From a virus, in the IMG/VR virus record IMGVR_UViG_3300032087_004763, positions 1 through 64,000 of that record: a stretch of 64,000 nt of DNA; one strand, given 5' to 3'. The position numbers and the translations under genes are program-made. Shown piece after piece: positions 1-64,000 of this stretch; the first letter of the stretch is position 1, and each line of letters starts with the position of its first letter. The notes beneath the pieces are model-generated. The model saw nothing but the letters and a program-made list of their open reading frames with translations. It made no database searches and was not told where the DNA came from.

Positions 1-60
1 TACTCATCTGATGTTCAACAATCTCATCGGTATCGGTGTTTCGAAAAACATATGTTGGCA

Positions 61-270
61 TTACTCTTCAATCTCCCATCGCGATTGATATTCTAGTGCG
101 TGACGACACGCGTGGATGTAATCCTTATCCTCATCTGATAAGACGGACCAGAATTTAGTAATAGTATATATGTGTTCATCAACTTCAAACTGTCTCTCTA
201 AGTGTTTGTTGGACTCCATCATCTCTTGTAACTGGTCCATTCGCACTTTGATCTTGTCTCTGACTCCCAT
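61..270 (-). CDS. hypothetical protein
   Basis: 69-aa ORF with a GGAG upstream, co-oriented with and overlapping the denV-like gene. Confidence 0.6.
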   Translation of the reverse strand: MGVRDKIKVRMDQLQEMMESNKHLERQFEVDEHIYTITKFWSVLSDEDKDYIHACRHALEYQSRWEIEE

Positions 271-811
271 TAAACCACTCCGGAATTGGTCGTTTTGTCC
301 AGTTCATACTGAACCTTTCTTGCTTTGTTTGATAGAACATCCTGTAGGATTTGACTGGATCCTCGGGAAACATACATTCAGGATTCGACGTCATTGCCAA
401 ACGGAATGGTGTCATTGGTCCTTCTTTAATATTCCGTGGGAGTTCCATTAGGTATGGTATCAACTCGGATGATTTGTGTACCTTGCCGTACCGATAGGTA
501 TACTCATCACAGAGTGCAACAAAGTGAACAAGATGCCAACCATAGTTTGTAGTCGACTCCATTGTCCACTGTGTGCACGGGTGACCCACGTGCACGGCTG
601 CATACAGATTCTCTTCGCGATCGCCAGTCAGACGCCAATACTTAACGTTTGTCTTACCTGACTTTGACGGTCGACGAATCTCAATACCATCGAGAACACG
701 ATGTGCAGTCGATAACATTTGAGCAGACTCAACAACCATCTTGACAACATGTTTGTCACATTGCTGTCGTGCAGCCGTATCTGGGTTTTGATCTAATATA
801 AACAAATTCAT
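185..811 (-). CDS. pyrimidine-dimer DNA glycosylase / endonuclease V-like protein
   Basis: N-terminus MNLFILD..AARQQCDKHVVKMVVESAQMLSTAH and HPCTQW motif; early-type promoter at 820-847. Confidence 0.75.
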   Translation of the reverse strand: MNLFILDQNPDTAARQQCDKHVVKMVVESAQMLSTAHRVLDGIEIRRPSKSGKTNVKYWRLTGDREENLYAAVHVGHPCTQWTMESTTNYGWHLVHFVALCDEYTYRYGKVHKSSELIPYLMELPRNIKEGPMTPFRLAMTSNPECMFPEDPVKSYRMFYQTKQERFSMNWTKRPIPEWFNGSQRQDQSANGPVTRDDGVQQTLRETV

Positions 812-832
812 AATATAATATTATACCACATT

Positions 833-1246
833 TTAAGAACTAAGTAAACCAGGAAATGCCTCATTGACTAAAGCTTTTGTGAGGGGCTTAATCGTTTCTT
901 TGTTTATCATTGCTACAACGAGCTCTGCGTCACCTGGGTGAATGCCCTCGAGGATGCCGATAAAGATACTTTCTCTTTTATAAGCTGGCAATCTATCGCC
1001 CTCACCACCTTTAAACAGATATCTAAACTTGCGGTTCTCGCGAAGAATAGATGCGGCAGTAGATTCTGGCCGTGATGCAGTATATGGAGGTGATCCTGCA
1101 GGTAAATTCCATTTGACAATCGGATCCATAGATCCTTTAATAATATCTTTAAGAGCCCAAGATTCGTTGTCTTTTAAGATTTTAATCTTGTCTGCTTTCT
1201 TCTTTGTTTCTCTTAGTTTTTCAATCACTTCATGTGGTAGTAGCAT
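833..1246 (-). CDS. conserved T4-like hypothetical protein downstream of rnh
   Basis: Likely start at 1246 (TAATG overlap with the rnh stop); WNLPAGSPPY and KRESIFIGILEGIHPGDAELV. Confidence 0.7.
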   Translation of the reverse strand: MLLPHEVIEKLRETKKKADKIKILKDNESWALKDIIKGSMDPIVKWNLPAGSPPYTASRPESTAASILRENRKFRYLFKGGEGDRLPAYKRESIFIGILEGIHPGDAELVVAMINKETIKPLTKALVNEAFPGLLSS

Positions 1247-2088
1247 TAGATAAACTCCTCTATGCATTCAATCAACATTTTGCACTGTTTATTTATTAGA
1301 TACGGAAGTACCTTACCTTTGTTGTGCCACGGATCTTGTTCACCATAGCTTTCTAAGATCTGATCCTTCAGGTGTTGTGGTGTACGTGTAAGATCGATCA
1401 ACATTTGATTACGCTGATAGTTCCTATACCATGGCTTCGAAGTATCGGCCGTTTCCACAGCATTAAGTATTTCGACCAGCTTCTTTTGAGTAACAGGAGT
1501 CTGACGTAGACCCTCGACAAATACGTTATCATCAGATAGTATATTAGGAACACCATCACCTGTATCACCTTTTACAATTTTTTCTACGAGCTTGAGTCGA
1601 GGGTGATCCTCTACCACAAACTTTTTAAGAAGCGGAGAGAACTGTTTGACGTTATCATATTGCTGTAACTGTTTGAAGTCACCATCAGCTGATATAATCA
1701 TGACACCTTCGTGCAAACCAAACTCTTGTGTCTGCTCTACAAGAGTACCGATTACATCATCAGCCTCACAACCTTCAATATGAACCACCTTATAAGGAAA
1801 GTTCTCTTTGATCTCCTCACGGACTTTATTAATAATCTCGAATGCCTTTGGCCAGTCGAATGTAGACTCTTCACGATTCTTGCGACGGTTTGCTTTGTAT
1901 TGTGGAAATGCACCACGACGCCAGTTGTTTGCACCATCTGCAGCAATAACAACCTCACCATAGTCATTGAACTTTGACTTATACATACGTATGGTATTGA
2001 GGATCATATGACGAATGAGATCTTCACTCAATGTCTTTTCGATAGCGACAGCGCTGACTGCAATACCATTATAGTCGATAATTAACAT
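1246..2088 (-). CDS. rnh: RNase H / 5'-3' flap exonuclease (T4 rnh)
   Basis: LIIDYNG, WRRGAFPQYKANR, EADDVIG, SADGDFKQL, GDTGDGVPN; start moved to the ATG at 2088 after GGAG. Confidence 0.93.
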   Translation of the reverse strand: MLIIDYNGIAVSAVAIEKTLSEDLIRHMILNTIRMYKSKFNDYGEVVIAADGANNWRRGAFPQYKANRRKNREESTFDWPKAFEIINKVREEIKENFPYKVVHIEGCEADDVIGTLVEQTQEFGLHEGVMIISADGDFKQLQQYDNVKQFSPLLKKFVVEDHPRLKLVEKIVKGDTGDGVPNILSDDNVFVEGLRQTPVTQKKLVEILNAVETADTSKPWYRNYQRNQMLIDLTRTPQHLKDQILESYGEQDPWHNKGKVLPYLINKQCKMLIECIEEFI

Positions 2089-2150
2089 GGGTACTCCATC
2101 TTCCCGGTGAATAACTCTACCATTATACACCGGTTTTCTGAATATGTACA

Positions 2151-2552
2151 CTACTTTTTTAGGTGTGACGCATGAATCTTACAACCAATGAATGCATTGT
2201 AATATTCGTCTGAGAGAAGAACATCATTCTCGAATTGAAGTTTTGCTTCATAGTAAGAGCATTCGCCCTTGGTCTTACAAAGCTTTAGGATTTCTCTTTT
2301 GTAATTGTCGTGCCCTTTGGACTCAACAAGTCTTTGGACTTCAACGTTCGAACCAAAGTAATCACGCCAATCGGACTCAATGCGAGTGCGGACTCGGCGT
2401 TTACGAGTTTTTGTAACCGGTAGTACTTTGGGACGCCAGAAGAATTTTTTACCGATGTATTTCTTGCCGGTATCGATTTCCGTGATTTGATACACGAAAC
2501 CTTGGTATTCGTCTGGCGTCTCCGTGAACGGTTTGTCCTCATATATCCACAT
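2151..2552 (-). CDS. GIY-YIG domain protein
   Basis: GFVYQITEIDTGKKYIGKK ... ESDWRDYFGS ... YYN; likely start MWIYED at 2552. Confidence 0.8.
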   Translation of the reverse strand: MWIYEDKPFTETPDEYQGFVYQITEIDTGKKYIGKKFFWRPKVLPVTKTRKRRVRTRIESDWRDYFGSNVEVQRLVESKGHDNYKREILKLCKTKGECSYYEAKLQFENDVLLSDEYYNAFIGCKIHASHLKK

Positions 2553-2556
2553 GCAT

Positions 2557-2697
2557 TTATATATCATCCCCTTCGGATAGATCCTCCGGTTCAATGCGAC
2601 GGCCACAAGCGGGGCAAAACTCGATGTCAGCATGTTCCTCAGTGACAACATGCGTCTCAGTATCGCAGTATTCACACATGATCCTGTATTGTTTCAT
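2557..2697 (-). CDS. 46-aa zinc-ribbon protein (not in the ORF track)
   Basis: MKQYRIMCEYCDTETHVVTEEHADIEFCPACGRRIEPEDLSEGDDI*; two CxxC; ATGA overlap with the nrdB stop. Confidence 0.75.
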   Translation of the reverse strand: MKQYRIMCEYCDTETHVVTEEHADIEFCPACGRRIEPEDLSEGDDI

Positions 2698-3653
2698 GCA
2701 ACTTTTTCCCAGCCCCACTCGCCTTCCATACCGACGACAGAATATTCAGTAACACGCTTCTCAAAGAAGTTATCATGTGACGCACCGTTCAATACCCAAT
2801 CAAGCCATGGAAGTGGGTTGTCTTTTGCTTTGAATTTTGGTTTAAGACCAAGTTGTAGTAGACGACGGTCTGCAATGTGACGAATGTACTGCTTAACATC
2901 GTCTTTTGTCAGACCTTGAATCTCGTGGCCGTTGTAAGCCAAGTCAATGAATCGATCCTCAAGCTTGACACCCTCGAGTGCCATCGTGTAGATCTTTGAC
3001 TTGAGCTCATCATTGACAATCCGTGGATGCTCGTCACAGAACTCACGGAATAGTTTTGCATTGCCTTGTACATGCATTGTCTCATCACGAATAGACCACT
3101 CAACAATAGTACCCATACCCTTCATCTTACCGAAGCGTTGGAAGTTTAGCAGCATAACGAATGATGCGAAGAGCGACATTCCTTCATTGAACACCGATTG
3201 GGCCAAAGCGAGGGCGAGACCGGTATGGGAACTAGTATCACCATGAGACATGAAATCAATCTTATCAGCCATTGCCTTATACTCAAGAAATGCATGGTAT
3301 TCCTCATCTGGTAATCCGAGTGTATCATTTAGTAGTGCGTATGCTCTCTGGTGCACGCCCTCACGGGTGGCAAAAGATGACAACATATTTCTAATCTCAT
3401 TGTTCTTGAACTTCGGAATCAAAAACTCGTGATAGTTCTCACCGACCTGTACATCAGATTGAGTAAACAATCTCAAGACCTGGGTGATAAACTCTTTCTC
3501 GGACTCGGATAGCTTTGTTCTCCAGTCCTGTACGTCTTCTGATAGTTCTGCTTCATCTTCGATCCAATGAATCTCTTCGTGCTTCTTCGTCATCTCGACG
3601 GCCCACGGATAGATGAATGGTTTGTATGTCTTAGAAATATTAAGTAATGACAT
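2694..3653 (-). CDS. nrdB: class I ribonucleotide reductase beta subunit
   Basis: FTQSDVQV, REGVHQRAY (radical Tyr), NEGMSLFASF, RDETMH, NFFEKRVTEY. Confidence 0.96.
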   Translation of the reverse strand: MSLLNISKTYKPFIYPWAVEMTKKHEEIHWIEDEAELSEDVQDWRTKLSESEKEFITQVLRLFTQSDVQVGENYHEFLIPKFKNNEIRNMLSSFATREGVHQRAYALLNDTLGLPDEEYHAFLEYKAMADKIDFMSHGDTSSHTGLALALAQSVFNEGMSLFASFVMLLNFQRFGKMKGMGTIVEWSIRDETMHVQGNAKLFREFCDEHPRIVNDELKSKIYTMALEGVKLEDRFIDLAYNGHEIQGLTKDDVKQYIRHIADRRLLQLGLKPKFKAKDNPLPWLDWVLNGASHDNFFEKRVTEYSVVGMEGEWGWEKVA

Positions 3654-4296
3654 CTTTGTCCTCTCTGGTTTTCCAAAAATATTCGTCGGTATCTCCTAAT
3701 CGATAGGAGTACCCATTTTCAACTTGATAAAAGTCTGTGGATACTTTAAAGTCTGGCATCAGAGGTTCTTTCGGTGTTAGGCTATTATCGTACACACGCA
3801 TTCTATTATTAGGATACGCTGCATACTGACCGTTCTCTAATTCCAGTATGTTAAAGCTCTTATGTTCTTCTGGTATTTCTGATGTTGAATAGTCTATCTC
3901 ATCAGCTGCCGGATGATAGTTATCCAGAGTGAATAAGTATGTCGCTTTCAATATTTGGTGATCTCTTGTGAAGATCTCGAAATCCATCGATCCGATGAAT
4001 TGTTTATATATAGCAGTTACACCATAATCCATGCAATTCCAAAACTGCAAGTTATGTAATTCTAAGTCTGGTGTTGGTGTTTCTGGGTCAGTCACAAAAG
4101 CACTGATCGGTAACTTATCGTACAGTGCTCCATATTCTGGTAAGTATGTTTCAAAATAGAATGCCCTTCCTGGCATCGACTTTGCTGTTACCCAATGTCC
4201 TTCTACAAACTCACCATGACCCGACTGGTGATCCATCAAATATTCTTTTCTTACCCACACCTTGACGTTGGGTAGATTGCATAACAAATCTGACAT
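3640..4296 (-). CDS. conserved phage hypothetical protein between nrdA and nrdB
   Basis: 218-aa ORF coupled to both neighbours; no nuclease motif. Confidence 0.75.
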   Translation of the reverse strand: MSDLLCNLPNVKVWVRKEYLMDHQSGHGEFVEGHWVTAKSMPGRAFYFETYLPEYGALYDKLPISAFVTDPETPTPDLELHNLQFWNCMDYGVTAIYKQFIGSMDFEIFTRDHQILKATYLFTLDNYHPAADEIDYSTSEIPEEHKSFNILELENGQYAAYPNNRMRVYDNSLTPKEPLMPDFKVSTDFYQVENGYSYRLGDTDEYFWKTREDKDVIT

Positions 4297-6302
4297 TATC
4301 CCTCACAAGCTCTACATTCATCTGTTTCAATAGGTGGCAATCCACATGTGACGCCTTCATTTGCAGTATTCAAATACTCCATCAGTTCATCGTATCCACC
4401 GACGTACTGACCTTCAATATATATTTGTGGAACTGTCTTGACCTTTCGGCCAGTTACTTCTGCGGCAGTCTTGCCGATCTCTTCAAGAGAGACGTACTCA
4501 TAATGTATACCACGGATATCTAGCTCATCTTTTGCTGCAGCACAGAAAGGACAATCTTTCTTTCCGTAAACAAGAGTTCGCATATCATCCTGTAGTGCTA
4601 CTCTTTCAACCTTTTCTGATACATTCTCTGCTCGAGACTTCGCTTCCGTTCTGAGATAATAAAGTCCTTTAAGTTTTTCTTTCCATGCTTTGAGATGGAC
4701 TTGATTAACATAAGCTTTCTCAGCGCCGGCTGGGAAGAATAGATTGACGGACTGGCCCTGACAAATATACTTCTGCCTGTCAGCTGCATGCTGGACCACC
4801 CAGCTTTGATCCAACTCCTGGGCCGTCTTGAAGATCGCCTTCTCACCCTCAGTAAGTTCTGGTAGATGTTGGACCGAACCTTTGTTAGTAATGATTGATG
4901 TCCAGGTAGTTTCATTATTTATACCGTGAGCTTCAAGCACCGGCTCCAAATATTTATTTTTTACAAGATGCGACCCCGCACGAGTGCGATGTGTGTAGGC
5001 ATTAGCTTTGAGAGGTTCGATTGATGGTGAAGTTCCAACGATGAGACCGGAGGATGCATTAGGAGCGATAGCCAATAGGTGAGCGAAACGTAAGCCGGTA
5101 CCAAGTCCATCTGGATATTCTCCTCTTTCTAGCGCTAGTCGTTCAGACTGCGCAACTGCTTTAGTCTTAATTGTATTAAATACGACTTTATTGATCTCTT
5201 GAGCCTTCTCAGATTCCCACGCCACACCGTGTTTGTGGAGTAGTGAGTGGAAGCCCATTGCTCCCAGACCAATCGATCTCTCTCTTTGTGCAGAATAGCG
5301 AGCTCGCTCAATTTCATCTGGTGCATTTTCAATAAAATATTCAAGTACGTTGTCCAGCATCGTGACGAGATCTTCAATAATTGTGGTATTCTTCCACTCA
5401 TCGTAGAACTCAAGATTGAGAGATGATAGGCAACATACTGCTGTACGATCAGCAGAGGTAGGTAGATGTATCTCGTTACATAGATTTGAGCCATGAATCT
5501 TTAACCCCGCATCTTTTAGCGATTGAGGCATCTTTCGATTCGCCTCGTCGATAAAATTCAAATAAGGTTCGCCTGTGCGGAATCGAACCTCTATGATCCT
5601 TTCCCAAAGTTTACGAGCACTTACTGTCTCTGCAACTTCACCTTTACCAGGATCAATCAGATCCCAGTCTTTATTATCTATCACTGCTTGCATGAACGCA
5701 TCAGTAATATTGATTGCATTGTGTAGATTTAGTGCTTTACGTTGTACATCACCAGTCGGAATCCTCATATTAAGGAACTCTACGATATCTGGATGCGATA
5801 TATCCATGTATGCAGCATACGAACCCTTTCTTGTCTTACCCTGACGATAGGCAATCATGTCTGCATCAACCGTATGCAAGAAAGGAATCGGTCCTGGTGC
5901 TTTATCTGATACAGTTCTTACGTCAGACCAATGGCCGCCGACGCCACCACCCAGGACTGATAACCACCGAAGCTCAGAACTATGACTAATAAGGCCATCA
6001 AGAGTATCAGGCACATAAGTGAGAAAACACGAAATGGGTAGTCCCTTATCTGATGCAACACCGTTTGGAGCATTAGACAAAACAGGGCTAGCAAACATAA
6101 ACCACTTGTTACTAACATAATCATAAAGGCGTTTAGCAAGATCTCCATCCATCTCTCCTTTATAAGTTGACCATGCTTTGGCTGCACGAGCGTAAGCTTC
6201 TTGTGGTGAAGTTTCATGTCCGCGCATATAAAAGTCTTTGAGCATACCTATCGCATAGCTAGTCAATAGGTCATCTCTGTTCTTATCAATTTTTATTGAC
6301 AT
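4296..6302 (-). CDS. nrdA: class I ribonucleotide reductase alpha subunit with fused glutaredoxin domain
   Basis: SPVLSN, LPISCF, GSNLCNEI, AIAPNASS, LYYLR; Grx CPFC/TVPQI/GGYDEL; C-terminal ECRACEG. Confidence 0.96.
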   Translation of the reverse strand: MSIKIDKNRDDLLTSYAIGMLKDFYMRGHETSPQEAYARAAKAWSTYKGEMDGDLAKRLYDYVSNKWFMFASPVLSNAPNGVASDKGLPISCFLTYVPDTLDGLISHSSELRWLSVLGGGVGGHWSDVRTVSDKAPGPIPFLHTVDADMIAYRQGKTRKGSYAAYMDISHPDIVEFLNMRIPTGDVQRKALNLHNAINITDAFMQAVIDNKDWDLIDPGKGEVAETVSARKLWERIIEVRFRTGEPYLNFIDEANRKMPQSLKDAGLKIHGSNLCNEIHLPTSADRTAVCCLSSLNLEFYDEWKNTTIIEDLVTMLDNVLEYFIENAPDEIERARYSAQRERSIGLGAMGFHSLLHKHGVAWESEKAQEINKVVFNTIKTKAVAQSERLALERGEYPDGLGTGLRFAHLLAIAPNASSGLIVGTSPSIEPLKANAYTHRTRAGSHLVKNKYLEPVLEAHGINNETTWTSIITNKGSVQHLPELTEGEKAIFKTAQELDQSWVVQHAADRQKYICQGQSVNLFFPAGAEKAYVNQVHLKAWKEKLKGLYYLRTEAKSRAENVSEKVERVALQDDMRTLVYGKKDCPFCAAAKDELDIRGIHYEYVSLEEIGKTAAEVTGRKVKTVPQIYIEGQYVGGYDELMEYLNTANEGVTCGLPPIETDECRACEG

Positions 6303-6353
6303 ACAATTGTGCCTGAGTTAAAATTTTTTAAAGGTCTATTATATATCAGTACG

Positions 6354-6770
6354 CTATTCTTGTACACTACTTTCTGTAGGTATTTTATCTTGAGGCGCAA
6401 CGGCCTTCTCGTAATATATTATGATTTCTTTTTGCTGGTTTATGTAGCGTCTAATATCAGCGATGTTTAATGCGAGGTTTTCATAGTCTCGCATACTTAA
6501 GACAACAATAGCGACTTCGCCGTATTGTTCCTTAAATTCTTTGATGAATTGTTCGAGGTTCTGTTCATTGATGACACGCACACGGGTGTCAGACAGTTGA
6601 ACTGGCTTTGGTCTTGACATGATAGGAACTTCGGTCTTCTCAACCTTAGTTACTACTTTGATCTCCGGCTCCGGCCTCGGGATCAGGCTGCAACCAGTTA
6701 GGTAGAGGAGCATCCCCGCTACCACCAGTATCTTCCATGATTCCGCGCCAAAGTTTTGCACTTGCGCCAT
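6354..6770 (-). CDS. lipoprotein, putative o-spanin (Rz1-like)
   Basis: Hydrophobic stretch, lipobox LTGC, Pro-rich segment; start embedded in the 3' end of the upstream coiled-coil gene. Confidence 0.7.
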   Translation of the reverse strand: MAQVQNFGAESWKILVVAGMLLYLTGCSLIPRPEPEIKVVTKVEKTEVPIMSRPKPVQLSDTRVRVINEQNLEQFIKEFKEQYGEVAIVVLSMRDYENLALNIADIRRYINQQKEIIIYYEKAVAPQDKIPTESSVQE

Positions 6771-7095
6771 TCATCTTACCTTCGAGTTGTTGAGCATCTC
6801 TTAATGCTTCTTGAACTAAATTGATTCTACTTAATTTACCACGAAGCTCGTCACCATAGGCCTCTGCCTTCTGTAACTGAACTTGTAATTCTTGATTGAG
6901 TGCAGCGAACTTCTGCATGTCTTGTTGGAGAGACTCAATCGAGGCTTCACTTGTCTCGAGAGCTGTTTCTAGTTTGGCATTGTTTTCTTGGAGGGTAGCA
7001 AGTCGCTCTTGTGTATCTTTATAGTACCACATTGCCCCGTAACCTACAGAGCCTAATACGGCCAAAATTATGATGAGAGCGTAAATTTTAATCAT
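6646..7095 (-). CDS. membrane-anchored coiled-coil protein, putative i-spanin (Rz-like)
   Basis: N-terminal TM helix followed by a long heptad-rich region; overlaps the lipoprotein gene. Confidence 0.7.
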   Translation of the reverse strand: MIKIYALIIILAVLGSVGYGAMWYYKDTQERLATLQENNAKLETALETSEASIESLQQDMQKFAALNQELQVQLQKAEAYGDELRGKLSRINLVQEALRDAQQLEGKMNGASAKLWRGIMEDTGGSGDAPLPNWLQPDPEAGAGDQSSN

Positions 7096-7376
7096 TCTGT
7101 ATCTACGATGTACTTTCTAAATCGTTTCAATAGGACAGGAATCTGATCTTTCTTTCTACGTCGATCAGTGACGTTGATAGTTCTGAGGCGTGGGCCCATT
7201 GCTGTTTGTGCTGGATTCGGAATGTTTGCAGTAGAGGTTCCAGGTACTTCTTCATTCTGAGCTGAACGAATGGCTGCAGGAGTCGGTGCACCCTTCTCCC
7301 CTTTCTTTCTCATTCTTTCACCACGACGTCTCTTTGCGTGGATGTTGGCCCATAGGCCTTGTGACTTCTCGTTCAT
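7092..7376 (-). CDS. basic hypothetical protein (late cluster)
   Basis: K/R-rich GLWANIHAKRRRGERMRKKGEKGAPT module. Confidence 0.7.
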   Translation of the reverse strand: MNEKSQGLWANIHAKRRRGERMRKKGEKGAPTPAAIRSAQNEEVPGTSTANIPNPAQTAMGPRLRTINVTDRRRKKDQIPVLLKRFRKYIVDTE

Positions 7377-7960
7377 TTGTAAATCTCGTTGACAGTGACA
7401 TAGACTTTCTGGCGAGTACGAATATGTTCAGCCTCGTATATATCTATACCGAAGACGTCTCCAACCGGATAACAATCGTCATGAATTCGCACTTGATCCT
7501 TTGTATTTACGATATCATCATATGTTCCATTTAGGACTTTATCTTCTGACAATCTGTATACGCCTGGTGATAACATACCGTCTTTTAATACAAACCACTC
7601 ACTTGATTCTAACATGATATCAAGTGGATCAATCCCGCACTCTTCTATAATTTTATTCAGTTGCTTATCGCTCAGATTATATTTTTCTTTGATTAGAAAG
7701 AGCGCTGCAGCAAAACTTCCAAGCTTAGTGGATCCACCTGGAATCTTGCCGAGCAGGCGTTTAATGTTAGCAGCGAGGCGAATAAAAGGAGTATAAGAGG
7801 ACTTTTTTTCATCATCATCTAACCTTACCGACTTATTTCTTTTACCATTTTCATCAATAACACCTGTTTTATACGCATCCCAGTCTTTCCAGTCCATGAC
7901 TAACATGCGTATAAACCTAAATGTATATGCTAAATCAGCAGCTCTTTTAACTATTCCCAT
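7373..7960 (-). CDS. conserved T4-like hypothetical protein
   Basis: 195-aa ORF; AYKTGVIDENGK ... SFAAALFLIKE. Confidence 0.75.
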   Translation of the reverse strand: MGIVKRAADLAYTFRFIRMLVMDWKDWDAYKTGVIDENGKRNKSVRLDDDEKKSSYTPFIRLAANIKRLLGKIPGGSTKLGSFAAALFLIKEKYNLSDKQLNKIIEECGIDPLDIMLESSEWFVLKDGMLSPGVYRLSEDKVLNGTYDDIVNTKDQVRIHDDCYPVGDVFGIDIYEAEHIRTRQKVYVTVNEIYK

Positions 7961-8327
7961 TTATCTTTCTCAATCTCTCTATAACCATTTTATCCATTTT
8001 TATTTCTACTAATTCATTATTATCGATATAATTTAAGAATATCAAAAACGGTTTAACGACTGGCCAGTGTCTTTCATCTAACTTTAGTTTGAGAATATTC
8101 AAACCAGCTTCAATACCAAATGAGTTAAACACCACGATTAAGTGATTCAGTATCAGTCTATCAGCTAGGTCGTTATGATCTAAGTATCGGTTAACAAGTC
8201 TTTTTATATACTTAAACCTTTTCAGATCTTCGTAGAAATCATCTACATCTGAAAAGGTTGGATTGTCATAATGTTTAGCCGCATACAGAAATAGATTTTC
8301 TTCAGTTAACTCATTTAAAACAAGCAT
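7947..8327 (-). CDS. conserved T4-like hypothetical protein
   Basis: YAAKHYDNP..FYEDLKRFKYIKRL..LILNHLIVVFNSFG. Confidence 0.75.
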   Translation of the reverse strand: MLVLNELTEENLFLYAAKHYDNPTFSDVDDFYEDLKRFKYIKRLVNRYLDHNDLADRLILNHLIVVFNSFGIEAGLNILKLKLDERHWPVVKPFLIFLNYIDNNELVEIKMDKMVIERLRKINGNS

Positions 8328-8363
8328 TATAATTCCATAAAAACGTTACTGAATTATATATGC

Positions 8364-8714
8364 TTATTTTGTGAAAAGACCCCACCGACCTTTTTTCTTT
8401 GGAGCTTCTTCGTGTGTATGCTCTTCTTCACCGCCATCATGATCGTGGACTGTACCATCGTCATGGTGGTGATGGTCCATGTCACCATCTTCGTGTGAAT
8501 GTTCCTCATCACCATGGGTGTGTACAAGAACATCTTCGAGCTCAACAACTTCTTCTACTGGCTCAAGAGCAGGAGCAACAGTTGGTTCTGCCGTTGCACC
8601 ATACCACTCATCAATCTGAGTCTGTGAGATCTTTGCAGCTTTAAGTAACTCACCACTTGTTTCGTGGCGCCATCCCTTTATAGTTGGGATAGCATTCTTT
8701 GGTCCTTTAATCAT
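8364..8714 (-). CDS. His/Asp/Glu-rich protein, putative metal binder
   Basis: VHTHGDEEHSHEDGDMDHHHHDDGTVHDHDGGEEEHTHEE; GGAG RBS. Confidence 0.75.
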   Translation of the reverse strand: MIKGPKNAIPTIKGWRHETSGELLKAAKISQTQIDEWYGATAEPTVAPALEPVEEVVELEDVLVHTHGDEEHSHEDGDMDHHHHDDGTVHDHDGGEEEHTHEEAPKKKGRWGLFTK

Positions 8715-8726
8715 ATTTGCTCTCCA

Positions 8727-9578
8727 CTATGAATTTTTCTTGGTTCCAGTATACCCATCTCTTACAGGTTTTTTGTCGTACATTGACTGGTATGCACTAG
8801 CAAGTGATCTTATAGTTTTTGAGAATGACTCCTTCATACCGGCTTTTTTAGTGATATCTTCCGGTGGATTAATAACCTTAGTATCACCTGGTGCATTTTT
8901 ATCAGTAGAATTCTTTGGTGATACCTTAGCTTTCTTCTCAGCCTTTGCATTATCATCAGTTGCCTTCTTAATGTCTGCTCCTACTTCTTTCGGAGTATTC
9001 AACATATCCATAGCACCTTTAGATGATTGTGACTTGTCATGCAAACCTTCAGGCTTAGTAGCACCTTTGACATGCTCACCTCTATTTTCAATTACGGAGA
9101 GCAACTTTTCTCTGATTGACATATCAGTAGACTCCTTTTTAATAACTTCTCTATCAACTGGGACCATGCGCACATGCGTTTTTCCATCTGATCCTACATA
9201 TTTTTCTGGCTTTTTATCAGCTGATCTTACATTTTCATTCTTTGGATTCATGACAGCTGTCTCACCATTCTCGCCCTGAGGATCGTCTTCACCTTTCTTT
9301 TTCTTCTTTGATTTTAAAATAACCTTATCATTATGCATCATTTCGTTTTCAACATCTTCTTTAACGTCGTCAGCAATAGCCGTAGCAGTATCCTTCTTCA
9401 TAGTGACAGGATATCTTTTACCGCCAAACATAAAGTGTGACTTACCATCTTTATGAGCTGCTGCTGCAGCGCCATGGAAAGCTGTACGCTCATTTGCTGG
9501 CACTTCTTCAGGAATGATGAACCTTCCTTCTTTGACCTCTTGGTAAGCGCGGGTCAACGCTTCTATTTCTTTCTTCAT
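8727..9578 (-). CDS. charged modular protein, putative internal head protein
   Basis: LTRAYQEVKE at the N-terminus and LASAYQSMYD near the C-terminus; K/E-rich. Confidence 0.7.
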   Translation of the reverse strand: MKKEIEALTRAYQEVKEGRFIIPEEVPANERTAFHGAAAAAHKDGKSHFMFGGKRYPVTMKKDTATAIADDVKEDVENEMMHNDKVILKSKKKKKGEDDPQGENGETAVMNPKNENVRSADKKPEKYVGSDGKTHVRMVPVDREVIKKESTDMSIREKLLSVIENRGEHVKGATKPEGLHDKSQSSKGAMDMLNTPKEVGADIKKATDDNAKAEKKAKVSPKNSTDKNAPGDTKVINPPEDITKKAGMKESFSKTIRSLASAYQSMYDKKPVRDGYTGTKKNS

Positions 9579-9862
9579 GAGAAGACTCCTAATTGTGTTA
9601 TTATTGACCCGACAACGGCCACCGTTACTACCCAGAATAATTTATTTATTACACAGATTGTTCTATGATTATCATTACATATTTTTTCAATGTCATCTAA
9701 TTTTTCAGAATGCTTATTCATTCGCTCATGCATTTTATTATGGTCATCCTGAAGATTCGCAATCTTTTCCTCAGCTCTTGCCATGGCAACCATAGCATCG
9801 GTTAACTTATCTAGTTTTTCTTCTATGCGATCTAATCGTGACGCGTTCGACTCGTTAGCCAT
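9575..9862 (-). CDS. coiled-coil protein with C-terminal TM helix
   Basis: RLDRIEEKLDKLTDA ... LFWVVTVAVVGSII. Confidence 0.7.
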   Translation of the reverse strand: MANESNASRLDRIEEKLDKLTDAMVAMARAEEKIANLQDDHNKMHERMNKHSEKLDDIEKICNDNHRTICVINKLFWVVTVAVVGSIITQLGVFS

Positions 9863-9863
9863 T

Positions 9864-10178
9864 TTACCATTTTACCTTATCTGCCCAATAAGCAGCTGAC
9901 ATCTTGCCTTTAGCAATGTTTTTACCGTGGCGTGCTTTAAATGATGCACGCTTCTTCTTCATTCTCTCTGACTCACCCTTCTTGGGATCACCAGCAGTTT
10001 CAGCTCCTTGTTGACCGAACCGAATTGTTTTTACCTTATCACCCGACTTAGCAACCACGATGTGACTCTTTGTAGGATGACTAGGTGTACGCTTTGCTTT
10101 ATTAAAACCAGTTACACCGGCTCTTGCAAGACGTGGATCTTTTTCTTCGAAGAACTGCTTAAACTTAACCAAACTCAT
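9864..10178 (-). CDS. basic putative internal head protein
   Basis: Start MSLVKFKQFFEE (capsid-targeting-like); KTIRFGQQG...RASFKARH..SAAYWA. Confidence 0.75.
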   Translation of the reverse strand: MSLVKFKQFFEEKDPRLARAGVTGFNKAKRTPSHPTKSHIVVAKSGDKVKTIRFGQQGAETAGDPKKGESERMKKKRASFKARHGKNIAKGKMSAAYWADKVKW

Positions 10179-10935
10179 GTCCAGCAATCCTTCTCATCTG
10201 TTTGTTGAACTCAGCTTGACCTGGTTTATTTTTGTACAACTTCTTAGTTAGACTACTGTTCTTCTTTCCTTTGATTCTCCAGTTGAATCCTTTCTTTTTA
10301 TGTTCTGGGTCAGTAGTTTTTACAAGTCTTCTCTTATACTGAGCTTCGTATGACTCTGGTCCTTTCGGTGCATCAGTACTACCACGAGTTCCTTCTGACA
10401 TACCTTTACTTTTGCAATAATCTCTTGCTGTATCAATATAATCCGTGGCCTTTGTGATCTTTGACTGAACCCACTCAGGCATATTTTCATCATCGTCAAG
10501 CATATCGTGTAATTCTTGTGCAGCATCGATCATAGTTCTTAACTTTGTCTTTGCCATCTCACCTTCTTGGTCATATTCATTAGGATCTTTATTTTCGTTT
10601 TGGCCTGGTGTCATCTTCTTTGCGTGCTTTCTCGCATCATCAGTTCCTTCATCAGGGAGATAGTTTTCAACAGCGAGATGCTTTGGCATCTGACCTTTCT
10701 TTATCATGTCGTTCAGTGTATCCACTAAAAGATTTCCATCTCTTGGTGAAAGACCCATCATCTTTACAACCTGTTGAACACCTTGTCTACCTTTGCCAGG
10801 ATTCTTCTTTCTCCAATCAAGGTACATGCGAACCATACTTTTTAGCTTTGGTTTCATAGCAATTTTATGAAGCCACTGTGGGATCATAGCTGATGATCCA
10901 GTCGTGGTTTCTGTAAAATCCTTGAATCTCTTCAT
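10165..10935 (-). CDS. modular putative internal head protein
   Basis: Start MKRFKDFTE; EGEMAK..LHDMLDDDENMPEWVQSKITKATDY module. Confidence 0.75.
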   Translation of the reverse strand: MKRFKDFTETTTGSSAMIPQWLHKIAMKPKLKSMVRMYLDWRKKNPGKGRQGVQQVVKMMGLSPRDGNLLVDTLNDMIKKGQMPKHLAVENYLPDEGTDDARKHAKKMTPGQNENKDPNEYDQEGEMAKTKLRTMIDAAQELHDMLDDDENMPEWVQSKITKATDYIDTARDYCKSKGMSEGTRGSTDAPKGPESYEAQYKRRLVKTTDPEHKKKGFNWRIKGKKNSSLTKKLYKNKPGQAEFNKQMRRIAGHEFG

Positions 10936-12125
10936 TTTTTAGCCCTAGTAATACCAGCCATACGGTTTCTTTGCTTACGTCTATAATACTTCTCAGCATC
11001 TTTGGCACCCATTTCTCTTGCAATATCTGCAGAGAACTGTTGGTGACCGTAGTCAGACTTTGCTTTATCATGATAGCGTTGTTTCAAATCCTGTGAGATC
11101 TCACCTAGCTTCTTTGGACGACCCTTCATCATATGAAGTTTTCCGTGTCTATCACGATCAGCCTTCTCTTTGTCTTGACGTGCCTTCTGTAAAGGTGACA
11201 TCATTCTCTGTGCCTGGCTACCGTATGCAGCTTCTTTCTGCAGTTGTGGTAGTCCAAACTGACTATTTGGTACTGGCTCAGACTTAGGCTCTGAATGCTT
11301 CTTCATTGGTACAAGTTTTTTACCATCCTTACTAGGAACAACTGAGGCTTCGGTTCTGAGCGATGCACGAGCTACTGGATTACCCATATTACCTTTAGCA
11401 GCGTCTGGACCAAATCCCTTTAATTTCACTTTATTATCTTGCTTAGCAAGTCTTTTTCTCCGTGCAGCATTTCGAGCATCATCATCCTTATTAGGATTTC
11501 CGTGATAGGTCACAGCTTCGTCCATCTCACGGCCCTGAGCCTTATTACGGAAAGCTTTTCTTACTTCCATGTCAGTGTGTCTCTCGACACTCTTAATCAT
11601 AGAAGGCTGCTTAACAATCTTACGAAGCTTCGCCATAATCTCTGCAGTAGACTTGCCAGTCATAAACGTAGGTGGCAGTCCTTCGACATCAACTTTGTAC
11701 TGTACAGCTTCATTTGTTGGCTTTTCGTGAGTATATCCCATCTTAGCATATTTGTTATGATCCGCAGGAGTTTTTGCTGTCACTTCTTTGCCTGTCTTAG
11801 GATCATACATCATATGAGGATACTTTGCAGCTTCGGTAGCAGGCACTTTAGCTCTAGAGCCAGCACCCACTTTCTTATCAAGTTTTGCTCTGGCCATCTG
11901 CAGACCCTTTGCTCTCTTGTTTGCAGTCTTAGTCGCAGCCCGCTTAGCTTCTTTATCTCCACGAGCAAATGCATCAGCACTTGCCTTAGCAGCTTTCTCA
12001 AGAGATCCTGCAGCGCCTGATTTTTTTAGCTTACCTTTATTATCTACAGATAAGCCAATGTAATTAGTAAGCTTTTTAGCAGATACTTCATCTAATTTTG
12101 CTCTGAGCTCTTTTAGTTTTTTCAT
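10932..12125 (-). CDS. basic polyprotein-like putative internal head protein
   Basis: Start MKKLKELRAKLDE; modules separated by xxE|A junctions. Confidence 0.75.
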   Translation of the reverse strand: MKKLKELRAKLDEVSAKKLTNYIGLSVDNKGKLKKSGAAGSLEKAAKASADAFARGDKEAKRAATKTANKRAKGLQMARAKLDKKVGAGSRAKVPATEAAKYPHMMYDPKTGKEVTAKTPADHNKYAKMGYTHEKPTNEAVQYKVDVEGLPPTFMTGKSTAEIMAKLRKIVKQPSMIKSVERHTDMEVRKAFRNKAQGREMDEAVTYHGNPNKDDDARNAARRKRLAKQDNKVKLKGFGPDAAKGNMGNPVARASLRTEASVVPSKDGKKLVPMKKHSEPKSEPVPNSQFGLPQLQKEAAYGSQAQRMMSPLQKARQDKEKADRDRHGKLHMMKGRPKKLGEISQDLKQRYHDKAKSDYGHQQFSADIAREMGAKDAEKYYRRKQRNRMAGITRAKK

Positions 12126-13351
12126 CCTGGAAGCTTCCCATTTTTTCTTCTATTCTTAAGTGTAGTACTTACAGCATCTGCAGCGTCTCTAGGGCTCATA
12201 CCTCTTTTCGTTGCTGCATTATAAGCTCTACCTGGAACAAGAACACCTCGTCCATAGTTCTGCTTAACAGCCTTTGGATCTTGCTTAGCATGCGCAGCAT
12301 CCTTTTCAGCTGCGCGCTTCTTCATATAAGCTTGAACCGCAGGTGACTTTGATGTAGCAAACTTCAGATGATCTCTAAACTTTTGATCAAATGACTTTGC
12401 TTCGCCCATCAAGTCTTTGTCTTTCGCCATCGCTCGCTTGGCATCACGCTCAGCTTTCTTCTTTTCTTTATTGATCTTCTCACCGGCTTTTCTAATCATG
12501 GCAAGACGCTCTGGTGTGCCAGCTTCTTTTGTAAGTCTATCTGTAGCCCTTGCAATACCCTTCTGTCTCTTTACAGACTTCACATAATCTTTACCAGACT
12601 GGTCAGGATTACTCATTGCTTTCTGTGCTGCGCTGTATGCCAAGCCTGCAGCAGATTGTGCTGCTTTAGGAATATAGCTACCGATCGTACTCTTCTTGAG
12701 TTCATCAACTTGAACTGCTTCTTTAAATTCACCCTTCTTAACTTTGTCCATAACTTGCTTGGCAAGATTAGTTGCAGTTGCGTGATCGATTTTCATATTC
12801 TTCTTAAGTGCTTCAATACCATGATTCATACTTTTAGTAGGTTTCATGATTTCATAAGCCCTTTTTGCAATAATATTTTCGCCAAGGTTTGTACTTTTTT
12901 TAGCATAATCAGGTGCTCGTTTAACAGGGCCATATGATGGTGACTTTACTTTGGAAGCTCTTTCACGCTCCCTCGCGAGATCTTGTCTTTCACGCTCTCT
13001 CCGCTTTGCAATTAAGTCTGATTGCGCCTGAAACTTATCTGGAGTCATCTCATCAACAGGCTGTGCATCACGAGCCCTCTTTGCAAGAGTTGTCGCGCGA
13101 GACATCGGAGACTGTTTAGTTCCGTCACTGTTCTTCACATTCTTAATTGGTTTCGCTCCCTTACCAATTACTTTTTCAACGTCTTTTGTTGGAAGAAGTG
13201 CTTCTTGCACAGATTCGTTCTTTGCAGACATGTAAGCAGCAATCGCCATATCACGGCGTTTTTCAGCTGACTTGCCGTCGAATTTAGGATTGTCAGATTT
13301 TTTAAAATCATCAATCCAGGTTTTAATTCCGTCTTTTACTGATAATGGCAT
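12122..13351 (-). CDS. basic polyprotein-like putative internal head protein
   Basis: Junctions VQE|A, VDE|M, LGE|N, FKE|A, VDE|L, TKE|A, MGE|A. Confidence 0.75.
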   Translation of the reverse strand: MPLSVKDGIKTWIDDFKKSDNPKFDGKSAEKRRDMAIAAYMSAKNESVQEALLPTKDVEKVIGKGAKPIKNVKNSDGTKQSPMSRATTLAKRARDAQPVDEMTPDKFQAQSDLIAKRRERERQDLARERERASKVKSPSYGPVKRAPDYAKKSTNLGENIIAKRAYEIMKPTKSMNHGIEALKKNMKIDHATATNLAKQVMDKVKKGEFKEAVQVDELKKSTIGSYIPKAAQSAAGLAYSAAQKAMSNPDQSGKDYVKSVKRQKGIARATDRLTKEAGTPERLAMIRKAGEKINKEKKKAERDAKRAMAKDKDLMGEAKSFDQKFRDHLKFATSKSPAVQAYMKKRAAEKDAAHAKQDPKAVKQNYGRGVLVPGRAYNAATKRGMSPRDAADAVSTTLKNRRKNGKLPG

Positions 13352-13590
13352 TATGCTAGATCCTTATCGTGATTGAGTCCACCTTTCTTTTTCTTCACAA
13401 TGAATGCATTGACTCTTGCATGTCCCCATTGTGATGGAGTTGTGCCAGGTCTGTGACCTGTTTTCCAAGCTGCAACACCGCGGTTGTAAACCTTACGAAG
13501 TGTTCCAACTGAGATTCCTGATTTCTTTGACTTATCGGCCAGAGACTTACCAGCCTTATCTTCTTCAATGTATTGTTGAAATTTAATCAT
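13351..13590 (-). CDS. small basic protein (DUF5824-like), putative internal head protein
   Basis: Start MIKFQQYIEE; SGISVGTLRKVYNRGVAAWKTGHRPGTTPSQWGHARVN. Confidence 0.75.
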   Translation of the reverse strand: MIKFQQYIEEDKAGKSLADKSKKSGISVGTLRKVYNRGVAAWKTGHRPGTTPSQWGHARVNAFIVKKKKGGLNHDKDLA

Positions 13591-14828
13591 GCGCTGGTAG
13601 TCCTTCTGTTAATCTTTCTAGTTCTAAGTGTTCTAGCTCTATCTAATATTGAATCATGACGCTTCTTATCTGCCGCATCTCTTCTTCTCTCAATTTCTTT
13701 TTCACGTGATATTGTAGCACGTGCTTGGTCAACTGTTTGTTCACCGTACATGTCTTTGAAAGCCTTAGTGTATTTACTTGGCTTTGTCTTAGCACCTTTA
13801 TCACCTGGTGCTGGCTTATAGGCTGATGGGTCATCATCACGCTTTTTACCGTGCTTCTTAAAATGAGCGTCTCGCTTTGTCTTAGTCGACTTAGCTAAGC
13901 CTCTATGATAAGCTGCAGGTTGAGATCCTTTACGATCTTTAATATCTGAATCTTGTGGAGTAGATTGCTCACTTAATGATTCCATTACAGAATATTCACG
14001 CTTATTAGGTTCTACTGGTTCGATCGCATCTAACCACTTACGATAAACATTTCCAGATCCTTCAACTATAATGTAGTTTGAACCAAGAGACTTAACTTTA
14101 GCTAGCTCACCGGTTTCCTTTATCGCGACTACATCACCGACATTAAACAACTTACCATTAACATATGACTCACGAATTTCTGATACAGGTTCTAGTTGAA
14201 CATGTTTTGCATATTCTTTTGTTTCTTTCAGTCCCATGCCTTTACGAACCATATTGTAAATGGCTTTTGTCTCTGCGTTCGACACATTCCGTGGAACACC
14301 TTGACTAAATTTTGTAAAGTCACCAGCTGAAGCGGCAGCTCTCATCTTCGAGGCTGACATACCTTCTACACCTTCGGCATCTGGATCTCGATCACCAGCA
14401 GACACGACATTGATTCTACTGAAGTTATAGAATCCGTGACGACCTTTCTGACCATTATACTTCTCGAGGAGTGTACTAAACTCTCTTACTCGATCTGATC
14501 CGACGACCATCACAAGAGTCTTATAGCCTTCTTTGTATAACTCAGATGCTGCATTCATTGCATTCTTTACGTTGTTATTCACCATCACGGATCTCGCATG
14601 CTTTGGAAACATCTTGCGGATAGCTTTGATTTTATCCTTGTATGCAAGAGGATTCTTCTTTGCGTCTTGTGATTGTGATACAAAAATTCTATATGGGTTT
14701 CTACCTGCCTTCGCAGCTAAAGCATTAAAGAGTTTTTCATGACCTGTAGTAGGAGGATTCATTCTACCAAATGTAAAGTAGACTGACTTTTCCTCTTCAA
14801 CAAGAAAGCTCTTAAACGAATTAATCAC
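13587..14828 (-). CDS. cytidyltransferase-like (HIGH superfamily) nucleotidyltransferase with basic C-terminal modules
   Basis: FTFGRMNPPTTGHEKL, VVGSDR, MSASKMR; start MINSFKSFLVEE. Confidence 0.85.
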   Translation of the reverse strand: MINSFKSFLVEEEKSVYFTFGRMNPPTTGHEKLFNALAAKAGRNPYRIFVSQSQDAKKNPLAYKDKIKAIRKMFPKHARSVMVNNNVKNAMNAASELYKEGYKTLVMVVGSDRVREFSTLLEKYNGQKGRHGFYNFSRINVVSAGDRDPDAEGVEGMSASKMRAAASAGDFTKFSQGVPRNVSNAETKAIYNMVRKGMGLKETKEYAKHVQLEPVSEIRESYVNGKLFNVGDVVAIKETGELAKVKSLGSNYIIVEGSGNVYRKWLDAIEPVEPNKREYSVMESLSEQSTPQDSDIKDRKGSQPAAYHRGLAKSTKTKRDAHFKKHGKKRDDDPSAYKPAPGDKGAKTKPSKYTKAFKDMYGEQTVDQARATISREKEIERRRDAADKKRHDSILDRARTLRTRKINRRTTSA

Positions 14829-15368
14829 TTACTTTCTTCCTCGTTTCTTCGCTAACTCAGCCTGACGAACTTTCGGGAAAGCTCTTCGAGCGAGCATATC
14901 AATTCTTTTCTTGATAGCAGGCTTCTCTAATCTCTTTTCTATCTCTTGACGACGAGCATACGTTAGTTCGCTCTTTGGAATGTCTTTCGTGAATTTTTTC
15001 ATAAAGGCTAAGCGAACTTGCCTTCTGGTTCTCTTCATTAATTTTTCTTTTGATGCAATTCTGCGCTTAGCTATCTCTCGACCACGTTTAATTTTAAACT
15101 TGATTTTTTTCATTTGGCGCTTGCGTTGCATACGCTGCTGGACGGTAAGAGCTTCTTCCATGTCGGTTGACTCTGAGTATGTTGCTGTATCGCTTCCAAC
15201 ATCGTGGACTTTACGTCTTCTATAGGCACGATAGTTAGTTAACTCATCTTCACCAGGGCGGTATTGAGTAACATGAAGATCATTGAATGAGAGCTTAGGG
15301 CGATCGAATGGATGAGGCTGGCCATCCATTTCGAGTATATCTTTAAAACGCAGTAACTTGTCTGCCAT
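14829..15368 (-). CDS. Arg/Lys-rich protein, putative internal head protein
   Basis: Start MADKLLRFKDILE; MEE|ALTVQQRMQRKR followed by a highly basic domain. Confidence 0.75.
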   Translation of the reverse strand: MADKLLRFKDILEMDGQPHPFDRPKLSFNDLHVTQYRPGEDELTNYRAYRRRKVHDVGSDTATYSESTDMEEALTVQQRMQRKRQMKKIKFKIKRGREIAKRRIASKEKLMKRTRRQVRLAFMKKFTKDIPKSELTYARRQEIEKRLEKPAIKKRIDMLARRAFPKVRQAELAKKRGRK

Positions 15369-15397
15369 ATCTTCCTCTGGTTTTTCCCATCTATATA

Positions 15398-16624
15398 CTA
15401 CGAACGGCGTGACGTTTGCCAGCCTTTCAAAATATCGGGGCTAAAGTTGGCGTATGAAAATTCCATACGATCAACAATCTTAACCGCATCACCACCAAGT
15501 TGATCAATGGCTACAAAGCCTTCTGATCCTGTGGTCTTGTAACCGTTCTTTGTTTTTAGAAACGTTGATATTTTATTAAAACGGTCTAATATATTTATCA
15601 GTTTTAGTTTCGCCAGAATGATAACTTTTTGCAAATCGAATATTTTTTTCAAAGAAGCTTGATTCTTGGCTGAGAAGAAATCTAATATTTCTTTTAACGC
15701 TTTCTGCTGAGTAGCTTTCCCAGCTGGAGTCGTTCTCTTATCGATTTCTTTTTGGTATTTACCTTTGATCCAGGTAATGAGTTTTCTCGTGTGCGCTCGA
15801 GTGTCATTAACAACTGTGCCTGCTCGTACGTAGGTGTTGTTAAATTGCTCAATGTGTTGTGCAAGTTTTTGATTCGATTCGAGCTCCCTAAGAGTCGAAC
15901 CTGCGATTTGGTTAAATAGCACCCCAGCTTGTTTAAGATAGCCATTTACTTCCTCCGTGTCTTTTGAAGACATCGTATAGGAAGTCATGTCTCGTAACAT
16001 GGCGTCTTGTGACCATACATTTGTTGTTGTTTTAAATTTCGAGACATCTACTCCATACGATGCTTTGAGTGTTTCGAATGTCCTACCACTATAGGAGGTA
16101 TGCCATACAACTCCTATCTTGGCTTTTTTGATTTGTTTTGCCATTTCCGTATCTGCCGGTACCGCATAGACGATCGTGTTAGGATGGAAAGTAACATAGG
16201 ATTTTCCTTTGATTTTCTTAGTTTGTATATCGTCGCTTGAGAATAGAAAATCGCCTTGAACCACACCTCGTATGCCAAGAGCCGGCAAATAAGCCAAAGC
16301 TTGCTTAAGCTTTGCATTTAAATCTCCACTTGTGTCCGCATCAATGTCTGCGTCAGTTTTGTATACCTTCGGATTTTTGTTGAAGATACCTTTCTTCGCT
16401 ACAAAAAATTCGCCATCACGAGGATCGGTACCAGCAAAAATAGCAGGAGCTCCATCCCATTTAACAGATACTCTACCATCGTGTTCTCCTGCAAATGTAT
16501 CTCGAAGCGATCGTAATGCTAGAATCGCTTCACGTGTACCATTGACTCCACCATAGAGAACCTTATCCTCGATGTGGGTCATATGTGTATTCTTTTGTTC
16601 TGTTATATAATCTCTAAAATACAT
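15398..16624 (-). CDS. ATP-dependent ligase-like covalent nucleotidyltransferase (DUF6267-like)
   Basis: Motifs in ligase order: SVKWDG (I), VQGDFLF (III), SEGFV (IV), AVKIV (V); start MYFRDYITE. Confidence 0.65.
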   Translation of the reverse strand: MYFRDYITEQKNTHMTHIEDKVLYGGVNGTREAILALRSLRDTFAGEHDGRVSVKWDGAPAIFAGTDPRDGEFFVAKKGIFNKNPKVYKTDADIDADTSGDLNAKLKQALAYLPALGIRGVVQGDFLFSSDDIQTKKIKGKSYVTFHPNTIVYAVPADTEMAKQIKKAKIGVVWHTSYSGRTFETLKASYGVDVSKFKTTTNVWSQDAMLRDMTSYTMSSKDTEEVNGYLKQAGVLFNQIAGSTLRELESNQKLAQHIEQFNNTYVRAGTVVNDTRAHTRKLITWIKGKYQKEIDKRTTPAGKATQQKALKEILDFFSAKNQASLKKIFDLQKVIILAKLKLINILDRFNKISTFLKTKNGYKTTGSEGFVAIDQLGGDAVKIVDRMEFSYANFSPDILKGWQTSRRS

Positions 16625-16640
16625 GAATCTGGTCTACCAT

Positions 16641-17393
16641 CTAGTTCTCGATTAATATTATGTCAAATGATGATGAAATTGTTGATCCGGTTGATGCAAT
16701 TGCTCTTATTTCTATATCTGTTTTCGGCGGAAGTTCAATTGGAACTTTATAATCTCGTGTATGAAAACCACCAGGAACATCCATAATATCTCTTGTTCTA
16801 AATGCTCCAAGAACGTTTTCAACTTGTCTCGTAAATAGTGTTGCAGTTGCTGAAGAGTTATAAGCGCTAACTCCAACATTCCATTGAGTTAAATATCCAG
16901 TGCAGTGAGCTGGAATAGTATAAAGACCTAACATTGTTTGACCTAGACCATAAGTCGTACCAATTCCAATTGTACCGATATCAGCTAAGACTGTGCCACC
17001 GCCACCGGCTGCTGTTGATATTATTACATTACCTTCATTTGTACCAGTTGAACCTGCAGATGCAACAAACGCACGAAAGACTCTCAAAAATTCAGCAGTA
17101 CCTACAAGATTATTAACCGGCTGAGTTACATTAATTTCATTGTAATTTGCATCCAATCCTATAATCGTTACCGTTCGTGCTCCATTTCCAGTTGGGTTAT
17201 CATCTCCATCATTACTTGAAACAAAAACAGTTGATGGCGAAGTAAGGTAGGTATAAAGACCACCTTGTTGCCATATCGTTTCAGGAGCACCACCTACACT
17301 TGGATTACGTCCAAACTTATGAATATACGAGTATTTGTGGATTAAACCTTGCCCGATGTTTAAGTAATCATCTGATTCGAAATATTTAGACAT
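16641..17393 (-). CDS. hypothetical beta-rich protein, possibly virion-associated
   Basis: IHKFGRNPSVG..ETIWQQGG; G/T/V-rich, unlike its basic neighbours. Confidence 0.65.
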   Translation of the reverse strand: MSKYFESDDYLNIGQGLIHKYSYIHKFGRNPSVGGAPETIWQQGGLYTYLTSPSTVFVSSNDGDDNPTGNGARTVTIIGLDANYNEINVTQPVNNLVGTAEFLRVFRAFVASAGSTGTNEGNVIISTAAGGGGTVLADIGTIGIGTTYGLGQTMLGLYTIPAHCTGYLTQWNVGVSAYNSSATATLFTRQVENVLGAFRTRDIMDVPGGFHTRDYKVPIELPPKTDIEIRAIASTGSTISSSFDIILIEN

Positions 17394-18775
17394 TATGCTG
17401 CACTCACTTTGACGTATACTGATGAATCATCGAGTTTTGATCCTGCATAGTTAACCATGTAGGACATAAAATCGTCTTGTTGTTTTTTCTTTGCTGTATG
17501 TAAAGCATGTGCAATTGTTGTCACACCAAGCTTTGCATGAATTCTGTCAATAGTAGCCGTTGCTAATCCTGACTCAAACTCTTCCTCTGTAATTGATGAA
17601 TCGATTGCTTTTGCCTTCCTAAATAAATCTGGTGCTTTCTTTGTACGTAAAATTGTTCTCGCTTCAGTTTTTAGCTGAGCATTTGTTGGTAGCTTTACAT
17701 TTAAGAAAGTACTTGCAGCATATTCAAGTTGAGAGTAACCGGCTCTACCGCCACGTGCACCTTTCAGAATAATCTCCATATTTAGTGCGCCCATAGAACT
17801 TGGTGCTCTAATATCAGCCTTTTTTGTTTTGTCAAAGAATACATCTCCGCCCTTACCTGACCAAAATGTGGATTTTGCTTGTTCAGCTTTAACTCTTACA
17901 CGAGTAAAGACATGTCGGTCAAGTTCTTTCTTTTCCATATTTAGAACTTCATGCTTAGCCTTAGCTTCAAGCTTGTTGATTTGCTTAAGCGAAATACCTA
18001 CGATATCTCTTGATACAAAATTCTTTGCAAGCGAAGCATTTAATGTTTCGATTGATGTAGAATCTAAAGCTCTCTTTACATCTATACCAGATCTCACTGC
18101 CCAGATATCACCTGGATTCCACTTATCATCTGTTAGAACTGGCTTACCTGAATTCTTGAATGCTGTTTTCTTCATGGCATAAATCGCTTTCATAGTAATA
18201 GATCCACGATGAAATTTGTGTTGCTTCGTAACAAATCCTTCTTCGATAAGATGCTTTGCAGTTACATAGGCCGAGTAGTGCCATTCAGCTGCAGCCTTCA
18301 TCATTTTCTCGTACGAAACATCTGTTTCGATATTGTTAGCGTGTCCTTTTAGAAGCTCTGGTGTAAAATGCGGAAACTCTTTATTCTTTCCTTCGGCAAG
18401 CATTGCTTGTAGATATAAACATTGTAGAGACTCACCATCTGCTGTGTTACCAGTTGCTCCCGCACCTGCACCTTTACCACCAAAGACCGGTGATTTACCA
18501 ACCTGATTAGATTGAATAATAGTCCCATCTTCCAATTCTAGTGGAAATGATTTTGTGGCATCATCGCTTTTAATGAAGGCTTTTACTGAATTTATGTTTT
18601 GAGCAATATTCTTTACTTTTAAGTCTTTACCCATAGTATCGGTTACGGGATTTGTAGGACTTTGAATCACATCAATAAGAATATTGAGACGCTTGTCTCC
18701 ATACTTGAACCACTCGGCTCGAGACATTGGCTTGAACACGGTCTTCTCCAGTAAGAATGCTTTAAATCTGAGCAT
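17393..18775 (-). CDS. putative PD-(D/E)xK restriction-endonuclease-like protein with capsid-targeting N-terminus
   Basis: TADGES (E) ... DKWNPGDIW ... GISLKQ (SxK variant); start MLRFKAFLLE. Confidence 0.6.
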   Translation of the reverse strand: MLRFKAFLLEKTVFKPMSRAEWFKYGDKRLNILIDVIQSPTNPVTDTMGKDLKVKNIAQNINSVKAFIKSDDATKSFPLELEDGTIIQSNQVGKSPVFGGKGAGAGATGNTADGESLQCLYLQAMLAEGKNKEFPHFTPELLKGHANNIETDVSYEKMMKAAAEWHYSAYVTAKHLIEEGFVTKQHKFHRGSITMKAIYAMKKTAFKNSGKPVLTDDKWNPGDIWAVRSGIDVKRALDSTSIETLNASLAKNFVSRDIVGISLKQINKLEAKAKHEVLNMEKKELDRHVFTRVRVKAEQAKSTFWSGKGGDVFFDKTKKADIRAPSSMGALNMEIILKGARGGRAGYSQLEYAASTFLNVKLPTNAQLKTEARTILRTKKAPDLFRKAKAIDSSITEEEFESGLATATIDRIHAKLGVTTIAHALHTAKKKQQDDFMSYMVNYAGSKLDDSSVYVKVSAA

Positions 18776-18777
18776 AA

Positions 18778-18816
18778 AAATAGTACCACAATAAGTGTAT
18801 TATGGTACTATTTATA
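18778..18816 (-). promoter_or_regulatory. T4-type late promoter TATAAATA (18816-18809) overlapping a 16-bp hairpin
   Basis: AAATAGTACCATAATA-CACT-TATTGTGGTACTATTT immediately before the ATG at 18775. Confidence 0.8.
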
Positions 18817-18821
18817 CGTTT

Positions 18822-19124
18822 TTAACGCTCGTAAATGTAAGCGTCAACCTCAGAAGCATTCTCGAGACCACCGACGATGTTGCCGAAGTAGTCATAAGAG
18901 ACAGGATTGGGACTAGCGCCGAAAATCCAATGTGGCTTGGCAATCATTTTTTTGAATGGACGACGTCCACGAAGGACGAGGCGATAGCGAAGGTCTGAAC
19001 CAGCTTCTTTTTCATCAGCGTTCATACCTTTTACACGAAGGCGAAGTGACAGAATGTCACCATCGAAGTTTTTGTCAAGAGTCTTGAAAGTTCCGATGAA
19101 GCTTTCTGATACACGATTTTTCAT
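18822..19124 (-). CDS. early hypothetical protein
   Basis: GAGGAG RBS; promoter at 19152-19178. Confidence 0.7.
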   Translation of the reverse strand: MKNRVSESFIGTFKTLDKNFDGDILSLRLRVKGMNADEKEAGSDLRYRLVLRGRRPFKKMIAKPHWIFGASPNPVSYDYFGNIVGGLENASEVDAYIYER

Positions 19125-19186
19125 AATATATTCTCCTCAATTTGTAGGTCCATTATACTATAATAGAGAGATTTGTACATTATACT

Positions 19187-19378
19187 TTAGTATAACTCGT
19201 ATCTCCCGTGTTTGACAATCTTTGTAACAAAGGTCTCACGATTCTCATCAATACAAGTTTCTGTTTCCTCTGTCTCGATTATGAAGTAATCATCAGGTAG
19301 CGAGCAGCTGCACTCAGCCGGACTGAACACATACCATATGACGCCACCAATGATGAGTACTTCAAAGAACCACTTCAT
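19187..19378 (-). CDS. small membrane or exported protein
   Basis: N-terminal hydrophobic helix; ATGA overlap with the upstream gene. Confidence 0.55.
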   Translation of the reverse strand: MKWFFEVLIIGGVIWYVFSPAECSCSLPDDYFIIETEETETCIDENRETFVTKIVKHGRYELY

Positions 19379-19992
19379 AGACTATTCATAGACTCGCGAG
19401 CTTCGTCTTGAGCTTTTTGAATTACGTTCATATCAACAGGTGTTGTAGTATGATCCGCAGCCTTACGCTCTTCTTTATTAAGAATATCTAGACTCAGAAG
19501 AATAAATGCGCGAAACTTGTTACGCTCTTGATACACTGACTTGTTGATGATCTCGTATGACGATACATCGATGTCTTTGAAACCAGACTTTGATACGCGC
19601 TGAGTTTCCTCTACGGTAATACCATTACCAACAGATGAGTTGTCAGCCATATATGTTTTGATCTCAGCAGACACCTTTGTACTGATCTTATCACCTAAGA
19701 CAATCTTAGCTTGATGCATTGCTTTGTCCATCGAGAACTGAAGATCTGAAGAGAGGCCAGCGCCTGATCCGTAGATCTTTTCCTCTGTATCACGTGGAAG
19801 ATTAATATACCAATCTGGAATGTTATCAGGTAAATTATTTTTTACCTCTGGTACAGGTGGAGTATCGACAACTTCGACTACATCAGGAACTACCATAATA
19901 CCTGGATCGTCTTGTGCAACCTCTTGTGTCAACTGACAACCGCCTAAAACGGCGAGGCTGGTAATCAGCCCCGCAAACTTTAAATTATTCAT
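19375..19992 (-). CDS. lipoprotein (LPP20-like)
   Basis: Lipobox LGGC; IPDWY ... GSGAGLSSDLQFSMDKA. Confidence 0.75.
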   Translation of the reverse strand: MNNLKFAGLITSLAVLGGCQLTQEVAQDDPGIMVVPDVVEVVDTPPVPEVKNNLPDNIPDWYINLPRDTEEKIYGSGAGLSSDLQFSMDKAMHQAKIVLGDKISTKVSAEIKTYMADNSSVGNGITVEETQRVSKSGFKDIDVSSYEIINKSVYQERNKFRAFILLSLDILNKEERKAADHTTTPVDMNVIQKAQDEARESMNSL

Positions 19993-20945
19993 GCTGCCTC
20001 CGCAAATTCAACAGCAGTCTCGAGAGCATTGCGCTTACGAGTTTGATTAGTGCCAAACCAAGATGAATACAGACGATTGTCTGCGTTACGACCTTGGACA
20101 TGATCAGTGATAAAAGTCACTGAGTTATATGCCTGCCACCAAGATCCTTCTGCGAACTCTGCACCAGGCTGAGTTTCGAGAACCTCAAGGCATGCTTGCG
20201 CATTCCGTGACAACGTCTCAACAGACAATTTCTTGTCTTGTACACGCTTATCAGAAGTCCGTGGGAATACAGTGTTGTAGTACTCAATGAGTGAATCCAT
20301 CGAGAAGCGCTTACCGCCAAGATACTCTGCCATCTCACGATAGGTCTTGAGTTTCTCAGAAGCAATTCCAAGAGCTTGCTTGACTTCACCAGGATTGAAT
20401 TCAACACGGTGACCGACTTTAATCGAACGCTCAGATTCCATTCCGAGAGACAACGACAAAGTATTATTGCACACAACACGAATTGGTGTGAAGCGTACGT
20501 CAATTGACTTACCGTATTGATGGGGGTTAGAAAATAGAAGATAAGACTCGACCTCATCTCCACCGAAGAGATCAAAAGATTCTTTGACCTTTGCTAAGGC
20601 CCAAACCATTTGACCGTCACGAAGAGATCCAGCGGTGTGCATCTCCATGTTACCAGCGAGAACGTACTCACCGAAGAACTCGAATGCCTGCTCGTTCTGA
20701 ACAGGATTCCAATCTTTGCCGACGTTGGTCAATACACGACCGTCAGTAGAACGAACAAGTGCCTTCTGGCCAGTAGGAATGCGTTCGCCGTTGAAATCGA
20801 CGAAAGATTCACACTCCTGAACTGTCCAATCAACACCAGCCTTTTCCATCATCTGAACTGGAGTCAGATCGTTGGAAACCGAAACGCCAAGCCCATGCCA
20901 TGGAACTTCACCAGCGTAGGCCATTGTTTCAACTTGATGTGCCAT
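19989..20945 (-). CDS. DUF932 family phage/plasmid protein
   Basis: MAHQVETMAYAGEVPWHGLG, WNPVQN, TAGSLRDG, TPIRVVCNNTL, GSWWQAYNSVT. Confidence 0.88.
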   Translation of the reverse strand: MAHQVETMAYAGEVPWHGLGVSVSNDLTPVQMMEKAGVDWTVQECESFVDFNGERIPTGQKALVRSTDGRVLTNVGKDWNPVQNEQAFEFFGEYVLAGNMEMHTAGSLRDGQMVWALAKVKESFDLFGGDEVESYLLFSNPHQYGKSIDVRFTPIRVVCNNTLSLSLGMESERSIKVGHRVEFNPGEVKQALGIASEKLKTYREMAEYLGGKRFSMDSLIEYYNTVFPRTSDKRVQDKKLSVETLSRNAQACLEVLETQPGAEFAEGSWWQAYNSVTFITDHVQGRNADNRLYSSWFGTNQTRKRNALETAVEFAEAA

Positions 20946-21156
20946 AATATAATTCCTTTAATTTTTCAATCTAGATAAGTATTATACTCTGTTTTGAGAG
21001 TAAAGTACACACTTTTTTTCAATTAATTTGATTTTTTTCTGCCTTTTCTGCGATCTCACGGATTTCTTGCATGCAACGTTGCATGTAACCAAAGCTACCA
21101 GATAAGATCACAATCATACCTAACAAAAAAAGCTCTATTACTGTCATCGTCATACT

Positions 21157-22150
21157 CTATTCCTCTTCAATAGTGATTTTGTATTTTTGACCGTAAACAT
21201 CTTCGACTGAGATAGTTTTGGTCGTTGATAAAAGATAACCTTCCTCATGGAGGTCATACTTGATAGGACCCACGGATTTGATTGCATTCTTAAAGTCACC
21301 TTCAATCCACTGACGGATTGCGCTACGGCATATCGATGCTATACCATCACAATATTTCATTATACATTCTCCTTCAAAAACACGACGAACGCGTCGACAT
21401 AATCAATTGCAGTTGATCCGAGTTCTGGTACAAAAGCTGTGACCAGAACCCCTACAACAAATCCAATAATAAAATTCATTTTAAGCCCTCGCTAAAACTT
21501 CAGACGCATCGAAGACCGAGAAGAACCGTGGCTTTTTCTCACCAGTCTCTTCGTCTTCTTTGAACATAACAAGCTTAGCACAAGCCTTCAGACCTTTCAG
21601 TTTAGAACCAGGGATACCGAGTGACTTAACAGCCTGCTTGAAAGTTACAACAGAGTCAACGCCAGCCATCGCAAGCGTGGTTGCATTGACACCAGAATAC
21701 TCTTTTCCAGTTACATAGTTTTTCATAATTCTCTCCTCAATTCAATTTATGGTACCATTATACCATATAAGGAGAGAATGTACATACTTTTTTGGAAAGT
21801 TTTTTTGATAGGAATATCAATAACTTAGAGGATTATATTCCAGTTTTTGTCAGATCTAGAAATCCTTGACCACTTGCTACAATACATACCCAATTACGTG
21901 GCACATTCAACACGGTGAACGTCCAAGTCTGAGTGCTCGGATTCATCCATAACTGATGCATTAAATCTTCATCTAAGTGATTTACTGAATCTGATGCGAA
22001 TACGTTTGTTTCGCCATACCTTTCTTTCAATCCATTAAAAAAGTGCGTTGCCTCAAAGCACTGCATCGGAAGTGGTTGTTCTCTCATCTGAACTTCCGCA
22101 AAACTAGGAGCTGCCATCCATAACAACATGAGTATAATAAAATTTCTCAT
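21157..22150 (-). other. small early hypothetical ORFs (21157-21360, 21481-21726, 21833-22150)
   Basis: Co-oriented short ORFs with RBSs; 21833-22150 has a signal peptide. Confidence 0.6.
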
Positions 22151-22170
22151 CGTCGTATACCTTTTAGAGT

Positions 22171-22416
22171 GGCCCGTTGGATTACAAGGTGGGCCGAACC
22201 CCGTTTAGCCCTATGCGGCTAAAGCGTAAACGTCATCGTTTGCGTTTATTTTAGTTTTGGTTTTTGCGTCTTGCCTGACGATTCTCCACAAAGCCTTGAG
22301 CACCTGTCGAACCCAGGACATCCCCCCGAATACCACTCTTCCATGAATGATATTTGGTGGAGATGGAGGGAGTCGAACCCTCGTCCAGTTACCTATCTCT
22401 TTGCTTCAACGAATCC
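22171..22416 (-). ncRNA. ssrA: circularly permuted (two-piece) tmRNA
   Basis: T-arm GAGGG-TTCGACT-CCCTC and CATCTCC-A-CCA (ends 22355) precede the 5' acceptor strand GGGGATG (starts 22325, G3:U70); tag ANDDVYALAA* at 22243-22211; terminal GGCCC/GGGCC hairpin. Confidence 0.93.
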
Positions 22417-22640
22417 TATAGATCTGTTAAATGTTCTAACCATTCACCTGCTTCACCTTTTTCCGTGAACCAACGAATGATCGTCATTCCCGTTTGTATG
22501 TTATAAGCGAACATCTGGATTTGTGTTCCATATGTCGATGTCTTAATAAACCAATCATTCAACAAAGCGGGTTCGTATGACTCGAACTCACATTCATCTC
22601 GTGATGACCACGTATAATTCTCAGGGTTTTTTCCGTTCAT
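22416..22640 (-). CDS. hypothetical protein upstream of the tmRNA
   Basis: 74-aa ORF right behind the promoter at 22651-22678; probably near-leaderless. Confidence 0.55.
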   Translation of the reverse strand: MNGKNPENYTWSSRDECEFESYEPALLNDWFIKTSTYGTQIQMFAYNIQTGMTIIRWFTEKGEAGEWLEHLTDL

Positions 22641-22685
22641 AATGTTATTTATTATAACACGAAGCTAAACTTGTGTACAATTTTT

Positions 22686-22693
22686 TATAAATA
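22686..22693 (+). promoter_or_regulatory. T4-type late promoter for the plus-strand operon
   Basis: TATAAATA, then GAGGA RBS and ATG at 22713. Confidence 0.8.
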
Positions 22694-22712
22694 GTCTCAG
22701 AGAGGACAAATC

Positions 22713-23150
22713 ATGATAGCAGAATTAGCGGCAGCGAATGCAGCTTTTGATGTCATCAAGCAGACCATTCATAATGGGCAGGAGATCTATGCTGCTGGTG
22801 AAGCGCTTGCTGAATATTTTGGTATAAAACAAGAGATTCAAAAGAAGGCTCACGAGCATGGGTACAAGTCCGATCTACAAGCTTTCATGGCTGCTGAGCA
22901 ACTCAAGCAGCAAGAAGAAGAATTAAAACAAATGATGATCTATCAGGGTCGTGCAGGAATGTGGACCGACTGGCTTCAGTTCCAGTCTGATATGAAACAC
23001 TCAAGAGAAGAAGCAAAAAAAGAAGAACAACGAGCAAAGTTAAAAAGAAAACAGGCGCTAGTAGATACATTTACTGTTGGAATCGCTATAGTATCAGGGG
23101 TTGTTGCAATAGGTCTTGGCGTATGGGTTTTAGTTCAATTAATCAATTAA
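22713..23150 (+). CDS. helical protein with C-terminal TM helix
   Basis: ORF with RBS; hydrophobic C-terminus. Confidence 0.75.
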   Translation: MIAELAAANAAFDVIKQTIHNGQEIYAAGEALAEYFGIKQEIQKKAHEHGYKSDLQAFMAAEQLKQQEEELKQMMIYQGRAGMWTDWLQFQSDMKHSREEAKKEEQRAKLKRKQALVDTFTVGIAIVSGVVAIGLGVWVLVQLIN

Positions 23151-23159
23151 GGAATACAG

Positions 23160-23702
23160 ATGTTTAGAAGGTTAGTGATTGCTGCCTTTATGGCCTTTAC
23201 ATGTTCTGCCTATGCGGTAGACCCTATTGTAACTGAGTCAACGTCATCAAGCAATGTTACAACAACAGGTAAAACCGAGACTACGGTGAAGTCTCCTCCG
23301 TCATCTGCCATCTCACCGGCTATTAATTCAAGTAACTCTGACCTTTGTACTGTCGGAGTTTCTGGTGCAGTACAAACTCAGATTCTTGGTATCTCTGGTG
23401 GTTCTACTGTACGAGACATGAATTGTGAACGTCTCAAACTATCAAAGACTCTTTATGATATGGGAATGAAGGTTGCCGCAGTTTCTGTTATGTGTGGAGA
23501 TGGTCGAGTATTTCAAGCGATGGAGATGGCCGGAACGCCGTGTCCGTTTGAAGGAAAGATCGGTGCCGAAGCAAAGGAACTCTGGGATAAACATCCTGAG
23601 TTGAAACCCACTCAGATAGAGATCGAATATCGTGAGAACGAAGCACTGGAAGGGGCTGCTACTGGTTTTAGCCTCGCTGCTCTCCTTTGGCTCCTACTCT
23701 GA
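23160..23702 (+). CDS. exported Cys-containing protein with C-terminal anchor
   Basis: Signal peptide (AYA); DLCTVGVSGAVQTQILGIS, NCERLKLS, MAGTPCP. Confidence 0.78.
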   Translation: MFRRLVIAAFMAFTCSAYAVDPIVTESTSSSNVTTTGKTETTVKSPPSSAISPAINSSNSDLCTVGVSGAVQTQILGISGGSTVRDMNCERLKLSKTLYDMGMKVAAVSVMCGDGRVFQAMEMAGTPCPFEGKIGAEAKELWDKHPELKPTQIEIEYRENEALEGAATGFSLAALLWLLL

Positions 23703-25005
23703 TTCCACAAGTAATATACTAGGATCGACTTGGTCTGGTAATTACGGTTCAGGATATTGGGGAGGCAACAGCGGAGGCGAGACACCGAATCTTGGTGGGA
23801 ATACATTCTACTGGGGATACGGTGGTGGAATCATCAGCCAAACAATTGCTATCAATCAAGCGTTGGCTCAAACAGGGATTCAGGTTGAGGGATTCCAGTA
23901 TCAATGGCATATAAAAAACGGTAACGCAAATCTATATCAACAACAAGGTGGTGCAGACGACTTTGCAATTACTGTAGACGTGTATAAGGCAAATGGAGAT
24001 CTGTATCGATCATACGAGTATGACTATGGTTACTCGCATGACTGGACCTATCATACCGGAACAGAAACTTTTCCAGATCAGTTCTTAGATCCTTCTTTCT
24101 TTGGAAATTTATCGGTTGAGGCTGAGGGAAATGACGTTGGGTATTGGGCAGGACATTATGGACCCGAGTTTAATGTAGCAAACTCGTATATTACATTAAC
24201 GTACTCGGCAAACCCATGCTATAATAATGCACTCTATGATCCACAATGTGATGGATACGCAGAGGCTTATGCACAATTTCTCTATGATCAGAGTTGTGCA
24301 GCTGATGCGTTATATGACACTGGATGTCCGGGATATGCAGCTGCATATTTCAATCAACAATGTACGATGAGTGGTCTATATGATACAACTTGTCCAAACT
24401 ATGCGGAGGCTGTAGCTGAAGAATATGTCTTCACGGAAGAGGATCATCACGAAGAGGAGGTTTCAACAACATCGACGGAGACAATGCTATTCCTTGATCC
24501 GGAAGAAATTGCAGAAGTCCCAATCACAGGAGACCCCGTCATCGACTCAGTCCTCGGAGACTTGACCGAGACAATAGAGCCTGAGCCAATTGCAATTGTT
24601 GAAGTTGTCGAAGAACCAGTCGAGGAAGTAGAGACCACGGAAACTGTTGAGATTGCACAAACAGAATCCGAGGATGATCCAGAACTAGTAGATGACGAAG
24701 AGCCAGACGCTAAGCAAAATATAAAGAAGGCTGCAGTCGAGAGAGCAAAGAACCTTGCAAAGAACTTAAGTGATGCAGCTTCACTCGAACAACAGAAAGC
24801 AAGTCAAGCACAGATACTTGCCTTAATTAATTACACACCTGGATTTAACGAATATCAGAAAGTTTTAAATGGAGGATATTTACCAGACGCTCAAGGATAC
24901 GCCGAGACTCGTGTGCCAGAATCTCGGAAAGGTTTAAGAAACGGTTTGGCACAACAATTACTGCACCAAAAAATGGTTGACATGCAGTATAGGAGAGAGA
25001 AATGA
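23632..25005 (+). CDS. exported protein with three Cys repeats and an acidic linker
   Basis: Signal peptide; C-x4-LYD-x2-C-x2-YA three times; E-rich stalk. Confidence 0.78.
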   Translation: MRTKHWKGLLLVLASLLSFGSYSDSTSNILGSTWSGNYGSGYWGGNSGGETPNLGGNTFYWGYGGGIISQTIAINQALAQTGIQVEGFQYQWHIKNGNANLYQQQGGADDFAITVDVYKANGDLYRSYEYDYGYSHDWTYHTGTETFPDQFLDPSFFGNLSVEAEGNDVGYWAGHYGPEFNVANSYITLTYSANPCYNNALYDPQCDGYAEAYAQFLYDQSCAADALYDTGCPGYAAAYFNQQCTMSGLYDTTCPNYAEAVAEEYVFTEEDHHEEEVSTTSTETMLFLDPEEIAEVPITGDPVIDSVLGDLTETIEPEPIAIVEVVEEPVEEVETTETVEIAQTESEDDPELVDDEEPDAKQNIKKAAVERAKNLAKNLSDAASLEQQKASQAQILALINYTPGFNEYQKVLNGGYLPDAQGYAETRVPESRKGLRNGLAQQLLHQKMVDMQYRREK

Positions 25006-25433
25006 ACGAATATGACGCAAAGGTACTCAAAGTCGTAGACGGAGATACCGTAGATGTCGATATCGATCTTGGTTTTGGTATCGTATTAACTGATGAACGT
25101 GTACGAATTATGGGTATTGATACACCCGAGTCACGGACATCTGATAAAATTGAGAAGCTGTTTGGTCTTGCTGCAAAGGAAAGACTCAAGGAGTTACTCG
25201 GTGAAGAGACCGTTCTTATCACAAAGGATGATAAGCATGGTGAAGATATGAAGGGTAAATTTGGTCGAGTCCTTGGAGACTTCCGAGTCGGAGGCAAGAC
25301 CGTAACAGAGATATTGATTGAGGAAGGCCATGCAGTCGCATACGACGGCCAATCAAAAGATGAGATTCAAGATGCACATTTAGCAAATCGTAATCGTTTG
25401 ATTGCCGAAGGGAAAGTTTCACTGGGGGAGTAA
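25002..25433 (+). CDS. staphylococcal nuclease (SNase)-like protein
   Basis: KVVDGDTVDV, RIMGIDTPESRT, GKFGRVLG, LIEEGHAVAY. Confidence 0.88.
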   Translation: MNEYDAKVLKVVDGDTVDVDIDLGFGIVLTDERVRIMGIDTPESRTSDKIEKLFGLAAKERLKELLGEETVLITKDDKHGEDMKGKFGRVLGDFRVGGKTVTEILIEEGHAVAYDGQSKDEIQDAHLANRNRLIAEGKVSLGE

Positions 25434-25434
25434 A

Positions 25435-26016
25435 ATGGAATTCGTAGTAGATCAATTAGTAACTTGGTGGCAGTTCACTGTCGTAGGTGTCTTGATTCTG
25501 ATCGGATGGGTCGCCAATATGTTTGGTGTCGATCAGGAAGAAGAGCTAGTCGGCTTCTCATATAAAGAGATGCCACACATGCAGCCTATTAAGATTGGAA
25601 CTGCAGGCAAAGGTTTCTGGGGTGCAATCTGGATGTGGTTCATGGGTGTTCGTCAATGGGAAATAGGAAAGGACTTTGAGTACAAACTCAAAGGTGAGAC
25701 ATATGTAATCCCTGCTGGATTTCAGTTTGACGGAGCATCGGTTCCTAAGTTCCTTGCAGCATGGTTGTCACCAACAGGTGTCTTGTTGATGGGTGGACTC
25801 ATCCATGACTATGCTTATAAATATGAAACGTTGAAGAAGAAATCAGGTGGTACGATGGGTATTCTTACTCAAAAGCAAGCTGATATCATTTTCAGAGATA
25901 TTAATATTGAACAGAATGGATTTCATCTGTTGAACTACCTTGCTTACTGGGCATTGCGTATCGGTGGTTTTGTAGCTTGGAATGGACATAGGAAACGTAA
26001 CGCAAAGGTTGAGTGA
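25435..26016 (+). CDS. DUF1353 family protein with N-terminal TM helix
   Basis: IPAGFQFDGASVP, IHDYAY, ADIIF, ALRIGG; start at 25435 after GGAG. Confidence 0.8.
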   Translation: MEFVVDQLVTWWQFTVVGVLILIGWVANMFGVDQEEELVGFSYKEMPHMQPIKIGTAGKGFWGAIWMWFMGVRQWEIGKDFEYKLKGETYVIPAGFQFDGASVPKFLAAWLSPTGVLLMGGLIHDYAYKYETLKKKSGGTMGILTQKQADIIFRDINIEQNGFHLLNYLAYWALRIGGFVAWNGHRKRNAKVE

Positions 26017-26261
26017 TGACTTGGTATATACTTTTTATGATGGCTCAGGGTAATGGTGAGATTTATAGGGAATACTATCGGATGGATAATCCGTCATTTG
26101 AAAGTGAACAAGCATGTATTGAGTATGTTTCAGAACCGCAGTCTAATGCTGCGTTGAAGGATCATCTCAGAACTAAGTATCCTATTAGGCCAGTAGAAAG
26201 TGTTTGGTGTATACGAGAAGACATATGGAACAGCTTTATAAAGAACGCGAATGGTATTTGA
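26013..26261 (+). CDS. hypothetical protein
   Basis: 82-aa ORF coupled to the upstream gene; FESEQAC. Confidence 0.6.
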   Translation: MMTWYILFMMAQGNGEIYREYYRMDNPSFESEQACIEYVSEPQSNAALKDHLRTKYPIRPVESVWCIREDIWNSFIKNANGI

Positions 26262-26338
26262 TATCAATCAATCCGTGGTTTATCAGATACCATAACCCAA
26301 AAACTAACGAAACTAAATCTATAAGAAGGGAAAAGTAA

Positions 26339-26884
26339 ATGGCAGAGTTTGAGTTTGCAGGAACCACATTCCGTGGTGGCAAGATGTTCGTTGTTCTGAC
26401 TGCACTCTCAACTCTGGGTGGGGGCGCATGGGCAGGCTTCGAGGTCTATAAAGATTATATGGACATGAAAGAGATCGTGCAGAATATTGACGTCGATGCG
26501 ATTGCAGCAGAGAATGCGTTAGTCATTCAGAAGATCGAGGAGTCAATGGTTCGTATTGAAGAAGCAATTGAATACACGCGTGATATCAAATCTGGTTTGA
26601 GAGACGATATTCTTAGCATCGAAAAACAAGTGGACCGGATGGAGGATAAAGTCCGTGACACTGAAGAAGATATCCGTGAGGCTATTGTGAATGCTGAAGA
26701 ACGGTTTGAAAATAAAAGAGATGCTCTACAAATCGATTATGATGAAAAGGCAGTTCGACTTGCAGAGCGAAACGATAGTCTCAGGACCGATCTTGAGAAC
26801 AAAGTTGAGCGAGATTTAACTGATCTGGAGACTCGTCTAAATAAGCGCCTCCAGCGTGCATTGGATAATCCATTAGCGAATTAA
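26339..26884 (+). CDS. membrane-anchored coiled-coil protein
   Basis: MAEFEFAG..GGKMFVVLTALSTLGG TM segment, coiled coil, ALDNPLAN end. Confidence 0.78.
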   Translation: MAEFEFAGTTFRGGKMFVVLTALSTLGGGAWAGFEVYKDYMDMKEIVQNIDVDAIAAENALVIQKIEESMVRIEEAIEYTRDIKSGLRDDILSIEKQVDRMEDKVRDTEEDIREAIVNAEERFENKRDALQIDYDEKAVRLAERNDSLRTDLENKVERDLTDLETRLNKRLQRALDNPLAN

Positions 26885-27152
26885 CTTTCTCGTCATGAAT
26901 ATAGAGCTGGATCAAGGCATAGTGGAGGACCTTTAGCAGGTCCTTCCTTGCATCTACACTTGACCCTTTCTTACCATAACGTTGTGCATACTTCATCACA
27001 TTGCCGATGCAAAATCCTGTTCCATGACCACCGTCAATGATAAACTCTGTAGCCTGAAATTTATCCTTTGAGTAATGCTCGCCATATGTATTATCAATGT
27101 ATGACATGAACTCAGCCATCAACTCATCTTCACGATACTTATAATCAATCAT
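26781..27152 (-). CDS. DUF3310-like protein
   Basis: TYGEHY..QATEFI..GFCIGNVMKYAQRYGKKG..DLLKVLHYA. Confidence 0.75.
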   Translation of the reverse strand: MIDYKYREDELMAEFMSYIDNTYGEHYSKDKFQATEFIIDGGHGTGFCIGNVMKYAQRYGKKGSSVDARKDLLKVLHYALIQLYIHDEKVNSLMDYPMHAGGAYLDESPDQLNLAQLCSQDRS

Positions 27153-27307
27153 CTTTTTTCCTATTAAAAAAATTATGTGGATCGACTTGATCTAGCCACA
27201 TGCTCTTCAAACCTTCAACATATGCATCATACGTTTTAACCATAAACTCGTCTTGTTTATCACCTGGGATAAAAACCTCTTGGAACTCATGAGGAGTAAT
27301 ATCCATC

Positions 27308-29574
27308 TCAATCTTTATTTTCACTTTTTAAATCCTGTTCAACAATACACTGGCCAGAGAATGTATGTACTGATCCATCAGTAGGTTCAATCGACTGAAA
27401 CTTGAAACTGTAATCGTTCTCTATCACAGGCATACCCGCTAGTGTCTCGACAAAGTCAGCACAATCATCTAGTGTTTGATACTTTGTTTGTGAGACCTGT
27501 AGGGGCAGATCATTCATACTGAACATTAATAATATTGTGCCTATCACCCTTCTTTCTCCAGATCCCATTGCACCCTGTTTGGAGGTGATGGAGGACTATG
27601 CTTACGGACATTCGAGAAAACCTTCCATGTCACGAATATCATAAAGATTAGCACAATATGACCGATAATGCTATATCCAATAAACAACAGCTCAGCAGTA
27701 TAGATTCCAAATGCAACACACCAGAATGCAGCTAACACGCAACTAATCATGAACTTGTACTCAGGCGGAGCTGCCCTCAATCCATTTTTATTTGGATTCA
27801 AAATATCAAGTAGAATCATTTGTTCAACATCCTCATACATGTTAAGAATGCATTTTCATCTAGGCAATCACTCCATACAAAGTGAGTATACCAAACCACT
27901 AAACCTACGATAATGGCAGCGCCAACAGCGTAGATTCCCACAGACATATAATCTTTCATTTCCAAGTTACTCCACAAAAATATTCACCTCGAGGACACTG
28001 GCCATTATTAAAACCAATGTTACGATTCTCACCACCACCTAAAAAGGTAAGGACTCCACCGCTAGAACCTAGCACTAATACTAACCAAAATATTCCTTCC
28101 TTCATTGCTGACAATCGCTCCCAGGATATATGTAATCACCAGCCGTGGTAAATTTCAAGTCGCCCATCTTTTCTGCAGCTTCATCTTTAATCTTTTCTGG
28201 CCAAGTCTTCCATTTATATATCTGATCTTCTGGGAACCCAAAACTAGCAACCCATTTTACAGTATCAAAATCAGGATTGATCTGCAGATCAGCTCCTTTT
28301 CCCGTTACTGCTTCTTCTGGTAATGCTCGAGGGAATCCATATTTCCAACCGCCTGGCAACGGCTCAAACATTAATTCGTATTCATCCGCCATTTTCTTTC
28401 TGCCTCTTTGTCATACTCTTTACGGTCAAAGCCGATCGGAGTCACCTGTCTCATAATTACTTCATCTTCCCACGAAGCAAAGTATGGTTCTTCAGATCGA
28501 AACTGTTCTAGGATTTCATCCTTTGCAACTATCGTATAGTTTTCTACCGTTTCGCCCATGTGCCGTTGAGTAAATTCCAAGGTATCACCCGCAGATACCT
28601 GCTTCTCGACATGGTCAAGCAGATCCTTGTCTTCCACTTCATCCGGCACTTCAATACAGTACTTCATTTTAAACATTGAGACTGCATCAACCATTACATA
28701 CTTACTCATCCGATACTTCCTCCGACGGCCCATCCTATAAGAAAACTAAAGACCATTGAAACGGTATAACACCATCCAAAGATTCGAACAAACTCTTGTG
28801 ATTTCTTTCGGGCTGCAGCTCGATCATATCTCGGTAAACCAGTGCCCCTACGAGACATAGGGGGAAGCAATCCCCCATCGCCATATCTCATTCTGCTAGA
28901 AACTCAGGATCTGGTTCACGATCATTCCAGACCTGTTCGTAGAGATCTGCATTGATTGCACCGTACTTCTTGACAAACTCTTCCTTTGTCATGTTGATAG
29001 CATCTTCCTGCATATCAAAAAAGTCTTGACCCATTTTAGACATTACTAGCCTCCTTTAATTTACGTCTTTTAAGATATTCAGCATGATCCGCAGACGCAT
29101 CCAATTCATTCTGACGAATCCTCATTGCATGAAGTAGATAGTTAAGATCACCTTTGGCACCTTCGATAGTGGCTTCTTCACGAGGTGTAATTTCATCACC
29201 AAGTTCTTTCTTAATTCGTTTTAGATCCAACATCATACGATCTACAACACTGTCTAATTCTCTACGGACGTTACTCATCAAAACTCTCCTACTGTTCCGT
29301 GTTTAGCATAATAAGCAGCTGCGCTGCGCTCATATGAAGTAGAAGCACGAAGCTTCCGAATCTTCTCAAAGAAATAATCATCACGAACCGCTTCGTATAT
29401 CGCGAGATTTGCCTTGACCCAACCTTTGTTCACCCAGAACGTGTTCATCAACTCGTCCTGCTTAGCAAAGATCTCCTTTGCACCTGGGATATCGATGTTA
29501 CGCATCTTCGTCAACCTCCGGATTAGCAATCTCACCACGCAAGCCAATGAAAGCAGCCATAGCTTTACGCGCAT
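27308..29574 (-). other. run of small hypothetical ORFs (27308-27568, 27544-27840, 28102-28392, 28371-28733, 28706-28891, 29036-29281, 29278-29574)
   Basis: Tightly packed co-oriented ORFs downstream of the promoter at 29689-29715. Confidence 0.6.
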
Positions 29575-29756
29575 AATCTTTTTCTGCGTTAGTCATTTCA
29601 CCGTACATACGGTCCAGGTCCAACATCATCTTGTGAACCACTGCATCCATTTCATTTTTCATAGTGTATCTCCTCATTTCTTAAGACCATTATACCAAGT
29701 CTGAAGCAAATGTACACACTTTTTTTCACAAAAGTTTCTATAAGATTATCAAACAC

Positions 29757-30101
29757 TTACGCAGCCATCTTCAAATGTTTGCAACGTCCGTGGAATTTAT
29801 ATCCCTTGCACGTGCACGTGTTCTTTACTGTATTCACGTGGTGTATGTAACCACTCTCGGACTTGATCTCAACGATAGAATCGTCATGCAGCTCTGGAAC
29901 TGTACCAACCAGATCGAACTTACGTCCACGCATATCAAATGACAGTGGTTTAGAATATTTATCTAAGCCGCGACTGTAATCACCGACTTGAAACCATACG
30001 AGTTTCTCTTTCTCATTCACATAATATAAATGAGGCTGGTAGGTGAAGCCATCCACCGTACCAGTCGTTTCACGAAGTATACGAATCAAAACTTTCTCCA
30101 T
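29757..30101 (-). CDS. SWIM zinc-finger protein
   Basis: C-terminal TCTCKGYKFHGRCKH. Confidence 0.75.
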   Translation of the reverse strand: MEKVLIRILRETTGTVDGFTYQPHLYYVNEKEKLVWFQVGDYSRGLDKYSKPLSFDMRGRKFDLVGTVPELHDDSIVEIKSESGYIHHVNTVKNTCTCKGYKFHGRCKHLKMAA

Positions 30102-30192
30102 TCACCAGAGATAAGCAGCCATGAGATCACAGCACCGGTGATGCCAAGAACAATCATGACATCAAGATAGTTTTGAGTATATGCCCAAGCCA

Positions 30193-30384
30193 TTACGAAT
30201 ACCTCACGATGTCAAGAACGTAGTCAACCGCTTCGCTAGTACTCATGCTATCGAATTCTTCGATCTCGTCAATGTCAGCAACGCTGATGTACGCAATCGC
30301 TTTTGAAGCAAGAGTAGGCTTAAGCATAGAATTTGCAACCATAACATTAAGCTCTTTTACCATATCAAGTGTAATCATAATCAT
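30193..30384 (-). CDS. early hypothetical protein
   Basis: GAGGAG RBS; promoter at 30407-30433. Confidence 0.6.
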   Translation of the reverse strand: MIMITLDMVKELNVMVANSMLKPTLASKAIAYISVADIDEIEEFDSMSTSEAVDYVLDIVRYS

Positions 30385-30456
30385 CTCCTCATCAATTTAT
30401 GGTACCATTATACCATAATATCCGAAGATGTACATACTTTTTTTCAAATAAAAATG

Positions 30457-30660
30457 CTAATCAGATGAATCAGTTAGGTCACTTAGTTCATTTAGATTGT
30501 AAGTATGTATCGTACCGTCTGAGTCTTCGTACGTTATTATCACTGGTTCATCATCTAACATAAGCTCTGACAATAGCATATGGAGTTCATTCGCTATTTG
30601 TCTCTCGGCTTCTTCTTCTTTCTTCTTTCTATACTCGTCTAGGCTTACTATGTTGCTCAT
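30457..30660 (-). CDS. hypothetical protein
   Basis: Likely start MSNIVSLDEYRKKK after AGGAG. Confidence 0.6.
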   Translation of the reverse strand: MSNIVSLDEYRKKKEEEAERQIANELHMLLSELMLDDEPVIITYEDSDGTIHTYNLNELSDLTDSSD

Positions 30661-30818
30661 ACCGATACTCCTTAGATTGCCCCCACCTATCATAGAGGGT
30701 GAGGACCTGGATATTATCACCAACTTGTTCTACCTTCTTAGTCTCTACTTGAGGCATACGTTCTAACTTAGTAAACGGCGACCAGAGATCAATATGATTC
30801 TGATAGATCGGTGGGAAA

Positions 30819-31190
30819 CTAAAGCTCACTGATGAACTCCTTATATTGTTCAAGCGACATATATTCATCCGCTTCGCTAATGTTAGATGCTTTGATCTTA
30901 AACATCCACGCTGCTCCTTCTGGATCATTATTGATCAGCTCTGGTTCATCACTAAGACTCTCGTTAATCTCAGTGATCTCACCAGAGAGAGGAGTATAAA
31001 CATCTGATGCAGCCTTTACGGATTCTACAACACAGACATCGCCTTCGACTTCTACCTCAGATCCAACCTCTGGTAAGTCGATATAGACGATATCGCCTAA
31101 AGCTTCTTGGGCATAATCCGTGATACCGACTGTTGCAATATCACCATCAATGTCTAGCCATTCATGTTCTTTTGTGTATAGTCTACTCAC
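30819..31190 (-). CDS. gcvH: glycine cleavage system H protein (lipoyl carrier)
   Basis: YTKEHEW, VGITDYAQEALGDIVYIDLP, VESVKAASD (lipoyl-Lys), PELINNDP..W. Confidence 0.95.
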   Translation of the reverse strand: MSRLYTKEHEWLDIDGDIATVGITDYAQEALGDIVYIDLPEVGSEVEVEGDVCVVESVKAASDVYTPLSGEITEINESLSDEPELINNDPEGAAWMFKIKASNISEADEYMSLEQYKEFISEL

Positions 31191-31845
31191 TGATGAATTC
31201 CTCGATCATAGGAAATATCGGATGTAAAGCACAGGCACATTCTCTTGCAATCTGCATATGTTCTTTCTGTGTACCATGACCTGATCGCAACTGAATGTAA
31301 TGAATCCAAGAGCGAATAGTTCCATTCATATAAAGACGTGACTTAGTCAAACCTTCAGGCAGCAAAGCTCTTGCTTGTTCTTTTGCTACACCCATCTTAA
31401 TCGCATTACGATATTCTCTTGAACACATCCACTCGACACGCCTTTGCAATCTATCCCACTCATATCCGTCATCAGCTACGGTGATTGAGTTTTGCCGGTT
31501 CTTTGGATCCTGCTCTCGGCGTTCTCTTCTCTGAAACATGTCATCAAACTCGGCATCCGGATTTGCGTACCGTTGACTGAACTCTTGGAATGAGAATGAT
31601 CGATGCCTTAATATTTGACGAGCGATGTCACGAGTTGTTTCAATCTCAAGACACGCCGACGCCATTTCAAAGGGAGACCAATGTTCGTGTTTGATGAGAT
31701 ACCGTAGTAGTTTTTCATTTGTCTCAGTATTATTTTGATTAGAGGGATTTGATACTCTTGCGCAGTATGCAATGGTTTCACATAGATCCTCATGTTCCGA
31801 TTCATAATTCATTGCCTTACTATAACTGATTAAACGTGCTGTCAT
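31183..31845 (-). CDS. thyX: flavin-dependent thymidylate synthase
   Basis: HWSPFE, RDIARQILRHRSFSFQEFSQRY, EQARALLP, TQKEH. Confidence 0.95.
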   Translation of the reverse strand: MTARLISYSKAMNYESEHEDLCETIAYCARVSNPSNQNNTETNEKLLRYLIKHEHWSPFEMASACLEIETTRDIARQILRHRSFSFQEFSQRYANPDAEFDDMFQRRERREQDPKNRQNSITVADDGYEWDRLQRRVEWMCSREYRNAIKMGVAKEQARALLPEGLTKSRLYMNGTIRSWIHYIQLRSGHGTQKEHMQIARECACALHPIFPMIEEFISE

Positions 31846-32090
31846 AACTCTAAGTTACTCCATACTTTCAATTTATCACGTTTCGCTTTCGACCCCTGTA
31901 CAAGGTCAGTGTACGTGAGCATTTGCTTTTCAATCATGATCTCTATCATGCAATATAGATCACCAAGTTCCTTCTTTAGCATCTCGGTTGATTGCTCACC
32001 TGGAAATCTTATTACCTTTGAGCAAGCTTGGATCACCTCACCACATTCTTCCATGGTGATAGTCATTAGTTCATCTTTCATAGTTTCCAT
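31842..32090 (-). CDS. MazG-like NTP pyrophosphohydrolase
   Basis: MEECGEVIQACSK ... KELGDL. Confidence 0.7.
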   Translation of the reverse strand: METMKDELMTITMEECGEVIQACSKVIRFPGEQSTEMLKKELGDLYCMIEIMIEKQMLTYTDLVQGSKAKRDKLKVWSNLEL

Positions 32091-33463
32091 CCGGATGTAT
32101 CAGGTTTCTCATTATTACCAAATGTATTTAGCGGTCTATCAGGTATAGGATCATCATTCATTAGATCCTGTTGTGACTCTTCAATATCATATAAGCGCAT
32201 CTTAGAACGGTCAATACCAATCAAGAACCGCTTGTAGTTAGTCGGGTCATTATATCTATTCTTCAGTTGCTTGACCATAATCTGACCGGCTTGCTCAAGC
32301 TCCTCTGTTGATATCAGTGCAAACATAAGATCTGCTGTCGCTGGTAAGCCAAACGATTCTGATGTATCTTCAAGACCAACATCTGAGTTTGAATAGCCAG
32401 ACCTTGTAGTCTGTGTAGCCGATACAATAGGAACATCAAACTCAACCGCAAGGCCACGGATCTCTTCCGCAATCGCTTTAATATAGTTATACGAGTTTAT
32501 AGCACCGCCCATTCCCTTCATTCTTGAGCTAGAACAAATATTTAGGTAATCAATAAAGATGATGTCAGGGATAAACTCCTTCTTCAGCTTAAGCTCATTG
32601 AGCAGACCACGGAAGTGACCACTATGTGCTTGACCGGTCGGATATTCTTTGATGATCAATTTACCAGTCGTCTTACGTGATATATCAGCGACCTTTGTTG
32701 TGAACATATCCTTTGATAACTTGTCTAACTGATCGATAGCAACGTTCAACAAGTTAGCATCGATACGTTCTGCAATCCGTTCTTCTGCCATCTCCATCGT
32801 GATATACAGAACATTTGATCCTTGTGTTAGAGAAGCAGCAGCCATATGGCACATGAACAGAGACTTACCAACACCAGTGCCTGCAAGAGCGATGTTAAGC
32901 GTCTTAGTCGGCAAACCTCCTTTCGTAATTCGGTTGAAGTATTCAAGGTCGAAAGATAGGCGTTCTTCCTCAGTGTGATAAAATTCGTATCTTTGCTCTG
33001 CATTTTCCGTATAGTCATGACCTACGTTATTATCAAATCCTACACCAAGTGCTTTGCTCAATAGATCTGGCAATGCACCTTTTGTCAATGACTCATGCTT
33101 TCCATCAATGATGGAGATAGACTCCATGATCGCATTATGGATTGCACGGTCCTGACACCATTTCTCAGTTGTATCACTTAACCAGACCTCATCTACATTC
33201 TCGTTTGAAAACAAATGTGGAAGAATCTCTGATGCCATACGATACTGTTCATCAGATAATCTGTCAGCCTGGTCGATCTCAATCTGAAATGCTTCGGCAG
33301 TCGGTAGCTTATTATACTTTGCTACAAACTTACCTGCCTCTTTAAAAAGGATACGATAGATACCTTCAAAATAGTCAGGCTTAATAAAAGGTAAGACCTT
33401 ACGCATGAACTTCTCATCTGTAAGAAGATTACGTAAGATCGTTTGTTCAAGATTCGCTTGCAT
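32078..33463 (-). CDS. 41: replicative DNA helicase gp41
   Basis: AGTGVGKS, YITMEMAEERIAERID, IDYLNI, SATQTTR, KQLKNRY. Confidence 0.96.
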   Translation of the reverse strand: MQANLEQTILRNLLTDEKFMRKVLPFIKPDYFEGIYRILFKEAGKFVAKYNKLPTAEAFQIEIDQADRLSDEQYRMASEILPHLFSNENVDEVWLSDTTEKWCQDRAIHNAIMESISIIDGKHESLTKGALPDLLSKALGVGFDNNVGHDYTENAEQRYEFYHTEEERLSFDLEYFNRITKGGLPTKTLNIALAGTGVGKSLFMCHMAAASLTQGSNVLYITMEMAEERIAERIDANLLNVAIDQLDKLSKDMFTTKVADISRKTTGKLIIKEYPTGQAHSGHFRGLLNELKLKKEFIPDIIFIDYLNICSSSRMKGMGGAINSYNYIKAIAEEIRGLAVEFDVPIVSATQTTRSGYSNSDVGLEDTSESFGLPATADLMFALISTEELEQAGQIMVKQLKNRYNDPTNYKRFLIGIDRSKMRLYDIEESQQDLMNDDPIPDRPLNTFGNNEKPDTSGWKL

Positions 33464-33734
33464 CTTTTTCCATTGATTCTGTGATTATTACATATAATAT
33501 ATCTGAGACAACCTTTTGTAGCTCTTCGTTATCTACAGTTAGATTCTCATCAGGAGATGAAACAATATCAAAGTTAAATGATATATTTTCTGTTTCTTCT
33601 ATCAACTGGAGAACACCAAATTTTACAACTGTCTCAATAAAGTCACCTTTAAGGAATCGAATACCCCAAGTATCCAGGTCTTCCTCAATGGGAACTAACT
33701 CGTAGTCTTCATTCTCCTTCATTGATAGCCTCAC
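33447..33734 (-). CDS. acidic hypothetical protein at the T4 gp40 position
   Basis: Lies between uvsX and 41. Confidence 0.6.
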   Translation of the reverse strand: MRLSMKENEDYELVPIEEDLDTWGIRFLKGDFIETVVKFGVLQLIEETENISFNFDIVSSPDENLTVDNEELQKVVSDILYVIITESMEKDASES

Positions 33735-34740
33735 TTACGATTGAGTATTTTCTTTTGATGAAGTCTGCGAAATCTGTTTCTGCCAGGATGGGTTCCCAGA
33801 AGTCAGCAGTGAGCGTATCCCGTTCTCTCGACTTTGGATCCATAAGCTCCCCAGAGCTCCGGTCGACACGACAATACCAACCGTTAGAAGGCTTAGCAAC
33901 GTAGCCCCCATCCAGAGCAACATCAAGCAGGCCGCTCCAACGCTGAACGCCACCTTCCCAAGAAACTGATATAGGTAATTTAGATTTTTCTTTAACAAAC
34001 CTTGATTTCTCCACATTGATCACAAAGTGATAACCCTTGACCTCTGTTCCTTGCTTGTCCTGTTGACGTCCAATAATCCAGATATTATCTGCTGAATAGT
34101 AAACGCCTGTACCACCTGATACAATATCTTTCGGGAACAGTCCTTGTTCTTTATATGTATGATTAACAGCAACACACGGAATATCTTTCATTGTAAGATA
34201 CGGTGTAGTCATTCTGAACAATGACTTCAGCTGCTTTGCGCGTGACATATCAGCCACGGACTTTTCATTCATTGCATCTTCTAATTCTTTCTTCGAAGCA
34301 ATATTACCGATAGAATCGATAATCACAATGACCTTATCCTTCTTGTCAATGTTCTCAAGCTGATTGATTAGATCGAACTTAAGCTCTTCAATGTTCATGA
34401 CAGGAGTGTGAAGGACTCGACCTGTGTCGATACCATACGTTGTAAAATATGATTGAGGTGAGCCAAACTCTGAATCATAAAAGAGTAAGACTGCATCTTC
34501 ATATTTCTCTAGGTATGCCGAAGCCATGATGAGTGCAAAAGAAGTTTTAAAATGTTTTGACGGACCTGCAAGGACGGTAAGTCCTGGTGTCAGCCCCCCA
34601 TCAATTGATCCAGACAGAGCCACATTAATCATCGGCACTGGCGTAGGGATCATGTCCTTTTCGGTAAAGAACTTTGAATCAGCAAGAACAGAAGACTCTT
34701 TGATCTTCGAATTCTTTTTTAGTTTATCCATTATAGACAT
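33709..34740 (-). CDS. uvsX: RecA-like recombinase UvsX
   Basis: AGPSKHFKT, YDSEFG, IDSIGN, DMSRAK. Confidence 0.96.
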   Translation of the reverse strand: MSIMDKLKKNSKIKESSVLADSKFFTEKDMIPTPVPMINVALSGSIDGGLTPGLTVLAGPSKHFKTSFALIMASAYLEKYEDAVLLFYDSEFGSPQSYFTTYGIDTGRVLHTPVMNIEELKFDLINQLENIDKKDKVIVIIDSIGNIASKKELEDAMNEKSVADMSRAKQLKSLFRMTTPYLTMKDIPCVAVNHTYKEQGLFPKDIVSGGTGVYYSADNIWIIGRQQDKQGTEVKGYHFVINVEKSRFVKEKSKLPISVSWEGGVQRWSGLLDVALDGGYVAKPSNGWYCRVDRSSGELMDPKSRERDTLTADFWEPILAETDFADFIKRKYSIVSEAINEGE

Positions 34741-34904
34741 TAATTATTCACCCTTGTAATTACGACCCGATCGCTTTGAGTGATTCTTTTATCTTCAATA
34801 CGTCGGTCGAGAGCTTCCTTAGAATACACGGTATAGTGTTTTCCATTTTCTTTAAATACGCAATACGCTGTATCTGACCTTAAAGGCACGTTTCTTTTAG
34901 GCAT
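34740..34904 (-). CDS. 54-aa hypothetical protein (not in the ORF track)
   Basis: MPKRNVPLRSDTAYCVFKENG...RVNN*; AGGAG RBS; TAATG overlap with uvsX. Confidence 0.55.
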   Translation of the reverse strand: MPKRNVPLRSDTAYCVFKENGKHYTVYSKEALDRRIEDKRITQSDRVVITRVNN

Positions 34905-34928
34905 AGACATCTCCTTGTGGTTTGTCTA

Positions 34929-35969
34929 TTATACCATAAATTCATCCAAGAGTACACCGTTATTTGTTGGTTCACCTTGACGTTGTTCCCATCCGGATAC
35001 CCAACCAGAATTATTCGTAATCGTCGATGGTACGTGGTCGAATGTATCATCAGACCGTGGTACATAATTCTGACCAAACCGAACAAAGTCACACATCACG
35101 TCCTCATTATCTCTTGGTGCTCCACCCATGCGTTCACATAGAATATCCATGAACTCGTCAGTGGTATAACCACTTGATAGTATCTTCATACACCGGACTG
35201 CGTTGTTACCAAAATATCCATGAGACATATCATCAACTAGATCCTTGTGATAGTCTCCTAGATCATACGAAAATGCAGCATAGACAAAGTTAAATCGTTT
35301 GTGACCTTGTTCTATATTGTACTCATTCAAATAATCTACGACTTCTTTGTGAGTCTTTTTCTGACCTGTGTGTAGCCAATCAATCAGACGATCAAGTAGA
35401 CTCGGTAACTCCTCGGTCAGATAATCGATGACACTGACTCCCTTACGTGGTGAAGGTGGTTGGTTACCAATCGACGTGAACGTAGCGATCTTATTTTCTT
35501 TACGGTACTTGAGATCTGCAATCATTTGATCGATAGAATCCATAATACCCCATCGATAAACACAATTGTTTCGATATCCGTGATCGCGTGTGAAAGAAGC
35601 GCCAGAGCCTGTGGCTCGGTGTGACATATAAGCAAACAACCAGGTCTTGAGATCCCATTTATCTGTGATGTAACTATCTACTAGATCAACATGTTTTTGA
35701 CCAAGAGAGATATTCTTCAGTTGATGGTGTCTCTTTGGTGTGTCGCTTCGGTACTTGAGGTCTTGCAATACGTTCGAGAATCCTGCTGCATTTCTTGTAT
35801 AGCAATCATATATATCAATGTACTGCATCAAATCGTCATTTATTTGTCGATTAGATTCTTCTCCGACGTAAGGAATTTTACCCCAGTTACAATTTAGCTG
35901 CAGCCATTTTGCTCTGGGGTAATAGTAGTTTGTCAGAATGTCAATTGCTTCTTCGTTGATCCACTTCAT
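34929..35969 (-). CDS. putative DNA base-hypermodification transferase (aGPT-Pplase / amino acid:DNA transferase-like)
   Basis: DLGDYH..FGNNAVRCM..PRDNEDVMCDFVRF resembles the xxEx2LC(E/D)FxK/R C-terminal motif of that superfamily; last gene of the modification operon. Confidence 0.55.
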   Translation of the reverse strand: MKWINEEAIDILTNYYYPRAKWLQLNCNWGKIPYVGEESNRQINDDLMQYIDIYDCYTRNAAGFSNVLQDLKYRSDTPKRHHQLKNISLGQKHVDLVDSYITDKWDLKTWLFAYMSHRATGSGASFTRDHGYRNNCVYRWGIMDSIDQMIADLKYRKENKIATFTSIGNQPPSPRKGVSVIDYLTEELPSLLDRLIDWLHTGQKKTHKEVVDYLNEYNIEQGHKRFNFVYAAFSYDLGDYHKDLVDDMSHGYFGNNAVRCMKILSSGYTTDEFMDILCERMGGAPRDNEDVMCDFVRFGQNYVPRSDDTFDHVPSTITNNSGWVSGWEQRQGEPTNNGVLLDEFMV

Positions 35970-36568
35970 GATACCAATACAATTTTACAAATGTGCTCTA
36001 GTCGTTCAATGTGTTCATATGCCCTCCACGGAGTTTCATCAATAGCAACGACTCCATGACCCTTAATACCTACAATATCAAACTGAATTTTCCCTTTCGA
36101 ATCTAATTTAAGATTCTCGTGACAGGCATTACCAAGTTCGTTACTTGTAGGTGGAACATCAGGCGTGCTCTCGGCAACTCGAGTATACCTACCTAGCTCA
36201 GGAAAATAGTTGACGAGGTGGTGAAGATCTAATCCACGATGCATTGCAGCAACCGTATATGTCGGATGTAGATGTACTACAACACGCGTCTCTATATTGT
36301 GCGGTAGAGTCTTTTGTAATCCGAAATGTAATGGCAACTCGCCGCTCGGATAAAGGTTCGTGCTTATCTCCGTATACTCTAGTGCTTTACCTGTCTTACT
36401 ATCAATCTTCTTCCACATATTTGGCTGCAGATCAGGTTTGCGAATACCGCTAGGTGTAATCCAAAAATGACCTCGGTCATGATGAGCGATACTAATATTA
36501 CCATCACGAACAGTGATGAAGTTTGCATCGTAGGCACGACGCATTAGGTCTGAACAAGTCTCTAACAT
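35966..36568 (-). CDS. class II aldolase/adducin-family metalloenzyme
   Basis: DGNIS, ITPSG, PSGELPLH, VVHLHP, GHGVV. Confidence 0.88.
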   Translation of the reverse strand: MLETCSDLMRRAYDANFITVRDGNISIAHHDRGHFWITPSGIRKPDLQPNMWKKIDSKTGKALEYTEISTNLYPSGELPLHFGLQKTLPHNIETRVVVHLHPTYTVAAMHRGLDLHHLVNYFPELGRYTRVAESTPDVPPTSNELGNACHENLKLDSKGKIQFDIVGIKGHGVVAIDETPWRAYEHIERLEHICKIVLVS

Positions 36569-37449
36569 TTCTTTTTCCAGTCTCTGTATGAGTCTATCTC
36601 GTCGTAGATAGATTCGTTAATTAACTCTGGTTCCTTTCCGACGTTCCAGAACAAAATATCTCTTCCTGAGTTCTTAGGTATATACTTCCACACCTTACCG
36701 TCATACGTGTCGATGTTTGGAAATGGTGGGAGGTTATCTGTTTTCTCTGACGCAGTGAATGCAAGTGGTTCTGATATTGGGGTTGCGATACCAAGCTCAC
36801 CCGCTTTCATATTCCGTGACACACAAACAGATGTAAACTTAGCGTTTGGCCAAGCAATCTGAAGCGCCCGTGTGAGCACGCCCGTGGACGTGGCAGTATA
36901 TACTTCGTTAGGCTCAGTTATAGTTGATGCAGTTTTCACAATACCTGCAGTCACCTTCTCATGCTTTAAACCAAGCGGAACGAAGAAAGCATTTGGCCTC
37001 TCGTCGGCCCACTTCTTTGCAAGTAGATTCAGATTCGGCATTGCAGCAATACGGTGGAATGAATAGTCACACCCTCGTTCAATACAGCAAGCCTGATGAT
37101 GTGATATCCTTCTTGACGAAGGCATGAACAGCATTACCTTCTTGTTATGTCGCTTTGCTACGTCAAGGAGCGAAACGCCAGCAAGACCAGTACGAGGCTG
37201 AACATAAACAATGGTATCGATACTATCAGGGAGCGAGGAAATGAGGCAGTCACCCCCGCGTACCTTAGACCCCACCAAGTAATCATCCCGGACAACCCTA
37301 ATGCCATCATGAGTGGTAACAACAGGTTCACCATAAGGGTCGGTCCAATCTCGAGCAAGACTAAAGTAGTAATCTCTTGCATCATCTGTTGTGTATAAGG
37401 GTCCGATGTCTTTGTTGATTCCGTCAATAACATGATTATTATGCGCCAA
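36562..37449 (-). CDS. PLP-dependent enzyme (fold type II-like)
   Basis: VVRDDYLVGSKVR (Schiff-base Lys), ATSTGVLTRALQ, YDGKVW, LFWNVG. Confidence 0.75.
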   Translation of the reverse strand: MAHNNHVIDGINKDIGPLYTTDDARDYYFSLARDWTDPYGEPVVTTHDGIRVVRDDYLVGSKVRGGDCLISSLPDSIDTIVYVQPRTGLAGVSLLDVAKRHNKKVMLFMPSSRRISHHQACCIERGCDYSFHRIAAMPNLNLLAKKWADERPNAFFVPLGLKHEKVTAGIVKTASTITEPNEVYTATSTGVLTRALQIAWPNAKFTSVCVSRNMKAGELGIATPISEPLAFTASEKTDNLPPFPNIDTYDGKVWKYIPKNSGRDILFWNVGKEPELINESIYDEIDSYRDWKKKC

Positions 37450-38401
37450 GTGGTGATACTCCCCAATCGTTTCTGCGATAGAACGGAGGAGCTATGTGAA
37501 AACTAGATCCAAATTCCATGTATGTCTTAGCGTATTTCTCGCCGTCCATAGTGTACCATTCTTTCGGAGGTTGAATAACTTTATCAGTACGTTTATATAG
37601 CTCATTGATAAACATGTCCGTGAGCTCACGCCTTTCCGTGAATGTACCATAGAATGGAGTACCTTTATAGAAGCCAGACTTTGGTATCTTGCGATCTTCA
37701 TATTCAACTGGAACAGGTGCACAATACCATACATCCTCTGCTAAATCATTTCCTTGTTCTACATACTTTGCCACAAGGTCTTCAATGCCAGGATTATCTC
37801 GTCGTAGTAAATGATGCCTAATGTCAATAGAACCAAAGCATAGACTGACTCGACCTTTCGGAGTAGTTCCTCTGAGGAAGGATCCAAGTCCTGCTTTGAT
37901 TGCTCCAAAGAGAGTTTTACCATCGTTACGATACACCCGATCAGTGCTGCTACTAAAAGCGATGGTATGAGAATCTCCCACCATGATATCGTCATAATTT
38001 AAATCCTGCTGTTTTAGTGATGAAATGTGTTTACACCTTTGAGATACCTGATCACACCATTGTTCAGTTATCCCTTCATAAGTTGTCTTTGCCCCAATCC
38101 TCTTCTTGAGCATTGCGCCATAGTCTGGCATGTCCCAGTCTAACGATACAACATGCGAGTGAGAACAGATTAGATTAATTCTATCGTAAATCTCTTTCGT
38201 AGCACCACCAAATAGATTCAGTGTACCACCAAAGTTTGCACCATGATCGATATAGACTATTCCTGATCTAAGAATATTCGGATCGCATTTGCTGTCAATT
38301 GATGCGTCTAACTGACGACACCACGTTTTAGCCCAACCTAAAACATGAGATTTTGGATTGACAGGAATATTTGATATAGGGTTAGTTACAACGCTCAACA
38401 T
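37439..38401 (-). CDS. protein with C-terminal SGNH/GDSx hydrolase-like domain
   Basis: MVGDSH, FGSIDIRHHL, SFHIAP. Confidence 0.6.
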   Translation of the reverse strand: MLSVVTNPISNIPVNPKSHVLGWAKTWCRQLDASIDSKCDPNILRSGIVYIDHGANFGGTLNLFGGATKEIYDRINLICSHSHVVSLDWDMPDYGAMLKKRIGAKTTYEGITEQWCDQVSQRCKHISSLKQQDLNYDDIMVGDSHTIAFSSSTDRVYRNDGKTLFGAIKAGLGSFLRGTTPKGRVSLCFGSIDIRHHLLRRDNPGIEDLVAKYVEQGNDLAEDVWYCAPVPVEYEDRKIPKSGFYKGTPFYGTFTERRELTDMFINELYKRTDKVIQPPKEWYTMDGEKYAKTYMEFGSSFHIAPPFYRRNDWGVSPLGA

Positions 38402-38759
38402 AATCTTTCAACTCGCTTAGCATCTGTCTCTCATACTCTGAATCATTGAGTTGCCGGTTCAGAGGAGAAGGATGCGGCATTTTAAAACTATTAAATCCAA
38501 GTCTCTTCAATGTGTTATACACCTGAGATCCAAGTGCTACTATTATATCACGATCTGATAGCATTTGTACAATCATTTTTTTATCAATAGATTTATACTT
38601 GAAGTCCCATTCAGGATCATCTGATAGATTCATGAATGAGAAGATCGGAAGGTTAATCTGTTCAGCCCAGGAGTATAACCTACGAAGTGCGGGACCTTGT
38701 TTGGTCCCGCTTACTTTCGAAGGATTTAATCCTACTATGACAATGTTTTTTCGCTCCAT
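38382..38759 (-). CDS. uracil-DNA-glycosylase-fold protein
   Basis: IVGLNPS ... VALG ... PHPSPLN. Confidence 0.7.
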   Translation of the reverse strand: MERKNIVIVGLNPSKVSGTKQGPALRRLYSWAEQINLPIFSFMNLSDDPEWDFKYKSIDKKMIVQMLSDRDIIVALGSQVYNTLKRLGFNSFKMPHPSPLNRQLNDSEYERQMLSELKDYVERCN

Positions 38760-38861
38760 GCGTGGTTCACTTCTAATTGTTTCACTCTTTCAGTTAGTTG
38801 GTCTATCTGCATCACTAAGTCCTCAATTGATGTTTGGGATTGTTTTTGTTTTTCTCCTTTT

Positions 38862-39317
38862 TTAAAGATCGTGTCTAATACCGACGAATTCGAACTGTAT
38901 ACTAGCTTCATTGAACATCTCCTGAGTTTTACGCCATGAGTCTTGCCACGAGTCTGGTATCTCAATGTCTTTCATTACAACTCTTCTGACACCGACTTGA
39001 ATAATACCCTTTGCGCATTCTGAACATACCGGTAATCCCGTCACATACATCGTTGCACCATCAAGAGATACACCGTTGTATGTTGCATTGAATATAACAT
39101 TCATTTCGGCGTGGACTACCAGCTCATATTTCCTCTGACGATTGTAGTATCTGCTGTGAGAATCATCAATCCCACGAGGAAATCCGTTGTAGCCTTGGGC
39201 CAGAACCTGGCCTTTGGCTCCGATCGCCACGGCACCAACTTTCCGTGACGGGTCTTTCGACCAGCTAGCTACTTCTTCTGCTAGCTTTAAAAATCTTTGA
39301 TCCCACTTATACGACAA
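38862..39317 (-). CDS. cd: dCMP deaminase
   Basis: SKDPSRKVGA, GYNGFPRG, VHAEMN, PVCSEC; probable TTG start at 39317. Confidence 0.93.
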   Translation of the reverse strand: MSYKWDQRFLKLAEEVASWSKDPSRKVGAVAIGAKGQVLAQGYNGFPRGIDDSHSRYYNRQRKYELVVHAEMNVIFNATYNGVSLDGATMYVTGLPVCSECAKGIIQVGVRRVVMKDIEIPDSWQDSWRKTQEMFNEASIQFEFVGIRHDL

Positions 39318-39984
39318 GGTGGAAATGCCTCTCATAAACATGGAGGTTTTGTACCTGCCATATAATATTACCTGGACGAAGATCCTGACAAGTTGATGCA
39401 TTGACATCAGTTGTAAGTCTATCTTGCACAAATCGTTGCCAAGCATAATCGTTCTTATAGCCAAAGACTACGTCATTAGAACGCATTTGTACTACGGCAT
39501 GGAGATAATCGTCTCGGATGTAATAAGTGACGGAGTTTGTGCAGATAAAATCATTCTTACCATTTTCTGAGTATTCGATCCAGATGGATGGCCGAGTGTA
39601 GATCATAGAAGCTCTTCGGCCATCAGAACTATTTATCAATTCTTGTAACACCATCTCGTACTGTCCATGATATAATGGATCAAAAATAAGATGACCATAG
39701 TTAGAGTTGATATTACCCCACTCGTCTGAACAATATTGCCATGCTTGTGGAGGTTCACGTGTACCACCATAGATGTCATGGATATTTGTAGATCCGCTCA
39801 GGTACCACTCAATCTCTGCATTCACATACTCTTGATTCACTTCACCAAAGATAGCAGGTTCGTCAGCTTGAAATGATGCACCGATCATCTCAATTGTTTT
39901 CTGACCGGTCCTATCAATAGTAAACTCTTCTGCAGCCAACTTATCAATAAAGTCGGCACGGATATCATTGACCTTCAGCATCAC
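39307..39984 (-). CDS. dCMP hydroxymethylase-like thymidylate synthase homolog (T4 gp42-like)
   Basis: INSNYG, DFICTN (catalytic Cys), MRSNDVVFGYKNDYAWQ, LHVYERHF. Confidence 0.88.
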   Translation of the reverse strand: MMLKVNDIRADFIDKLAAEEFTIDRTGQKTIEMIGASFQADEPAIFGEVNQEYVNAEIEWYLSGSTNIHDIYGGTREPPQAWQYCSDEWGNINSNYGHLIFDPLYHGQYEMVLQELINSSDGRRASMIYTRPSIWIEYSENGKNDFICTNSVTYYIRDDYLHAVVQMRSNDVVFGYKNDYAWQRFVQDRLTTDVNASTCQDLRPGNIIWQVQNLHVYERHFHLVV

Positions 39985-40333
39985 GGATCTCTTTCACAGT
40001 TGATGGTTTTTTACGATTGAGGAAGTCACGATCTGGATCTTGGCCGTCGATCTTACCACGAGAGTAGGCGACAGCAAACGAGGAATAGTTGATCAGATCT
40101 TTGAGTGAATCCTCGATTGATTCAAAGTTTGGTTTGTAGCTTGGATCATTCTCCATAGCTTCAAGTACTGACCACAGACGGATTGTCTTAGTATTGATCA
40201 GTTCCATAATTGACAAAATGCCACGCGGATAGTAATCTGCTTGGCGGATACGAGAGTTTTCATTCTGATAGTCTCGAGACTTTTTGTCTTGGATCTCTGC
40301 ACATTCTTGCAGGACTTTAATTGATTCACGCAT
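39965..40333 (-). CDS. nucleotide-modification-associated domain protein (Nmad1/DUF1599-like)
   Basis: KKSRDY ... ESIEDSLKDLINYSSF; start at 40333. Confidence 0.7.
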   Translation of the reverse strand: MRESIKVLQECAEIQDKKSRDYQNENSRIRQADYYPRGILSIMELINTKTIRLWSVLEAMENDPSYKPNFESIEDSLKDLINYSSFAVAYSRGKIDGQDPDRDFLNRKKPSTVKEIRDAEGQ

Positions 40334-40337
40334 ATAA

Positions 40338-40808
40338 TTATCCAATTTGATTACAGAAAGGAAGTTCATTATTAACACATTCAGCAAGATACTGGTGTGT
40401 TAATCGTTTTTCGGTATTTTGATGAGTTGTCACTTCTTCAGTGATTTCATTACCTGTTAAAGGACATTTGAATTTAATAATTTCTCTAGGACAGCAAACT
40501 GCATATACATCGATCTTAGATTCATCAATTAAATCCATTACGTCCATAATACGTTTATTAGTCATATCTCCATAAGGACCACGACCTTGTTGATATGTAT
40601 TAATACGACCAGCAAATCCTAATTTACCGCCGGCTTTGCCAATTTTCATAAGTTTATTATCAACGTACATAAAATAAACAATATCACCAAGAGCAATAAT
40701 GTCTTTACGACGTAGATTTTCTTTACGGACAAAAGGCATTTGATCTCCGTCGATTTTAAAATATCCTAGATACTGTGATTTTTCACTAATCATTTGTTCA
40801 ATGTTCAT
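40338..40808 (-). CDS. GIY-YIG nuclease, endonuclease II (DenA)-like
   Basis: IVYFMYVDNKLMKIGKA...RINTY ... EKRL ... PFCN; AT-rich; own early-type promoter. Confidence 0.6.
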   Translation of the reverse strand: MNIEQMISEKSQYLGYFKIDGDQMPFVRKENLRRKDIIALGDIVYFMYVDNKLMKIGKAGGKLGFAGRINTYQQGRGPYGDMTNKRIMDVMDLIDESKIDVYAVCCPREIIKFKCPLTGNEITEEVTTHQNTEKRLTHQYLAECVNNELPFCNQIG

Positions 40809-40869
40809 AATATGTTCTCCTCAATCTTTGTACCATTATACCAAGATTTCTGGAAATGTACATCTTTTT

Positions 40870-41814
40870 TTACATATTTTTGTAAACAAATTCAAGTGCA
40901 CGATCTGCTTCTTTATCAAGTGGGCGGTTAGAGTACCAGTTACCGGTCTCGGCATCAAGCTGCTTACACATCTGTGAGATCTCTGCAGCAGTGATAGGGT
41001 ATTGCTTTCTTACGGCGTTTGCAGCCACAGAAACCATAATTCGATACATTGTATGATACCAGCCAGTACCAGTAATCGAACGATATTCCGCTTCAAGGTG
41101 TTTCGGAAAGAACGGACAGTCATGATATGAGTTCCAACTATAGTTAGTATTGTCTAGCTTAGACTTACGATGTTCAATGATTTGCTTTTGAACTTCTTCA
41201 GGCAGCCGATCAAAGAAGTTGTTTCCATCACGTTTCTCAGTATACGGAAACTCTTTGATCAGGGCATCAGGGTCAATAGGTGATATGCCACCACCATTAA
41301 AAATAAAATTGTCAGCACCAGCGTACCGACCAGGGACATAATACATTCTTGAAAGATCGCGTGTTTGTCGATCTGCGATGTGATCCAATTTTGTGTTAAG
41401 AGCATACCAGAAGGCTTTGATTTCATCTTTTCCCACTCTTCGCTCAAGTGGAAAGACAAGCCTAAACTTAGGACTATCCGGTGTGCTGCTTGCAGTACTA
41501 TAGCAAAGATAGTACCAATCACCAACCAACTCATCAAGCTCACTCTTTAGATCTCCTTTAAATTCGTGGTCATCAACATCGACTGCACACCAACGTCCCC
41601 AGTCGACAACATTATCATTTGCTCTTGTTTTATTTATAACATAGGTCGCCGGCGAAATGAGTTGTGCATCTTTCTTCGACGCACGATCCACCTTCGCCAG
41701 GTCATATAGTAGCTTTTCAAATTCGGCGAAGGATTTGAAATCCATCCGCTTGTGCGTTTTGTTATCAAAGATACTTTTGAATAAAGTGAGGGAAGTACCC
41801 GTGGTTTCCGTCAT
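40870..41814 (-). CDS. archaeo-eukaryotic primase (prim-pol)-like protein
   Basis: WCAVDVDD, YSTASS..KFRLVFPL, DRQTRDLSRMYYVP, helical C-terminal domain; start MTETTG at 41814. Confidence 0.7.
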   Translation of the reverse strand: MTETTGTSLTLFKSIFDNKTHKRMDFKSFAEFEKLLYDLAKVDRASKKDAQLISPATYVINKTRANDNVVDWGRWCAVDVDDHEFKGDLKSELDELVGDWYYLCYSTASSTPDSPKFRLVFPLERRVGKDEIKAFWYALNTKLDHIADRQTRDLSRMYYVPGRYAGADNFIFNGGGISPIDPDALIKEFPYTEKRDGNNFFDRLPEEVQKQIIEHRKSKLDNTNYSWNSYHDCPFFPKHLEAEYRSITGTGWYHTMYRIMVSVAANAVRKQYPITAAEISQMCKQLDAETGNWYSNRPLDKEADRALEFVYKNM

Positions 41815-42199
41815 GGCTCGGTGCCTTCCATTCGAGTGGTTTGATGAGGTCTGGTAATCCGAGTGGATTTGGTCGTTCGGGCTTGACGCCAACTTTTTTC
41901 GCCATGTTTGCATTATGTACTTCATCCCAAGCTTTATGAGAGTTGATACCGAAGGCATCCAATGTGCCTAGGGCAACGACGATAATATCGATCAGACCGT
42001 CAACCACCTCTTCTGGGTCTTGGTCGTGATAGATCGCCTTCAATGTTTCTTTATATTCTTCGTTGATAAAATCCATACGAAAGTTAAGAAACGATTTCAA
42101 TGCTTCTTTATCGCCTTCTTCAATTTTAGTTCTTACCCATTCATGTACGCCATACTTTGCATGCATGTCATGAATATCTTTTACCATGTCATTTGACAT
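41765..42199 (-). CDS. MazG/PRA-PH-like dNTP pyrophosphohydrolase
   Basis: FINEEYKE..EEVVDGLID..WDEVHNANMAK..PDLIKP. Confidence 0.8.
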   Translation of the reverse strand: MSNDMVKDIHDMHAKYGVHEWVRTKIEEGDKEALKSFLNFRMDFINEEYKETLKAIYHDQDPEEVVDGLIDIIVVALGTLDAFGINSHKAWDEVHNANMAKKVGVKPERPNPLGLPDLIKPLEWKAPSHDGNHGYFPHFIQKYL

Positions 42200-42254
42200 T
42201 TACTTTCTCCGTTTAGATGGATATTATACATTGATTCTCTGGGAATGTACACAG

Positions 42255-44696
42255 TTAAATAAAAAATTCTTCAAGGGTAGCCTGCTTCTCCGCTTCCCAA
42301 CCGATTGCATTCAGAATAAAATTCAACGGCTCGATGAACGTCTTCTCGAACTGCTTGTCGTAGTCTACATATTTATGCAGCTGAAGTTCTGGAGGTAAGT
42401 AGTCCGGGAACGTGATGACATTCTCACGGATGTGGTTAGGCATCTTCAGATAGCAGAATTTGGCTTTATCCCCAGCTTGAATAAGTTCATATTTCTTCTG
42501 AAGGGACTTGTCCTTGATATAATGATTGTAGAGTAACGCACCGCGCACATGTATCGGCGTACCCTTCGTGTAGATTGATTTTCGATCTGACCATTTGACA
42601 ACCTCCGAGACACCACGTGGGAAGGATACCTCTTCTGGAGAAAGCGAGTTAAATCTTGATTTGAATTCAGCAATCGCCTGTTGCGTTTCCTCCTCAGTGG
42701 ACGAGACAATAACCTTAAAGAGTTTCTTGAGCGCATCCCTGCAAACAGCCGGGGTAGACGATTTGATGGCTTCGATCCCCATGATCTTGAGTTTGGGTTC
42801 CGCATACTGAACTCCTTCCGAGTTGTGTACGTTAAGTATGTATCTTTTCTTTGCCGTCCAGATACCACGATCGGCAATGACTTCGCGTGACATCTCCATA
42901 CGTTTCTTGTAGCAGTTCATGTTGTGGAAGAGTTCGTCGTACGCTTTCTCAAGGACTTTCTCGAAGTGGGTTTTGCACGCCTCGTCGAGGAACTTGACCG
43001 GGTCAGGCGGATTGAAATGCTGAACAAAGCTGCCAAAATCAACGTAAAGAGAATCAGTGTCAATTGCGATAACATAGTCTTTGTCCGTCTTCAGTAGTTT
43101 GTTCATCTCAGCATTGATTGCTGTCTCGGCCCACTGGATCACACGTTGACCCGTGAGTGTCACACCCTCTGCTAAGCGGAGATCAAAATATTTAAAGTAT
43201 ACGTTGCCAAGAGCACCATAGAGAGAGTTAAGAAGAATTTTGAGGGCCATCTGCCTGTTCTCAAGCTGATTAATCTCCTTCTCAAGAGCATATGTTTTTT
43301 CCTTTTCGTATTCTTGTTGAGCCGCAAGCATCATCTTTTTGATGCTCGTCCTTTCATCATAGTAGTCAATAATGATATTCGGAATCACACCTTCACGGTC
43401 TTTACGATAGAATGAACCATTTGCTGCACAGGTTGCGTCTTCTGATTGTCTATCAATCAATGTCTCGGTTGACATATTCCACTGTACAATGATGTTCGGG
43501 TACAGTGAATTTAAGTCAAACGATACTACCCAATCATGCAGTCCGACCTGAGGTTCTTTCACAAAGCCACCGGCAAAAGATTGCTTCTGTGCTGGTATGA
43601 CTTCGAGTGGTGGCACCTTCCTGAGTGACTGCAGCTTACGATAGATAATCGATTCCCATATTGCAGTCGTACCAAACGTGTCATTGTAATTGACACCACC
43701 TTTGTATGCCACTGTCATGGCAAGAGTAATCAGACCCATCTTGTCTTCAAGACGTTCGACCAACTGAACATCCTTCATGTTATAGTCGATGTATCTCTGA
43801 TAGTCATCCTTGTACAGATTACGAAGAGAACCAGATTCTTCGAAGCTGAGTTTCTTTTCACCAAGAACTACGGATGCAATGTGATCTAGCTTATAGGATT
43901 CCTGTGCACCGTACGAGTAACCAAACTTCTGGAACAGTTCTAGGTAGTCTAGCTGACTGATACCCTTGATATCGTATGTGTCTTCCTTGCGTTGACGACG
44001 TGTGACCTCACGATAATCGATCAGTCCCCACGGTGAATATTTATTCACGGCTTCTAGCCCAACGACCTTTGCCGTGCGATTAATTAGATACGGAACATCG
44101 AAGAATCGAATATTCCAGCCAGTGATTACATCAGGACTGTGAATCGGATTGTTCCAGTATTCCAGGAACTTTACTAGCAGGTCAAACTCGTTATCACATT
44201 TAATGAAGTGAACTGGTTGGATCAGGGCTTTCTCTGTATCAAAGTCGCCATAGCCCCAGACACGGTAGTAGTCGTTCTTGTTTGACTTGACCGTGATCGA
44301 TAGGACTTCTTGGTCTGCCTTTGATGGTTCAGGGAATCCATCCTCGTAGGCAGTTTCGATATCGATTGTCAGGACGTTGATTGTATCCCGGTCAAATGTG
44401 ATATCACGTGGAAATTTCTCTGTGATATATTGATGGATATAATTCTTTGCCCCATAGATTTTGTAGCCAGCCACATCACGATACATCTCGACGTGGTTCT
44501 TGGCATCTTTCATGGAGTCAAATTGGATTGAGTCTACGTCTGCTCCATCAATAGAAGTCCATCCCGTAGGTTTACGGGATGTGACATAGAGAGTTGGTTT
44601 GAATTTTTCTTTACGTTGGACACGCTCACCATTGTCGGCGTATCCTCGGTAAAGTATTGAGTTTGCATAACGATTAACTGATGTATAAAAGGGCAT
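42255..44696 (-). CDS. 43: family B DNA polymerase gp43
   Basis: DIET (Exo I), [30 protein letters not shown]. Confidence 0.97.
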
Positions 44697-44875
44697 AGAT
44701 TCTCCATGATGAATAGGGTATTATACACCGGATTTGAGTAAAAGTAAACAGTTAAAGTGGTCCCCAGAACAATTCAGTAAGAAACATGGCTATTGCAGCA
44801 ATGCCTAAAAAATACGGGAAGACTAAAAGCGTTCTCGAAAACCAGCCAGAATTCTTAAACTCTTCCCACCACGTA

Positions 44876-45094
44876 TCATTCCTTAACATCTTCGATACTT
44901 ACGATAGACGATTTCGAAATATCCTCGTAAGCTTCTTCTTCATGATTATAGAACACAATCCTATGATTAGTAGGATTCATATTTAAGTGAGGAACTTCGG
45001 AGAGAATCTTTGTAATCTTTTCTCCTGTTCTATAATGTTTAAACGTTATCTTCTTCACATTGTCCACAACAATCTGGTGTGCCGCATTTATCAT
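44876..45094 (-). CDS. hypothetical protein
   Basis: 72-aa ORF. Confidence 0.55.
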   Translation of the reverse strand: MINAAHQIVVDNVKKITFKHYRTGEKITKILSEVPHLNMNPTNHRIVFYNHEEEAYEDISKSSIVSIEDVKE

Positions 45095-45171
45095 GTACTA
45101 CTCCATCACCCTCGAGAGGATTATCTAACCATACATGGCCATCGGAGTCTGCCTCCGGGCCTTTCCATTTA

Positions 45172-45720
45172 TCAACCGTAGACGACATCAGCCTTCAACA
45201 TATTAAAATAGTCTAGCACTGCTTCTGGTGATGATTCACCATATGGGTCTGGATCATCTTCAGTAGCATCTGGTTCCACAAACATTTTCTCGATCACGCC
45301 GTTATCAACGATCATTGCATAGCGACGACTACGCTTACCGAAACAGACGTCTGTCATATCAACTAACATGCCCATCTTTTCAGTAAACTCTCCGTTGCCG
45401 TCTGGAATGAAATCGATCTTACCAAATGCATCTTGATCAAGCATCCACTTACGCATTACAAAAGAATCATTTACCGACAAAACGTAGATCTCGTCGATCC
45501 CATTTGCTTTGATAGCCTCTCGTTGCTCTACAAAACCCGGCACTTGATAAGTGGAACAGGTGGGTGTAAATGCACCTGGTAGGGAGAATACTAGAACTCG
45601 CTGTGCTAGAAATATGTCCTTTGTTGTTTGATCTACCCATTTAAATGGATTGTCTCCTCCAATAGACTCGTCTCTTACTCTCTTCTTGAAAGTGACGTTT
45701 GGTACTGGTTGTCCTTCCAT
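45172..45720 (-). CDS. peroxiredoxin (Prx5/redoxin family)
   Basis: LPGAFTPTCS, SVNDSFVM, PDGNGEFT, RSRRYAMIVDNG. Confidence 0.93.
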   Translation of the reverse strand: MEGQPVPNVTFKKRVRDESIGGDNPFKWVDQTTKDIFLAQRVLVFSLPGAFTPTCSTYQVPGFVEQREAIKANGIDEIYVLSVNDSFVMRKWMLDQDAFGKIDFIPDGNGEFTEKMGMLVDMTDVCFGKRSRRYAMIVDNGVIEKMFVEPDATEDDPDPYGESSPEAVLDYFNMLKADVVYG

Positions 45721-45863
45721 TACCCTTGTCCTCTGTATGTCTTGTGTGATCGCCTCTTCGTTTTGTTCATCGAAGAAGTTTTAATTGTACCTCTACCGAT
45801 AGAGGTTCCTTTTTTAAAAGATTCAGGGCGCCATGCGACACCCAACGAACTCTTGCTTGCCAT
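45720..45863 (-). CDS. 47-aa basic peptide (not in the ORF track)
   Basis: MASKSSLG...KKGTSIGRG..TSSMNKTKRRSHKTYRGQG*; TAATG coupling on both sides. Confidence 0.7.
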   Translation of the reverse strand: MASKSSLGVAWRPESFKKGTSIGRGTIKTSSMNKTKRRSHKTYRGQG

Positions 45864-45964
45864 TAGTCTTTTAATCTCTTTACAAAATCAATAATGCCAT
45901 CTAGCTTCCATCTTACGATCCACCCTAAAGCGAATCCAAGTATAAATCCTAATGTCATAAACAT
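45863..45964 (-). CDS. 33-aa single-TM peptide (not in the ORF track)
   Basis: MFMTLGFILGFALGWIVRWKLDGIIDFVKRLKD*; coupled to the M15 peptidase stop. Confidence 0.55.
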   Translation of the reverse strand: MFMTLGFILGFALGWIVRWKLDGIIDFVKRLKD

Positions 45965-46428
45965 TATGCGTTAATCCCTTCGCTATATTGTGTCTTACCA
46001 TCTACGCGTGATGCAGTTAGAATGGACTTTCTGTTATCCCCATCAGCTTTGTAGCTAACATGTACCCAACCAGAATCAGGGATACCGGGAGTATAGAACT
46101 CGAGAATAAGCTGATCAAAATCCAGGTTGTCTCGGATCCATTCTGCCAACTCTGCATTAGGAACGCCCGGCACTTCGATGTCAGCTGCTTCACCTTTGCA
46201 ATGCTGGCTCTTACTAGATCCACCAACAGCAGCATTAAGGTCAGGGGAACGATAACCGCTATTAAGCACAGTAGGACCAAAATGGTCTCGTACAGGTTGT
46301 ACAACATTTTCGAAAAGAGCGATCGCTGCATCCATGTGATCTCCCTGTGGAGTGTTGTCGATCCCCTTACGCTCAGCAGTCTGTGACTTTGTAAATTCTG
46401 CTAGGGAAAAGTTCTTAGATAGTTTCAT
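45964..46428 (-). CDS. peptidase M15A, probable endolysin
   Basis: NFSLAEF, SGYRSPDLNAAVGG..SQHCKGEAAD, WVHVSY; start at 46428 after AGGAG. Confidence 0.88.
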   Translation of the reverse strand: MKLSKNFSLAEFTKSQTAERKGIDNTPQGDHMDAAIALFENVVQPVRDHFGPTVLNSGYRSPDLNAAVGGSSKSQHCKGEAADIEVPGVPNAELAEWIRDNLDFDQLILEFYTPGIPDSGWVHVSYKADGDNRKSILTASRVDGKTQYSEGINA

Positions 46429-46471
46429 TTTATCTCCTGTAGAAAGGAGCCCCGTAGGACTCCTTCTAACT

Positions 46472-46708
46472 TTAGTCTTTCTTTGTGACGAACTTATAAA
46501 GCTCTTCAGCCTTAGACATGATCTCTTGAGGCTGGTACATTTTTGGTGTGTACTTCTCAAAGATTTCTTTTACGTCTTGTGAGTTTTTCTCAGCCTGATT
46601 GACCATGGTCCAGTATTGTTGATTAGCAATCTCATACTGTTGGTCCATCAGATCCTTAGCCATTTTCAATACATCGAAGCGAAGTTCGAATGGTGATTTG
46701 TTTGACAT
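46472..46708 (-). CDS. conserved hypothetical protein
   Basis: PFELRFDVLKMAKD ... EIMSKAEELYKFV. Confidence 0.7.
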   Translation of the reverse strand: MSNKSPFELRFDVLKMAKDLMDQQYEIANQQYWTMVNQAEKNSQDVKEIFEKYTPKMYQPQEIMSKAEELYKFVTKKD

Positions 46709-46803
46709 ATCTGTGTCCTCTGTGTGTGTATATTGGCCTTCGGCCGAACATTAGAGTAACCCAAGCTAGCTAGTAATATCATACCAGCAACGATCAGATT
46801 GAA

Positions 46804-47055
46804 TTACTCTTTTCCTTTAGTCGTGTCGTCCAGGATAAACTGAACAACTTCATGATACGTCATATCTTTGAAGTCCTTGTTATGTGTCTTCAAGTGATGT
46901 GCTGTATCAAATGCCGCTTGTAAACGGCGGGCTTCAATGAACGCCTCAAAGATGCGAACAAAGAAGTTACCTACGGCCAGTGCCAGCAACATTACTGGTG
47001 CTACTGCCCTCTTCCAAGAGTAACTCAGACTCTCTTGATGTGTTGTGGTTGTCAT
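46804..47055 (-). CDS. hypothetical protein
   Basis: Start MTTTTHQ after GAGGAG; overlaps the hsp20 3' end. Confidence 0.55.
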   Translation of the reverse strand: MTTTTHQESLSYSWKRAVAPVMLLALAVGNFFVRIFEAFIEARRLQAAFDTAHHLKTHNKDFKDMTYHEVVQFILDDTTKGKE

Positions 47056-47488
47056 GTGTGACTCCTCGTGAATTTGAACTAATTTCAATTTGACGAGGAC
47101 GCATCTCTTCTGGGACGACTACTTCCAAACCAATGGCAAGTATGCCATCCGTAAGATCTGCTCCATTTACCTGAACATACTCAGACAAACGAAATGTTTT
47201 TTCGAATTTCTTGGTCGAGATATTCTTGTGAATGTATTCTCTACCTCGATTTTCATGCTTACCCCTGACCTTCAGCGATCTATCCTTTACCTCGATATCT
47301 AACTCATTGCGAGCGAAACCAGCAACTGCCAGTTCGATAAGATACTTGGTATCGTCGACCTTGACGATATTGTGTGGGGGATAGTTATCGTTCGCATGCC
47401 TTGCGACACGGTCGAGCTCATCAAACAAATGATCGAACCCTACAAACGCCGAACGTGGGAAAAGTGAATGTACACCTTGTACTGTCAT
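46967..47488 (-). CDS. hsp20: small heat-shock protein (Hsp20/IbpA)
   Basis: FVGFDHLF, NYPPHNIVK, IELAVAGF, GADLTDGILAI, PEEMRPRQIEI. Confidence 0.95.
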   Translation of the reverse strand: MTVQGVHSLFPRSAFVGFDHLFDELDRVARHANDNYPPHNIVKVDDTKYLIELAVAGFARNELDIEVKDRSLKVRGKHENRGREYIHKNISTKKFEKTFRLSEYVQVNGADLTDGILAIGLEVVVPEEMRPRQIEISSNSRGVTHDNHNTSRESELLLEEGSSTSNVAGTGRR

Positions 47489-47550
47489 GATTGACCTCCT
47501 AATTAAGCAAGGTTATGTTACTCGGACCGGACCTATTCCGCATCCGTTAC
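47489..47550 (-). promoter_or_regulatory. ROSE-like RNA thermometer in the hsp20 leader
   Basis: ACCUUGCU-UAAUU-AGGAGGU hairpin with a bulged G masking the SD; upstream hairpin CGGAUGCGGA-AUAGG-UCCGGUCCG. Confidence 0.65.
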
Positions 47551-47613
47551 TATATATACAGGAACCTATAAAGTTCTAGCATATATTTAAACTTTTTTGG
47601 TTGATGAATTGGA

Positions 47614-47775
47614 TCAGGAAGCTTTCCGAAAAGCTCCAACATTTTCTCTAAATGTTTTTCTACTTCCTTTGAATTCATTTTCGCATTTATCACTACAAAA
47701 ATTTACCCAATCTGCATCAATCATTTTACGAAATTCTTTTTGACAGTTAGGGCATTCGATTTTTTTATAGTTCAT
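47614..47775 (-). CDS. 53-aa zinc-finger protein (not in the ORF track)
   Basis: CPNC...FCSDKC; ATGA overlap with regA; AT-rich. Confidence 0.5.
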   Translation of the reverse strand: MNYKKIECPNCQKEFRKMIDADWVNFCSDKCENEFKGSRKTFRENVGAFRKAS

Positions 47776-48182
47776 TTGTTTCCTATATTGTACTTAGGAC
47801 AAAGCTCCCATTGATCCTTATCTTTGAAAGAGATAATTTTAATTTGTCTGAGAGGAGCAAGGGGTTTTGCCGACTCACCATTCTCGATAGTGATAAGACC
47901 CCAATCAGACATGAGTGTAGCGATAGTATTTCGGCGGGCTACGTCGTTCTCTTCTAGATTAGATTTTTTTCCATCTAGGAGAAAGAGTTCTTTGAAGTGT
48001 ACTATGAAATACCTACCCTGTTTATGTAGGATATGGCACGATTGAAATAGTTTCTTGTCTTTCCGTGATGCGACTCCGATGCGAGTCAGCGTTTCTCTTA
48101 CTTTCAAAAAGTCATCCGGTTCATTGAGTGTTACCTCGAGCATCTTACTCGGGTTCCATTCTACGAGATTATTTTCTTCCAC
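47772..48182 (-). CDS. regA: translational repressor RegA
   Basis: DDFLKVRETLTRIGVAS, QSCHILHKQGRYFIVHFKELF. Confidence 0.96.
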   Translation of the reverse strand: MEENNLVEWNPSKMLEVTLNEPDDFLKVRETLTRIGVASRKDKKLFQSCHILHKQGRYFIVHFKELFLLDGKKSNLEENDVARRNTIATLMSDWGLITIENGESAKPLAPLRQIKIISFKDKDQWELCPKYNIGNK

Positions 48183-48546
48183 CTTTATTCACCTTCTTAT
48201 ATAATTCATGAATTTGGTCAGTGGAAAGGATCTCGAGTACTTGTAAGGCTTTCTCTTCGTTATAGCCATAATATTCTTTGATAACTTCCACGTCACTGTC
48301 GATTTTTTTCTTATCCCATTTTGAAAAGCGTTTCCGCTTACGTATTATATTTATCAAAAAATCGAATTGTAGACGTGAGTCTAGATGATGATTCAGATTC
48401 ATCTCATTGGCTGCAAGAACAGTATCAGGGAAATAGGATAAAGACCGATTCACCATGAAGCTGTTGTATTCTTTTTCTACGATATCATCAACCATGATAT
48501 CTTTCTTTGTGTAATTAATTGAGTTTAAAAATTCAAAAGGATTCAT
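48169..48546 (-). CDS. 62: clamp loader small subunit gp62
   Basis: FMVNRSLSYFPD..ANEMN..RKRKRFSKW..EYYGYN. Confidence 0.93.
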   Translation of the reverse strand: MNPFEFLNSINYTKKDIMVDDIVEKEYNSFMVNRSLSYFPDTVLAANEMNLNHHLDSRLQFDFLINIIRKRKRFSKWDKKKIDSDVEVIKEYYGYNEEKALQVLEILSTDQIHELYKKVNKGGRK

Positions 48547-48710
48547 ATTATATGTGTCATTAAAAAGTTAGCAATGATTGATAAGCAAGTAACAATATGT
48601 AGTATTACCCAAGAGGTTCTGATGATGGCCACACGATTATCATATGGTCTTGTGGTCTCATCATCAAATGAACCAATTGCGTATTTCCATGCATTCCAGA
48701 TTCTAGACAA
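48543..48710 (-). CDS. small membrane protein (not in the ORF track)
   Basis: TTG start; WKYAIGSFDDETTRPYDNRVAIIRT then a TM helix; fills the 44-62 gap. Confidence 0.5.
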   Translation of the reverse strand: MSRIWNAWKYAIGSFDDETTRPYDNRVAIIRTSWVILHIVTCLSIIANFLMTHII

Positions 48711-49635
48711 AATCGACGTTCGCCATAATCTCTGTCATACAAGCCACGGTATTCAGTTCATGGTCTGCGACGAATGCATTTTTATATGAATAGTCCGCCA
48801 GGATCAAGACGAGCTGAGGGATTGACTCGGGCTTAATCTTCTCATTCATTTGATCATAGATCGCACGAAAGATAGCTGTGGCGTCAGCATCAACATTTTG
48901 CGCTACCCATGAGCGCATCTTTTTAAAGTCTTTTGATTTTAAATAATCAAAGAGAGAACTATAGGATAGAACGTTACTATCGCCCCTGTCGCTATCAATC
49001 CCCACCATAGAATGTCGCTGAAGTTCATTTAATATCCTCCTCCAGTCTGGAGCATGTTTCATAATTAAGTTAGCCAATGATTTATCATCAATGCGACTAA
49101 CGCCTTCTGCATCTAATATAGATGTTGCGCGTTTCATAAATTGGGCTGCGAGGCCTGCGAGTTCTTTTTTAGTGGTGTTAAACTCGTAAACACCGCACCG
49201 AGAGTGTAGCGGCTCGATGATCCGATTCTTAAAGTTGCATGTCAGAATGAACCGACAGTTGTTTGCAAACTCCTCGATGAATCCACGAAGAGCTGGTTGA
49301 GTTGACTGGGCGTTTAAGTAATCTGCTTCATCGAGTATGACGACTTTGTATCCACCTTGTAGTGATACAGTAGAAGCGAATTGCTTAATTTTTGTTCGAA
49401 GTGTGTCGATGTTACCAGACTCGGATGCATTGATGATGATCCAGTCTAGATCTAGTTCGTTGCACAATGCTTTAGCGACGGTAGTCTTGCCAAGACCAGC
49501 GGTACCGCTAAACATCATGTTTGGTAATTCACCACCATCTACTATCTTTTGAAAGGTGGCTTTGAGTGTATCCGGTAGGACACAATCAGAAATGGTTTGT
49601 GGACGGTATTTCTCAACCCACAAAAAATCTTGCAT
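48703..49635 (-). CDS. 44: clamp loader large subunit gp44
   Basis: LWVEKYRP, GTAGLGKTT, LDEAD, PLHSRC. Confidence 0.96.
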   Translation of the reverse strand: MQDFLWVEKYRPQTISDCVLPDTLKATFQKIVDGGELPNMMFSGTAGLGKTTVAKALCNELDLDWIIINASESGNIDTLRTKIKQFASTVSLQGGYKVVILDEADYLNAQSTQPALRGFIEEFANNCRFILTCNFKNRIIEPLHSRCGVYEFNTTKKELAGLAAQFMKRATSILDAEGVSRIDDKSLANLIMKHAPDWRRILNELQRHSMVGIDSDRGDSNVLSYSSLFDYLKSKDFKKMRSWVAQNVDADATAIFRAIYDQMNEKIKPESIPQLVLILADYSYKNAFVADHELNTVACMTEIMANVDFV

Positions 49636-49674
49636 AATATAATCTCTCAAAGGGGTGGGGCCGAAGCCCCGTTA

Positions 49675-49884
49675 TCATTCGTCGTCGTCTACGTTGAGTG
49701 CATCTTCTTGTTGAATAGATTCAATCAAAGAAACTGCTTGCACACATTGGTCACGTAGCTGACCGATTGTGGATAGTTCTTCACCTTTAAAACCACCACG
49801 TTGTGTTACTGCATCTACGACAGCAATTGTACTGCGCGAGATGCGATTAGCCAGCTCTGTGAGCTGTTCAGTCTGTTCAGACAT
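49675..49884 (-). CDS. conserved hypothetical protein
   Basis: VDAVTQRGGFKGEELSTIGQLR; AGGAG RBS; followed by a CUUCGG hairpin (49657-49670). Confidence 0.7.
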   Translation of the reverse strand: MSEQTEQLTELANRISRSTIAVVDAVTQRGGFKGEELSTIGQLRDQCVQAVSLIESIQQEDALNVDDDE

Positions 49885-49893
49885 AAGGACTCC

Positions 49894-50571
49894 TTAAGTA
49901 TTAAATGTCGACGTTTTTTCAAGAGCAATCCAGTAGTTGATGTCAAGCTCTTTGTGTGAGAATTTCGAAATGAGTTTCGAAGAGATACTTACATCATAAT
50001 CACCTGGAAGAATCTTAAGATTCGAGATGTTCAGGACGAAGTTAAACGTGGCATCACCAAAGTCACCATCAATATCGATCGAGAATGCATTTGATGTTGA
50101 GTTTTGGCTATCAACCACCGAGAGACTTAAGACTCCATCCTTGCCGGAGATAGAGACTTCATTATGGCCAAGGGCTGCAGCCGCACGCTTGAGTTTGTTG
50201 AGAGTATCGTTGTCAAGCGTGAAGGATACGTTTGCCTCAGGCATATTGATATCTTTCGCTGGGGTTGTCAATGTTTCTTCAGGTGAAAAGAAATACTTGA
50301 CCTTCGAACGACCAGATGAGTCACTGACTGTGACATACTCGTCGCTGAATTTGAGACGTGGAGTATCGACAAGGCCAAGTACTCCAATGAATTCGTTGAG
50401 ATCGTAGATACCAAAATCTTGTGGGAACTCAACGTCAACCACTGCTGTGGATAATACGTTACGTGCCTCTGAGATGGTCTTAACAGTCTTGCCGCTTCGG
50501 ATCATCAGATTCTGATTGATGTTTGAAAAGTTCTTGAGAACCTGTAGGGTATTTTCACTTAGTTCCATCAT
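49894..50571 (-). CDS. 45: sliding clamp gp45
   Basis: LKNFSNIN, FGIYDLNEF, PGDYDV, YWIALE. Confidence 0.95.
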   Translation of the reverse strand: MMELSENTLQVLKNFSNINQNLMIRSGKTVKTISEARNVLSTAVVDVEFPQDFGIYDLNEFIGVLGLVDTPRLKFSDEYVTVSDSSGRSKVKYFFSPEETLTTPAKDINMPEANVSFTLDNDTLNKLKRAAAALGHNEVSISGKDGVLSLSVVDSQNSTSNAFSIDIDGDFGDATFNFVLNISNLKILPGDYDVSISSKLISKFSHKELDINYWIALEKTSTFNT

Positions 50572-50630
50572 GTACTCCGTGTGTGATATGTTTCATATTA
50601 TACACTATATCTGATCGCATGTACAATACT

Positions 50631-52346
50631 TTATGCGACCATCTTACTAAAGTTTTTGTCCTTGACAAATTCAATCTTCGATCTGAACTTGCCGTCGAGG
50701 ATATCACCTTTATGTGATATTACAAAAACGTTTGTATCATTTAAGTGTGATAGGATCTTCTGTAGATTCTCCACACCGTCTACGTCAAGAGAAGAATCAA
50801 AGGTCTCGTCAAGAATCAGTAGATTCGTTGAGATAGAATTCTTCATCTTTGCTATCTGCCTCCATGTAAACAGGAGACTTAAATCAATACGTTGCTTCTC
50901 ACCTTCCGAGAATGAGTCATACGTAAACTCATCTCTATGACGTGACCGAATCGTTTCTTGGAAAGACTCATCAAGATCAAAGTGCACAAAGAAGTCAAGG
51001 ATCTGCAGATACTGATTGACCAATTTATTTATCACCGGAAGATATTGTTTTATGATTTTTGTCTTGATGCCTGTATCCTTTAGCATCTCACCGATCACTT
51101 CATTATAGTTGCGCTGCTCTGCAATCTCAAGTTTTCGTTCCATGAGCGAACTCTTTTCAGTGGTGAGAACATTGAGTTCATCAACCGCCTCTCCAAGATC
51201 TGTTCCTCCCTGTTCAATTTTCGAGAGATCTGTTCGCTTATTGTTAAGTGCGGCGTTAGTCCGTGATAGCGCTTTATTATTAGACACCAGGCTTTGCTGT
51301 GCTGTTCGAAGCTTCTCTTGAACTTGAAGTGCGACCTCCATATCTGATTCCACTTGAGCCGTGTCTGTATCGACATTTTGTAGTGTGCTATTGATATTCT
51401 TGGCCGTCGCTGTAGCAGCTTCGATCTTTTCGTCTCTAAGTTCCTGACTAATATCTTGGGAACATGTAGGGCAGACATCATTGTTCTGAAAGAACTTGGT
51501 CTCTTTGACCAGCTGTTTGATTTGAGCTTTGAGATCATGTTCATGCTCCTTGAGTTGTGTTTGCTTGGTGTTAAGCTTAGTAAGCGTCTCCGATACCTTC
51601 TCGCTATTGGATTCAATGAACGACCCGAGCTCAACGTTCTCATCCGTGAGTCGAGACTGTTCGGTCTCAAGCTCAGTAATTTCTTCTTTAATCTTATCCG
51701 CATATTCTTTGTTGAGCGCTTTAACATCGCTGATGTACTTCCTCTGTGTCTCAATCTTTGAGTTAACCATATTGAATGAGTACTCAATCTCGGTAGAAGA
51801 ATCCTTGAGTGATGCGTTCTTCTCACGTAGTAATTGATTCATCTTTGAGAATACATTGATATCAAGTAGATCCTCAATCACCTCGCGGCGGTGGCCTGCA
51901 GGTAACTGCATGAATGGAATGAAGCTACTGCTACCAAGTACCACGACCTGATGAAACGTCTTGTGGTTGAGTTTCAAGATATTCTGTTCAAGTAAACGTT
52001 GGTACTCTTTTGCGTGAGATTCTTGATTCAACATGCTGCCGTTATGATAGATCTCAAAGAGACTTGGCTTGATACCACGGACAATCTTGTAGTGGTTATT
52101 ACCCACCTCAAACTCTACCTCAACCACGCACTGTTTTTGATTTACAGAGTTAACGAGCTGAGGTTTATTGATATTACGATGAGGTTTACCAAACAAGCCA
52201 AAGGAGATGGCATCTAGCATTGTAGATTTACCAGCTCCGTTCTGACCTACGATAAGGGTTGATTGTGTTCTATCTAAAAGAATTTCGGTAAATTTGTTGC
52301 CGGTACTTAGAAAGTTTTTGTACCGCACACATTTAAAGATTATGAT
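50631..52346 (-). CDS. 46: recombination exonuclease ATPase subunit gp46 (Rad50-like)
   Basis: KNFLSTGN, GQNGAGKST, CPTC hook, FSEGEKQRID, LDETFD; start inferred at ATC 52346. Confidence 0.95.
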   Translation of the reverse strand: MIIFKCVRYKNFLSTGNKFTEILLDRTQSTLIVGQNGAGKSTMLDAISFGLFGKPHRNINKPQLVNSVNQKQCVVEVEFEVGNNHYKIVRGIKPSLFEIYHNGSMLNQESHAKEYQRLLEQNILKLNHKTFHQVVVLGSSSFIPFMQLPAGHRREVIEDLLDINVFSKMNQLLREKNASLKDSSTEIEYSFNMVNSKIETQRKYISDVKALNKEYADKIKEEITELETEQSRLTDENVELGSFIESNSEKVSETLTKLNTKQTQLKEHEHDLKAQIKQLVKETKFFQNNDVCPTCSQDISQELRDEKIEAATATAKNINSTLQNVDTDTAQVESDMEVALQVQEKLRTAQQSLVSNNKALSRTNAALNNKRTDLSKIEQGGTDLGEAVDELNVLTTEKSSLMERKLEIAEQRNYNEVIGEMLKDTGIKTKIIKQYLPVINKLVNQYLQILDFFVHFDLDESFQETIRSRHRDEFTYDSFSEGEKQRIDLSLLFTWRQIAKMKNSISTNLLILDETFDSSLDVDGVENLQKILSHLNDTNVFVISHKGDILDGKFRSKIEFVKDKNFSKMVA

Positions 52347-52467
52347 TTTTTCACCCTCCGCCTACTAAATATTTTTATAGCAAGCTCTTCAACGTCTTGA
52401 TTTTCAATATAACCATTATACAACAAAAATTTAGCTTTGGACATAAAAATTTGTTGTTCTTCTTGAT

Positions 52468-53055
52468 TTAACTCTCTAAATAATTCCGTATCAGATTTTC
52501 TTTCCACGGGAGCATCCTCAAATTATCTTTATCAGCCAATACCTCAGGAGGTATATCATTTTCAAATCCAAATTTAATTGGAATAATATGATCTAACTGA
52601 TAACCATCTTCAACCCCGCACAATGTACGTGGTAAGTTATCTGGATTGATTTCGTCTTTATATTGTTCATAAATTTTCTGAGTTAATCTATGAACTTTAC
52701 CAGCATATTTTTTATATGCCGGAGTTGTTTCTTTTAATTTAGCACCTTTACCAGTGTTACAATATGCACCACAGGAAAGCGAACAATATTTTTTTCTTTC
52801 AGATGGACAACATTCAAATTCGTTATTGCAATCAGGTTTAGCACATTTGCGAGTTTCTCTTTTTCTTAAATGAGATCGATCATAACTAATTCCTTTCTTG
52901 CAACCCATCGGTGTTTTTACGCCTAACTTAGATCTCCATCGAGAAATTGACGCTAATCCACAATCTAAAGCTTCTGCTATTTGAGTCGCTGATAAATTAG
53001 TATCTCTTAATAAATCTAATTGTGCTTCTGTTAAAGATTGAAATGTTCTTTTCAT
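52468..53055 (-). CDS. free-standing HNH homing endonuclease
   Basis: N-terminal HTH, Cys finger, YQLDHIIP...NLRMLPWKEN; AT-rich; TATAAATA at 53081-53074. Confidence 0.8.
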   Translation of the reverse strand: MKRTFQSLTEAQLDLLRDTNLSATQIAEALDCGLASISRWRSKLGVKTPMGCKKGISYDRSHLRKRETRKCAKPDCNNEFECCPSERKKYCSLSCGAYCNTGKGAKLKETTPAYKKYAGKVHRLTQKIYEQYKDEINPDNLPRTLCGVEDGYQLDHIIPIKFGFENDIPPEVLADKDNLRMLPWKENLIRNYLES

Positions 53056-53106
53056 ATAAACTCCTTATATGATTATTTATACATTTCATTTTTTTAACTA
53101 ACACAT

Positions 53107-54168
53107 TTAAACTATATCTAAAGCCTGTGCTTCATTCATGAGGTCTGACATCTCGGATTTGATCCTTGCTTTGTCCAAGTCTGTTTCAACATTATCTATA
53201 TACGTCGATAGCAATTCTGTAGTTTCTTCTACATTAATTCCATCGTCATCGACGTTCTCACCAAGAAACTCCTGGAAGTTCTCGGCAATCTTGAGTTCAT
53301 AGATATCTTGAGCTTGGATTCTATCGAGAAACCTCTCAAACATAAATTGATCGTTCTTTGTTTGTACAACAACTTTGACAAACTTACGAGAACAATCTGG
53401 CGTATCAATACTATTATAATCTATATGGCCGTCATTGTACAATATTTTTTTGAATAATATGTGCTTATTTCTTACGGGCGTGAGCTCACGGGTCTCAGTG
53501 TCAAGCACGTGGAAGTACTTAGGATCACCTGCATCAGACCACGTCAGTTCCATCTGATTACCGAGATAGTGAATATTATCTCTCTGAGATTTTGTATGGA
53601 AGTGACCAGACAACACCATTTCAAATCGTTTAAATATTGCAGCATCCATTCCGGTCGTTGACTTAATACCACGCATCATATCGAATCCATTGAGTTCCAG
53701 ATGTGCACAGATGATCGGTGCAGTCGTTTCCTGTAACCACTTGATTGTCGAATGATAGTTCTCATTATTGATCCACGGTACAAGGCCAATACTCAATCCA
53801 TCGTATTCATAGACTGATGGTTCCATGACAATCGAGATGTTGTTCATGTAATGACCAAGTAGTTCTTTCAATGTGCAGATATTGTTTGTATTCTTATAGT
53901 AGACGTCATGGTTACCCGGGATGATATCCATCTGCATGTTGTTGTCACGCAACACGTCTAAAAATATTCTCCTGTTATGGTTAATAGCTTTCACTGAGAT
54001 TTGTTTACGGTTGTCGTAATAGTCTCCGAGGTGAAGTACTTGCTTAATATCGTTCTCGATACAATATGGAAAGAAGGTGTCCGTATAGAATCGAGTCTGG
54101 TTTTCTAGAAAGATATCCGATGAGTTACGAACATCGCAGTGTGTGTCGTTTAAAATAGCAATACGCAT
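53107..54168 (-). CDS. 47: recombination exonuclease nuclease subunit gp47 (Mre11-like)
   Basis: NDTH, LGDYYD, GNHD, SGHFH. Confidence 0.95.
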   Translation of the reverse strand: MRIAILNDTHCDVRNSSDIFLENQTRFYTDTFFPYCIENDIKQVLHLGDYYDNRKQISVKAINHNRRIFLDVLRDNNMQMDIIPGNHDVYYKNTNNICTLKELLGHYMNNISIVMEPSVYEYDGLSIGLVPWINNENYHSTIKWLQETTAPIICAHLELNGFDMMRGIKSTTGMDAAIFKRFEMVLSGHFHTKSQRDNIHYLGNQMELTWSDAGDPKYFHVLDTETRELTPVRNKHILFKKILYNDGHIDYNSIDTPDCSRKFVKVVVQTKNDQFMFERFLDRIQAQDIYELKIAENFQEFLGENVDDDGINVEETTELLSTYIDNVETDLDKARIKSEMSDLMNEAQALDIV

Positions 54169-54659
54169 TATTTAGCCTTACAATTATCAAAATGCCATTG
54201 TTTCATTTGAGGTGCACCACCAGTTTTACCACAATATGGACACTCTAATTTAGGTTTAGGTTTACCTTTGTTGGCACCACCTATTTTTCTTTTGTGCTCG
54301 TCAGAGTGAGCACCTATTTTCTTTCCTTTATTCCAAGGATCTCTGCCAATATTGGCTAATCCCATATTTTTAGCAATTTCTACAGAATCTGGTCTAGACA
54401 TACCTTTCCATGGAACATCTTTTTCAAGCCAATGTTTAGCATGATTTTTTGATATACGAGATCTTGTTTCAACATCATGTTTATAGTTGGTTGGATTACC
54501 GTAATTACCATTTTTTTCTCCATAAAAAATATTTGGATTTTTTATGAATTCATTTAAAACCATGTTTTCCCATTCTTCTTGAGAAAATTGATTAGCCGCT
54601 CGTGGTGGGTTATTAATTAAATCTAAACGCCATTGTTCGACGCCTTTATAAATAGACAT
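54168..54659 (-). CDS. NUMOD3-type homing-endonuclease DNA-binding protein with no visible nuclease domain
   Basis: GEKNGNYG, PWNKGKK..HSDEHKRKI, CPYCGK..WHFDNCK; start at 54659 after AAGGAG. Confidence 0.7.
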   Translation of the reverse strand: MSIYKGVEQWRLDLINNPPRAANQFSQEEWENMVLNEFIKNPNIFYGEKNGNYGNPTNYKHDVETRSRISKNHAKHWLEKDVPWKGMSRPDSVEIAKNMGLANIGRDPWNKGKKIGAHSDEHKRKIGGANKGKPKPKLECPYCGKTGGAPQMKQWHFDNCKAK

Positions 54660-54738
54660 GCTGATACTCCTTAACAGTATTAGAATGGATGGAGGCTGCA
54701 ACCTCGCGATCCATATCTATTTATACATATTGCTATCT

Positions 54739-55332
54739 TCACTCAAGGAACTCCGTTAAATCTGAGTCAGCATACACCGTACGCTTTTTCTTCTGCTTCT
54801 TCTCTTCCTTTGCAAACTCTTTGACCTTCTGATCCTGATCCTTTACCTTATCGATGCGTTCTCTCAGGACGTCAACATACGCTAAGATCTCTTGAGCTCC
54901 TTCGGCTGATGCATCAAAGCCATCAACAAAATCTTCGATAGAAGCTCTGCTCAGGTACTTCATCTTAATGTCTTGCTGTTTCTTTTCTTTTGATATTCGT
55001 CGCAGGAAAGCATACCATGTAATCTGTGTAAAATATGCAAAAGCATTTGGTTTACCAGTTCTCGTAGCGGTCTCGATATTATAATTGTATATTGCTTTTA
55101 AACAATTCTCAACCGCATCCATTACCATCTCTTCGCGATATGTGTAGCGAATAAAATTATGCTTGTGCGACAAGCCTTCAGCGATACGTAAGAAACATTG
55201 TGCAATATAGTCTGGGACTATCGGGTGTGGTTTACCTTTATCTCTTGCTTTGTTTACTTTAGTTACATAGTCGACGACTGCCTGCGAAAAATCTGCATTA
55301 TTAACGTAATGCACACTTTGTTTTTTTGACAT
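54739..55332 (-). CDS. 55: late-transcription sigma factor gp55
   Basis: HYVNN, YTYREEMVMDAVENC, NAFAYFTQI..AFLRRI.KEKKQ. Confidence 0.95.
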   Translation of the reverse strand: MSKKQSVHYVNNADFSQAVVDYVTKVNKARDKGKPHPIVPDYIAQCFLRIAEGLSHKHNFIRYTYREEMVMDAVENCLKAIYNYNIETATRTGKPNAFAYFTQITWYAFLRRISKEKKQQDIKMKYLSRASIEDFVDGFDASAEGAQEILAYVDVLRERIDKVKDQDQKVKEFAKEEKKQKKKRTVYADSDLTEFLE

Positions 55333-55486
55333 GTCAATCTCCATTTCATAACAGGTATATTATACAACGATGTACGAAAAAAGTACATACAGGTTTTTTT
55401 ATCTCGAAGGGAAAAATAGTTGTGTACAAATCGCAAAAATCATGTTAAAATAAGTGTACACGGCTGGGGGAAAGGAGTATACCGGT

Positions 55487-55867
55487 TTAATGTACTGTTC
55501 CATCATCATTTATCATTTCACCAATAGCTCTAGCATCTGAATCGTTACTAAATGCTTCATACTCAAAGGGTTCATCTTTCATATCTTTCAGTACATCATA
55601 GTAGTGTTCAACTGCAACCTTTGCTGGTTTAGACTCTGATATGATGTGATATGAATTTAATACTTGCATACTATCCGGATCATTATTCATGAGCATCCAT
55701 GGTTTAAATGTATAGTATCTCATACTAGCAGATGTATCATCAATAGCAATAATCCGGAGCGCGCGACGAACAACCATTGCATCATTGTCTTCATCATTCC
55801 ATGAAACAACTTCGCATATAATCTCTTCATCGTTTGTTAACTTAAATTGTCGGATGTCTATTGTCAT
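55487..55867 (-). CDS. conserved hypothetical protein (Sm-like fold suspected)
   Basis: FKLTNDEEIICEV..KPWM; lies between uvsW and 55. Confidence 0.7.
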   Translation of the reverse strand: MTIDIRQFKLTNDEEIICEVVSWNDEDNDAMVVRRALRIIAIDDTSASMRYYTFKPWMLMNNDPDSMQVLNSYHIISESKPAKVAVEHYYDVLKDMKDEPFEYEAFSNDSDARAIGEMINDDGTVH

Positions 55868-57360
55868 ATCTCTACCTCGTATGTTTTATATATGAAGTTC
55901 TCTGCCTTGTACATCTTCAATCTTTCATACGAGTGCAGTAGAGCAAAATTTTGTCGCGATCCGCTTGAAATGTCGTCCGAGATATCATACAGCTGAGTTG
56001 TTCTCCCGTCATCTGATTTTCGAAGACCCCTTCCGATTGATTGTAAGACGCGGATCTGTGACTTACTTGGAGAAGCAAATATAATATTGTGCAGATTACG
56101 AATATTGATACCAGTACTAAAAGTCCCCAGGCTAGCGACGATAATGGCGTCTGACTGTTTTTCAGTAATTTTCCGGATAGCCTCTCGATCTGATGTGTCA
56201 GTTGCTCCACTAACAAAGAAAACTTTTCGATCATCATCTGCCTTGTCCTCAATTAAATCAAATAATATTTTACCATGTTTTTCTACATATTGAAACAGTA
56301 CAAGCGTATTGCCTTTCTGTTCTAGTGCAAGATTTCGTATAAAATTATTTCGTCTTTCGTGTCTTACGATATAATCAATTTCATCCTGGTATGAGCGTTT
56401 TCCGAAATCTTCCCGATCTTTGTGTTTGAGTACAAGTCGTTTGATTTCCAGCTTTGCCAGTGTGTCATTATCTTGGAGAGTTCTGGTGGTAGTGACCTTA
56501 AATACTCTGCCGAATAATCCTTGTAGTACGAGTTCATGAGTCTGTGTCCCATCTAGTGTACCTGTTGTACCAAATCGGTATGCTGCCTCTGTGCATTTGT
56601 TCATGATTGTGGTCAGTGACTTTGACTTAAATCCGTGACACTCGTCACCGATCACCATACCAAACTGTTCAAACCACGGAGCTCCTAATTTATATATGCT
56701 TTGCCACGTGGATATACATATCGCTGTATCAAAGTCTTTATCCTTGCCAGAGTAAATGCGATGCATCCCGCGCTCGCCTTGGCCATAAGATTTAAAGTCA
56801 TCATACATCTGCTCAACTAAGCTTGTTGTCGGCACGATAACCAATACTCGTCCACCCTTCGGATAACTTGCTCCGTGTGTCAATAGCTGTAACCAGTACT
56901 TAGCTAACACATATATAATGAGTGACTTTCCTGATCCTGTAGGTGAGAGTAGTACTGCCCTTCTACGTTCTAACCCTTTACATACAGCGTCAAACTGATA
57001 GTCACGTATTTCGTGCGGGAGACTAAGACTATGGATGAAGTCAATTACTTGTTTTGGATCTACAGCGAAGTTATTAGCAGTATTGTCAGGGTATCCATAT
57101 TTAGTCTTTTCGGTGTCTACGGTATATCCTCGCTGGCCTGCAAACTTCTCGAGGTGGTCGATGAGTCCAGCAGGTAGAGTATTAGATCTGATATTGAATA
57201 ACCGAATCTTACCGTCCCACAGTTTATTACGAAACGCCGGCATAAATTTATATCCAGGAACATAGAAAGAGAAAAACTCATTCAGCTCCTGTGCCGTACC
57301 AAAATCGCAGTCTACTTGTAGTTCGCTATGACTCAGCTTCCAGACTCGAATTGTCTCCAA
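55864..57360 (-). CDS. uvsW: UvsW helicase
   Basis: WDGKIRLF, SPTGSGKS, DECH, QSIGRGLR; probable TTG start at 57360. Confidence 0.95.
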   Translation of the reverse strand: METIRVWKLSHSELQVDCDFGTAQELNEFFSFYVPGYKFMPAFRNKLWDGKIRLFNIRSNTLPAGLIDHLEKFAGQRGYTVDTEKTKYGYPDNTANNFAVDPKQVIDFIHSLSLPHEIRDYQFDAVCKGLERRRAVLLSPTGSGKSLIIYVLAKYWLQLLTHGASYPKGGRVLVIVPTTSLVEQMYDDFKSYGQGERGMHRIYSGKDKDFDTAICISTWQSIYKLGAPWFEQFGMVIGDECHGFKSKSLTTIMNKCTEAAYRFGTTGTLDGTQTHELVLQGLFGRVFKVTTTRTLQDNDTLAKLEIKRLVLKHKDREDFGKRSYQDEIDYIVRHERRNNFIRNLALEQKGNTLVLFQYVEKHGKILFDLIEDKADDDRKVFFVSGATDTSDREAIRKITEKQSDAIIVASLGTFSTGINIRNLHNIIFASPSKSQIRVLQSIGRGLRKSDDGRTTQLYDISDDISSGSRQNFALLHSYERLKMYKAENFIYKTYEVEI

Positions 57361-57779
57361 GCAATCATGTTCCTTATGGTTTGATGTCGCCATTTAATAT
57401 TATCTATTATATCAGTAAGTGTGTCACGTGTAGTCTTCCAATACTCAATCAGCTCCTCCGACTTTTGAATCTCAGGATCTGAATCATAGTAGTGGTCCAT
57501 TTCACCTTTCATAACTTTCAATCCGTTAAACGGATCCGGATCCCAACCTTTTTCTTCAAGCTCATCTTGAGACATCTTACCATTATAGTATAACCACTTG
57601 TCTTTCAACAAGGACTTCTGTTTAAGCTCAGCTCTCTTCAGCTGCAGCTTGACTTCGGTAAGATATCTTAAATATTTTGCATGTAGGTTAGGTGTATCAC
57701 GGGATGTATCATCTAATTTCATACTATTAATTTTGCAATCATTCTCCCACATAGAGAGAATCTCATTCAATTCAATCAT
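57333..57779 (-). CDS. uvsY: recombination mediator UvsY
   Basis: PNLHAKY, KWLYYNGK, IRNMIAWRQFESG. Confidence 0.9.
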   Translation of the reverse strand: MIELNEILSMWENDCKINSMKLDDTSRDTPNLHAKYLRYLTEVKLQLKRAELKQKSLLKDKWLYYNGKMSQDELEEKGWDPDPFNGLKVMKGEMDHYYDSDPEIQKSEELIEYWKTTRDTLTDIIDNIKWRHQTIRNMIAWRQFESGS

Positions 57780-57791
57780 AATATTCCTTGC

Positions 57792-58349
57792 TTATAATGT
57801 AGTAGTAACAGTAAATGAATCTGTTATTGATCCTGTTGTAGAACTTACGTTCTTTAATTCAAAATAGCTAAATCTAAAAGATGCGCTGAATGTAATATAT
57901 GTATCACCTGAAGAAGTTGACTCAAATTGTATATCACCTAGAGATGTCGGAACACAGTCTAAGTATTTAATCTGTTTAGTTAAATTATTTGTGCTATTTA
58001 GGATATGTAAGGTAATGTCAGCAAAGTGAGGAGGATTTGTTCTGCTTCTTAAAGTTGGAGCCTGCATATCTGTGTCAAGTAGTCTCCTCATCCAATTATA
58101 CATTTCGGCATAACCTTGCATCTCTTCATCTACTATGATGTTAGCAGATAGTTCATTGAAGGTTAACTTATCACCTGGGAATGGAATTGCTTGGATTTTA
58201 CGAAACGGTACCTCAGCCGCAGACATTAACATTCCAGGATGAGTCACTGTTTGACAGAAAAACTCAAGGTTTGGATAGTTAGTACGGTCAAGCACCAGCT
58301 TAAATGACGTGGGCTGTAGGTAGTTAAAATTTTCTGTTAAATTTGCCAT
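57792..58349 (-). CDS. 3: tail completion / sheath stabilizer gp3
   Basis: NYLQPTSFK..PNLEFFCQ..PGDKLTF..PTSLGDIQF; position after 23. Confidence 0.88.
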   Translation of the reverse strand: MANLTENFNYLQPTSFKLVLDRTNYPNLEFFCQTVTHPGMLMSAAEVPFRKIQAIPFPGDKLTFNELSANIIVDEEMQGYAEMYNWMRRLLDTDMQAPTLRSRTNPPHFADITLHILNSTNNLTKQIKYLDCVPTSLGDIQFESTSSGDTYITFSASFRFSYFELKNVSSTTGSITDSFTVTTTL

Positions 58350-58750
58350 TAGATATATCTATAGTTACTAAATTTAGGATTAGAGCTTTTACAACGATGT
58401 GATATAGTTGTTCTATGAATATTTGTAGCTTCAGATGCTAGCTTTAATGTATCATATATTATACCATCAATTTCTACTGATTGAGCTCTAGGATTATCAG
58501 CACCATTTAAAATTGCAGGTGTTGTTTTATACCATTTTGGTACACCGGTAAACATTTCTTTAGCTTTTTTACCCACAGCTTTTTTTTGTTTATCTGACTG
58601 AGTTTTACCATACATTCCATTTTTTTCGCCACACCATCCATGAATATAACATGGTGTAGCCCCTTCTAAAATTTTTTCTTTAGATGGTGGAATATAATCG
58701 TCCCAACGTAGTCCGGCGATTTGTTGTTTATTTGGTATAAATTCATTCAT
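58349..58750 (-). CDS. NUMOD3/NUMOD1 DNA-binding protein (homing-endonuclease derivative)
   Basis: GEKNGMYGKTQS, NPRAQSVEIDGIIYDTLKLAS HTH; AT-rich; TATAAATA at 58763-58756. Confidence 0.7.
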   Translation of the reverse strand: MNEFIPNKQQIAGLRWDDYIPPSKEKILEGATPCYIHGWCGEKNGMYGKTQSDKQKKAVGKKAKEMFTGVPKWYKTTPAILNGADNPRAQSVEIDGIIYDTLKLASEATNIHRTTISHRCKSSNPKFSNYRYI

Positions 58751-58783
58751 ATTACTATTTATACCAAATAAAACTGCTAATAC

Positions 58784-58812
58784 AAAAAAGAAGGGCTTCC
58801 GAAGAAGCCCTC
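58784..58812 (-). terminator. rho-independent terminator after gene 23
   Basis: GAGGGCTTC-TTCG-GAAGCCCTT-CTTTTTT. Confidence 0.88.
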
Positions 58813-58858
58813 AATTATCAAAGGAGAAACATTATTATTATAATGGTATCTATCAGAC

Positions 58859-60238
58859 TTACGCGAGGATGTTATCCACTCTGAAAATGCGATAGTACTG
58901 GTTAGTCTTGACTGCAGCAAGACCGTCGGCTGGAGTAGTCCCGACGAATGGGTTTGAAGCCATACCGTAACGAGTCTTGAAGCCGATCTTAGGCTGGAAT
59001 GTATCTTCTCCAACCGCACGTACCATTGTTAATGGAACGTATGGGCAGTAGAACAGACCAGAGTCATACGGGTTAGTACCCTTATAACCAACTGTGACAT
59101 AGTCTGTAGTTGAGAACGGATCAATGTACACACGTGTACGTCCATTCAGAACACCAGCGAATGTGTTACCAGTGTCGTCAACGTTCAAGTTAGTTGACAT
59201 AGCTGGTGAGTAGTCGAGCATGCCAGAAGCAGCGAGTGCACTTGCAACGTCTGATGAACAGATGATGAAGTTACCCTTACCTCTACGAGTCTCTTTAGCG
59301 ATTGTGTTAGCTTCTCTTTCGATCTGCACAATCAGACCCTTGAACTTCTCAACTGACCAACGGCCATCAGCGTCGAGTGACAAGTTAAAGATACCCTTGG
59401 TATCAATACCGTCTTGACGAGCACCGAACTTAGCCTGTGAGTTAATCGTACGAATAACTTCACGGTTGATCTCAGCAAGAATCTCTGTAGACAGAATGTT
59501 TGCAAGCTCTGTCTCAGCGTCAAGACCATGAATCGCTTTCAAGTCTTGAGCCAATTCTAAGCTGTATTCTGCCTTCAAAGCACGCGAGCGAGCTGTTACT
59601 GTAGCTTTCTCAATCGTGAAGCCCATCTCAGCAAATGCTTGAGAAGAACCACCAGATCCGAGAGCTTCAGCAGTAGCTGTCGACATACCGGCACTTGCAG
59701 GAGGCGTACCCAATCCACCAGGTACATAAGTTGATTCTGAGTCAAGCAATGAAGAGTCATTGTCTGTATCAGAAACACCAGTTAAGCCAGAAGGACCAGC
59801 TGAACCTTGACCTGTGCCTGAGTCTCCAGAGTACTGAACCAGTGCTTCGTCGAACAGAGCTTCTGTATCTTCAGTTCTTGAACCACCACGTGCAGCACCA
59901 CCAGTAGAAGTCTGATAACGAGACTTCATAGCAAAGATGAGGCCAGTAGGACCAGTCATTGGCTGAACACCACAAACGTCATAAGCCATGAGGTTAGGCA
60001 TAGCACGACGAACGAGTGCAATCAATACTGGGTTCCAGTTAGCAGCATTGCCTGTTGCGTTAGAAGGTGTCTCCGTGAGGTGTTGCTGTTGTGCAGCTTC
60101 CTCATTGAACGCACGCTCTTGGTTTTCTAATACCGCAGCTGTTACAGCTTTACGGTGGCTATCTGTGATCGATCCAGCTGTCTCGTTGTCGAGAACCGGT
60201 GACCACTTTTCGATCAAACGATCGTATGATTCCATCAT
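58859..60238 (-). CDS. 23: major capsid protein gp23
   Basis: LVRRAMPNL, VQPMTGPTGLIFAM, KAEYSLELAQDLKAIHGLDAE, FQPKIGFKTRYG. Confidence 0.98.
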   Translation of the reverse strand: MMESYDRLIEKWSPVLDNETAGSITDSHRKAVTAAVLENQERAFNEEAAQQQHLTETPSNATGNAANWNPVLIALVRRAMPNLMAYDVCGVQPMTGPTGLIFAMKSRYQTSTGGAARGGSRTEDTEALFDEALVQYSGDSGTGQGSAGPSGLTGVSDTDNDSSLLDSESTYVPGGLGTPPASAGMSTATAEALGSGGSSQAFAEMGFTIEKATVTARSRALKAEYSLELAQDLKAIHGLDAETELANILSTEILAEINREVIRTINSQAKFGARQDGIDTKGIFNLSLDADGRWSVEKFKGLIVQIEREANTIAKETRRGKGNFIICSSDVASALAASGMLDYSPAMSTNLNVDDTGNTFAGVLNGRTRVYIDPFSTTDYVTVGYKGTNPYDSGLFYCPYVPLTMVRAVGEDTFQPKIGFKTRYGMASNPFVGTTPADGLAAVKTNQYYRIFRVDNILA

Positions 60239-60256
60239 TTCTAGGAACTCCTATTT

Positions 60257-61330
60257 TTATTTTGCTGTCTTTTCGAGAGCTGAAAGATATGATGCCATTG
60301 AACCAGAAGCTTGGACTGGAGAATCTCCGCCTTGCTCATCCTGGAACTCAGCTTCAGCTGACTCTTTGACTTCTTTATTGAAGTATGACTCTTTGACGGT
60401 CTCTACTTTCGCAGCGAAAGTTTCTTCGTCTTCAAAGTCAATATCTTCGACGAGTGATTTTAGCTTCTCAACTTGAGTCTCAGCAAGACCACGCGCAGAT
60501 TCACGAATGATTGCATCCCGCTTATAATGCTCAAGTTCTTCAGCCATAGTAATAGCTTGTGCAGTTGTATCGTTGAGTCTGTCTTCCAACTCTTCAACGG
60601 TATCTGCCAAGTCATCAACTAGGTCGACCTTAGACTCTGGTACGTCGATGTAGCTTTCTTCGAACAGGCCTTTCAGTCCTGTCATGAAGTCTTCTGCAAT
60701 CTCGGCACGTAAGCCTGACTGGATAGCGACTTGATTGTCTTCCATCCACTGTTCAACTACGTAGTTGAGGTATGAATCGACTTTTTCGACCATGTCAGCT
60801 TTTGTAGACTCAAGCTCTTCTGAGAGCTCTTCCTCATACTTTGCCTCAAGACGATCGATCTCCTCAGACAGCTTATGCTTGATAGCTGCTTCGAAGATTG
60901 TTCCGGCCTTAGTTCTGAACTCTTCTGACAAAGTGGCTTCGTCATTGATCAGAGCATTTAGGTCGTCGGAAAAGTCTGGCTGATACTGAAGTTCAGCTTC
61001 TTCTGCAGATTGATCCTCGAATGACTCACTCATGCCACCGTGATACGATGCATAAAGTTTAGCCATTTCTGACTTAGGCATACCGTTCATCTTAGTAAAC
61101 ATAGCATTAATCATGCCAGCCTTAGTCTTAGGCATTGGATCTTGTTTAGTGTTGTCACCTTTACGCTTTGGAGCGCTTCCAGTTGCATCACCAGCTTTAT
61201 CTACAGAGGCTACTGACTGTGCTTCAGCATTCTTCGGATCATGACCGTGAGCTGCTTCCACGATTTCGTCTTCGTTCTCAACGTCATCGTGGAGCTCAAT
61301 TTCTTGATCTTCAGTATATTGATCAGTCAT
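60257..61330 (-). CDS. 22: prohead core scaffold gp22
   Basis: LSEEFRTKAGTIFEAA, VDSYLNYVVEQW, VKESYF. Confidence 0.93.
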   Translation of the reverse strand: MTDQYTEDQEIELHDDVENEDEIVEAAHGHDPKNAEAQSVASVDKAGDATGSAPKRKGDNTKQDPMPKTKAGMINAMFTKMNGMPKSEMAKLYASYHGGMSESFEDQSAEEAELQYQPDFSDDLNALINDEATLSEEFRTKAGTIFEAAIKHKLSEEIDRLEAKYEEELSEELESTKADMVEKVDSYLNYVVEQWMEDNQVAIQSGLRAEIAEDFMTGLKGLFEESYIDVPESKVDLVDDLADTVEELEDRLNDTTAQAITMAEELEHYKRDAIIRESARGLAETQVEKLKSLVEDIDFEDEETFAAKVETVKESYFNKEVKESAEAEFQDEQGGDSPVQASGSMASYLSALEKTAK

Positions 61331-61342
61331 AATTGACTCCTA

Positions 61343-61996
61343 TTATTTTGATTTGAGTAACGAGAGGAAATTTTTAAACTCACGAATCTGTACCTCATAG
61401 AGATCTTTTCGTGGAGCTTTCTTAATTTCAGTCTCCATTTGTTCAATACGTCTTGCTTCGATGATACCGTTATTCCAAACCCAATCAACACCTTCCATAA
61501 CTCCATTAACAAAAGCATTTGGTGCAGATGGATCTTGAACGATATCGACAGCGTTGAGCATGAAGTCTTTACCGACCATCATGGCATCGCCACCTCTTTG
61601 CAGACTTCCCATACCACGAGTTGAAACGCCAACCCTAACCCCGCCATCGAGAAGACCTTCAACGATCTTACCCATAGGAGTTGCCAGTATTGTCGCTTTT
61701 CCAACAACATCGTTCCCCTTCCAATTAAGAGAATCGATCTTGTGAGAAACTTTATCTAGGTTGATCGTTGGTCCCTCAGGATGATTGAGTTCACCAACAG
61801 CTCTACCTTTTGAAACTTGTTCGTCAATATATTTGTTAACCGCAGACTCCATGACTTCTTTTGGATAGATTCTGCCGTTCCGGTTCTTTTGCTCTGCTGA
61901 AGCAAAAATACCTTCAATAGCATAACTCTTCTTACCGTCTTTCGCTTCGACGATACATTCGATGTCTTGGTCGGTATATTCTGCGATCAGTTTCAT
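61343..61996 (-). CDS. 21: prohead protease gp21
   Basis: MKLIAE, NRNGRIYP, GELNHP, GVSTRGMGSL, DPSAPNAFV. Confidence 0.96.
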   Translation of the reverse strand: MKLIAEYTDQDIECIVEAKDGKKSYAIEGIFASAEQKNRNGRIYPKEVMESAVNKYIDEQVSKGRAVGELNHPEGPTINLDKVSHKIDSLNWKGNDVVGKATILATPMGKIVEGLLDGGVRVGVSTRGMGSLQRGGDAMMVGKDFMLNAVDIVQDPSAPNAFVNGVMEGVDWVWNNGIIEARRIEQMETEIKKAPRKDLYEVQIREFKNFLSLLKSK

Positions 61997-62202
61997 TACA
62001 TTTTTCCAAACTGTTTTACAAATTGGGCGGCAGCTTTCTCCGCCTCTTTTTGTGTTCTATAAGCATCAAGTCTATCACCATCGACATAGGCGATAAACTT
62101 GCCCTTATCTTTATGAATCATTACCGATATCTTGCCTACTTTAAAATCCCGGACATGTTCTCCAGGTGGCATTCTTTTTCTTAGCTCAGTAAATAGTTTC
62201 AT
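61996..62202 (-). CDS. small prohead core protein (gp68 position)
   Basis: MKLFTELR start; late promoter TATAAATA at 62229-62222. Confidence 0.65.
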   Translation of the reverse strand: MKLFTELRKRMPPGEHVRDFKVGKISVMIHKDKGKFIAYVDGDRLDAYRTQKEAEKAAAQFVKQFGKM

Positions 62203-62234
62203 ATTACTTTCCGTACTTAATTATTTATATGATT

Positions 62235-62564
62235 TTAGTTTTCCACTTCATCATCTTCGTCGTATTCTTCATCATCCAAGTCGACCTCTTCATCTTCATC
62301 GACTTCTAGATCTTCGTCATCGATATCAAGATCAAGTTCTTCGTCCTCAGGCACGACATAATCATCATCTTCTGGTCCACCTTCAGCACTATGACCAGCA
62401 TAGATCCGAGATGCAATACCCATCTTCTCTTGCTCTAATGCAGACTGCATCTTAAGACCAATCTGATCATTAAAGATCTCAGTCGCCGCTGTATAATTTT
62501 GATCTAGTGTTGCTTGAATCAAATCCTCGATTGGATTTGTTGCAACTTCTGTTTCTTCACTCAT
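62235..62564 (-). CDS. acidic prohead core protein (gp67-like)
   Basis: Helical N-terminus with a D/E-rich tail; synteny. Confidence 0.7.
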   Translation of the reverse strand: MSEETEVATNPIEDLIQATLDQNYTAATEIFNDQIGLKMQSALEQEKMGIASRIYAGHSAEGGPEDDDYVVPEDEELDLDIDDEDLEVDEDEEVDLDDEEYDEDDEVEN

Positions 62565-62601
62565 AATTTACTCCTATGTAATATTTAATGTAAAGCGGAC
62601 A

Positions 62602-62964
62602 TTACTCAATCACCCACCGCAAGTTATCTTCGTCCCAGTATATAGCTTGTGTAGCTGGATCAAATGTGGGGGCTGGTGACGGAGCTTCCCATTGACAAGT
62701 GGTTTCGTTAAGCACCCACGATCTAAAAGGCTTCCGCGGAATAAAAGCATCGAGCTCGGCATTGTACATATAGCCACGACTCGCAAAATTTTTCCTAAAA
62801 GTGCCGTTATAACTAGTCTGTACCCAATCTCCGCCAAGTGACTTAGCAAGATACTGTTTACCCAAATCTTCATTTTCAACGCCATCTTTTGTAATTATTT
62901 CGTTAGCTAATGGTATGACATCAATTACGAATCCGTCAGATGCTATCTTTGCAAAGTGAGCCAT
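62602..62964 (-). CDS. conserved phage hypothetical protein accompanying Gly-rich proteins
   Basis: MAHFA..WVQTSYNGTFRKN..DAFIP.KPF.SW.LNETTCQWEAP. Confidence 0.75.
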   Translation of the reverse strand: MAHFAKIASDGFVIDVIPLANEIITKDGVENEDLGKQYLAKSLGGDWVQTSYNGTFRKNFASRGYMYNAELDAFIPRKPFRSWVLNETTCQWEAPSPAPTFDPATQAIYWDEDNLRWVIE

Positions 62965-63932
62965 TATGAAAGCGTCCCTGATCCAGTGAAAAGAACTACA
63001 GTGTAAGTCCCGTAAGTGCTTGTACTATATGATCCAGTTAGTGTTAGTTCACTAAGACTAGTATTGTTGAATCTAAAAATGACAGCCCCAGACCCACCAT
63101 TTCCACCGCGATTCCCCGCGCCCGTCTGGTACCAACCACCTCCACCGCCACCACCGGTGTTCGCCGTACCGTCAACCGGCCCAGTCGGATAGTATCCTCC
63201 GCGACCACCACCGCCAGCACCCCCTACCCCTGCAGCGTTAATGTTATTGGTATCCGAAGATCCTCCTCCTCCGCCTGCAAAGTATCCGCTATCACCAATA
63301 CCCGTTCCAAATAATGAGGATAAATTAACACCATCACCTCCATCGTTGGTAGAGTTCACCGCACTATAAGTTCCTCCACCTCCACCGCCGCCAACTCCAT
63401 CTGAGCCGCCGGACCCGTACACGGCCCCACCGTCATTACCTTGATTGCCATGAACTGCAGACCCTGCAGCGTAAGCACTGGGGTAATGTGAAGCGCCACC
63501 ACCAGAAGCACCGTCAGCACCATCCGTCTTAGATCCGCCTCCCCCGCCACCGTAAGCAATGCCTCCTAAATTCGTACTATCAGAACTTTTGGTGACGTAA
63601 GTATTCCCGCCATTTGAAGCGACAGTATACGATACGCCTGGTGTTCCTGCACCACCGGCGCCAACAGTGATCGTATAAGTTTCACCAGCCGCCCCCGAAT
63701 GGTTTGTAACCTGAACGACTCCTCCGCCGCCACCACCGCCTCCGCGATAGCCACCACCGCCGCCTCCTCCTCCTATAAGGACCATGTCAAAAGCAGGCAA
63801 TGATTCCACAAAATTTGGAAATCCGTTCCCTCGCTCGGCCAATTCAACATCACGAAGTGAGAAAATTCCGGGAGCAGACGACGAGGTAACAGTATTTACA
63901 ACTCCTAATTTACGACCATTGCCGCGATACAT
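62964..63932 (-). CDS. glycine-rich domain protein, probably virion surface
   Basis: Repeated GGGGG/GGxG; YTITVGAGG, ANTGGGGGG, GGSGAVI. Confidence 0.8.
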   Translation of the reverse strand: MYRGNGRKLGVVNTVTSSSAPGIFSLRDVELAERGNGFPNFVESLPAFDMVLIGGGGGGGGYRGGGGGGGGVVQVTNHSGAAGETYTITVGAGGAGTPGVSYTVASNGGNTYVTKSSDSTNLGGIAYGGGGGGSKTDGADGASGGGASHYPSAYAAGSAVHGNQGNDGGAVYGSGGSDGVGGGGGGGTYSAVNSTNDGGDGVNLSSLFGTGIGDSGYFAGGGGGSSDTNNINAAGVGGAGGGGRGGYYPTGPVDGTANTGGGGGGGWYQTGAGNRGGNGGSGAVIFRFNNTSLSELTLTGSYSTSTYGTYTVVLFTGSGTLS

Positions 63933-64000
63933 CAGCTTATCTCCTCATAAGAACAAACTGCTTCAATATCTCCGTTTGCGCTCGCGGTAAGCTTTAGCGA
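63932..64000 (-). CDS. 3' end of a gene truncated by the window edge
   Basis: ...SLKLTASANGDIEAVCSYEEIS*; TGATG overlap with the Gly-rich gene. Confidence 0.6.
   Translation of the reverse strand, partial: SLKLTASANGDIEAVCSYEEIS

What the first reader, a model, noticed from the sequence alone, without database searches (positions are those of the whole stretch)
7092..18775. ~11.7-kb late cluster of proteins with T4-type capsid-targeting N-termini: a large packaged cargo set
Seen: at least eight otherwise unrelated ORFs under a late promoter (18809-18816) share one N-terminal pattern: MLRFKAFLLE, MYFRDYITE, MADKLLRFKDILE, MINSFKSFLVE, MIKFQQYIEE, MKKLKELRAKLDE, MKRFKDFTE and MSLVKFKQFFEE, i.e. 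(K/R)-F-x-x-(F/Y)-x-x-E. Established: this matches the T4 internal-protein capsid targeting sequence (IPIII MKTYQEFIAE). gp21 removes it after Glu, and the proteins are injected with the DNA; T4 IPI* inhibits GmrSD. Inference: this phage packages a far larger injected kit than T4, including three enzymes, that can act on host defences before any phage transcription.
Basis: partly seen in the sequence, partly recalled or inferred. Interest (0 to 1): 0.85.

Follow-up and report, generated by a model that had tools for sequence, protein, structure and literature searches.

The report
Capsid-targeting leaders on phage cargo proteins
A marine T4-like phage has a late-promoted block of about ten genes whose mostly unrelated, very basic products, including a ligase-like and a nucleotidyltransferase-like enzyme, start with the same ten-residue tag that phage T4 uses to load proteins into its head, so they are very probably packed into the virion with the DNA.

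Summary
Seven of the ten consecutive minus-strand genes between 18775 and 9864 start with a leader that has an aromatic residue at about position 4, an aromatic at about 7, an aliphatic next, and Glu at about 10. An eighth leader is weak. A rule derived beforehand from T4 mutagenesis hits 5/10 genes here and 0/199 elsewhere in the 142-kb genome (p=8e-8).

The phage has a gp21 protease, a gp22 scaffold and gp23, and a TATAAATA late promoter lies 33 nt upstream of the first gene. All leader-bearing proteins have pI 9.6-10.8, against a genome median of 5.5. In homologues only the four T4-critical leader positions are conserved. Whole families split into members with and without the leader, and the split falls exactly at the predicted cut.

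Published proteomics of cyanophage S-SM1 detected the orthologous cytidylyltransferase, which carries the same leader, and five neighbouring proteins in purified virions. The leaderless DUF6267 orthologue is not among the virion proteins listed.

So the capsid-targeting reading is well supported. Injection is inferred. An anti-defence role is unsupported, and only two of the three claimed enzymes could be confirmed. An overlapping follow-up report from this scan exists but was withheld. This is a new variant of a known mechanism.

The parts
18809..18816 (-). T4-type late promoter TATAAATA, 33 nt upstream of the first gene of the block
   Evidence: Exact match. Genome-wide, 17 of the 23 copies lie within 80 nt upstream of a called ORF, mostly in the structural-gene block. 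Melnitz has the same octamer 47 nt upstream of its first leader-bearing gene.
17393..18775 (-). 460-aa basic protein (pI 9.6) with a 10-residue leader in exact T4 register. Fold unassigned; possible PD-(D/E)xK-like nuclease at low confidence.
   Evidence: AF2 pLDDT 90.7 with residues 1-9 below 50. No PDB match. 39 of 120 homologues carry the leader and the others start just after it. Invariant D217-K-W-N-P-x-D223 and S262-L-K264. ESM leads to RE_HpaII/RE_HaeIII clusters.
16641..17393 (-). 250-aa acidic protein (pI 5.0) without a leader, embedded in the block; function unknown
   Evidence: phrog_8198 only. No Pfam family.
15398..16624 (-). 408-aa DUF6267 protein: 9-residue leader followed by a ligase/capping-enzyme-like nucleotidyltransferase domain with a helical insert
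   Evidence: The Pfam DUF6267 match (3e-101) starts at residue 12. AF2 pLDDT 93.6 with residues 1-9 below 50. VIA-align matches RNA ligases: 5cot Z 7.9 over 185 aa, T4 Rnl2 Z 7.7 over 169 aa, Trl1 Z 7.3 over 208 aa. Invariant K55-x-D57-G58, E368-G369 and K382. Leader conservation.
14829..15368 (-). 179-aa Arg/Lys-rich protein (pI 10.8, net +29) with a 13-residue leader ending I-L-E
   Evidence: Homologous segments in C48C1, DLP_6 and HTVC008M.
13587..14828 (-). 413-aa HxGH-type (cytidylyltransferase-like) nucleotidyltransferase with an 11-residue leader, an SH3-like segment and a DUF5824 tail. Orthologue of cyanophage T4-GC190.
   Evidence: PF01467 at 22.4 bits (cut-off 21) and PF19141. phrog_3041/395 'cytidyltransferase' at 5e-78. 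Cyanophage orthologues align from residue 12-16 onward. Leader conserved in 120 homologues. S-SM1 orthologue found in the virion with 25 peptide counts.
13351..13590 (-). 79-aa DUF5824 protein (pI 10.3) with a 10-residue leader in exact T4 register
   Evidence: The C48C1 homologue has the same leader pattern.
12122..13351 (-). 409-aa Lys-rich low-complexity protein (pI 10.1, net +44) without a canonical leader. It has a W-I-D-D variant at residues 12-15.
   Evidence: No family match.
10932..12125 (-). 397-aa Lys/Ala-rich protein (pI 10.2, net +48) with a weak Leu-based leader ending L-D-E. It contains a module shared with S-SM1 virion protein T4-GC426.
   Evidence: BLASTP of residues 128-236 against SSM1_197 gives E=9e-6. 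GC426 has 17 peptide counts in S-SM1 virions.
10165..10935 (-). 256-aa basic protein (pI 9.6) with a 9-residue leader ending F-T-E
9864..10178 (-). About 104-aa basic protein (pI 10.5) with a 12-residue leader, counted from the ATG at 10178
   Evidence: phrog_7595, plus a weak hit to phrog_220 'minor head protein and DNA pilot'.
61343..61996 (-). gp21-type prohead protease, the enzyme predicted to remove the leaders
   Evidence: PF03420 Peptidase_S77, 1.1e-38. Its own N-terminus has an I-x-E site.
60257..61330 (-). gp22-type scaffolding core protein, the presumed docking platform for the leaders
   Evidence: PF25623 T4_CASP, 1.5e-67.
58859..60238 (-). gp23 major capsid protein with an N-terminal propeptide. 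The Pfam match starts at residue 66, and an L-T-E site lies at residues 53-55.
   Evidence: PF07068, 4.9e-146. Sequence read.

Best explanation
The block 18775->9864 encodes internal head proteins of a marine T4-like myovirus. Each leader-bearing product is made late. Its roughly ten-residue N-terminal leader docks it on the gp22/gp21 scaffolding core while the prohead assembles: the aromatic residues near positions 4 and 7 give targeting, and the aliphatic residue plus Glu near 8 and 10 form the cleavage site. The gp21-type protease then cuts after the Glu, and the mature basic protein stays in the head alongside the DNA.

The cargo is of two kinds. One is long Lys/Arg-rich low-complexity proteins that most likely act as DNA counter-ions. 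The other is folded proteins: a ligase-like nucleotidyltransferase (DUF6267), an HxGH nucleotidyltransferase, and a 460-aa protein of unknown fold. By analogy with T4 IPI-III and Alt they would leave the head with the DNA.

Shown here: the motif, its confinement to this block, its conservation pattern, the protease and scaffold genes, the late promoter, the charge, and virion presence of orthologues in S-SM1. Inferred: docking, cleavage, injection and function in the cell.
For: 1. Register. T4 ipII and ipIII both start M-K-T-Y-Q-E-F-I-A-E. T4 genetics puts targeting at residues 4 and 7 and processing at 8 and 10 (PMC9026906). Two leaders here have exactly F4, F/Y7, L/I8 and E10, and the others are shifted by -1 to +3 residues.

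2. Confinement. 5/10 against 0/199 ORFs, p=8e-8.

3. Protein-level selection. There is no paralogy and the codons differ. Among motif-bearing homologues of three families F fills 78-100% of the first aromatic position, F/Y 77-100% of the second and L/I 94-100% of the aliphatic one, although the filter allowed other residues there, while the positions between them vary freely; Glu was fixed by the filter.

4. Modularity. In representatives of 50%-identity clusters of DUF6267, about 56 carry the leader and about 53 start 3-6 residues before the conserved H-L-E-H-L-E-D block, which is at the predicted cut. The 460-aa family splits the same way. The Pfam domain starts at residue 12. AF2 gives pLDDT below 50 only for residues 1-9 in both models.

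5. Machinery. gp21 protease, gp22 scaffold and gp23 are present.

6. Late promoter in front of the first gene, with the same arrangement in Melnitz.

7. Charge. pI 9.6-10.8 and net +11 to +48, against a genome median pI of 5.5. T4 IPII and IPIII have pI 9.3 and 9.5.

8. Experimental support from an orthologous locus. LC-MS/MS of purified S-SM1 virions found T4-GC190 cytidylyltransferase (25 counts) and GC1453, 1454, 1455, 425 and 426 (PMC3037559 Table S8). All six are encoded in the syntenic gp41-gp61 block. SSM1_190 carries a leader with F4, F7, L8 and E10. The leaderless DUF6267 orthologue GC71 carries no proteomic flag in the paper's gene-cluster table and is absent from the parts of Table S8 read.
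Against: There are no virion mass-spectrometry or N-terminal data for this phage or for any leader in this clade, so cleavage and injection are untested.

The same cytidylyltransferase was not detected in Syn9 or S-PM2 virions (Table S8), even though Syn9 gp184 carries the leader. I believe those studies were gel-band based and less sensitive, but I did not check that here.

At least two S-SM1 virion proteins from the block (SSM1_188 and SSM1_191) lack the motif, so the motif is not necessary for virion association.

Half of the DUF6267 family lacks the leader, so the enzyme's job is not tied to the virion.

Only the first gene has a recognisable late promoter, and co-transcription of the remaining genes of the block, out to about 9 kb from the promoter, is assumed.
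Confidence: 0.75

Rival explanations
1. The leaders do target the proteins to the prohead core, but the proteins are assembly-stage core or scaffold components, like gp22, gp67 and gp68. gp21 would digest them and they would be largely expelled, or kept only as small peptides, so no functional enzymes or proteins are delivered to the host.
For: The long basic proteins are low-complexity and scaffold-like. T4 core proteins are processed by the same protease (PMC9026906). The cytidylyltransferase has 2.7 [ILV]-x-E sites per 100 aa, above the genome mean of 1.5.
Against: S-SM1 mature virions gave 25 peptide counts for the cytidylyltransferase, similar to gp6 and gp22, so at least that protein persists. 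The 460-aa and DUF6267 proteins fold into compact, high-confidence domains and have few internal [ILV]-x-E sites, 1.1 and 0.7 per 100 aa.
Confidence: 0.14
2. The shared N-terminus is not a capsid signal. It is a short amphipathic helix used for something else, such as docking to another phage or host complex or a translation-initiation effect of AT-rich codons. Its likeness to the T4 sequence would then be convergent.
For: The motif is short. Phe, Lys, Ile and Asn use AT-rich codons, which are favoured after start codons. No direct packaging data exist for this phage.
Against: The strict motif hits 0 of 199 other ORFs in the genome, including highly expressed structural genes. The Glu and the aliphatic residue two positions before it fit the gp21 I/L-x-E rule. 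An S-SM1 orthologue with the leader is in virions. Leader presence or absence breaks exactly at the predicted cut.
Confidence: 0.08
3. The pattern is a chance or gene-calling artefact.
For: Some start codons are uncertain: a GTG at 14828, and TTG versus ATG at 10187/10178.
Against: Fisher p is about 1e-7. The same leaders are seen in hundreds of independently called metagenomic homologues.
Confidence: 0.01

Closest known systems
T4 internal proteins IPI, IPII, IPIII and Alt, loaded through the capsid targeting sequence (Mullaney and Black 1996; reviewed in PMC9026906 and PMC3012670)
   Same: A roughly 10-residue N-terminal leader with the same critical positions (4, 7, 8, 10). Basic cargo that is otherwise unrelated in sequence. 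A gp21 protease and gp22 core are present. Late expression. Genes clustered in a variable locus. Alt is a precedent for enzyme cargo.
   Different: The cargo proteins have no homology to any T4 IP. They are far larger (up to 460 aa, against 95-193 aa for the IPs) and more numerous (7-8 leaders in one block). They include ligase-like and HxGH nucleotidyltransferase folds. The host phage belongs to the marine Kyanoviridae-like branch, not Tevenvirinae. No target such as GmrSD is known.
Virion proteins T4-GC190, 1453, 1454, 1455, 425 and 426 of cyanophage S-SM1 (Sullivan et al. 2010, PMC3037559)
   Same: Syntenic block between gp41 and gp61/nrd. GC190 is the orthologue of 13587-14828 and carries the same leader. 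The GC426 module is present in 10932-12125.
   Different: That paper listed them as structural proteins of unknown role and, in the sections I read and searched, does not mention internal proteins; the parts read do not mention a leader. In S-SM1 the DUF6267 orthologue has no leader. The gene in the position of the 460-aa protein is not detectably homologous.
Ejection proteins of giant phages (phiKZ, SPN3US) processed by the prohead protease (PMC5694885, PMC7411985)
   Same: Many head-internal proteins, with propeptides removed by a prohead protease that cuts after Glu.
   Different: I recall a different propeptide logic (long propeptides and an S/A/G-x-E site), and the cargo and phage lineage are unrelated. 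This comparison rests on those papers' abstracts and my own knowledge; I did not test it here.
T4 RNA ligases Rnl1/Rnl2, Naegleria nick-sealing RNA ligase and fungal Trl1 (covalent nucleotidyltransferase superfamily)
   Same: The DUF6267 model aligns to their nucleotidyltransferase domains (Z 6.6-7.9 over 160-208 residues). It keeps an invariant K-x-D-G, an E-G and a downstream Lys.
   Different: No sequence-level hit to any ligase family. It has a roughly 130-residue helical insert. The Z-scores are in the grey zone. T4 ligases are not packaged.

Membership tests
T4-type CTS-bearing internal head proteins | N-terminal leader of about 10 residues with hydrophobic/aromatic residues at positions 4 and 7 (targeting) and an aliphatic residue at 8 plus Glu at 10 (processing) | tested here: met
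   Seven ORFs. Rule taken from PMC9026906 and from the T4 ipII/ipIII sequences.
T4-type CTS-bearing internal head proteins | The same genome encodes a gp21-type prohead protease and a gp22-type scaffolding core | tested here: met
   PF03420 at 1.1e-38 and PF25623 at 1.5e-67.
T4-type CTS-bearing internal head proteins | Late transcription | tested here: inconclusive
   TATAAATA lies 33 nt upstream of the first gene only. The genes are tightly packed and show no terminator signal above chance. There are no expression data.
T4-type CTS-bearing internal head proteins | Basic, DNA-associated mature protein | tested here: met
   pI 9.6-10.8 and net +11 to +48, against a genome median pI of 5.5. DNA binding itself was not tested.
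T4-type CTS-bearing internal head proteins | Physically present in purified virions | not testable with these tools
   Only by orthology: S-SM1 GC190 and GC426 were detected by LC-MS/MS. GC190 was not detected in Syn9 or S-PM2.
T4-type CTS-bearing internal head proteins | Leader removed by cleavage after Glu, and protein injected with the DNA | not testable with these tools
   Indirect only: homologue families begin at the predicted cut, and the leader is disordered in AF2 models.
Covalent nucleotidyltransferases (ATP-dependent ligases/capping enzymes), for 15398-16624 | Motif I K-x-D-G with an invariant Lys | tested here: met
   K55, D57 and G58 are invariant or near-invariant in 109 sequences.
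Covalent nucleotidyltransferases (ATP-dependent ligases/capping enzymes), for 15398-16624 | Nucleotidyltransferase fold | tested here: inconclusive
   VIA-align Z 6.6-7.9 to seven RNA-ligase entries over 160-208 residues. Foldseek probability is 0.25 or lower. The Z-scores lie in the range where chance matches occur.
Covalent nucleotidyltransferases (ATP-dependent ligases/capping enzymes), for 15398-16624 | Motifs IV (E-G-x-x) and V (Lys) | tested here: met
   E368, G369 and K382 are invariant. Assigning them to motifs IV and V is my reading of the alignment.
HxGH nucleotidylyltransferases (PF01467 CTP_transf_like), for 13587-14828 | Pfam gathering score and the (H/T)-x-G-H signature | tested here: met
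   22.4 bits against a cut-off of 21, residues 19-119. T-T-G-H at residues 27-30. phrog_3041 at 5e-78. Substrate unknown: NCBIfam NMNAT models hit only at E=0.04.
PD-(D/E)xK restriction-endonuclease-like nucleases, for 17393-18775 | Core alpha-beta-beta-beta-alpha-beta fold with a D...(D/E/S)-x-K catalytic motif | tested here: inconclusive
   Invariant D223 and S262-L-K264. Weak VIA rows for MspI and a Cas4-family protein at Z 2.8. ESM neighbour clusters with RE_HpaII or RE_HaeIII in a minority of members, scores 0.84-0.86. No Pfam hit.

The most novel reading that the evidence does not exclude
In the abundant marine T4-like phages the capsid-targeting leader may act as a portable on/off tag that turns ordinary cytoplasmic phage enzymes into virion-delivered cargo. 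This phage would then inject a pre-made nucleic-acid toolkit: a ligase-like nucleotidyltransferase, an HxGH nucleotidyltransferase and perhaps a nuclease. These would act on host or phage nucleic acids, or on nucleotide cofactors, in the first seconds of infection, before any phage gene is expressed.
Probability: 0.3. Interest if true: 0.8.

Novelty: new variant of a known kind. Interest (0 to 1): 0.6.

Why it matters
The T4 capsid targeting sequence has been described for T-even phages and their small anti-restriction proteins. This work shows the same four-position code on large, enzyme-like proteins in the Kyanoviridae-like marine branch. That implies the leader-scaffold interaction is ancient and general across T4-like phages.

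It also gives a simple sequence rule for predicting virion cargo in thousands of uncultured ocean phages. The three families searched returned 8,000, 7,963 and 379 metagenomic homologues.

It offers an explanation for unexplained proteomics, namely why a 'cytidylyltransferase' is found in cyanophage particles. It also names concrete candidates for first-wave infection functions. All of this can be tested directly in cultured relatives.

Tried and rejected
- Nucleotide search of the 12-kb block against GenBank phages found no match.
- Sequence searches of the 408-, 460- and 413-aa proteins against PDB gave nothing significant.
- Foldseek against PDB gave no match at E<=0.001 for either model.
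- VIA-align of the 460-aa model had a best Z of 3.9, so no fold was assigned.
- Pfam scans of all 71 members of the 460-aa family found only noise. NCBIfam found nothing above its cut-offs.
- Profile comparison of the 460-aa family with the positionally equivalent proteins of S-SM1 and Melnitz found no homology. Pfam on those positional equivalents also found nothing.
- The idea that the proteins are paralogues was rejected: all-against-all BLASTP gave no hits.
- The idea that a repeated DNA segment encodes the leaders was rejected, because the codons differ.
- Sigma-70 promoter and terminator scans of the block were at chance level.
- The internal [ILV]-x-E site density was looked at: numerically low in several cargo proteins, high in one, and too weak to argue from.
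- The ORF at 52468-53055 (late promoter, leader-like start) was considered as extra cargo and set aside. It looks like an HTH plus HNH-type endonuclease, has Leu at the second aromatic position, and has pI 8.9.

Full report
What the window is. The window is the first 64 kb of a 142,381-bp uncultured viral contig, estimated 84% complete. It encodes a gp23 major capsid protein (PF07068, 4.9e-146), a gp22-type scaffold (PF25623, 1.5e-67) and a gp21-type prohead protease (PF03420, 1.1e-38) at 58.8-62.0 kb. The closest GenBank phages by protein similarity are Phage C48C1 (Kyanoviridae), Stenotrophomonas phage DLP_6, Methylophilales phage Melnitz, Pelagibacter phage HTVC008M and the T4-like cyanophages. 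It is therefore a marine T4-like myovirus outside the T-even group.

The observation. All quoted ORFs exist on the minus strand. Seven consecutive-block genes start with a leader of the form aromatic, x, x, aromatic (once Ile), aliphatic (once Thr, in a leader one residue shorter), x, Glu. They are 17393-18775, 15398-16624, 14829-15368, 13587-14828, 13351-13590, 10165-10935 and 9864-10178. The eighth, 10932-12125, has only leucines at the aromatic positions and is weak. Three stretches have no canonical leader: 16641-17393, 12122-13351, and the genes from 9862 down to 7092. The motif block is therefore about 9864-18775.

I called 209 ORFs on the whole genome and applied a rule fixed beforehand from T4 genetics. 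It hits 5 of 10 genes in the block and 0 of 199 elsewhere (Fisher p=8e-8). A relaxed rule gives 7/10 against 5/199 (p=3e-8). Internal 16-residue windows match at 0.7% (strict) and 3.5% (loose). With the leader removed the proteins show no BLASTP similarity to each other, and the leaders are encoded by different codons. The signal is therefore at the protein level and does not come from a DNA repeat or from paralogy. Two proteins do share a DUF5824 domain.

Match to the T4 capsid targeting sequence. I read T4 ipII and ipIII from NC_000866. Both start M-K-T-Y-Q-E-F-I-A-E and have pI 9.3 and 9.5. A review of the Black laboratory work states that the first 10 residues of IPIII suffice for encapsidation. 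It also states that amber-suppressor substitutions place targeting mainly at residues 4 and 7 and processing at residues 8 and 10, and that Asp at position 10 blocks cleavage but not targeting (PMC9026906). Two leaders here, at 17393-18775 and 13351-13590, have F4, F/Y7, L/I8 and E10 in exactly that register. The others are offset by -1 to +3 residues.

Conservation in homologues. Among the 120 closest homologues of the DUF6267 protein, the Phe, the second aromatic, the Ile and the Glu are essentially invariant, while the positions between them vary freely. The same holds for the cytidylyltransferase family and for leader-bearing members of the 460-aa family.

The leader is a module. The Pfam DUF6267 match starts at residue 12. 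AlphaFold models of the 460-aa and 408-aa proteins are very confident overall (pLDDT 90.7 and 93.6), and the only low-confidence N-terminal stretch is residues 1-9. Across representatives of 50%-identity clusters of the whole DUF6267 family (2,564 hits), about 56 of the top 150 carry the leader. About 53 start 3-6 residues before the conserved H-L-E-H-L-E-D block, which is at the predicted cleavage point, and 17 are fused to other N-terminal domains. The 460-aa family shows the same split, with 39 of 120 carrying the leader. Some leaderless calls may be gene-caller choices, but the pattern is what a portable propeptide would produce.

Context. A perfect T4 late-promoter octamer, TATAAATA, lies at 18809-18816(-), 33 nt upstream of the first ATG. 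Of its 23 copies in the genome, 17 lie within 80 nt upstream of a called ORF, mostly in the structural-gene block. No further copy, even with one mismatch, precedes the other leader genes. Generic promoter and terminator scans are at chance level. Co-transcription of the tightly packed genes is therefore plausible but assumed. Melnitz has the same octamer 47 nt upstream of its first leader-bearing gene.

Every leader-bearing protein is strongly basic, with pI 9.6-10.8 and net charge +11 to +48, against a genome median pI of 5.5. The 179-, 397- and 409-aa proteins are Lys/Arg-rich and low-complexity, as expected for DNA counter-ions.

Synteny. The order gp41 helicase, a 300-460-aa protein, DUF6267, a small basic protein, the cytidylyltransferase, then further genes, DUF7207 and a roughly 195-aa protein is recognisable in C48C1, Melnitz and HTVC008M and in part in DLP_6. 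C48C1 and Melnitz carry clear leaders on several of these genes, DLP_6 on two and HTVC008M only weaker ones. The protein at the first position carries a leader in Melnitz yet is not detectably homologous to the one here. This resembles the cassette-like IP loci of T-even phages (PMC12373910).

Experimental anchor. Sullivan et al. 2010 analysed purified S-SM1 virions by LC-MS/MS (PMC3037559). Their Table S8 lists T4-GC190 'cytidylyltransferase' (25 counts), GC1453 (12), GC1454 (10), GC1455 (7), GC425 (17) and GC426 (17). In the S-SM1 record these are SSM1_190, 188, 191, 192, 195 and 197, all inside the syntenic gp41-gp61 block.

By tblastn, SSM1_190 is the orthologue of 13587-14828 (44% identity, from residue 12 of the query), and SSM1_189 (GC71) is the DUF6267 orthologue. 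SSM1_190 starts with a leader that has F4, F7, L8 and E10. SSM1_189 has no leader, carries no proteomic flag in the paper's gene-cluster table, and is absent from the parts of Table S8 I read. Residues 128-236 of the 397-aa basic protein are homologous to GC426 (E=9e-6).

This gives one family with the leader found in virions and one neighbouring family without it that is not listed there. The caveats are real. GC190 was not detected in Syn9 or S-PM2 virions, although Syn9 gp184 carries the leader. Two S-SM1 virion proteins from the block lack the motif.

What the cargo is. The DUF6267 model aligns with the nucleotidyltransferase domains of RNA ligases: Naegleria ligase 5cot (Z 7.9, 185 residues), T4 Rnl2 (Z 7.7, 169 residues; Z 7.4, 172 residues), Trl1 (Z 7.3, 208 residues) and T4 Rnl1 (Z 6.6). 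The family keeps an invariant K55-x-D57-G58, E368-G369 and K382. The Z-scores are in the grey zone and Foldseek is not significant, so I call the protein ligase-like rather than a ligase.

The 413-aa protein passes the Pfam CTP_transf_like cut-off marginally and has the T-x-G-H signature. Its substrate is unknown. In some phages the two enzymes are fused, as in the 764-position phrog_455 profile.

The 460-aa protein has many invariant polar residues but no structural match. Three weak hints point toward a restriction-endonuclease-like fold: the D...S-x-K motif, MspI and Cas4-family rows at Z 2.8, and ESM neighbour clusters carrying RE_HpaII or RE_HaeIII. I give that about one chance in three.

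Literature and novelty. T-even Ip genes are recognised by their signal sequence, and T4 Ip1-3 each inhibit a different GmrSD enzyme (PMC12373910; PMC3012670). In the held library, the only paper containing both 'capsid targeting' and 'cyanophage' is a general T4 review, and none mentions DUF6267. The S-SM1 paper reports the proteins only as structural proteins of unknown role. The mechanism is therefore known, but its use for large enzyme-like cargo in the marine T4-like lineage appears undescribed. I rate this a new variant of a known kind.

Earlier notes of this scan gave three leads. One proposed ligase motifs behind the leader of 15398-16624, and my fold search agrees with it. One read the 10165-13351 proteins as basic polyproteins. 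One predicted a cytosine-hypermodification operon in the same genome, which would make anti-restriction cargo plausible; I did not test that.

Verdict. Observation confirmed. Capsid targeting and packaging are well supported (about 0.75). Injection is plausible by analogy. An anti-defence role and the phrase 'far larger kit than T4' are unproven, and only two enzyme-like proteins are supported rather than three.

Noticed in passing
window 7092-7376 (-): This 94-aa very basic ORF (pI 11.4) ends, just before its stop codon, with a leader-like motif (F-R-K-Y-I-V-D-T-E). That puts a capsid-targeting-like sequence at a C-terminus. It could be a C-terminal processing site, as described for T4 Alt, or a remnant of a lost downstream cargo gene.
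   Followed up: no
window 52468-53055 (-), promoter at 53074-53081: A 195-aa Cys-rich protein with its own TATAAATA late promoter and a leader-like start (F5, L8, E10). It has a weak HTH_23 hit and an HNH-like D-H...N...N C-terminus. It is probably a late HNH endonuclease rather than cargo.
   Followed up: partly
window 16641-17393 (-): An acidic 250-aa protein that looks beta-rich on reading its sequence (phrog_8198, no Pfam family) sits between two leader-bearing genes. It has no leader and no homologue in the relatives' loci I fetched.
   Followed up: partly
window 8364-8714 (-): A 116-aa acidic protein with a dense His/Asp/Glu tract, including four consecutive His, which looks like a metal-binding segment.
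   Followed up: no
window 6646-7095 and 6354-6770 (-): An overlapping gene pair that reads like a spanin pair. One has an N-terminal transmembrane segment plus coiled coil. The other is a partly overlapping, out-of-frame ORF (overlap 6646-6770) with a lipobox-like L-T-G-C.
   Followed up: no
window 4296-6302 (-): The NrdA-like ribonucleotide reductase large subunit carries a C-terminal extension with a glutaredoxin-like C-P-F-C motif.
   Followed up: no
window 61996-62202 (-) and 58859-60238 (-): The small core-protein-like ORF after gp21 starts with F4...F-T-E, the same ending as the leader of 10165-10935. gp23 itself starts with a Y5...L-I-E10 leader-like sequence and has an L-T-E site at residues 53-55, just before the Pfam-defined mature domain. 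These are candidate gp21 sites that would define this protease's specificity.
   Followed up: partly
L003 (S-PM2 NC_006820) 7992-9771: In the original S-PM2 record the DUF6267 homologue is split across p141 and p142, with p142 annotated as 'cytidyltransferase'. In the resequenced S-PM2 (LN828717) the match is one piece. The split is probably a frameshift in the old record, and the real protein may be a fusion of DUF6267 and a nucleotidyltransferase, without a leader.
   Followed up: partly

Follow-up and report, generated by a model that had tools for sequence, protein, structure and literature searches.

Internal proteins of phage T4 are basic and rich in lysine, and a leader of about 10 residues, the capsid-targeting sequence (CTS), ends in hydrophobic-x-Glu. 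CTS processing is controlled by residues 8 and 10. The classical T4 rule is that the prohead protease gp21 cuts after (I/L)-x-E. In IPII and IPIII, [LIVMF]-x-E is found only at the CTS cleavage site.

In the giant phages phiKZ, 201phi2-1 and SPN3US, a gp21-related protease (gp175/gp245) cuts many head-internal proteins after Glu, with multiple, redundant sites per substrate and with paralogues that have conserved N termini (PMC5694885, PMC7411985, PMC9026906). Polyvalent proteins are mosaic multi-module proteins that are packaged and delivered with the DNA and have a fast-varying domain order (Iyer et al. 2017, PMC5512222). In the polyproteins of RNA viruses (picornaviruses, flaviviruses), a viral protease cuts one product at short conserved sites.

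The window analyzed here, a stretch of 64,000 nt, belongs to a marine myophage of T4-like type that encodes gp21, gp22 and gp23. It contains a three-gene cluster that shares features with all of these systems. Like the T4 internal proteins, its products are basic and Lys-rich, come from a T4-type phage with a gp21-type protease, show an approximately 10-aa leader of the same pattern with a hydrophobic-x-Glu end, and lack the cleavage motif inside their modules, as the T4 proteins lack it in the mature part. T4 internal-protein loci and the cluster are both highly variable between related phages. The T4 internal proteins are single units, whereas two of the window genes are 7-8-unit arrays with a cut-type site at each joint and units that move between genes, and one of these two genes is without a leader. 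No sequence similarity to IPI-III was detected in Pfam and PHROG searches; the leader pattern alone is shared. In contrast to the array genes, the multiple cuts reported for the giant phages fall mostly in long propeptides, which are cleared from the head, their motif is (S/A/G)-x-E, and these papers report no exchange of small modules from gene to gene (PMC5694885, PMC7411985, PMC9026906). A mosaic, fast-varying module order in a phage late/packaging context is present here as in polyvalent proteins. However, the latter have large enzymatic domains, and any processing is thought to use their own peptidase domains (PMC5512222), whereas the window modules are non-enzymatic basic units of 39-92 aa with prohead-protease-type sites between them. 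None of the polyvalent-type effector domains (ART, MuF, Zeta toxin, peptidases, nucleases) was found by Pfam in the three proteins. The RNA viruses and their proteases are unrelated, and processing here would take place inside the assembling capsid, with units that would be interchangeable cargo and not replication machinery. Literature searches found neither CTS-like leaders nor cassette polyproteins described for marine T4-like phages, and cargo production of this kind is not known to have been described for tailed phages. Our preferred reading, to which we give a probability of roughly 0.6, is that the 397- and 409-aa proteins of the cluster, and probably the 256-aa protein as well, are head-internal polyproteins processed by the prohead protease.

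Genes and modules of the cluster

The three open reading frames are present as described by the first-pass annotation, and they have overlapping start and stop codons (TAATG, ATGA). The genes and elements considered are as follows.

10165..10935, minus strand: 256-aa basic protein
10932..12125, minus strand: 397-aa protein (modules B)
12122..13351, minus strand: 409-aa protein (modules C)
18809..18816, minus strand: T4-type late promoter box TATAAATA, some 30 nt upstream of the block's first gene
58859..60238, minus strand: gp23 major capsid protein, propeptide end L-T-E (phrog_138, E 6.7e-160)
61343..61996, minus strand: gp21-type prohead protease, the proposed processing enzyme (Peptidase_S77, PF03420, E 1.1e-38)

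The three proteins have pI values of 9.6-10.2, contain about 16% Lys and 13% Ala, and carry net charges of +15 (256 aa), +48 (397 aa) and +44 (409 aa). Pfam identified zero domains in any of them, and no functional family emerged from searches of Pfam, PHROGs and the ESM Atlas, the sole match being phrog_696 to one module. A DNA-level search of phage records yielded one 160-nt cyanophage match and nothing more. The TATAAATA box has 10 matches in the window compared with 3.5 expected, and it is also found upstream of the syntenic clusters in phage Melnitz, the relative L004 and cyanophages. Terminator and sigma-70 scans gave results at chance level only. A literature search on when the cluster is expressed in Syn9 yielded nothing usable. 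The cluster is located among replication and nucleotide-metabolism genes.

The CTS pattern (about 10 aa, aromatic or hydrophobic at positions 4 and 7, hydrophobic-x-Glu end) is present in the 256-aa protein, whose 9-aa leader resembles the T4 CTS, and in many homologues; the N-terminal leaders of relatives are nearly identical to the T4 CTS. In this genome, CTS-like N termini occur only within 9.8-18.8 kb. The 397-aa protein has a 13-aa leader variant ending in L-D-E, and a CTS-like leader is absent from the 409-aa protein. Both larger proteins consist of 7-8 units of 39-92 aa, all on the minus strand.

12087..12125, minus strand: leader of the 397-aa protein, 13 aa, ending L-D-E13; a separate unit, followed by varied modules in relatives
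11832..12086, minus strand: module B1, residues 14-98, ending A-T-E98; distant copy of the repeated helical module
11709..11831, minus strand: module B2, residues 99-139; small beta-hairpin plus helix, pLDDT 69-83
11517..11708, minus strand: module B3, residues 140-203; homologue of the core region of T4-GC426 proteins from cyanophages
10935..11516, minus strand: modules B4 (204-259), B5 (260-298), B6 (299-342) and B7 (343-397); the repeated module has its second copy in B7
13202..13351, minus strand: module C1, residues 1-50 of the 409-aa protein; the family's most frequent N-terminal module, without T4-like leader
12701..13201, minus strand: modules C2 (51-101), C3 (102-158) and C4 (159-217); boundaries VDE101 and VDE217 supported, LGE158 weakly
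12524..12700, minus strand: module C5, residues 218-276; repeated module
12401..12523, minus strand: module C6, residues 277-317, 41 aa; mobile cassette between C5 and C7
12125..12400, minus strand: module C7, residues 318-409, C-terminal, net charge +15; preceded by MGE317

The 256-aa protein has a middle module A2 (about residues 112-176), common to cyanophage proteins, and a C-terminal module A3 (177-256). The claim that one module occurs three times across the two larger genes was borne out by profile-profile comparison, in which the three copies are homologous. Searching with a profile of 193 copies from outside the window recovered residues 215-276 of the 409-aa protein (E 2e-24), residues 342-395 of the 397-aa protein (E 0.001) and, marginally, residues 11-84 of the latter. 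With hhalign, C5 matched B7 at 96% probability (E 2e-9) and B1 at 73% (E 3e-5), and eight control module pairs all remained below 8%.

Cassette mosaic in relatives

These modules recur in hundreds of metagenomic relatives, where they are reordered, arranged in tandem or fused in one protein. Module identity is 60-97% among many relatives in differing contexts, and the ends of high-scoring segment pairs (HSPs) cluster at the junctions. Module C5 is found in hundreds of proteins with up to 6-8 copies per protein (six in P0141), and P0011 fuses modules of both genes. Module B2 is missing from several close homologues, with an aligned deletion that spans exactly ATE| to TNE|; P0041 has four tandem copies of it, and a copy is also present in phage Melnitz. 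Module C6 is absent from P0122, P0124 and P0011; homologues of the 397-aa protein carry it as an insert between B3 and B4. At the MDE203|A junction, relatives hold an inserted cassette, and an A2-like cassette is inserted in aligned homologues of the 397-aa protein. The leader type of the 397-aa protein lies directly before B3 in at least 10 relatives, and in P0157 a leader of 13 aa precedes C1; C1 is also internal in relatives. Relatives of the cluster carry Zeta-toxin-like kinase and nucleotidyltransferase domains, and Zeta_toxin and DUF5824 fusions are confined to neighboring genes of relatives.

Alignments and domain architectures thus show a modular cassette mosaic. The first-pass annotation had proposed evolution as a cassette array and had named homologue indels away from the Glu junctions as one observation that would speak against its reading. 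The indels of homologues are whole modules, and their edges coincide exactly with the Glu junctions.

Taken by themselves, the window proteins do not exceed shuffled sequences in their counts of Glu-Ala and [LIVMF]-x-E (P 0.05-0.86), and the proof that the sites are special comes only from the relatives. Such counts would fit mere chance in a low-complexity sequence rich in Lys, Ala and Glu that has no real modules, as would the choice by the earlier reader of 7 of the 22 Glu residues in each protein. This explanation is already contradicted by the comparative data: modules are highly conserved in different contexts, cassette indels are exact, and the junction statistics given below are far from background. 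We regard it as very improbable.

Junction motif and its avoidance inside modules

Each of the cut-type sites previously listed for the two larger proteins was found at its position. Of 376 distinct module-start contexts, 362 (96%) have Glu as the residue before the module (P1; background 7%), and P3 is L, I, V, M or F in 75% of them (background 26%). When the C5 family is excluded, the values are 94% for P1 Glu and 54% for hydrophobic P3. For single modules, Glu is the last residue before B3 in 61 of 65 and before C7 in 32 of 33 upstream contexts, and [LIV]-x-E precedes C5 in 155 of 156. An unbiased scan of HSP breakpoints gave Glu as 20% of the first aligned residues versus 3-9% upstream. 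P3 is non-hydrophobic (T, K, A, Q) at about one-quarter of the junctions and at 5 of the 14 window sites. Tandem double sites, 5-7 residues apart, also occur, and LGE158|N of the 409-aa protein has little comparative support.

Inside modules, [LIVMF]-x-E was seen 13 times compared with about 120 expected, an approximately 9-fold depletion whose independence is overstated by pooling since the sequences within a family are related; with one representative per family, a rough estimate is about 1 seen compared with about 5.5 expected (P ~0.03). The motif was not found at all in 12 of 15 module families. Control ratios inside modules were 0.73 for [LIVMF]-x-D, 1.72 for [LIVMF]-x-K, 0.94 for [LIVMF]-x-x-E and 1.41 for [LIVMF]-E, and the genome-wide ratio of [LIVMF]-x-E was 1.16. 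Across the whole proteins of the cluster no avoidance of the motif was found (ratio ~1), the depletion being specific to module interiors. All 10 [LIVMF]-x-E motifs of the 397- and 409-aa proteins fall in the leader or at proposed junctions.

The gp23 of the window reads HLTE and then T, as had been noted earlier, and the relative L015 has L-F-E at the matching position. There is thus strong indirect support for putative protease-type sites at the junctions. The earlier description of the sites as prohead-protease-like agrees with the P1 Glu and the P3 preference, the depletion of the motif, the S77-type gp21 and the L-x-E of gp23. The implied specificity is broader than the (I/L)-x-E rule quoted with it: P3 can also be V, M or F and, at times, T, K or A.

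Alternatively, the proteins could be packaged cargo but not polyproteins, with loss of the leader at most, and the Glu junctions could be flexible linkers or docking motifs (e.g. for the scaffold core). The T4 internal proteins are cut only once, beside the CTS, P3 is non-canonical at many junctions, and whole proteins and fragments are indistinguishable in the virion proteomics of homologues. An arrangement like beads on a string, joined by weak linkers, is suggested by the AlphaFold model; in this poor model of the 397-aa protein with 18 homologues (pLDDT 54, pTM 0.17), 5 of 7 junctions lie in segments of pLDDT <50, which makes the placement a weak indication. A linker role, however, leaves unexplained the specific avoidance of hydrophobic-x-Glu inside modules, where close control motifs are not avoided, as well as the use of the same motif at the end of the leader and of the gp23 propeptide. 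The tandem double sites look like redundant cut sites, as in the propeptides of phiKZ and SPN3US. We consider the linker explanation unlikely, and processing at the junctions is preferred.

Virion homologues and the proposed processing

Virions of cyanophage S-SM1 contain T4-GC190, 426, 119, 425, 1453, 1454 and 1455 (PMC3037559, Table S8 and text), and six of these proteins map to the syntenic S-SM1 cluster. In the same genomic cluster, a GC119 member contains C5, GC426 contains B3, and GC190 corresponds to the neighboring nucleotidyltransferase; these homologues were reported only as unexplained "structural proteins", and leaders, cut sites and cassettes were not noted (Sullivan et al. 2010, PMC3037559). 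The nucleotidyltransferase gene next to the window cluster is 44% identical to GC190. The B3 profile matches Syn9 gp190, P-SSM4 gp163 and S-SM1 gp197 (HMM iE 4e-5 to 6e-6; blastp 1e-4), and the B3 homologue, the T4-GC426 protein, had 17 peptide counts in S-SM1 virions (PMC3037559). Residues 97-236 of the 397-aa protein match phrog_696 (T4-GC426) with E 5.3e-5; judged by these matches, the protein as a whole is not a member of that family because only one module is shared. C5 matches P-SSM4 gp160 (T4-GC119), where the module edges also coincide with [LIVMF]-x-E. GC190 and GC426 were not detected in the virion proteomes of Syn9 and S-PM2 (cyanophage virion proteomics). Annotations in GenBank, for instance "major head protein", are misleading. 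Podovirus-sized records (34-38 kb) also match parts of the GC119 protein of cyanophages; these records may have no S77 protease, and if so, their modules would need no cleavage. In L015, a mosaic relative of 1188 aa is encoded two genes upstream of gp21, and the scaffold gene and gp23 come next. A location of the modular proteins in the head is supported by the CTS-like leaders of relatives and by the S-SM1 homologues.

The position of the cluster among replication and nucleotide-metabolism genes would also suit basic DNA-binding proteins that act inside the cell in the late or middle phase, associated with nucleoid or replication and not part of the virion, whose modules recombine at GAA-GCT microhomology and so keep Glu-Ala joints. 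The junction Glu codon is GAA in 12 of the 14 window junctions, and a GCN Ala codon follows in 9 of 14. Yet S-SM1 virions contain six products of the syntenic cluster, the leaders match the T4 CTS, one relative lies in the head-gene block and late promoter boxes are present. Ala follows the Glu (position P1') at just 37% of the junctions, where Leu, Ile and Glu are common, and DNA microhomology can account neither for the preference for a hydrophobic residue at P3 nor for the absence of the motif from most module interiors. With P1' variable and the P3 preference at the protein level, microhomology was rejected as the main cause of the joints. The intracellular explanation as a whole appears improbable.

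The proposal of head-matured polyproteins in the first-pass annotation is supported by the junction statistics, the CTS-like leaders, the S77-type gp21 and the homologues in S-SM1 virions, from which we infer packaging of the 397- and 409-aa proteins and cleavage at their junctions. In the head-polyprotein reading, the genes would be transcribed late within a translationally coupled block, and the products would enter the prohead core by the T4-like N-terminal leader, where present. The gp21-type protease (Peptidase_S77) would then cut after Glu at the hydrophobic-x-Glu junctions, which would free basic modules of 39-92 aa and remove the leader. The basic products would remain with the packaged DNA and enter the host alongside it, and they could act in charge neutralization of the DNA and/or as early effectors. 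Because the modules would be self-contained and flanked by cleavage sites, they could be gained, lost, duplicated and exchanged without harm to their neighbors, and the observed mosaic would follow. A bolder version, which we put forward only tentatively, is that marine T4-like phages use a true polyprotein strategy in which at least 12 different small basic proteins per gene are freed in the capsid, each an independent effector or DNA-packing unit, with the protease sites doubling as joints for cassette exchange between genes and phages.

If true, the head-polyprotein reading would explain the unannotated, highly variable block of pelagimyophages, OM43 phage Melnitz and cyanomyophages, as well as the "hypothetical" proteins and the nucleotidyltransferase in cyanophage virions. 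The T4 internal-protein paradigm would be extended from single proteins to cassette polyproteins. The sequence rule, in which a leader goes together with hydrophobic-x-Glu joints and the interior of the units avoids the motif, would predict packaged cargo and its mature ends from sequence alone; the reading would also define hundreds of small modules as candidates for anti-defence or DNA-condensing activity. The reading is testable in phages already cultured. The bolder version would mean that some of the ocean's most abundant viruses, the phages of SAR11, OM43 and picocyanobacteria, carry a combinatorial, fast-evolving payload.

Three basic proteins of a T4-like marine myophage

The window derives from a 142-kb T4-like marine myophage. 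In culture, its closest kin are Melnitz, a phage of OM43 strain H5P1, and cyanomyophages. It encodes replication genes of the T4 type as well as the following head genes.

58859-60238, minus strand, gp23 (phrog_138, E 6.7e-160)
60257-61330, scaffold protein
61343-61996, minus strand, gp21 prohead protease (Peptidase_S77, E 1.1e-38)

An L-x-E motif is present at the end of the gp23 propeptide, both in the window and in a relative on contig L015. An ORF check agreed with the first-pass annotation, which had described three adjacent ORFs.

10165-10935, minus strand, 256-aa protein (modules A2 and A3)
10932-12125, minus strand, 397-aa protein (modules B1-B7)
12122-13351, minus strand, 409-aa protein (modules C1-C7)

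The ORFs are translationally coupled via overlapping stop and start codons, and their products are basic (pI 9.6-10.2, Lys ~16%, net charge +15, +48 and +44). Every protease-like site ending in Glu that the annotation had listed was found in the proteins. The units between these sites comprise 39-92 aa, each with a positive net charge, and the sites account for 7 of the 22 Glu residues in each protein. For the window proteins alone, the counts of Glu-Ala and of [LIVMF]-x-E were within those of shuffled sequences (P 0.05-0.86). Because the in-window pattern is not statistically special, the case depends on the comparison with relatives.

AlphaFold, applied to an alignment of the 397-aa homologues, yielded a low-confidence beads-on-a-string model (pLDDT 54, pTM 0.17) with B2 as the best-defined unit. 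Five of the seven junctions were located in segments with pLDDT <50, and the model would be compatible, if weakly, with exposed joints.

Cassette exchange and the residues at the joints

Among the scored candidates, the 397-aa protein had 899 relatives at E <= 1e-3; the 409-aa protein matched 1314 cluster representatives. Most matches were short shared stretches, 60-97% identical, at varying positions in proteins of 100-1250 aa. Module architectures were determined with the first-pass units as queries, and the relatives exhibited the same modules in different orders and in tandem. The metagenomic relative P0141 has six copies of C5 and P0041 four copies of B2, and P0011 combines modules from both window genes in a single protein. 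In the alignment of the 397-aa homologues, indels were entire cassettes. Four close homologues lack B2, with a gap bounded exactly by the Glu residues of ATE and TNE, and at the MDE203/A joint relatives insert either an A2-like cassette or a 41-aa C6 cassette, which in the window is located in the gene of the 409-aa protein. C6 is absent between C5 and C7 in P0122, P0124 and P0011. Indels off the Glu junctions had been proposed as the refutation of the polyprotein idea; since the indels seen were whole cassettes at Glu junctions, the idea was not refuted.

One module had been claimed to occur three times across the two genes, as C5, B7 and B1. A profile built from 193 C5 copies outside the window recovered C5 (E 2e-24) and B7 (E 0.001) from the window proteins; by this profile alone, B1 was marginal. 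Profile-profile comparison gave 96% (E 2e-9) for C5-B7 and 73% (E 3e-5) for C5-B1, with eight control module pairs below 8%, and the claim was thereby upheld.

The residue before the module start (P1) was Glu in 96% of 376 distinct module-start contexts, against a background of 7%. Two residues further upstream (P3), L, I, V, M or F was present in 75% of the contexts, compared with 26% for Glu residues generally. When the C5 family was left out, P1 was Glu in 94% and P3 hydrophobic in 54%. The first module residue (P1') was Ala (37%), Leu (33%), Ile (12%) or Glu (9%). Residues P4-P12 were unrelated between contexts, and the motif is therefore a property of the joint and of neither module. In a scan of BLAST breakpoints with dissimilar flanks, independent of the first-pass boundaries, Glu was the first aligned residue at 20% of breakpoints and amounted to 3-9% further upstream. 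A non-virion role, with joints maintained by GAA-GCT microhomology, fits poorly with the P3 preference and the variable P1', and equally with the virion proteomics described below.

Module interiors were searched for the joint motif and for control motifs.

Observed/expected ratio of motifs in module interiors
[LIVMF]-x-E: 0.11
[LIVMF]-x-D: 0.73
[LIVMF]-x-K: 1.72
[LIVMF]-x-Q: 1.15
[LIVMF]-x-x-E: 0.94
[LIVMF]-E: 1.41
[KR]-x-E: 0.67

For [LIVMF]-x-E, 13 motifs were seen against ~120 expected from composition, with zero in 12 of 15 families, a pooled depletion that overstates independence because family members are related; one representative per family gave ~1 seen against ~5.5 expected, as a rough estimate from the same counts. 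The control motifs were scored as not depleted, and the genome-wide ratio of [LIVMF]-x-E was 1.16. In the two window proteins, 10 of 10 such motifs lie in the leader or at proposed joints. The T4 internal proteins IPII and IPIII exhibited the same avoidance as the marine modules, with the motif solely at the known cleavage site of the capsid-targeting sequence (CTS). Retention at joints together with purging elsewhere is the pattern predicted by site-specific protease selection. The main rival explanation is that the proteins are packaged without internal cleavage.

Leaders, gene neighborhood and virion proteomics

The first 13 aa of the 397-aa protein form a separate unit, and the same leader directly precedes B3 in many relatives. 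Other relatives have 10-aa N-terminal leaders with few differences from the T4 CTS, in which residues 4 and 7 control targeting and residues 8 and 10 control processing. T4 processing is prevented when P1 is Asp. CTS-like N-termini in this genome were restricted to 9.8-18.8 kb and include the 256-aa protein and two enzyme-like proteins; such leaders are present in the Melnitz and cyanophage clusters as well. The 409-aa protein had no CTS-like leader. It begins with C1, the module most often found at the N-terminus in this family; in P0157, C1 is preceded by a leader. Further features of the block are as follows.

8364-8714, minus strand, acidic 116-aa protein, C-terminal half rich in His/Asp/Glu
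13351-13590, 79-aa ORF with its own leader
13587-14828, minus strand, 413-aa cytidylyltransferase-like enzyme, HIGH-type, CTS-like leader, cyanophage orthologue T4-GC190
15398-16624, minus strand, ligase-like DUF6267 protein with KxDG ligase-type motif, CTS-like leader
18775-18816, minus strand, perfect 6-bp inverted repeat GTACCA...TGGTAC, then a T run
18809-18816, TATAAATA box, ~30 nt ahead of the first gene in the block

The cytidylyltransferase-like enzyme and the DUF6267 protein are probably packaged and injected, and the acidic protein is a possible metal-binding cargo. The first half of Pfam DUF5824 corresponds to the C terminus of the 413-aa enzyme and the second half to the 79-aa ORF; thus, the Pfam family seems to join two cassettes. 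The 460-aa gene has this inverted repeat between its start codon and the TATAAATA box; the repeat could terminate transcription of the gene upstream or form a regulatory hairpin. The TATAAATA box or NATAAATA was found before cluster genes in Melnitz, metagenomic relatives and cyanophages.

All relatives examined are on T4-like contigs, at a syntenic site between the gp41-type helicase and nrd genes. On a metagenomic contig, a 1188-aa mosaic relative with eight C5-type modules (L015:536-4102) is encoded two genes ahead of gp21, after which come the scaffold gene and gp23; in T4 the prohead core genes 67 and 68 occupy roughly this position.

In purified S-SM1 virions 41 proteins were found (Sullivan et al. 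2010, PMC3037559), among them members of the following T4-like gene clusters, which the authors left unexplained.

Peptide counts in S-SM1 virions (PMC3037559)
T4-GC190, cytidylyltransferase: 25
T4-GC426, structural protein: 17
T4-GC425, S-layer domain protein: 17
T4-GC119, structural protein: 13
T4-GC1453, structural protein: 12
T4-GC1454, structural protein: 10
T4-GC1455, structural protein: 7

With the exception of GC119, these are S-SM1 genes 188, 190, 191, 192, 195 and 197, in a cluster syntenic with that of the window. GC190 and GC426 were not detected in the Syn9 and S-PM2 proteomes. The 13587-14828 product shares 44% identity with S-SM1 gp190 (E 3e-70), and B3 matches S-SM1 gp197, Syn9 gp190 and P-SSM4 gp163. 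C5 matches the GC119 member P-SSM4 gp160 (iE 1.5e-8), where module edges coincide with [LIVMF]-x-E too.

The three cyanophage proteins matched by B3 are basic, comprise 174-182 aa and carry the GenBank label "major head protein". This label, passed into phrog_696, is misleading because gp23 is the capsid protein; the three look like internal head proteins. Proteins of S-B43 and P-SCSP1m, one annotated as structural, in podovirus-sized records (34-38 kb) are similar to parts of the cyanophage GC119 protein, and some cassettes are therefore common to phages that may lack the S77 protease.

Cassette proteins as putative polyprotein cargo of the head

The evidence best supports a reading of these proteins as head-internal polyproteins, which a gp21-type protease would cut at hydrophobic-x-Glu joints, with the cassette flanked by cut sites as the evolutionary unit. 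Packaging of the proteins is likely (about 0.8); for most joints, cleavage is probable, with somewhat less confidence. The cassette proteins would work like the T4 internal-protein/CTS system and like phiKZ-type head proteins, which are processed at multiple sites, and they have a mosaic logic in common with polyvalent proteins (Iyer et al. 2017). In contrast to all three, their small cassettes are non-enzymatic and strung together in an array whose joints each have a cut-type site, an arrangement for which no description was found in the literature searched. In T4, the internal proteins contact the phosphates of DNA through lysines, and charge neutralization would therefore be a plausible role of the released products. 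The turnover of the cassette mosaic also resembles that of counter-defence cargo.

What the first reader, a model, noticed from the sequence alone, without database searches (positions are those of the whole stretch)
34929..40808. Candidate new cytosine hypermodification operon
Seen: one early promoter (40835-40861) precedes tightly coupled genes for an EndoII-like GIY-YIG nuclease, Nmad1, a TS homolog, dCMP deaminase, a UDG-fold protein, an SGNH-like protein, a PLP enzyme, a class II aldolase and an aGPT-Pplase-like protein. The TS homolog reads RSNDVVFGYKND, with Asp at the specificity position as in T4 gp42 (dCMP) rather than the Asn of dUMP enzymes; dTMP is supplied separately by ThyX. Established: amino acid:DNA transferases plus PLP decarboxylases are characterised for thymidine hypermodification on 5hmdU (ViI, M6) and need a 5hmdU DNA kinase, whereas T4 hmC is glucosylated. 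Here that chemistry is paired with a cytosine-type enzyme, an aldolase and an SGNH protein, and I see neither a glycosyltransferase nor a kinase in the window. Inference: an uncharacterised amino- or sugar-derived substituent on 5-hmC (or 5-hydroxy-C).
Basis: partly seen in the sequence, partly recalled or inferred. Interest (0 to 1): 0.85.

Follow-up and report, generated by a model that had tools for sequence, protein, structure and literature searches.

The report
Kinase-free cytosine hypermodification cassette in phage
An uncultured marine T4-like phage makes T4's base 5-hydroxymethylcytosine and also carries distant relatives of the enzymes that attach amino acids to thymine in other phages, so its DNA probably bears a chemically undescribed decorated cytosine; no experiment has tested this.

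Summary
On the minus strand, 40808-34929, nine tightly coupled genes follow a real phage promoter motif.

What each gene is:
- The TS homolog is a T4-type dCMP hydroxymethylase (E 1.4e-70 to PDB 1B5D). All four diagnostic residues are of the hmC type, not the 5-hydroxy-C type.
- The orphan 346-aa protein has no Pfam hit. Its model matches amino acid:DNA transferases (BFVD E 1e-11; best PDB hit PaMx11 gp46). Its E289/C293 align with their catalytic Glu/Cys.
- The 295-aa protein is a homolog of the M6 gp52 PLP decarboxylase.
- The 320-aa protein has an SGNH fold.

These three genes were together in 49 of 49 informative related IMG/VR loci, and next to a D-type gp42 homolog in 34 of 35. The 320-aa protein is naturally fused to the transferase domain in seven representative proteins.

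The 142-kb record shows no 5-hmU-type kinase, no T4 glucosyltransferase and no gp1 kinase. The record is 84% complete.

The aldolase, the UDG-fold protein and the EndoII-like nuclease are lineage-specific accessories, not core.

Best reading (0.6): a post-replicative, kinase-free, amino-acid-derived modification of 5hmC. The product is unknown.

This scan found the same cassette before on other genomes (e1-5836654, e1-5836670, e1-5375399). I found no paper describing it.

The parts
42223..42251 (-). Promoter-motif copy (TGTACA-N17-TATAAT) upstream of the MazG-like gene
   Evidence: one of 12 copies in the window, all on the minus strand, against 0.08 expected
41765..42199 (-). MazG/PRA-PH-type NTP pyrophosphatase; candidate dCTPase that keeps dCTP out of phage DNA (an analog of T4 gp56 in function)
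   Evidence: Pfam PRA-PH 1.2e-9; phrog_671 6e-22. Syntenic in nearly all related loci. PRA-PH co-occurs with TS and deaminase on cytosine-modified contigs (PMC8670742). The dCTP specificity is inferred.
40835..40862 (-). Promoter motif TGTACA-N16-TATAAT with TG extended -10, in the 61-nt gap before the first gene
40338..40808 (-). EndoII (T4 DenA)-like GIY-YIG nuclease; lineage-specific accessory
   Evidence: phrog_1111 4.8e-6. T4 DenA is phrog_1111 at 2.3e-65. BLASTP to DenA E 0.001, 25% identity over the GIY-YIG core. Absent from all 80 related loci. No tblastn hit in cultured phages.
39965..40333 (-). Nmad1/DUF1599 protein (likely start at the ATG at 40333, not the TTG at 40387)
   Evidence: Pfam DUF1599 E 0.035 here; 13 of 15 orthologs match, best 3.5e-7. 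phrog_18404 3.6e-12, a PHROG that also covers the MazG-like protein. Present in 25 related loci.
39307..39984 (-). T4 gp42-type dCMP hydroxymethylase (5hm-dCMP synthase)
   Evidence: phmmer E 1.4e-70 to T4 dCMP hydroxymethylase, PDB 1B49/1B5D; next-best TS hit 7e-7. 52-55% identity to T-even-type gp42. It keeps the catalytic Cys (DFICTN), the ThyA L143 position is Asp, D169 is Asp, and N177 is Asp.
38862..39341 (-). dCMP deaminase (start near 39341/39335; the listed TTG at 39464 is too far upstream)
   Evidence: Pfam dCMP_cyt_deam_1 9.4e-22; phrog_174 9e-45. Its position varies among related loci.
38382..38759 (-). Small UDG-fold protein (GLNPS and HPSPLN motifs); accessory
   Evidence: Pfam UDG 1e-6, 29.3 bits against a cut-off of 24.3. 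Present in 10 of 80 related loci, next to the deaminase gene (directly before p320 in 8 of them).
38542..38571 (-). Second promoter-motif copy, inside the UDG-fold gene and upstream of the trio
37439..38401 (-). p320: N-terminal alpha/beta domain with a Gly-rich loop, plus an SGNH/GDSL-fold domain (about 135-315). Core component; proposed activating or acyl-transfer partner of the transferase.
   Evidence: phrog_13881 8.6e-92; no Pfam hit. AF2 pLDDT 87.9. VIA Z 10-11 to about 45 SGNH hydrolases and acyltransferases. Invariant G142-D-S144-H and H302; the block III Asn is missing. Fused to the transferase domain in 7 representatives. 587 homolog clusters.
36562..37449 (-). p295: fold-type II PLP enzyme, homolog of M6 gp52 (PLP decarboxylase acting on amino-acid-modified DNA). 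Core component.
   Evidence: phrog_7093 1.8e-32 across the whole profile; M6 gp52 is phrog_7093 at 2.2e-159. hhalign to M6 gp52: probability 93%, E 2.7e-7, 207 columns, with GSK62VRG aligned on SKIRG. A divergent ortholog carries Pfam PALP.
35966..36568 (-). Class II aldolase/adducin-family protein; motifs corresponding to the FucA metal and acid-base ligands are present. Rare accessory inserted inside the trio.
   Evidence: Pfam Aldolase_II 4.1e-25. All NCBIfam hits lie far below their cut-offs. Present in 5 of 80 related loci. A 67%-identical copy lies between nrdA and nrdB on a 338-kb contig. It takes the place of p295 in L049. SHMT occupies the same slot in L048 and L050.
34929..35969 (-). 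p346: all-helical HhH-glycosylase-like protein, a distant clade of the aGPT-Pplase/amino acid:DNA transferase superfamily. Candidate group transferase acting on 5hmC in DNA. Core component.
   Evidence: No Pfam, PHROG or NCBIfam hit. AF2 pLDDT 86.6. Foldseek BFVD top hit is an 'Amino acid:DNA transferase domain' protein, E 1.2e-11, TM 0.79. VIA top PDB hit is 8z2m, PaMx11 gp46/PUGT, Z 8.6 over 203 residues. E289/C293 align to the ET..C247 catalytic motif and are at least 90% conserved in a family at 21-44% identity.
31183..31845 (-). ThyX flavin-dependent thymidylate synthase (separate dTMP supply)
   Evidence: Pfam Thy1 1.4e-38

Best explanation
The cluster makes and then further modifies 5-hydroxymethylcytosine in phage DNA.

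Shown by homology:
- A T4-type dCMP hydroxymethylase converts dCMP to 5hm-dCMP.
- A MazG-type pyrophosphatase just upstream probably removes dCTP.
- dCMP deaminase and ThyX supply dTMP.
- An EndoII-like nuclease could attack cytosine-containing host DNA.

Inferred: after replication a conserved trio works on 5hmC in DNA.
1. The 346-aa HhH-fold protein flips out the base. Cys293 attacks C6, helped by Glu289. The C5 hydroxymethyl oxygen leaves, giving an exocyclic methylene that is captured by an amino acid or amine. This is the mechanism shown for PaMx11 gp46 and M6 gp51 on phosphorylated 5hmU.
2. The 295-aa PLP enzyme then decarboxylates or otherwise trims the appended amino acid, as M6 gp52 and ViI gp226 do.
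3. No DNA kinase is present. The 320-aa SGNH-fold protein, with invariant Ser144 and His302, stands where the kinase stands in thymidine systems, and elsewhere it is even fused to the transferase domain. It most likely activates the hydroxyl by another route, such as O-acylation, or delivers the donor.

In this lineage a class II aldolase-family enzyme has been inserted inside the trio. It is probably a supply or alternative tailoring step.

The final product is an amino-acid-derived 5-substituted cytosine of unknown structure.
For: gp42 identity and residues:
- E 1.4e-70 to T4 gp42, with Cys, L143D, D169 and N177D all of the hmC type.
- All 45 related homologs carry the same signature. It is read against the diagnostic residues in PMC13326640.

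p346:
- Confident model.
- Best viral structural matches are AADT-domain proteins, E 1e-11.
- Best PDB match is the only solved AADT, 8z2m, Z 8.6, followed by HhH glycosylases.
- The only hhalign segment puts E289-x3-C293 on E243-x3-C247. Cys247 is the catalytic residue, and the ET..C motif is shared by 8 AADTs.
- E289 and C293 are at least 90% conserved across a family at 21-44% identity.

p295:
- Same PHROG as M6 gp52.
- hhalign probability 93%, with the PLP lysine aligned.

p320:
- SGNH fold, Z 10-11.
- Rosetta-stone fusions with the transferase domain in 7 representatives.

Linkage:
- The trio is complete in 49 of 49 loci with room for it, and a gp42 homolog is present in 34 of 35. Gene order is sometimes inverted.
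- The same set recurs on unrelated small contigs, with the fusion next to PLP, a D-type TS, MazG or dUTPase_2, and a deaminase.

Absences in the 142-kb record:
- No PF18723, PF18724, T4 alpha- or beta-GT or gp1 homolog.
- No spare P-loop protein.

SHMT, which interconverts serine, glycine and CH2-THF, sits inside the trio in two lineages.
Against: - Nothing chemical has been measured: no product, no substrate, no activity.
- p346 fails the Pfam ADDT model (no hit at E 10). Only 1 of 63 family members touches it, at E 1e-3.
- Profile-profile similarity to AADTs is not significant overall (E 0.03, probability 1.5%).
- Z 8.6 is modest for a helical protein.
- p320 lacks the SGNH oxyanion Asn and has no Pfam hit. 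Catalytically dead SGNH folds that bind nucleic acid exist; Oskar OSK is among its hits. Its role is a guess.
- No dNMP kinase able to phosphorylate 5hm-dCMP was found. The record is only 84% complete.
- The genome carries about ten glycosyltransferases elsewhere, and these could act on 5hmC.
- dCMP deaminase could in principle turn 5hm-dCMP into 5hm-dUMP, which would make thymine the target.
Confidence: 0.6

Rival explanations
1. The phage stops at 5hmC, or glycosylates it with transferases encoded elsewhere in the genome. On this reading the trio is not a DNA-modification pathway. It is a repair or anti-defence set: an HhH glycosylase-like protein and a UDG-fold protein excise damaged or deaminated bases, and the PLP and SGNH enzymes are unrelated auxiliary metabolic genes.
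For: After 8z2m, the next PDB matches of p346 are genuine DNA glycosylases (AGOG, Ogg, AlkA, EndoIII; Z 5-7.7). A UDG-fold gene sits beside the trio in some lineages. UDP-glucose dehydrogenase and epimerase genes follow p346 in 13-19 related loci.
Against: The trio is strictly linked (49 of 49), and p320 is fused to the HhH domain. That is hard to explain for unrelated functions. p295 belongs to the one PLP family known to act on modified DNA. p346 keeps the transferase Glu/Cys dyad. No T4-type DNA glucosyltransferase was found. Another follow-up links the distant glycan cluster to virion proteins.
Confidence: 0.15
2. The target is thymine-type, not cytosine. dCMP deaminase converts some 5hm-dCMP to 5hm-dUMP, 5hmU enters DNA, and the trio performs an M6/ViI-like thymidine hypermodification.
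For: All characterised AADT and PLP pairs act on 5hmU (PMC8989533). A deaminase gene is usually nearby.
Against: The 5-hmU DNA kinase that defines those pathways is absent. ThyX supplies normal dTMP. Every linked TS homolog is D-type (dCMP-specific) in 45 of 45 cases, and no dUMP hydroxymethylase is present. T4 has the same gp42 plus cd pair without any 5hmU in its DNA (established T4 biology). p346 is a separate clade from the T-acting AADTs.
Confidence: 0.1
3. The trio works before replication on free nucleotides (5hm-dCMP or 5hm-dCTP), or on RNA or tRNA, rather than on DNA.
For: The 5hmC carbamoyltransferase of PMC8670742 also accepts 5hm-dCTP. DUF2419 queuine-salvage enzymes, which act on free nucleosides, are among the structural neighbours (Z 7.2-7.6).
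Against: The nearest structural relative binds double-stranded DNA and flips the base. Characterised homologs of p295 and p346 act on DNA polymers. A bulky dNTP would also have to be accepted by the polymerase.
Confidence: 0.1

Closest known systems
Thymidine hypermodification of phages M6, PaMx11, ViI and PhiW-14 (5-HMUDK kinase, aGPT-Pplase2/AADT, PLP decarboxylase; PMC8989533, PMC11472151)
   Same: A TS-family hydroxymethylase makes the hydroxymethyl pyrimidine. An HhH-fold transferase with a Glu-x3-Cys dyad is present. A PLP enzyme of the M6 gp52 family (phrog_7093) is present. The genes are clustered, and fusions occur between the activating enzyme and the helical domain.
   Different: The hydroxymethylase is dCMP-specific (D-type), so the base is C rather than T. 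There is no P-loop 5-hmU DNA kinase. An SGNH-fold protein occupies the kinase's place. The transferase is a separate clade that the Pfam ADDT model does not detect. The host phages are marine T4-like myoviruses.
T4 hmC pathway (gp42, gp56, gp1, cd, alpha/beta-glucosyltransferases, EndoII)
   Same: gp42 ortholog at 52% identity with every key residue kept. dCMP deaminase. An all-alpha NTP pyrophosphatase next to the DNA polymerase gene. An EndoII-like nuclease. The same genome neighbourhood, between gp43 and uvsX.
   Different: No alpha- or beta-glucosyltransferase and no gp1 homolog were detected. ThyX replaces Td. The trio stands where T-even phages would decorate hmC with sugar.
5hoC-arabinosyl pathway of RB69 and DLP3 (PMC13326640) and 5-carbamoyloxymethylcytosine (PMC8670742)
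   Same: Both are cytosine hypermodifications that start from a TS homolog co-located with MazG/PRA-PH and a deaminase.
   Different: The TS homolog here keeps Asp at ThyA position 169, whereas 5hoC synthases have Asn. The cluster contains no glycosyltransferase and no carbamoyltransferase.
Aeromonas phage 44RR2.8t ORF233c (795 aa) and homologs in phages 31, 25, Aes012 and phiAS4
   Same: Its N-terminal half is homologous to p320 (HMM E 9e-58, GDSH kept). It is fused to a helical C-terminal half with a weak HMUDK_hel match. The same phage has a D-type gp42 homolog.
   Different: No p295 homolog was found, and the p346-family HMMs do not hit its C-terminal half. Its function is uncharacterised. 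It is useful as a cultured handle, not as an explanation.

Membership tests
T4-type dCMP hydroxymethylase (5hm-dCMP synthase) | Close homology to T4 gp42 rather than to thymidylate synthases | tested here: met
   E 1.4e-70 to PDB 1B49/1B5D against 7e-7 for the best TS; 52% identity
T4-type dCMP hydroxymethylase (5hm-dCMP synthase) | Catalytic Cys; Asp at ThyA N177 (dCMP specificity); acidic residue at ThyA L143 (admits water) | tested here: met
   DFIC-TN and YKND in the alignment to T4 gp42; criteria taken from PMC13326640
T4-type dCMP hydroxymethylase (5hm-dCMP synthase) | Asp kept at ThyA D169 (Asn marks 5hoC synthases) | tested here: met
   RSND here and in 45 of 45 related homologs; criterion
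T4-type dCMP hydroxymethylase (5hm-dCMP synthase) | Produces 5hm-dCMP from dCMP and CH2-THF | not testable with these tools
   needs an enzyme assay
Amino acid:DNA transferase (aGPT-Pplase2, Pfam ADDT PF18724) | Match to the family HMM | tested here: not met
   No Pfam hit at E 10. No hit in a genome-wide PF18724 search at E 10. Only 1 of 63 family representatives hits, at E 1e-3.
Amino acid:DNA transferase (aGPT-Pplase2, Pfam ADDT PF18724) | Fold of the solved member PaMx11 gp46/PUGT | tested here: met
   8z2m is the top hit of 48,161 chains: Z 8.6, rmsd 4.0, 203 residues aligned. BFVD AADT-domain proteins: E 1e-11, TM 0.79. The Z value is modest.
Amino acid:DNA transferase (aGPT-Pplase2, Pfam ADDT PF18724) | Catalytic Cys with a Glu four residues upstream | tested here: met
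   E289-x3-C293 aligns to E243-x3-C247. Both residues are at least 90% conserved family-wide. The alignment itself is weak (E 0.03).
Amino acid:DNA transferase (aGPT-Pplase2, Pfam ADDT PF18724) | Partnered with a P-loop 5-hmU DNA kinase | tested here: not met
   No spare Walker A protein. No PF18723 match. None in the 80 related loci. The record is 84% complete.
M6 gp52 / ViI gp226-type PLP decarboxylase (phrog_7093) | Family HMM match and an aligned PLP lysine | tested here: met
   phrog_7093 1.8e-32. M6 gp52 itself scores 2.2e-159. hhalign probability 93%, E 2.7e-7, with SK62VRG on SKIRG.
M6 gp52 / ViI gp226-type PLP decarboxylase (phrog_7093) | Decarboxylates an amino acid attached to DNA | not testable with these tools
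   needs an assay
SGNH/GDSL hydrolase-acyltransferase superfamily | Fold | tested here: met
   Residues 135-315: Z 10-11 to about 45 SGNH chains. Foldseek probability 0.99-1.0.
SGNH/GDSL hydrolase-acyltransferase superfamily | Block I GDS serine and block V histidine | tested here: inconclusive
   G142-D-S144-H145 and H302 are invariant. I did not verify by superposition that H302 is the block V histidine.
SGNH/GDSL hydrolase-acyltransferase superfamily | Block III GxND asparagine (oxyanion hole) | tested here: not met
   The matching segment reads G190-S-I-D193, followed by invariant R195-H-H.
Class II aldolase/adducin family | Pfam PF00596 match, with the metal and acid-base residues | tested here: met
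   Pfam 4.1e-25. PSGE, HLH and GHG motifs read from the sequence. No NCBIfam equivalog cut-off is reached, so the substrate is unknown.
T4 EndoII (DenA) GIY-YIG nucleases | Family HMM match and the GIY-YIG core | tested here: inconclusive
   phrog_1111 4.8e-6 here against 2.3e-65 for DenA. BLASTP E 0.001 over 67 residues. No hit to the PDB sequence set.
Nmad1 (DUF1599) | Pfam PF07659 match | tested here: met
   E 0.035 here, but 13 of 15 orthologs match, best 3.5e-7

The most novel reading that the evidence does not exclude
Marine T4-like phages, and some unrelated phages, replace cytosine with an amino-acid- or amine-bearing 5-substituted cytosine. They would make it by a new, kinase-free route. 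An SGNH-fold enzyme activates 5hmC in DNA by O-acylation rather than phosphorylation, and a new clade of Cys-dependent HhH transferases swaps the leaving group for an amino acid. A PLP enzyme then trims that amino acid; in some lineages, such as this one, a class II aldolase-family enzyme would do it instead. That would be both a new natural DNA base and a new activation chemistry for DNA hypermodification, abundant in the ocean.
Probability: 0.3. Interest if true: 0.9.

Novelty: new variant of a known kind. Interest (0 to 1): 0.74.

Why it matters
All known amino-acid-type DNA hypermodifications sit on thymine and need a DNA kinase. Known decorations of 5hmC or 5hoC are sugars or a carbamoyl group. 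This cassette would extend the amino-acid chemistry to cytosine without a kinase.

It is not a rarity. I found 193 confirmed IMG/VR contigs and hundreds of protein clusters in marine metagenomes.

If real, the consequences are practical:
- It would affect how marine viral DNA is sequenced and amplified, and how it resists restriction and CRISPR.
- It would add a base and two enzyme families (the p346 clade and p320) to the toolbox for site-selective labelling of 5hmC.

The question is directly testable. The genes are short, T4gt 5hmC DNA is a ready substrate, and cultured Aeromonas phages carry a related fusion protein.

Tried and rejected
- Megablast of the cluster and tblastn of p346 and the 156-aa protein against 50,697 phage records found nothing. 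I found no cultured phage with p346.
- Pfam, NCBIfam and PHROGs gave nothing for p346, even at E 10.
- The p346 profile against PDB sequences gave nothing. Foldseek against PDB gave only weak AGOG hits; VIA-align was needed to find 8z2m.
- hhalign of p346 against single M6 proteins, and against an 8-member AADT alignment, was not significant. I use only the motif register from it.
- Pfam on the fused p320-transferase proteins gave nothing useful.
- The protein atlas search on the p320 N-terminal domain gave no usable hit.
- The p295 profile against PDB sequences gave nothing.
- Searches of the phage record for T4 gp1, PF18723, PF18724, PF09198 and PF11440 were empty. The control genomes held no true positives and the record is 84% complete, so these absences are suggestive only.
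- Rejected, the 5-hydroxycytosine reading: Asp, not Asn, stands at the diagnostic position.
- Rejected, the aldolase as evidence for a sugar-derived substituent: it is rare among carriers, and its closest relatives sit between nrdA and nrdB on another virus-like contig.
- The 362-aa gene upstream (40870-41958) is an AEP primase-like protein (phrog_9765 8.6e-47). It is not part of the pathway.
- Iyer et al. 2013, which defined these families, is not held in the library. I could not check whether it foresaw this context.

Full report
**Setting.** The window is the first 64 kb of a 142,381-bp IMG/VR virus record that CheckV rates 84% complete. Gene content is that of a marine T4-like myovirus. 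It has a family-B DNA polymerase, a gp44-like clamp loader, a gp46-like SbcC, UvsX, a gp41-like helicase, ThyX, Hsp20 and a peroxiredoxin. Earlier notes on the same genome also call it a marine T4-like phage.

**The observation.** All nine ORFs are present on the minus strand between 40808 and 34929.
- Junctions are overlaps of 4-30 nt or a 4-nt gap. The exception is 102 nt between the deaminase and the UDG-fold gene.
- The claimed promoter (40862-40835, TGTACA-N16-TATAAT with an extended -10 TG) belongs to a real motif class. TGTACA-N15-18-TATAAT occurs 12 times in the window, always on the coding strand, against 0.08 expected.
- A second copy lies inside the UDG-fold gene (38571-38542), just upstream of the 320-aa gene, and a third precedes the MazG-like gene (42251-42223). 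The cluster may therefore be more than one transcription unit.
- The generic sigma-70 scan on its own is not above background: 30 sites against 23.9 +/- 4.6.

**The hydroxymethylase.** The 225-aa TS homolog matches T4 dCMP hydroxymethylase at E 1.4e-70 (PDB 1B49/1B5D). The best thymidylate synthase scores 7e-7. It is 52-55% identical to gp42 of T-even-type phages.

Lee et al. 2026 (PMC13326640) give the diagnostic positions in E. coli ThyA numbering:
- N177D selects dCMP.
- L143D/E admits water.
- D169N marks the flavin-dependent 5-hydroxy-dCMP synthases of RB69 and DLP3.

Here the segment reads DFIC-TN ... MRSNDVVFGYKND. That gives the catalytic Cys, Asp at 143, Asp at 169 and Asp at 177. All 45 homologs in related loci have the same D/D/D signature. 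So do a very divergent copy on contig L095 and the copy in Aeromonas phage 44RR2.8t.

**The 346-aa protein (p346).**
- No Pfam, NCBIfam or PHROG model hits it, even at E 10. tblastn finds nothing in 50,697 phage records.
- It has 160 close homolog clusters in marine metagenomes. In a library clustered at 50% identity it has 142 representatives.
- An AlphaFold2 model from 39 sequences is confident (pLDDT 86.6, pTM 0.86) and all-helical.
- Against predicted viral structures, the top hit is an 'Amino acid:DNA transferase domain-containing protein' (E 1.2e-11, TM 0.79). It is followed by two unnamed uncultured-phage proteins (E 6e-11 and 3e-10). Further down come aGPT-Pplase1 proteins and 5-hmdU DNA kinase helical-domain proteins.
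- Against 48,161 PDB representatives, the single best chain is 8z2m, PaMx11 gp46/PUGT, the only solved amino acid:DNA transferase (Z 8.6, 203 residues). Next come HhH DNA glycosylases and DUF2419. The authors of that structure reported the same neighbours.
- Sequence-level profile comparison with eight AADTs is not significant (E 0.03). Its only aligned segment, however, places E289-D-V-M-C293 on E243-T-V-L-C247 of M6 gp51.
- Cys247 is the catalytic nucleophile of PaMx11 gp46, and ET..C is shared by all eight AADTs. The neighbouring Glu is also required for activity.
- E289, C293 and D294 are at least 90% conserved across 63 family members that are only 21-44% identical to the query.
- Only one of those 63 touches Pfam ADDT, at E 1e-3.

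I conclude that p346 is a distant sister clade within the aGPT-Pplase/AADT superfamily. It works like these enzymes but is not a member of the Pfam family.

**The 295-aa protein (p295).** It hits phrog_7093 at 1.8e-32 over the whole profile. M6 gp52, the PLP decarboxylase shown to act on glycinyl-thymidine in DNA, is the type member of that PHROG at 2.2e-159. A 20-sequence profile aligns to M6 gp52 with 93% probability (E 2.7e-7, 207 columns). The alignment starts at the PLP-lysine motif, GSK62VRG on SKIRG. A divergent ortholog on L095 carries Pfam PALP, which is fold type II.

**The 320-aa protein (p320).**
- It has no Pfam hit. It matches phrog_13881 at 8.6e-92, and also the N-terminal half of a 795-residue PHROG.
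- It has 587 homolog clusters.
- The model is confident (pLDDT 87.9). Residues 135-315 superpose on about 45 SGNH/GDSL esterases and acyltransferases at Z 10-11.
- G142-D-S144-H and H302 are invariant. The block III Asn is replaced, and invariant R195-H-H follows.
- The N-terminal 130 residues form an alpha/beta domain with an invariant Gly-rich loop. I could not test that fold separately.

**Linkage.**
- A scan of IMG/VR found 193 confirmed loci, and I analysed the best 80.
- In 49 of 49 loci with at least 2.2 kb upstream of the p346 homolog, p320 and p295 homologs are both present. Gene order is sometimes reversed.
- In 34 of 35 loci with at least 4.5 kb upstream, a gp42 homolog is present.
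- The block lies between polB/MazG/an AEP primase-like gene and uvsX.
- Seven representative proteins of 639-790 residues are natural fusions of p320 (N-terminal) with the p346 domain.
- Two such fusions lie on small, unrelated contigs next to a p295 homolog, a D-type TS homolog, MazG or dUTPase_2, and a dCMP deaminase.
- A podovirus-like contig with a T7-type RNA polymerase also carries the trio.

This is strong comparative evidence that gp42, p320, p295 and p346 form one functional module.

**What is not core.**
- The aldolase is in 5 of 80 loci, the UDG-fold gene in 10 and the EndoII-like gene in none. The deaminase changes position.
- Other lineages carry different extras: UDP-glucose dehydrogenase (19 loci), an epimerase (13), dGTP_diPhyd_N (13), a small nucleotidyltransferase (11), phosphomannomutase and a cupin.
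- Two lineages carry serine hydroxymethyltransferase between p295 and p346. That is exactly the slot the aldolase holds here.
- The aldolase has more than 6,400 homologs. A 67%-identical copy sits between nrdA and nrdB on a 338-kb virus-like contig.
- In one 6.1-kb contig (L049) the aldolase lies between p320 and p346, and no p295 is present anywhere on the contig.

So the aldolase is a travelling viral gene recruited into the cassette. Whether it supplies a precursor or replaces the PLP step is open.

**What is absent.**
- The only Walker A proteins in the 142-kb record are the helicase, the clamp loader, the SbcC-like protein and a few ORFs I did not annotate. None of them is a small kinase-like protein.
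- There is no match to T4 gp1, HMUDK_hel, ADDT, or T4 beta- or alpha-glucosyltransferase.
- The record is incomplete and the controls held no true positives, so these are suggestive absences only.
Another follow-up tied that cluster to virion proteins.

**Mechanism.**
- Shown by homology: dCMP goes to 5hm-dCMP through gp42, and dTMP supply runs through cd and ThyX.
- Inferred from family context: MazG acts as a dCTPase, and the EndoII-like nuclease acts against cytosine DNA.
- Inferred from fold, catalytic residues and linkage: p346 flips 5hmC out of DNA. Cys293 adds to C6 and the C5 oxygen leaves. A nucleophile, an amino acid or amine, then adds to the exocyclic methylene. p295 then decarboxylates or trims it.
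- From my own knowledge, not tested here: DNA cytosine-5 methyltransferases can exchange the hydroxyl of 5hmC for thiols through the same Cys-C6 adduct without prior phosphorylation. A kinase-free route on cytosine is therefore chemically plausible.
- p320 mirrors the architecture of 5-HMUDK, which is a catalytic domain plus an aGPT-Pplase-type helical domain. I therefore propose that it activates the hydroxyl (O-acylation fits an SGNH Ser-His enzyme) or delivers the donor. This is the weakest step.

**Known or new.**
- Full-text searches for aGPT-Pplase, cytosine hypermodification, DNA transferase with 5hmC, and dCMP hydroxymethylase with marine myoviruses found no description of this cassette.
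- Known 5hmC and 5hoC derivatives are glucosyl, arabinosyl and other glycans, and carbamoyl.
- The scan itself has met this cassette on other genomes, with the same reading. My evidence was gathered independently here.
- Specific to this window are the embedded aldolase, the UDG-fold gene and the EndoII-like nuclease.

**A cultured handle.** p320 has homologs at 29-31% identity in 43 phage records. Most are T4-like Aeromonas phages: 44RR2.8t, 31, 25, Aes012 and phiAS4.
- In 44RR2.8t the homolog is the N-terminal half of the 795-aa ORF233c (p320-family HMM 9e-58, GDSH kept).
- The C-terminal half of ORF233c weakly matches HMUDK_hel (E 0.0036, below the cut-off).
- That phage has a D-type gp42 homolog but no p295 homolog.

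**Verdict.** I classify it as a new variant of a known kind: hypermodification machinery of the thymidine type, re-based on 5hmC, without the kinase and with a new SGNH-fold partner. The product and the role of p320 are unknown until nucleoside chemistry is done.

Noticed in passing
window, 12 sites: 2122-2150, 6338-6366, 19152-19179, 21757-21784, 22651-22679, 29689-29716, 30407-30434, 38542-38571, 40835-40862, 42223-42251, 50597-50625, 53413-53441: A phage promoter class, TGTACA-N15-18-TATAAT, often with a TG extended -10. All 12 copies are on the minus (coding) strand, against 0.08 expected by chance.
   Followed up: partly
L094:6001-6633 (338-kb JGI contig): A 67%-identical class II aldolase sits between the ribonucleotide reductase large and small subunit genes. 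A glutaredoxin gene follows, and a SAM synthetase gene is nearby. This viral aldolase family seems tied to nucleotide metabolism; its substrate is unknown.
   Followed up: partly
L049:467-3120: The order is p320, aldolase, p346, with no PLP (p295) homolog anywhere on the 6.1-kb contig. The aldolase-family enzyme may substitute for the PLP step in that lineage. This is a single case.
   Followed up: partly
L050:8657-9802 and L048:1271-2473: A full-length serine hydroxymethyltransferase (Pfam SHMT 2e-150) is inserted between the PLP gene and the transferase gene. It would supply both CH2-THF for gp42 and glycine or serine.
   Followed up: partly
L097:6001-8388 (Aeromonas phage 44RR2.8t ORF233c) and L097:4408-5931: A cultured T4-like phage has a 795-aa fusion of a p320-like domain with a helical domain that weakly matches HMUDK_hel. 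It lies next to a phage-encoded sodium:solute symporter.
   Followed up: partly
window 40870-41958: An AEP primase-like protein (phrog_9765 8.6e-47; DVDD and SRMYYVPG motifs) is conserved between the MazG-like gene and the modification genes in most related loci. Its likely start is the internal ATG near 41814.
   Followed up: partly
L003:10024-11842 and 18 other loci: UDP-glucose dehydrogenase (19 related loci in all), often together with an NAD-dependent epimerase/dehydratase (13 loci), directly follows the transferase gene. Phosphomannomutase and a small nucleotidyltransferase precede gp42 in some loci. These lineages may add a sugar-acid step, or the genes may serve virion glycans.
   Followed up: no
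L005:7796-10437: The trio also occurs on a 41.6-kb contig with a T7-type single-subunit RNA polymerase. The cassette therefore moves between phage types.
   Followed up: no
window 34740-34910: A small 56-aa ORF directly downstream of the cluster has its own TGGTATAAT extended -10 and a strong RBS. It is conserved in about a dozen of the related loci. It has no family match.
   Followed up: no
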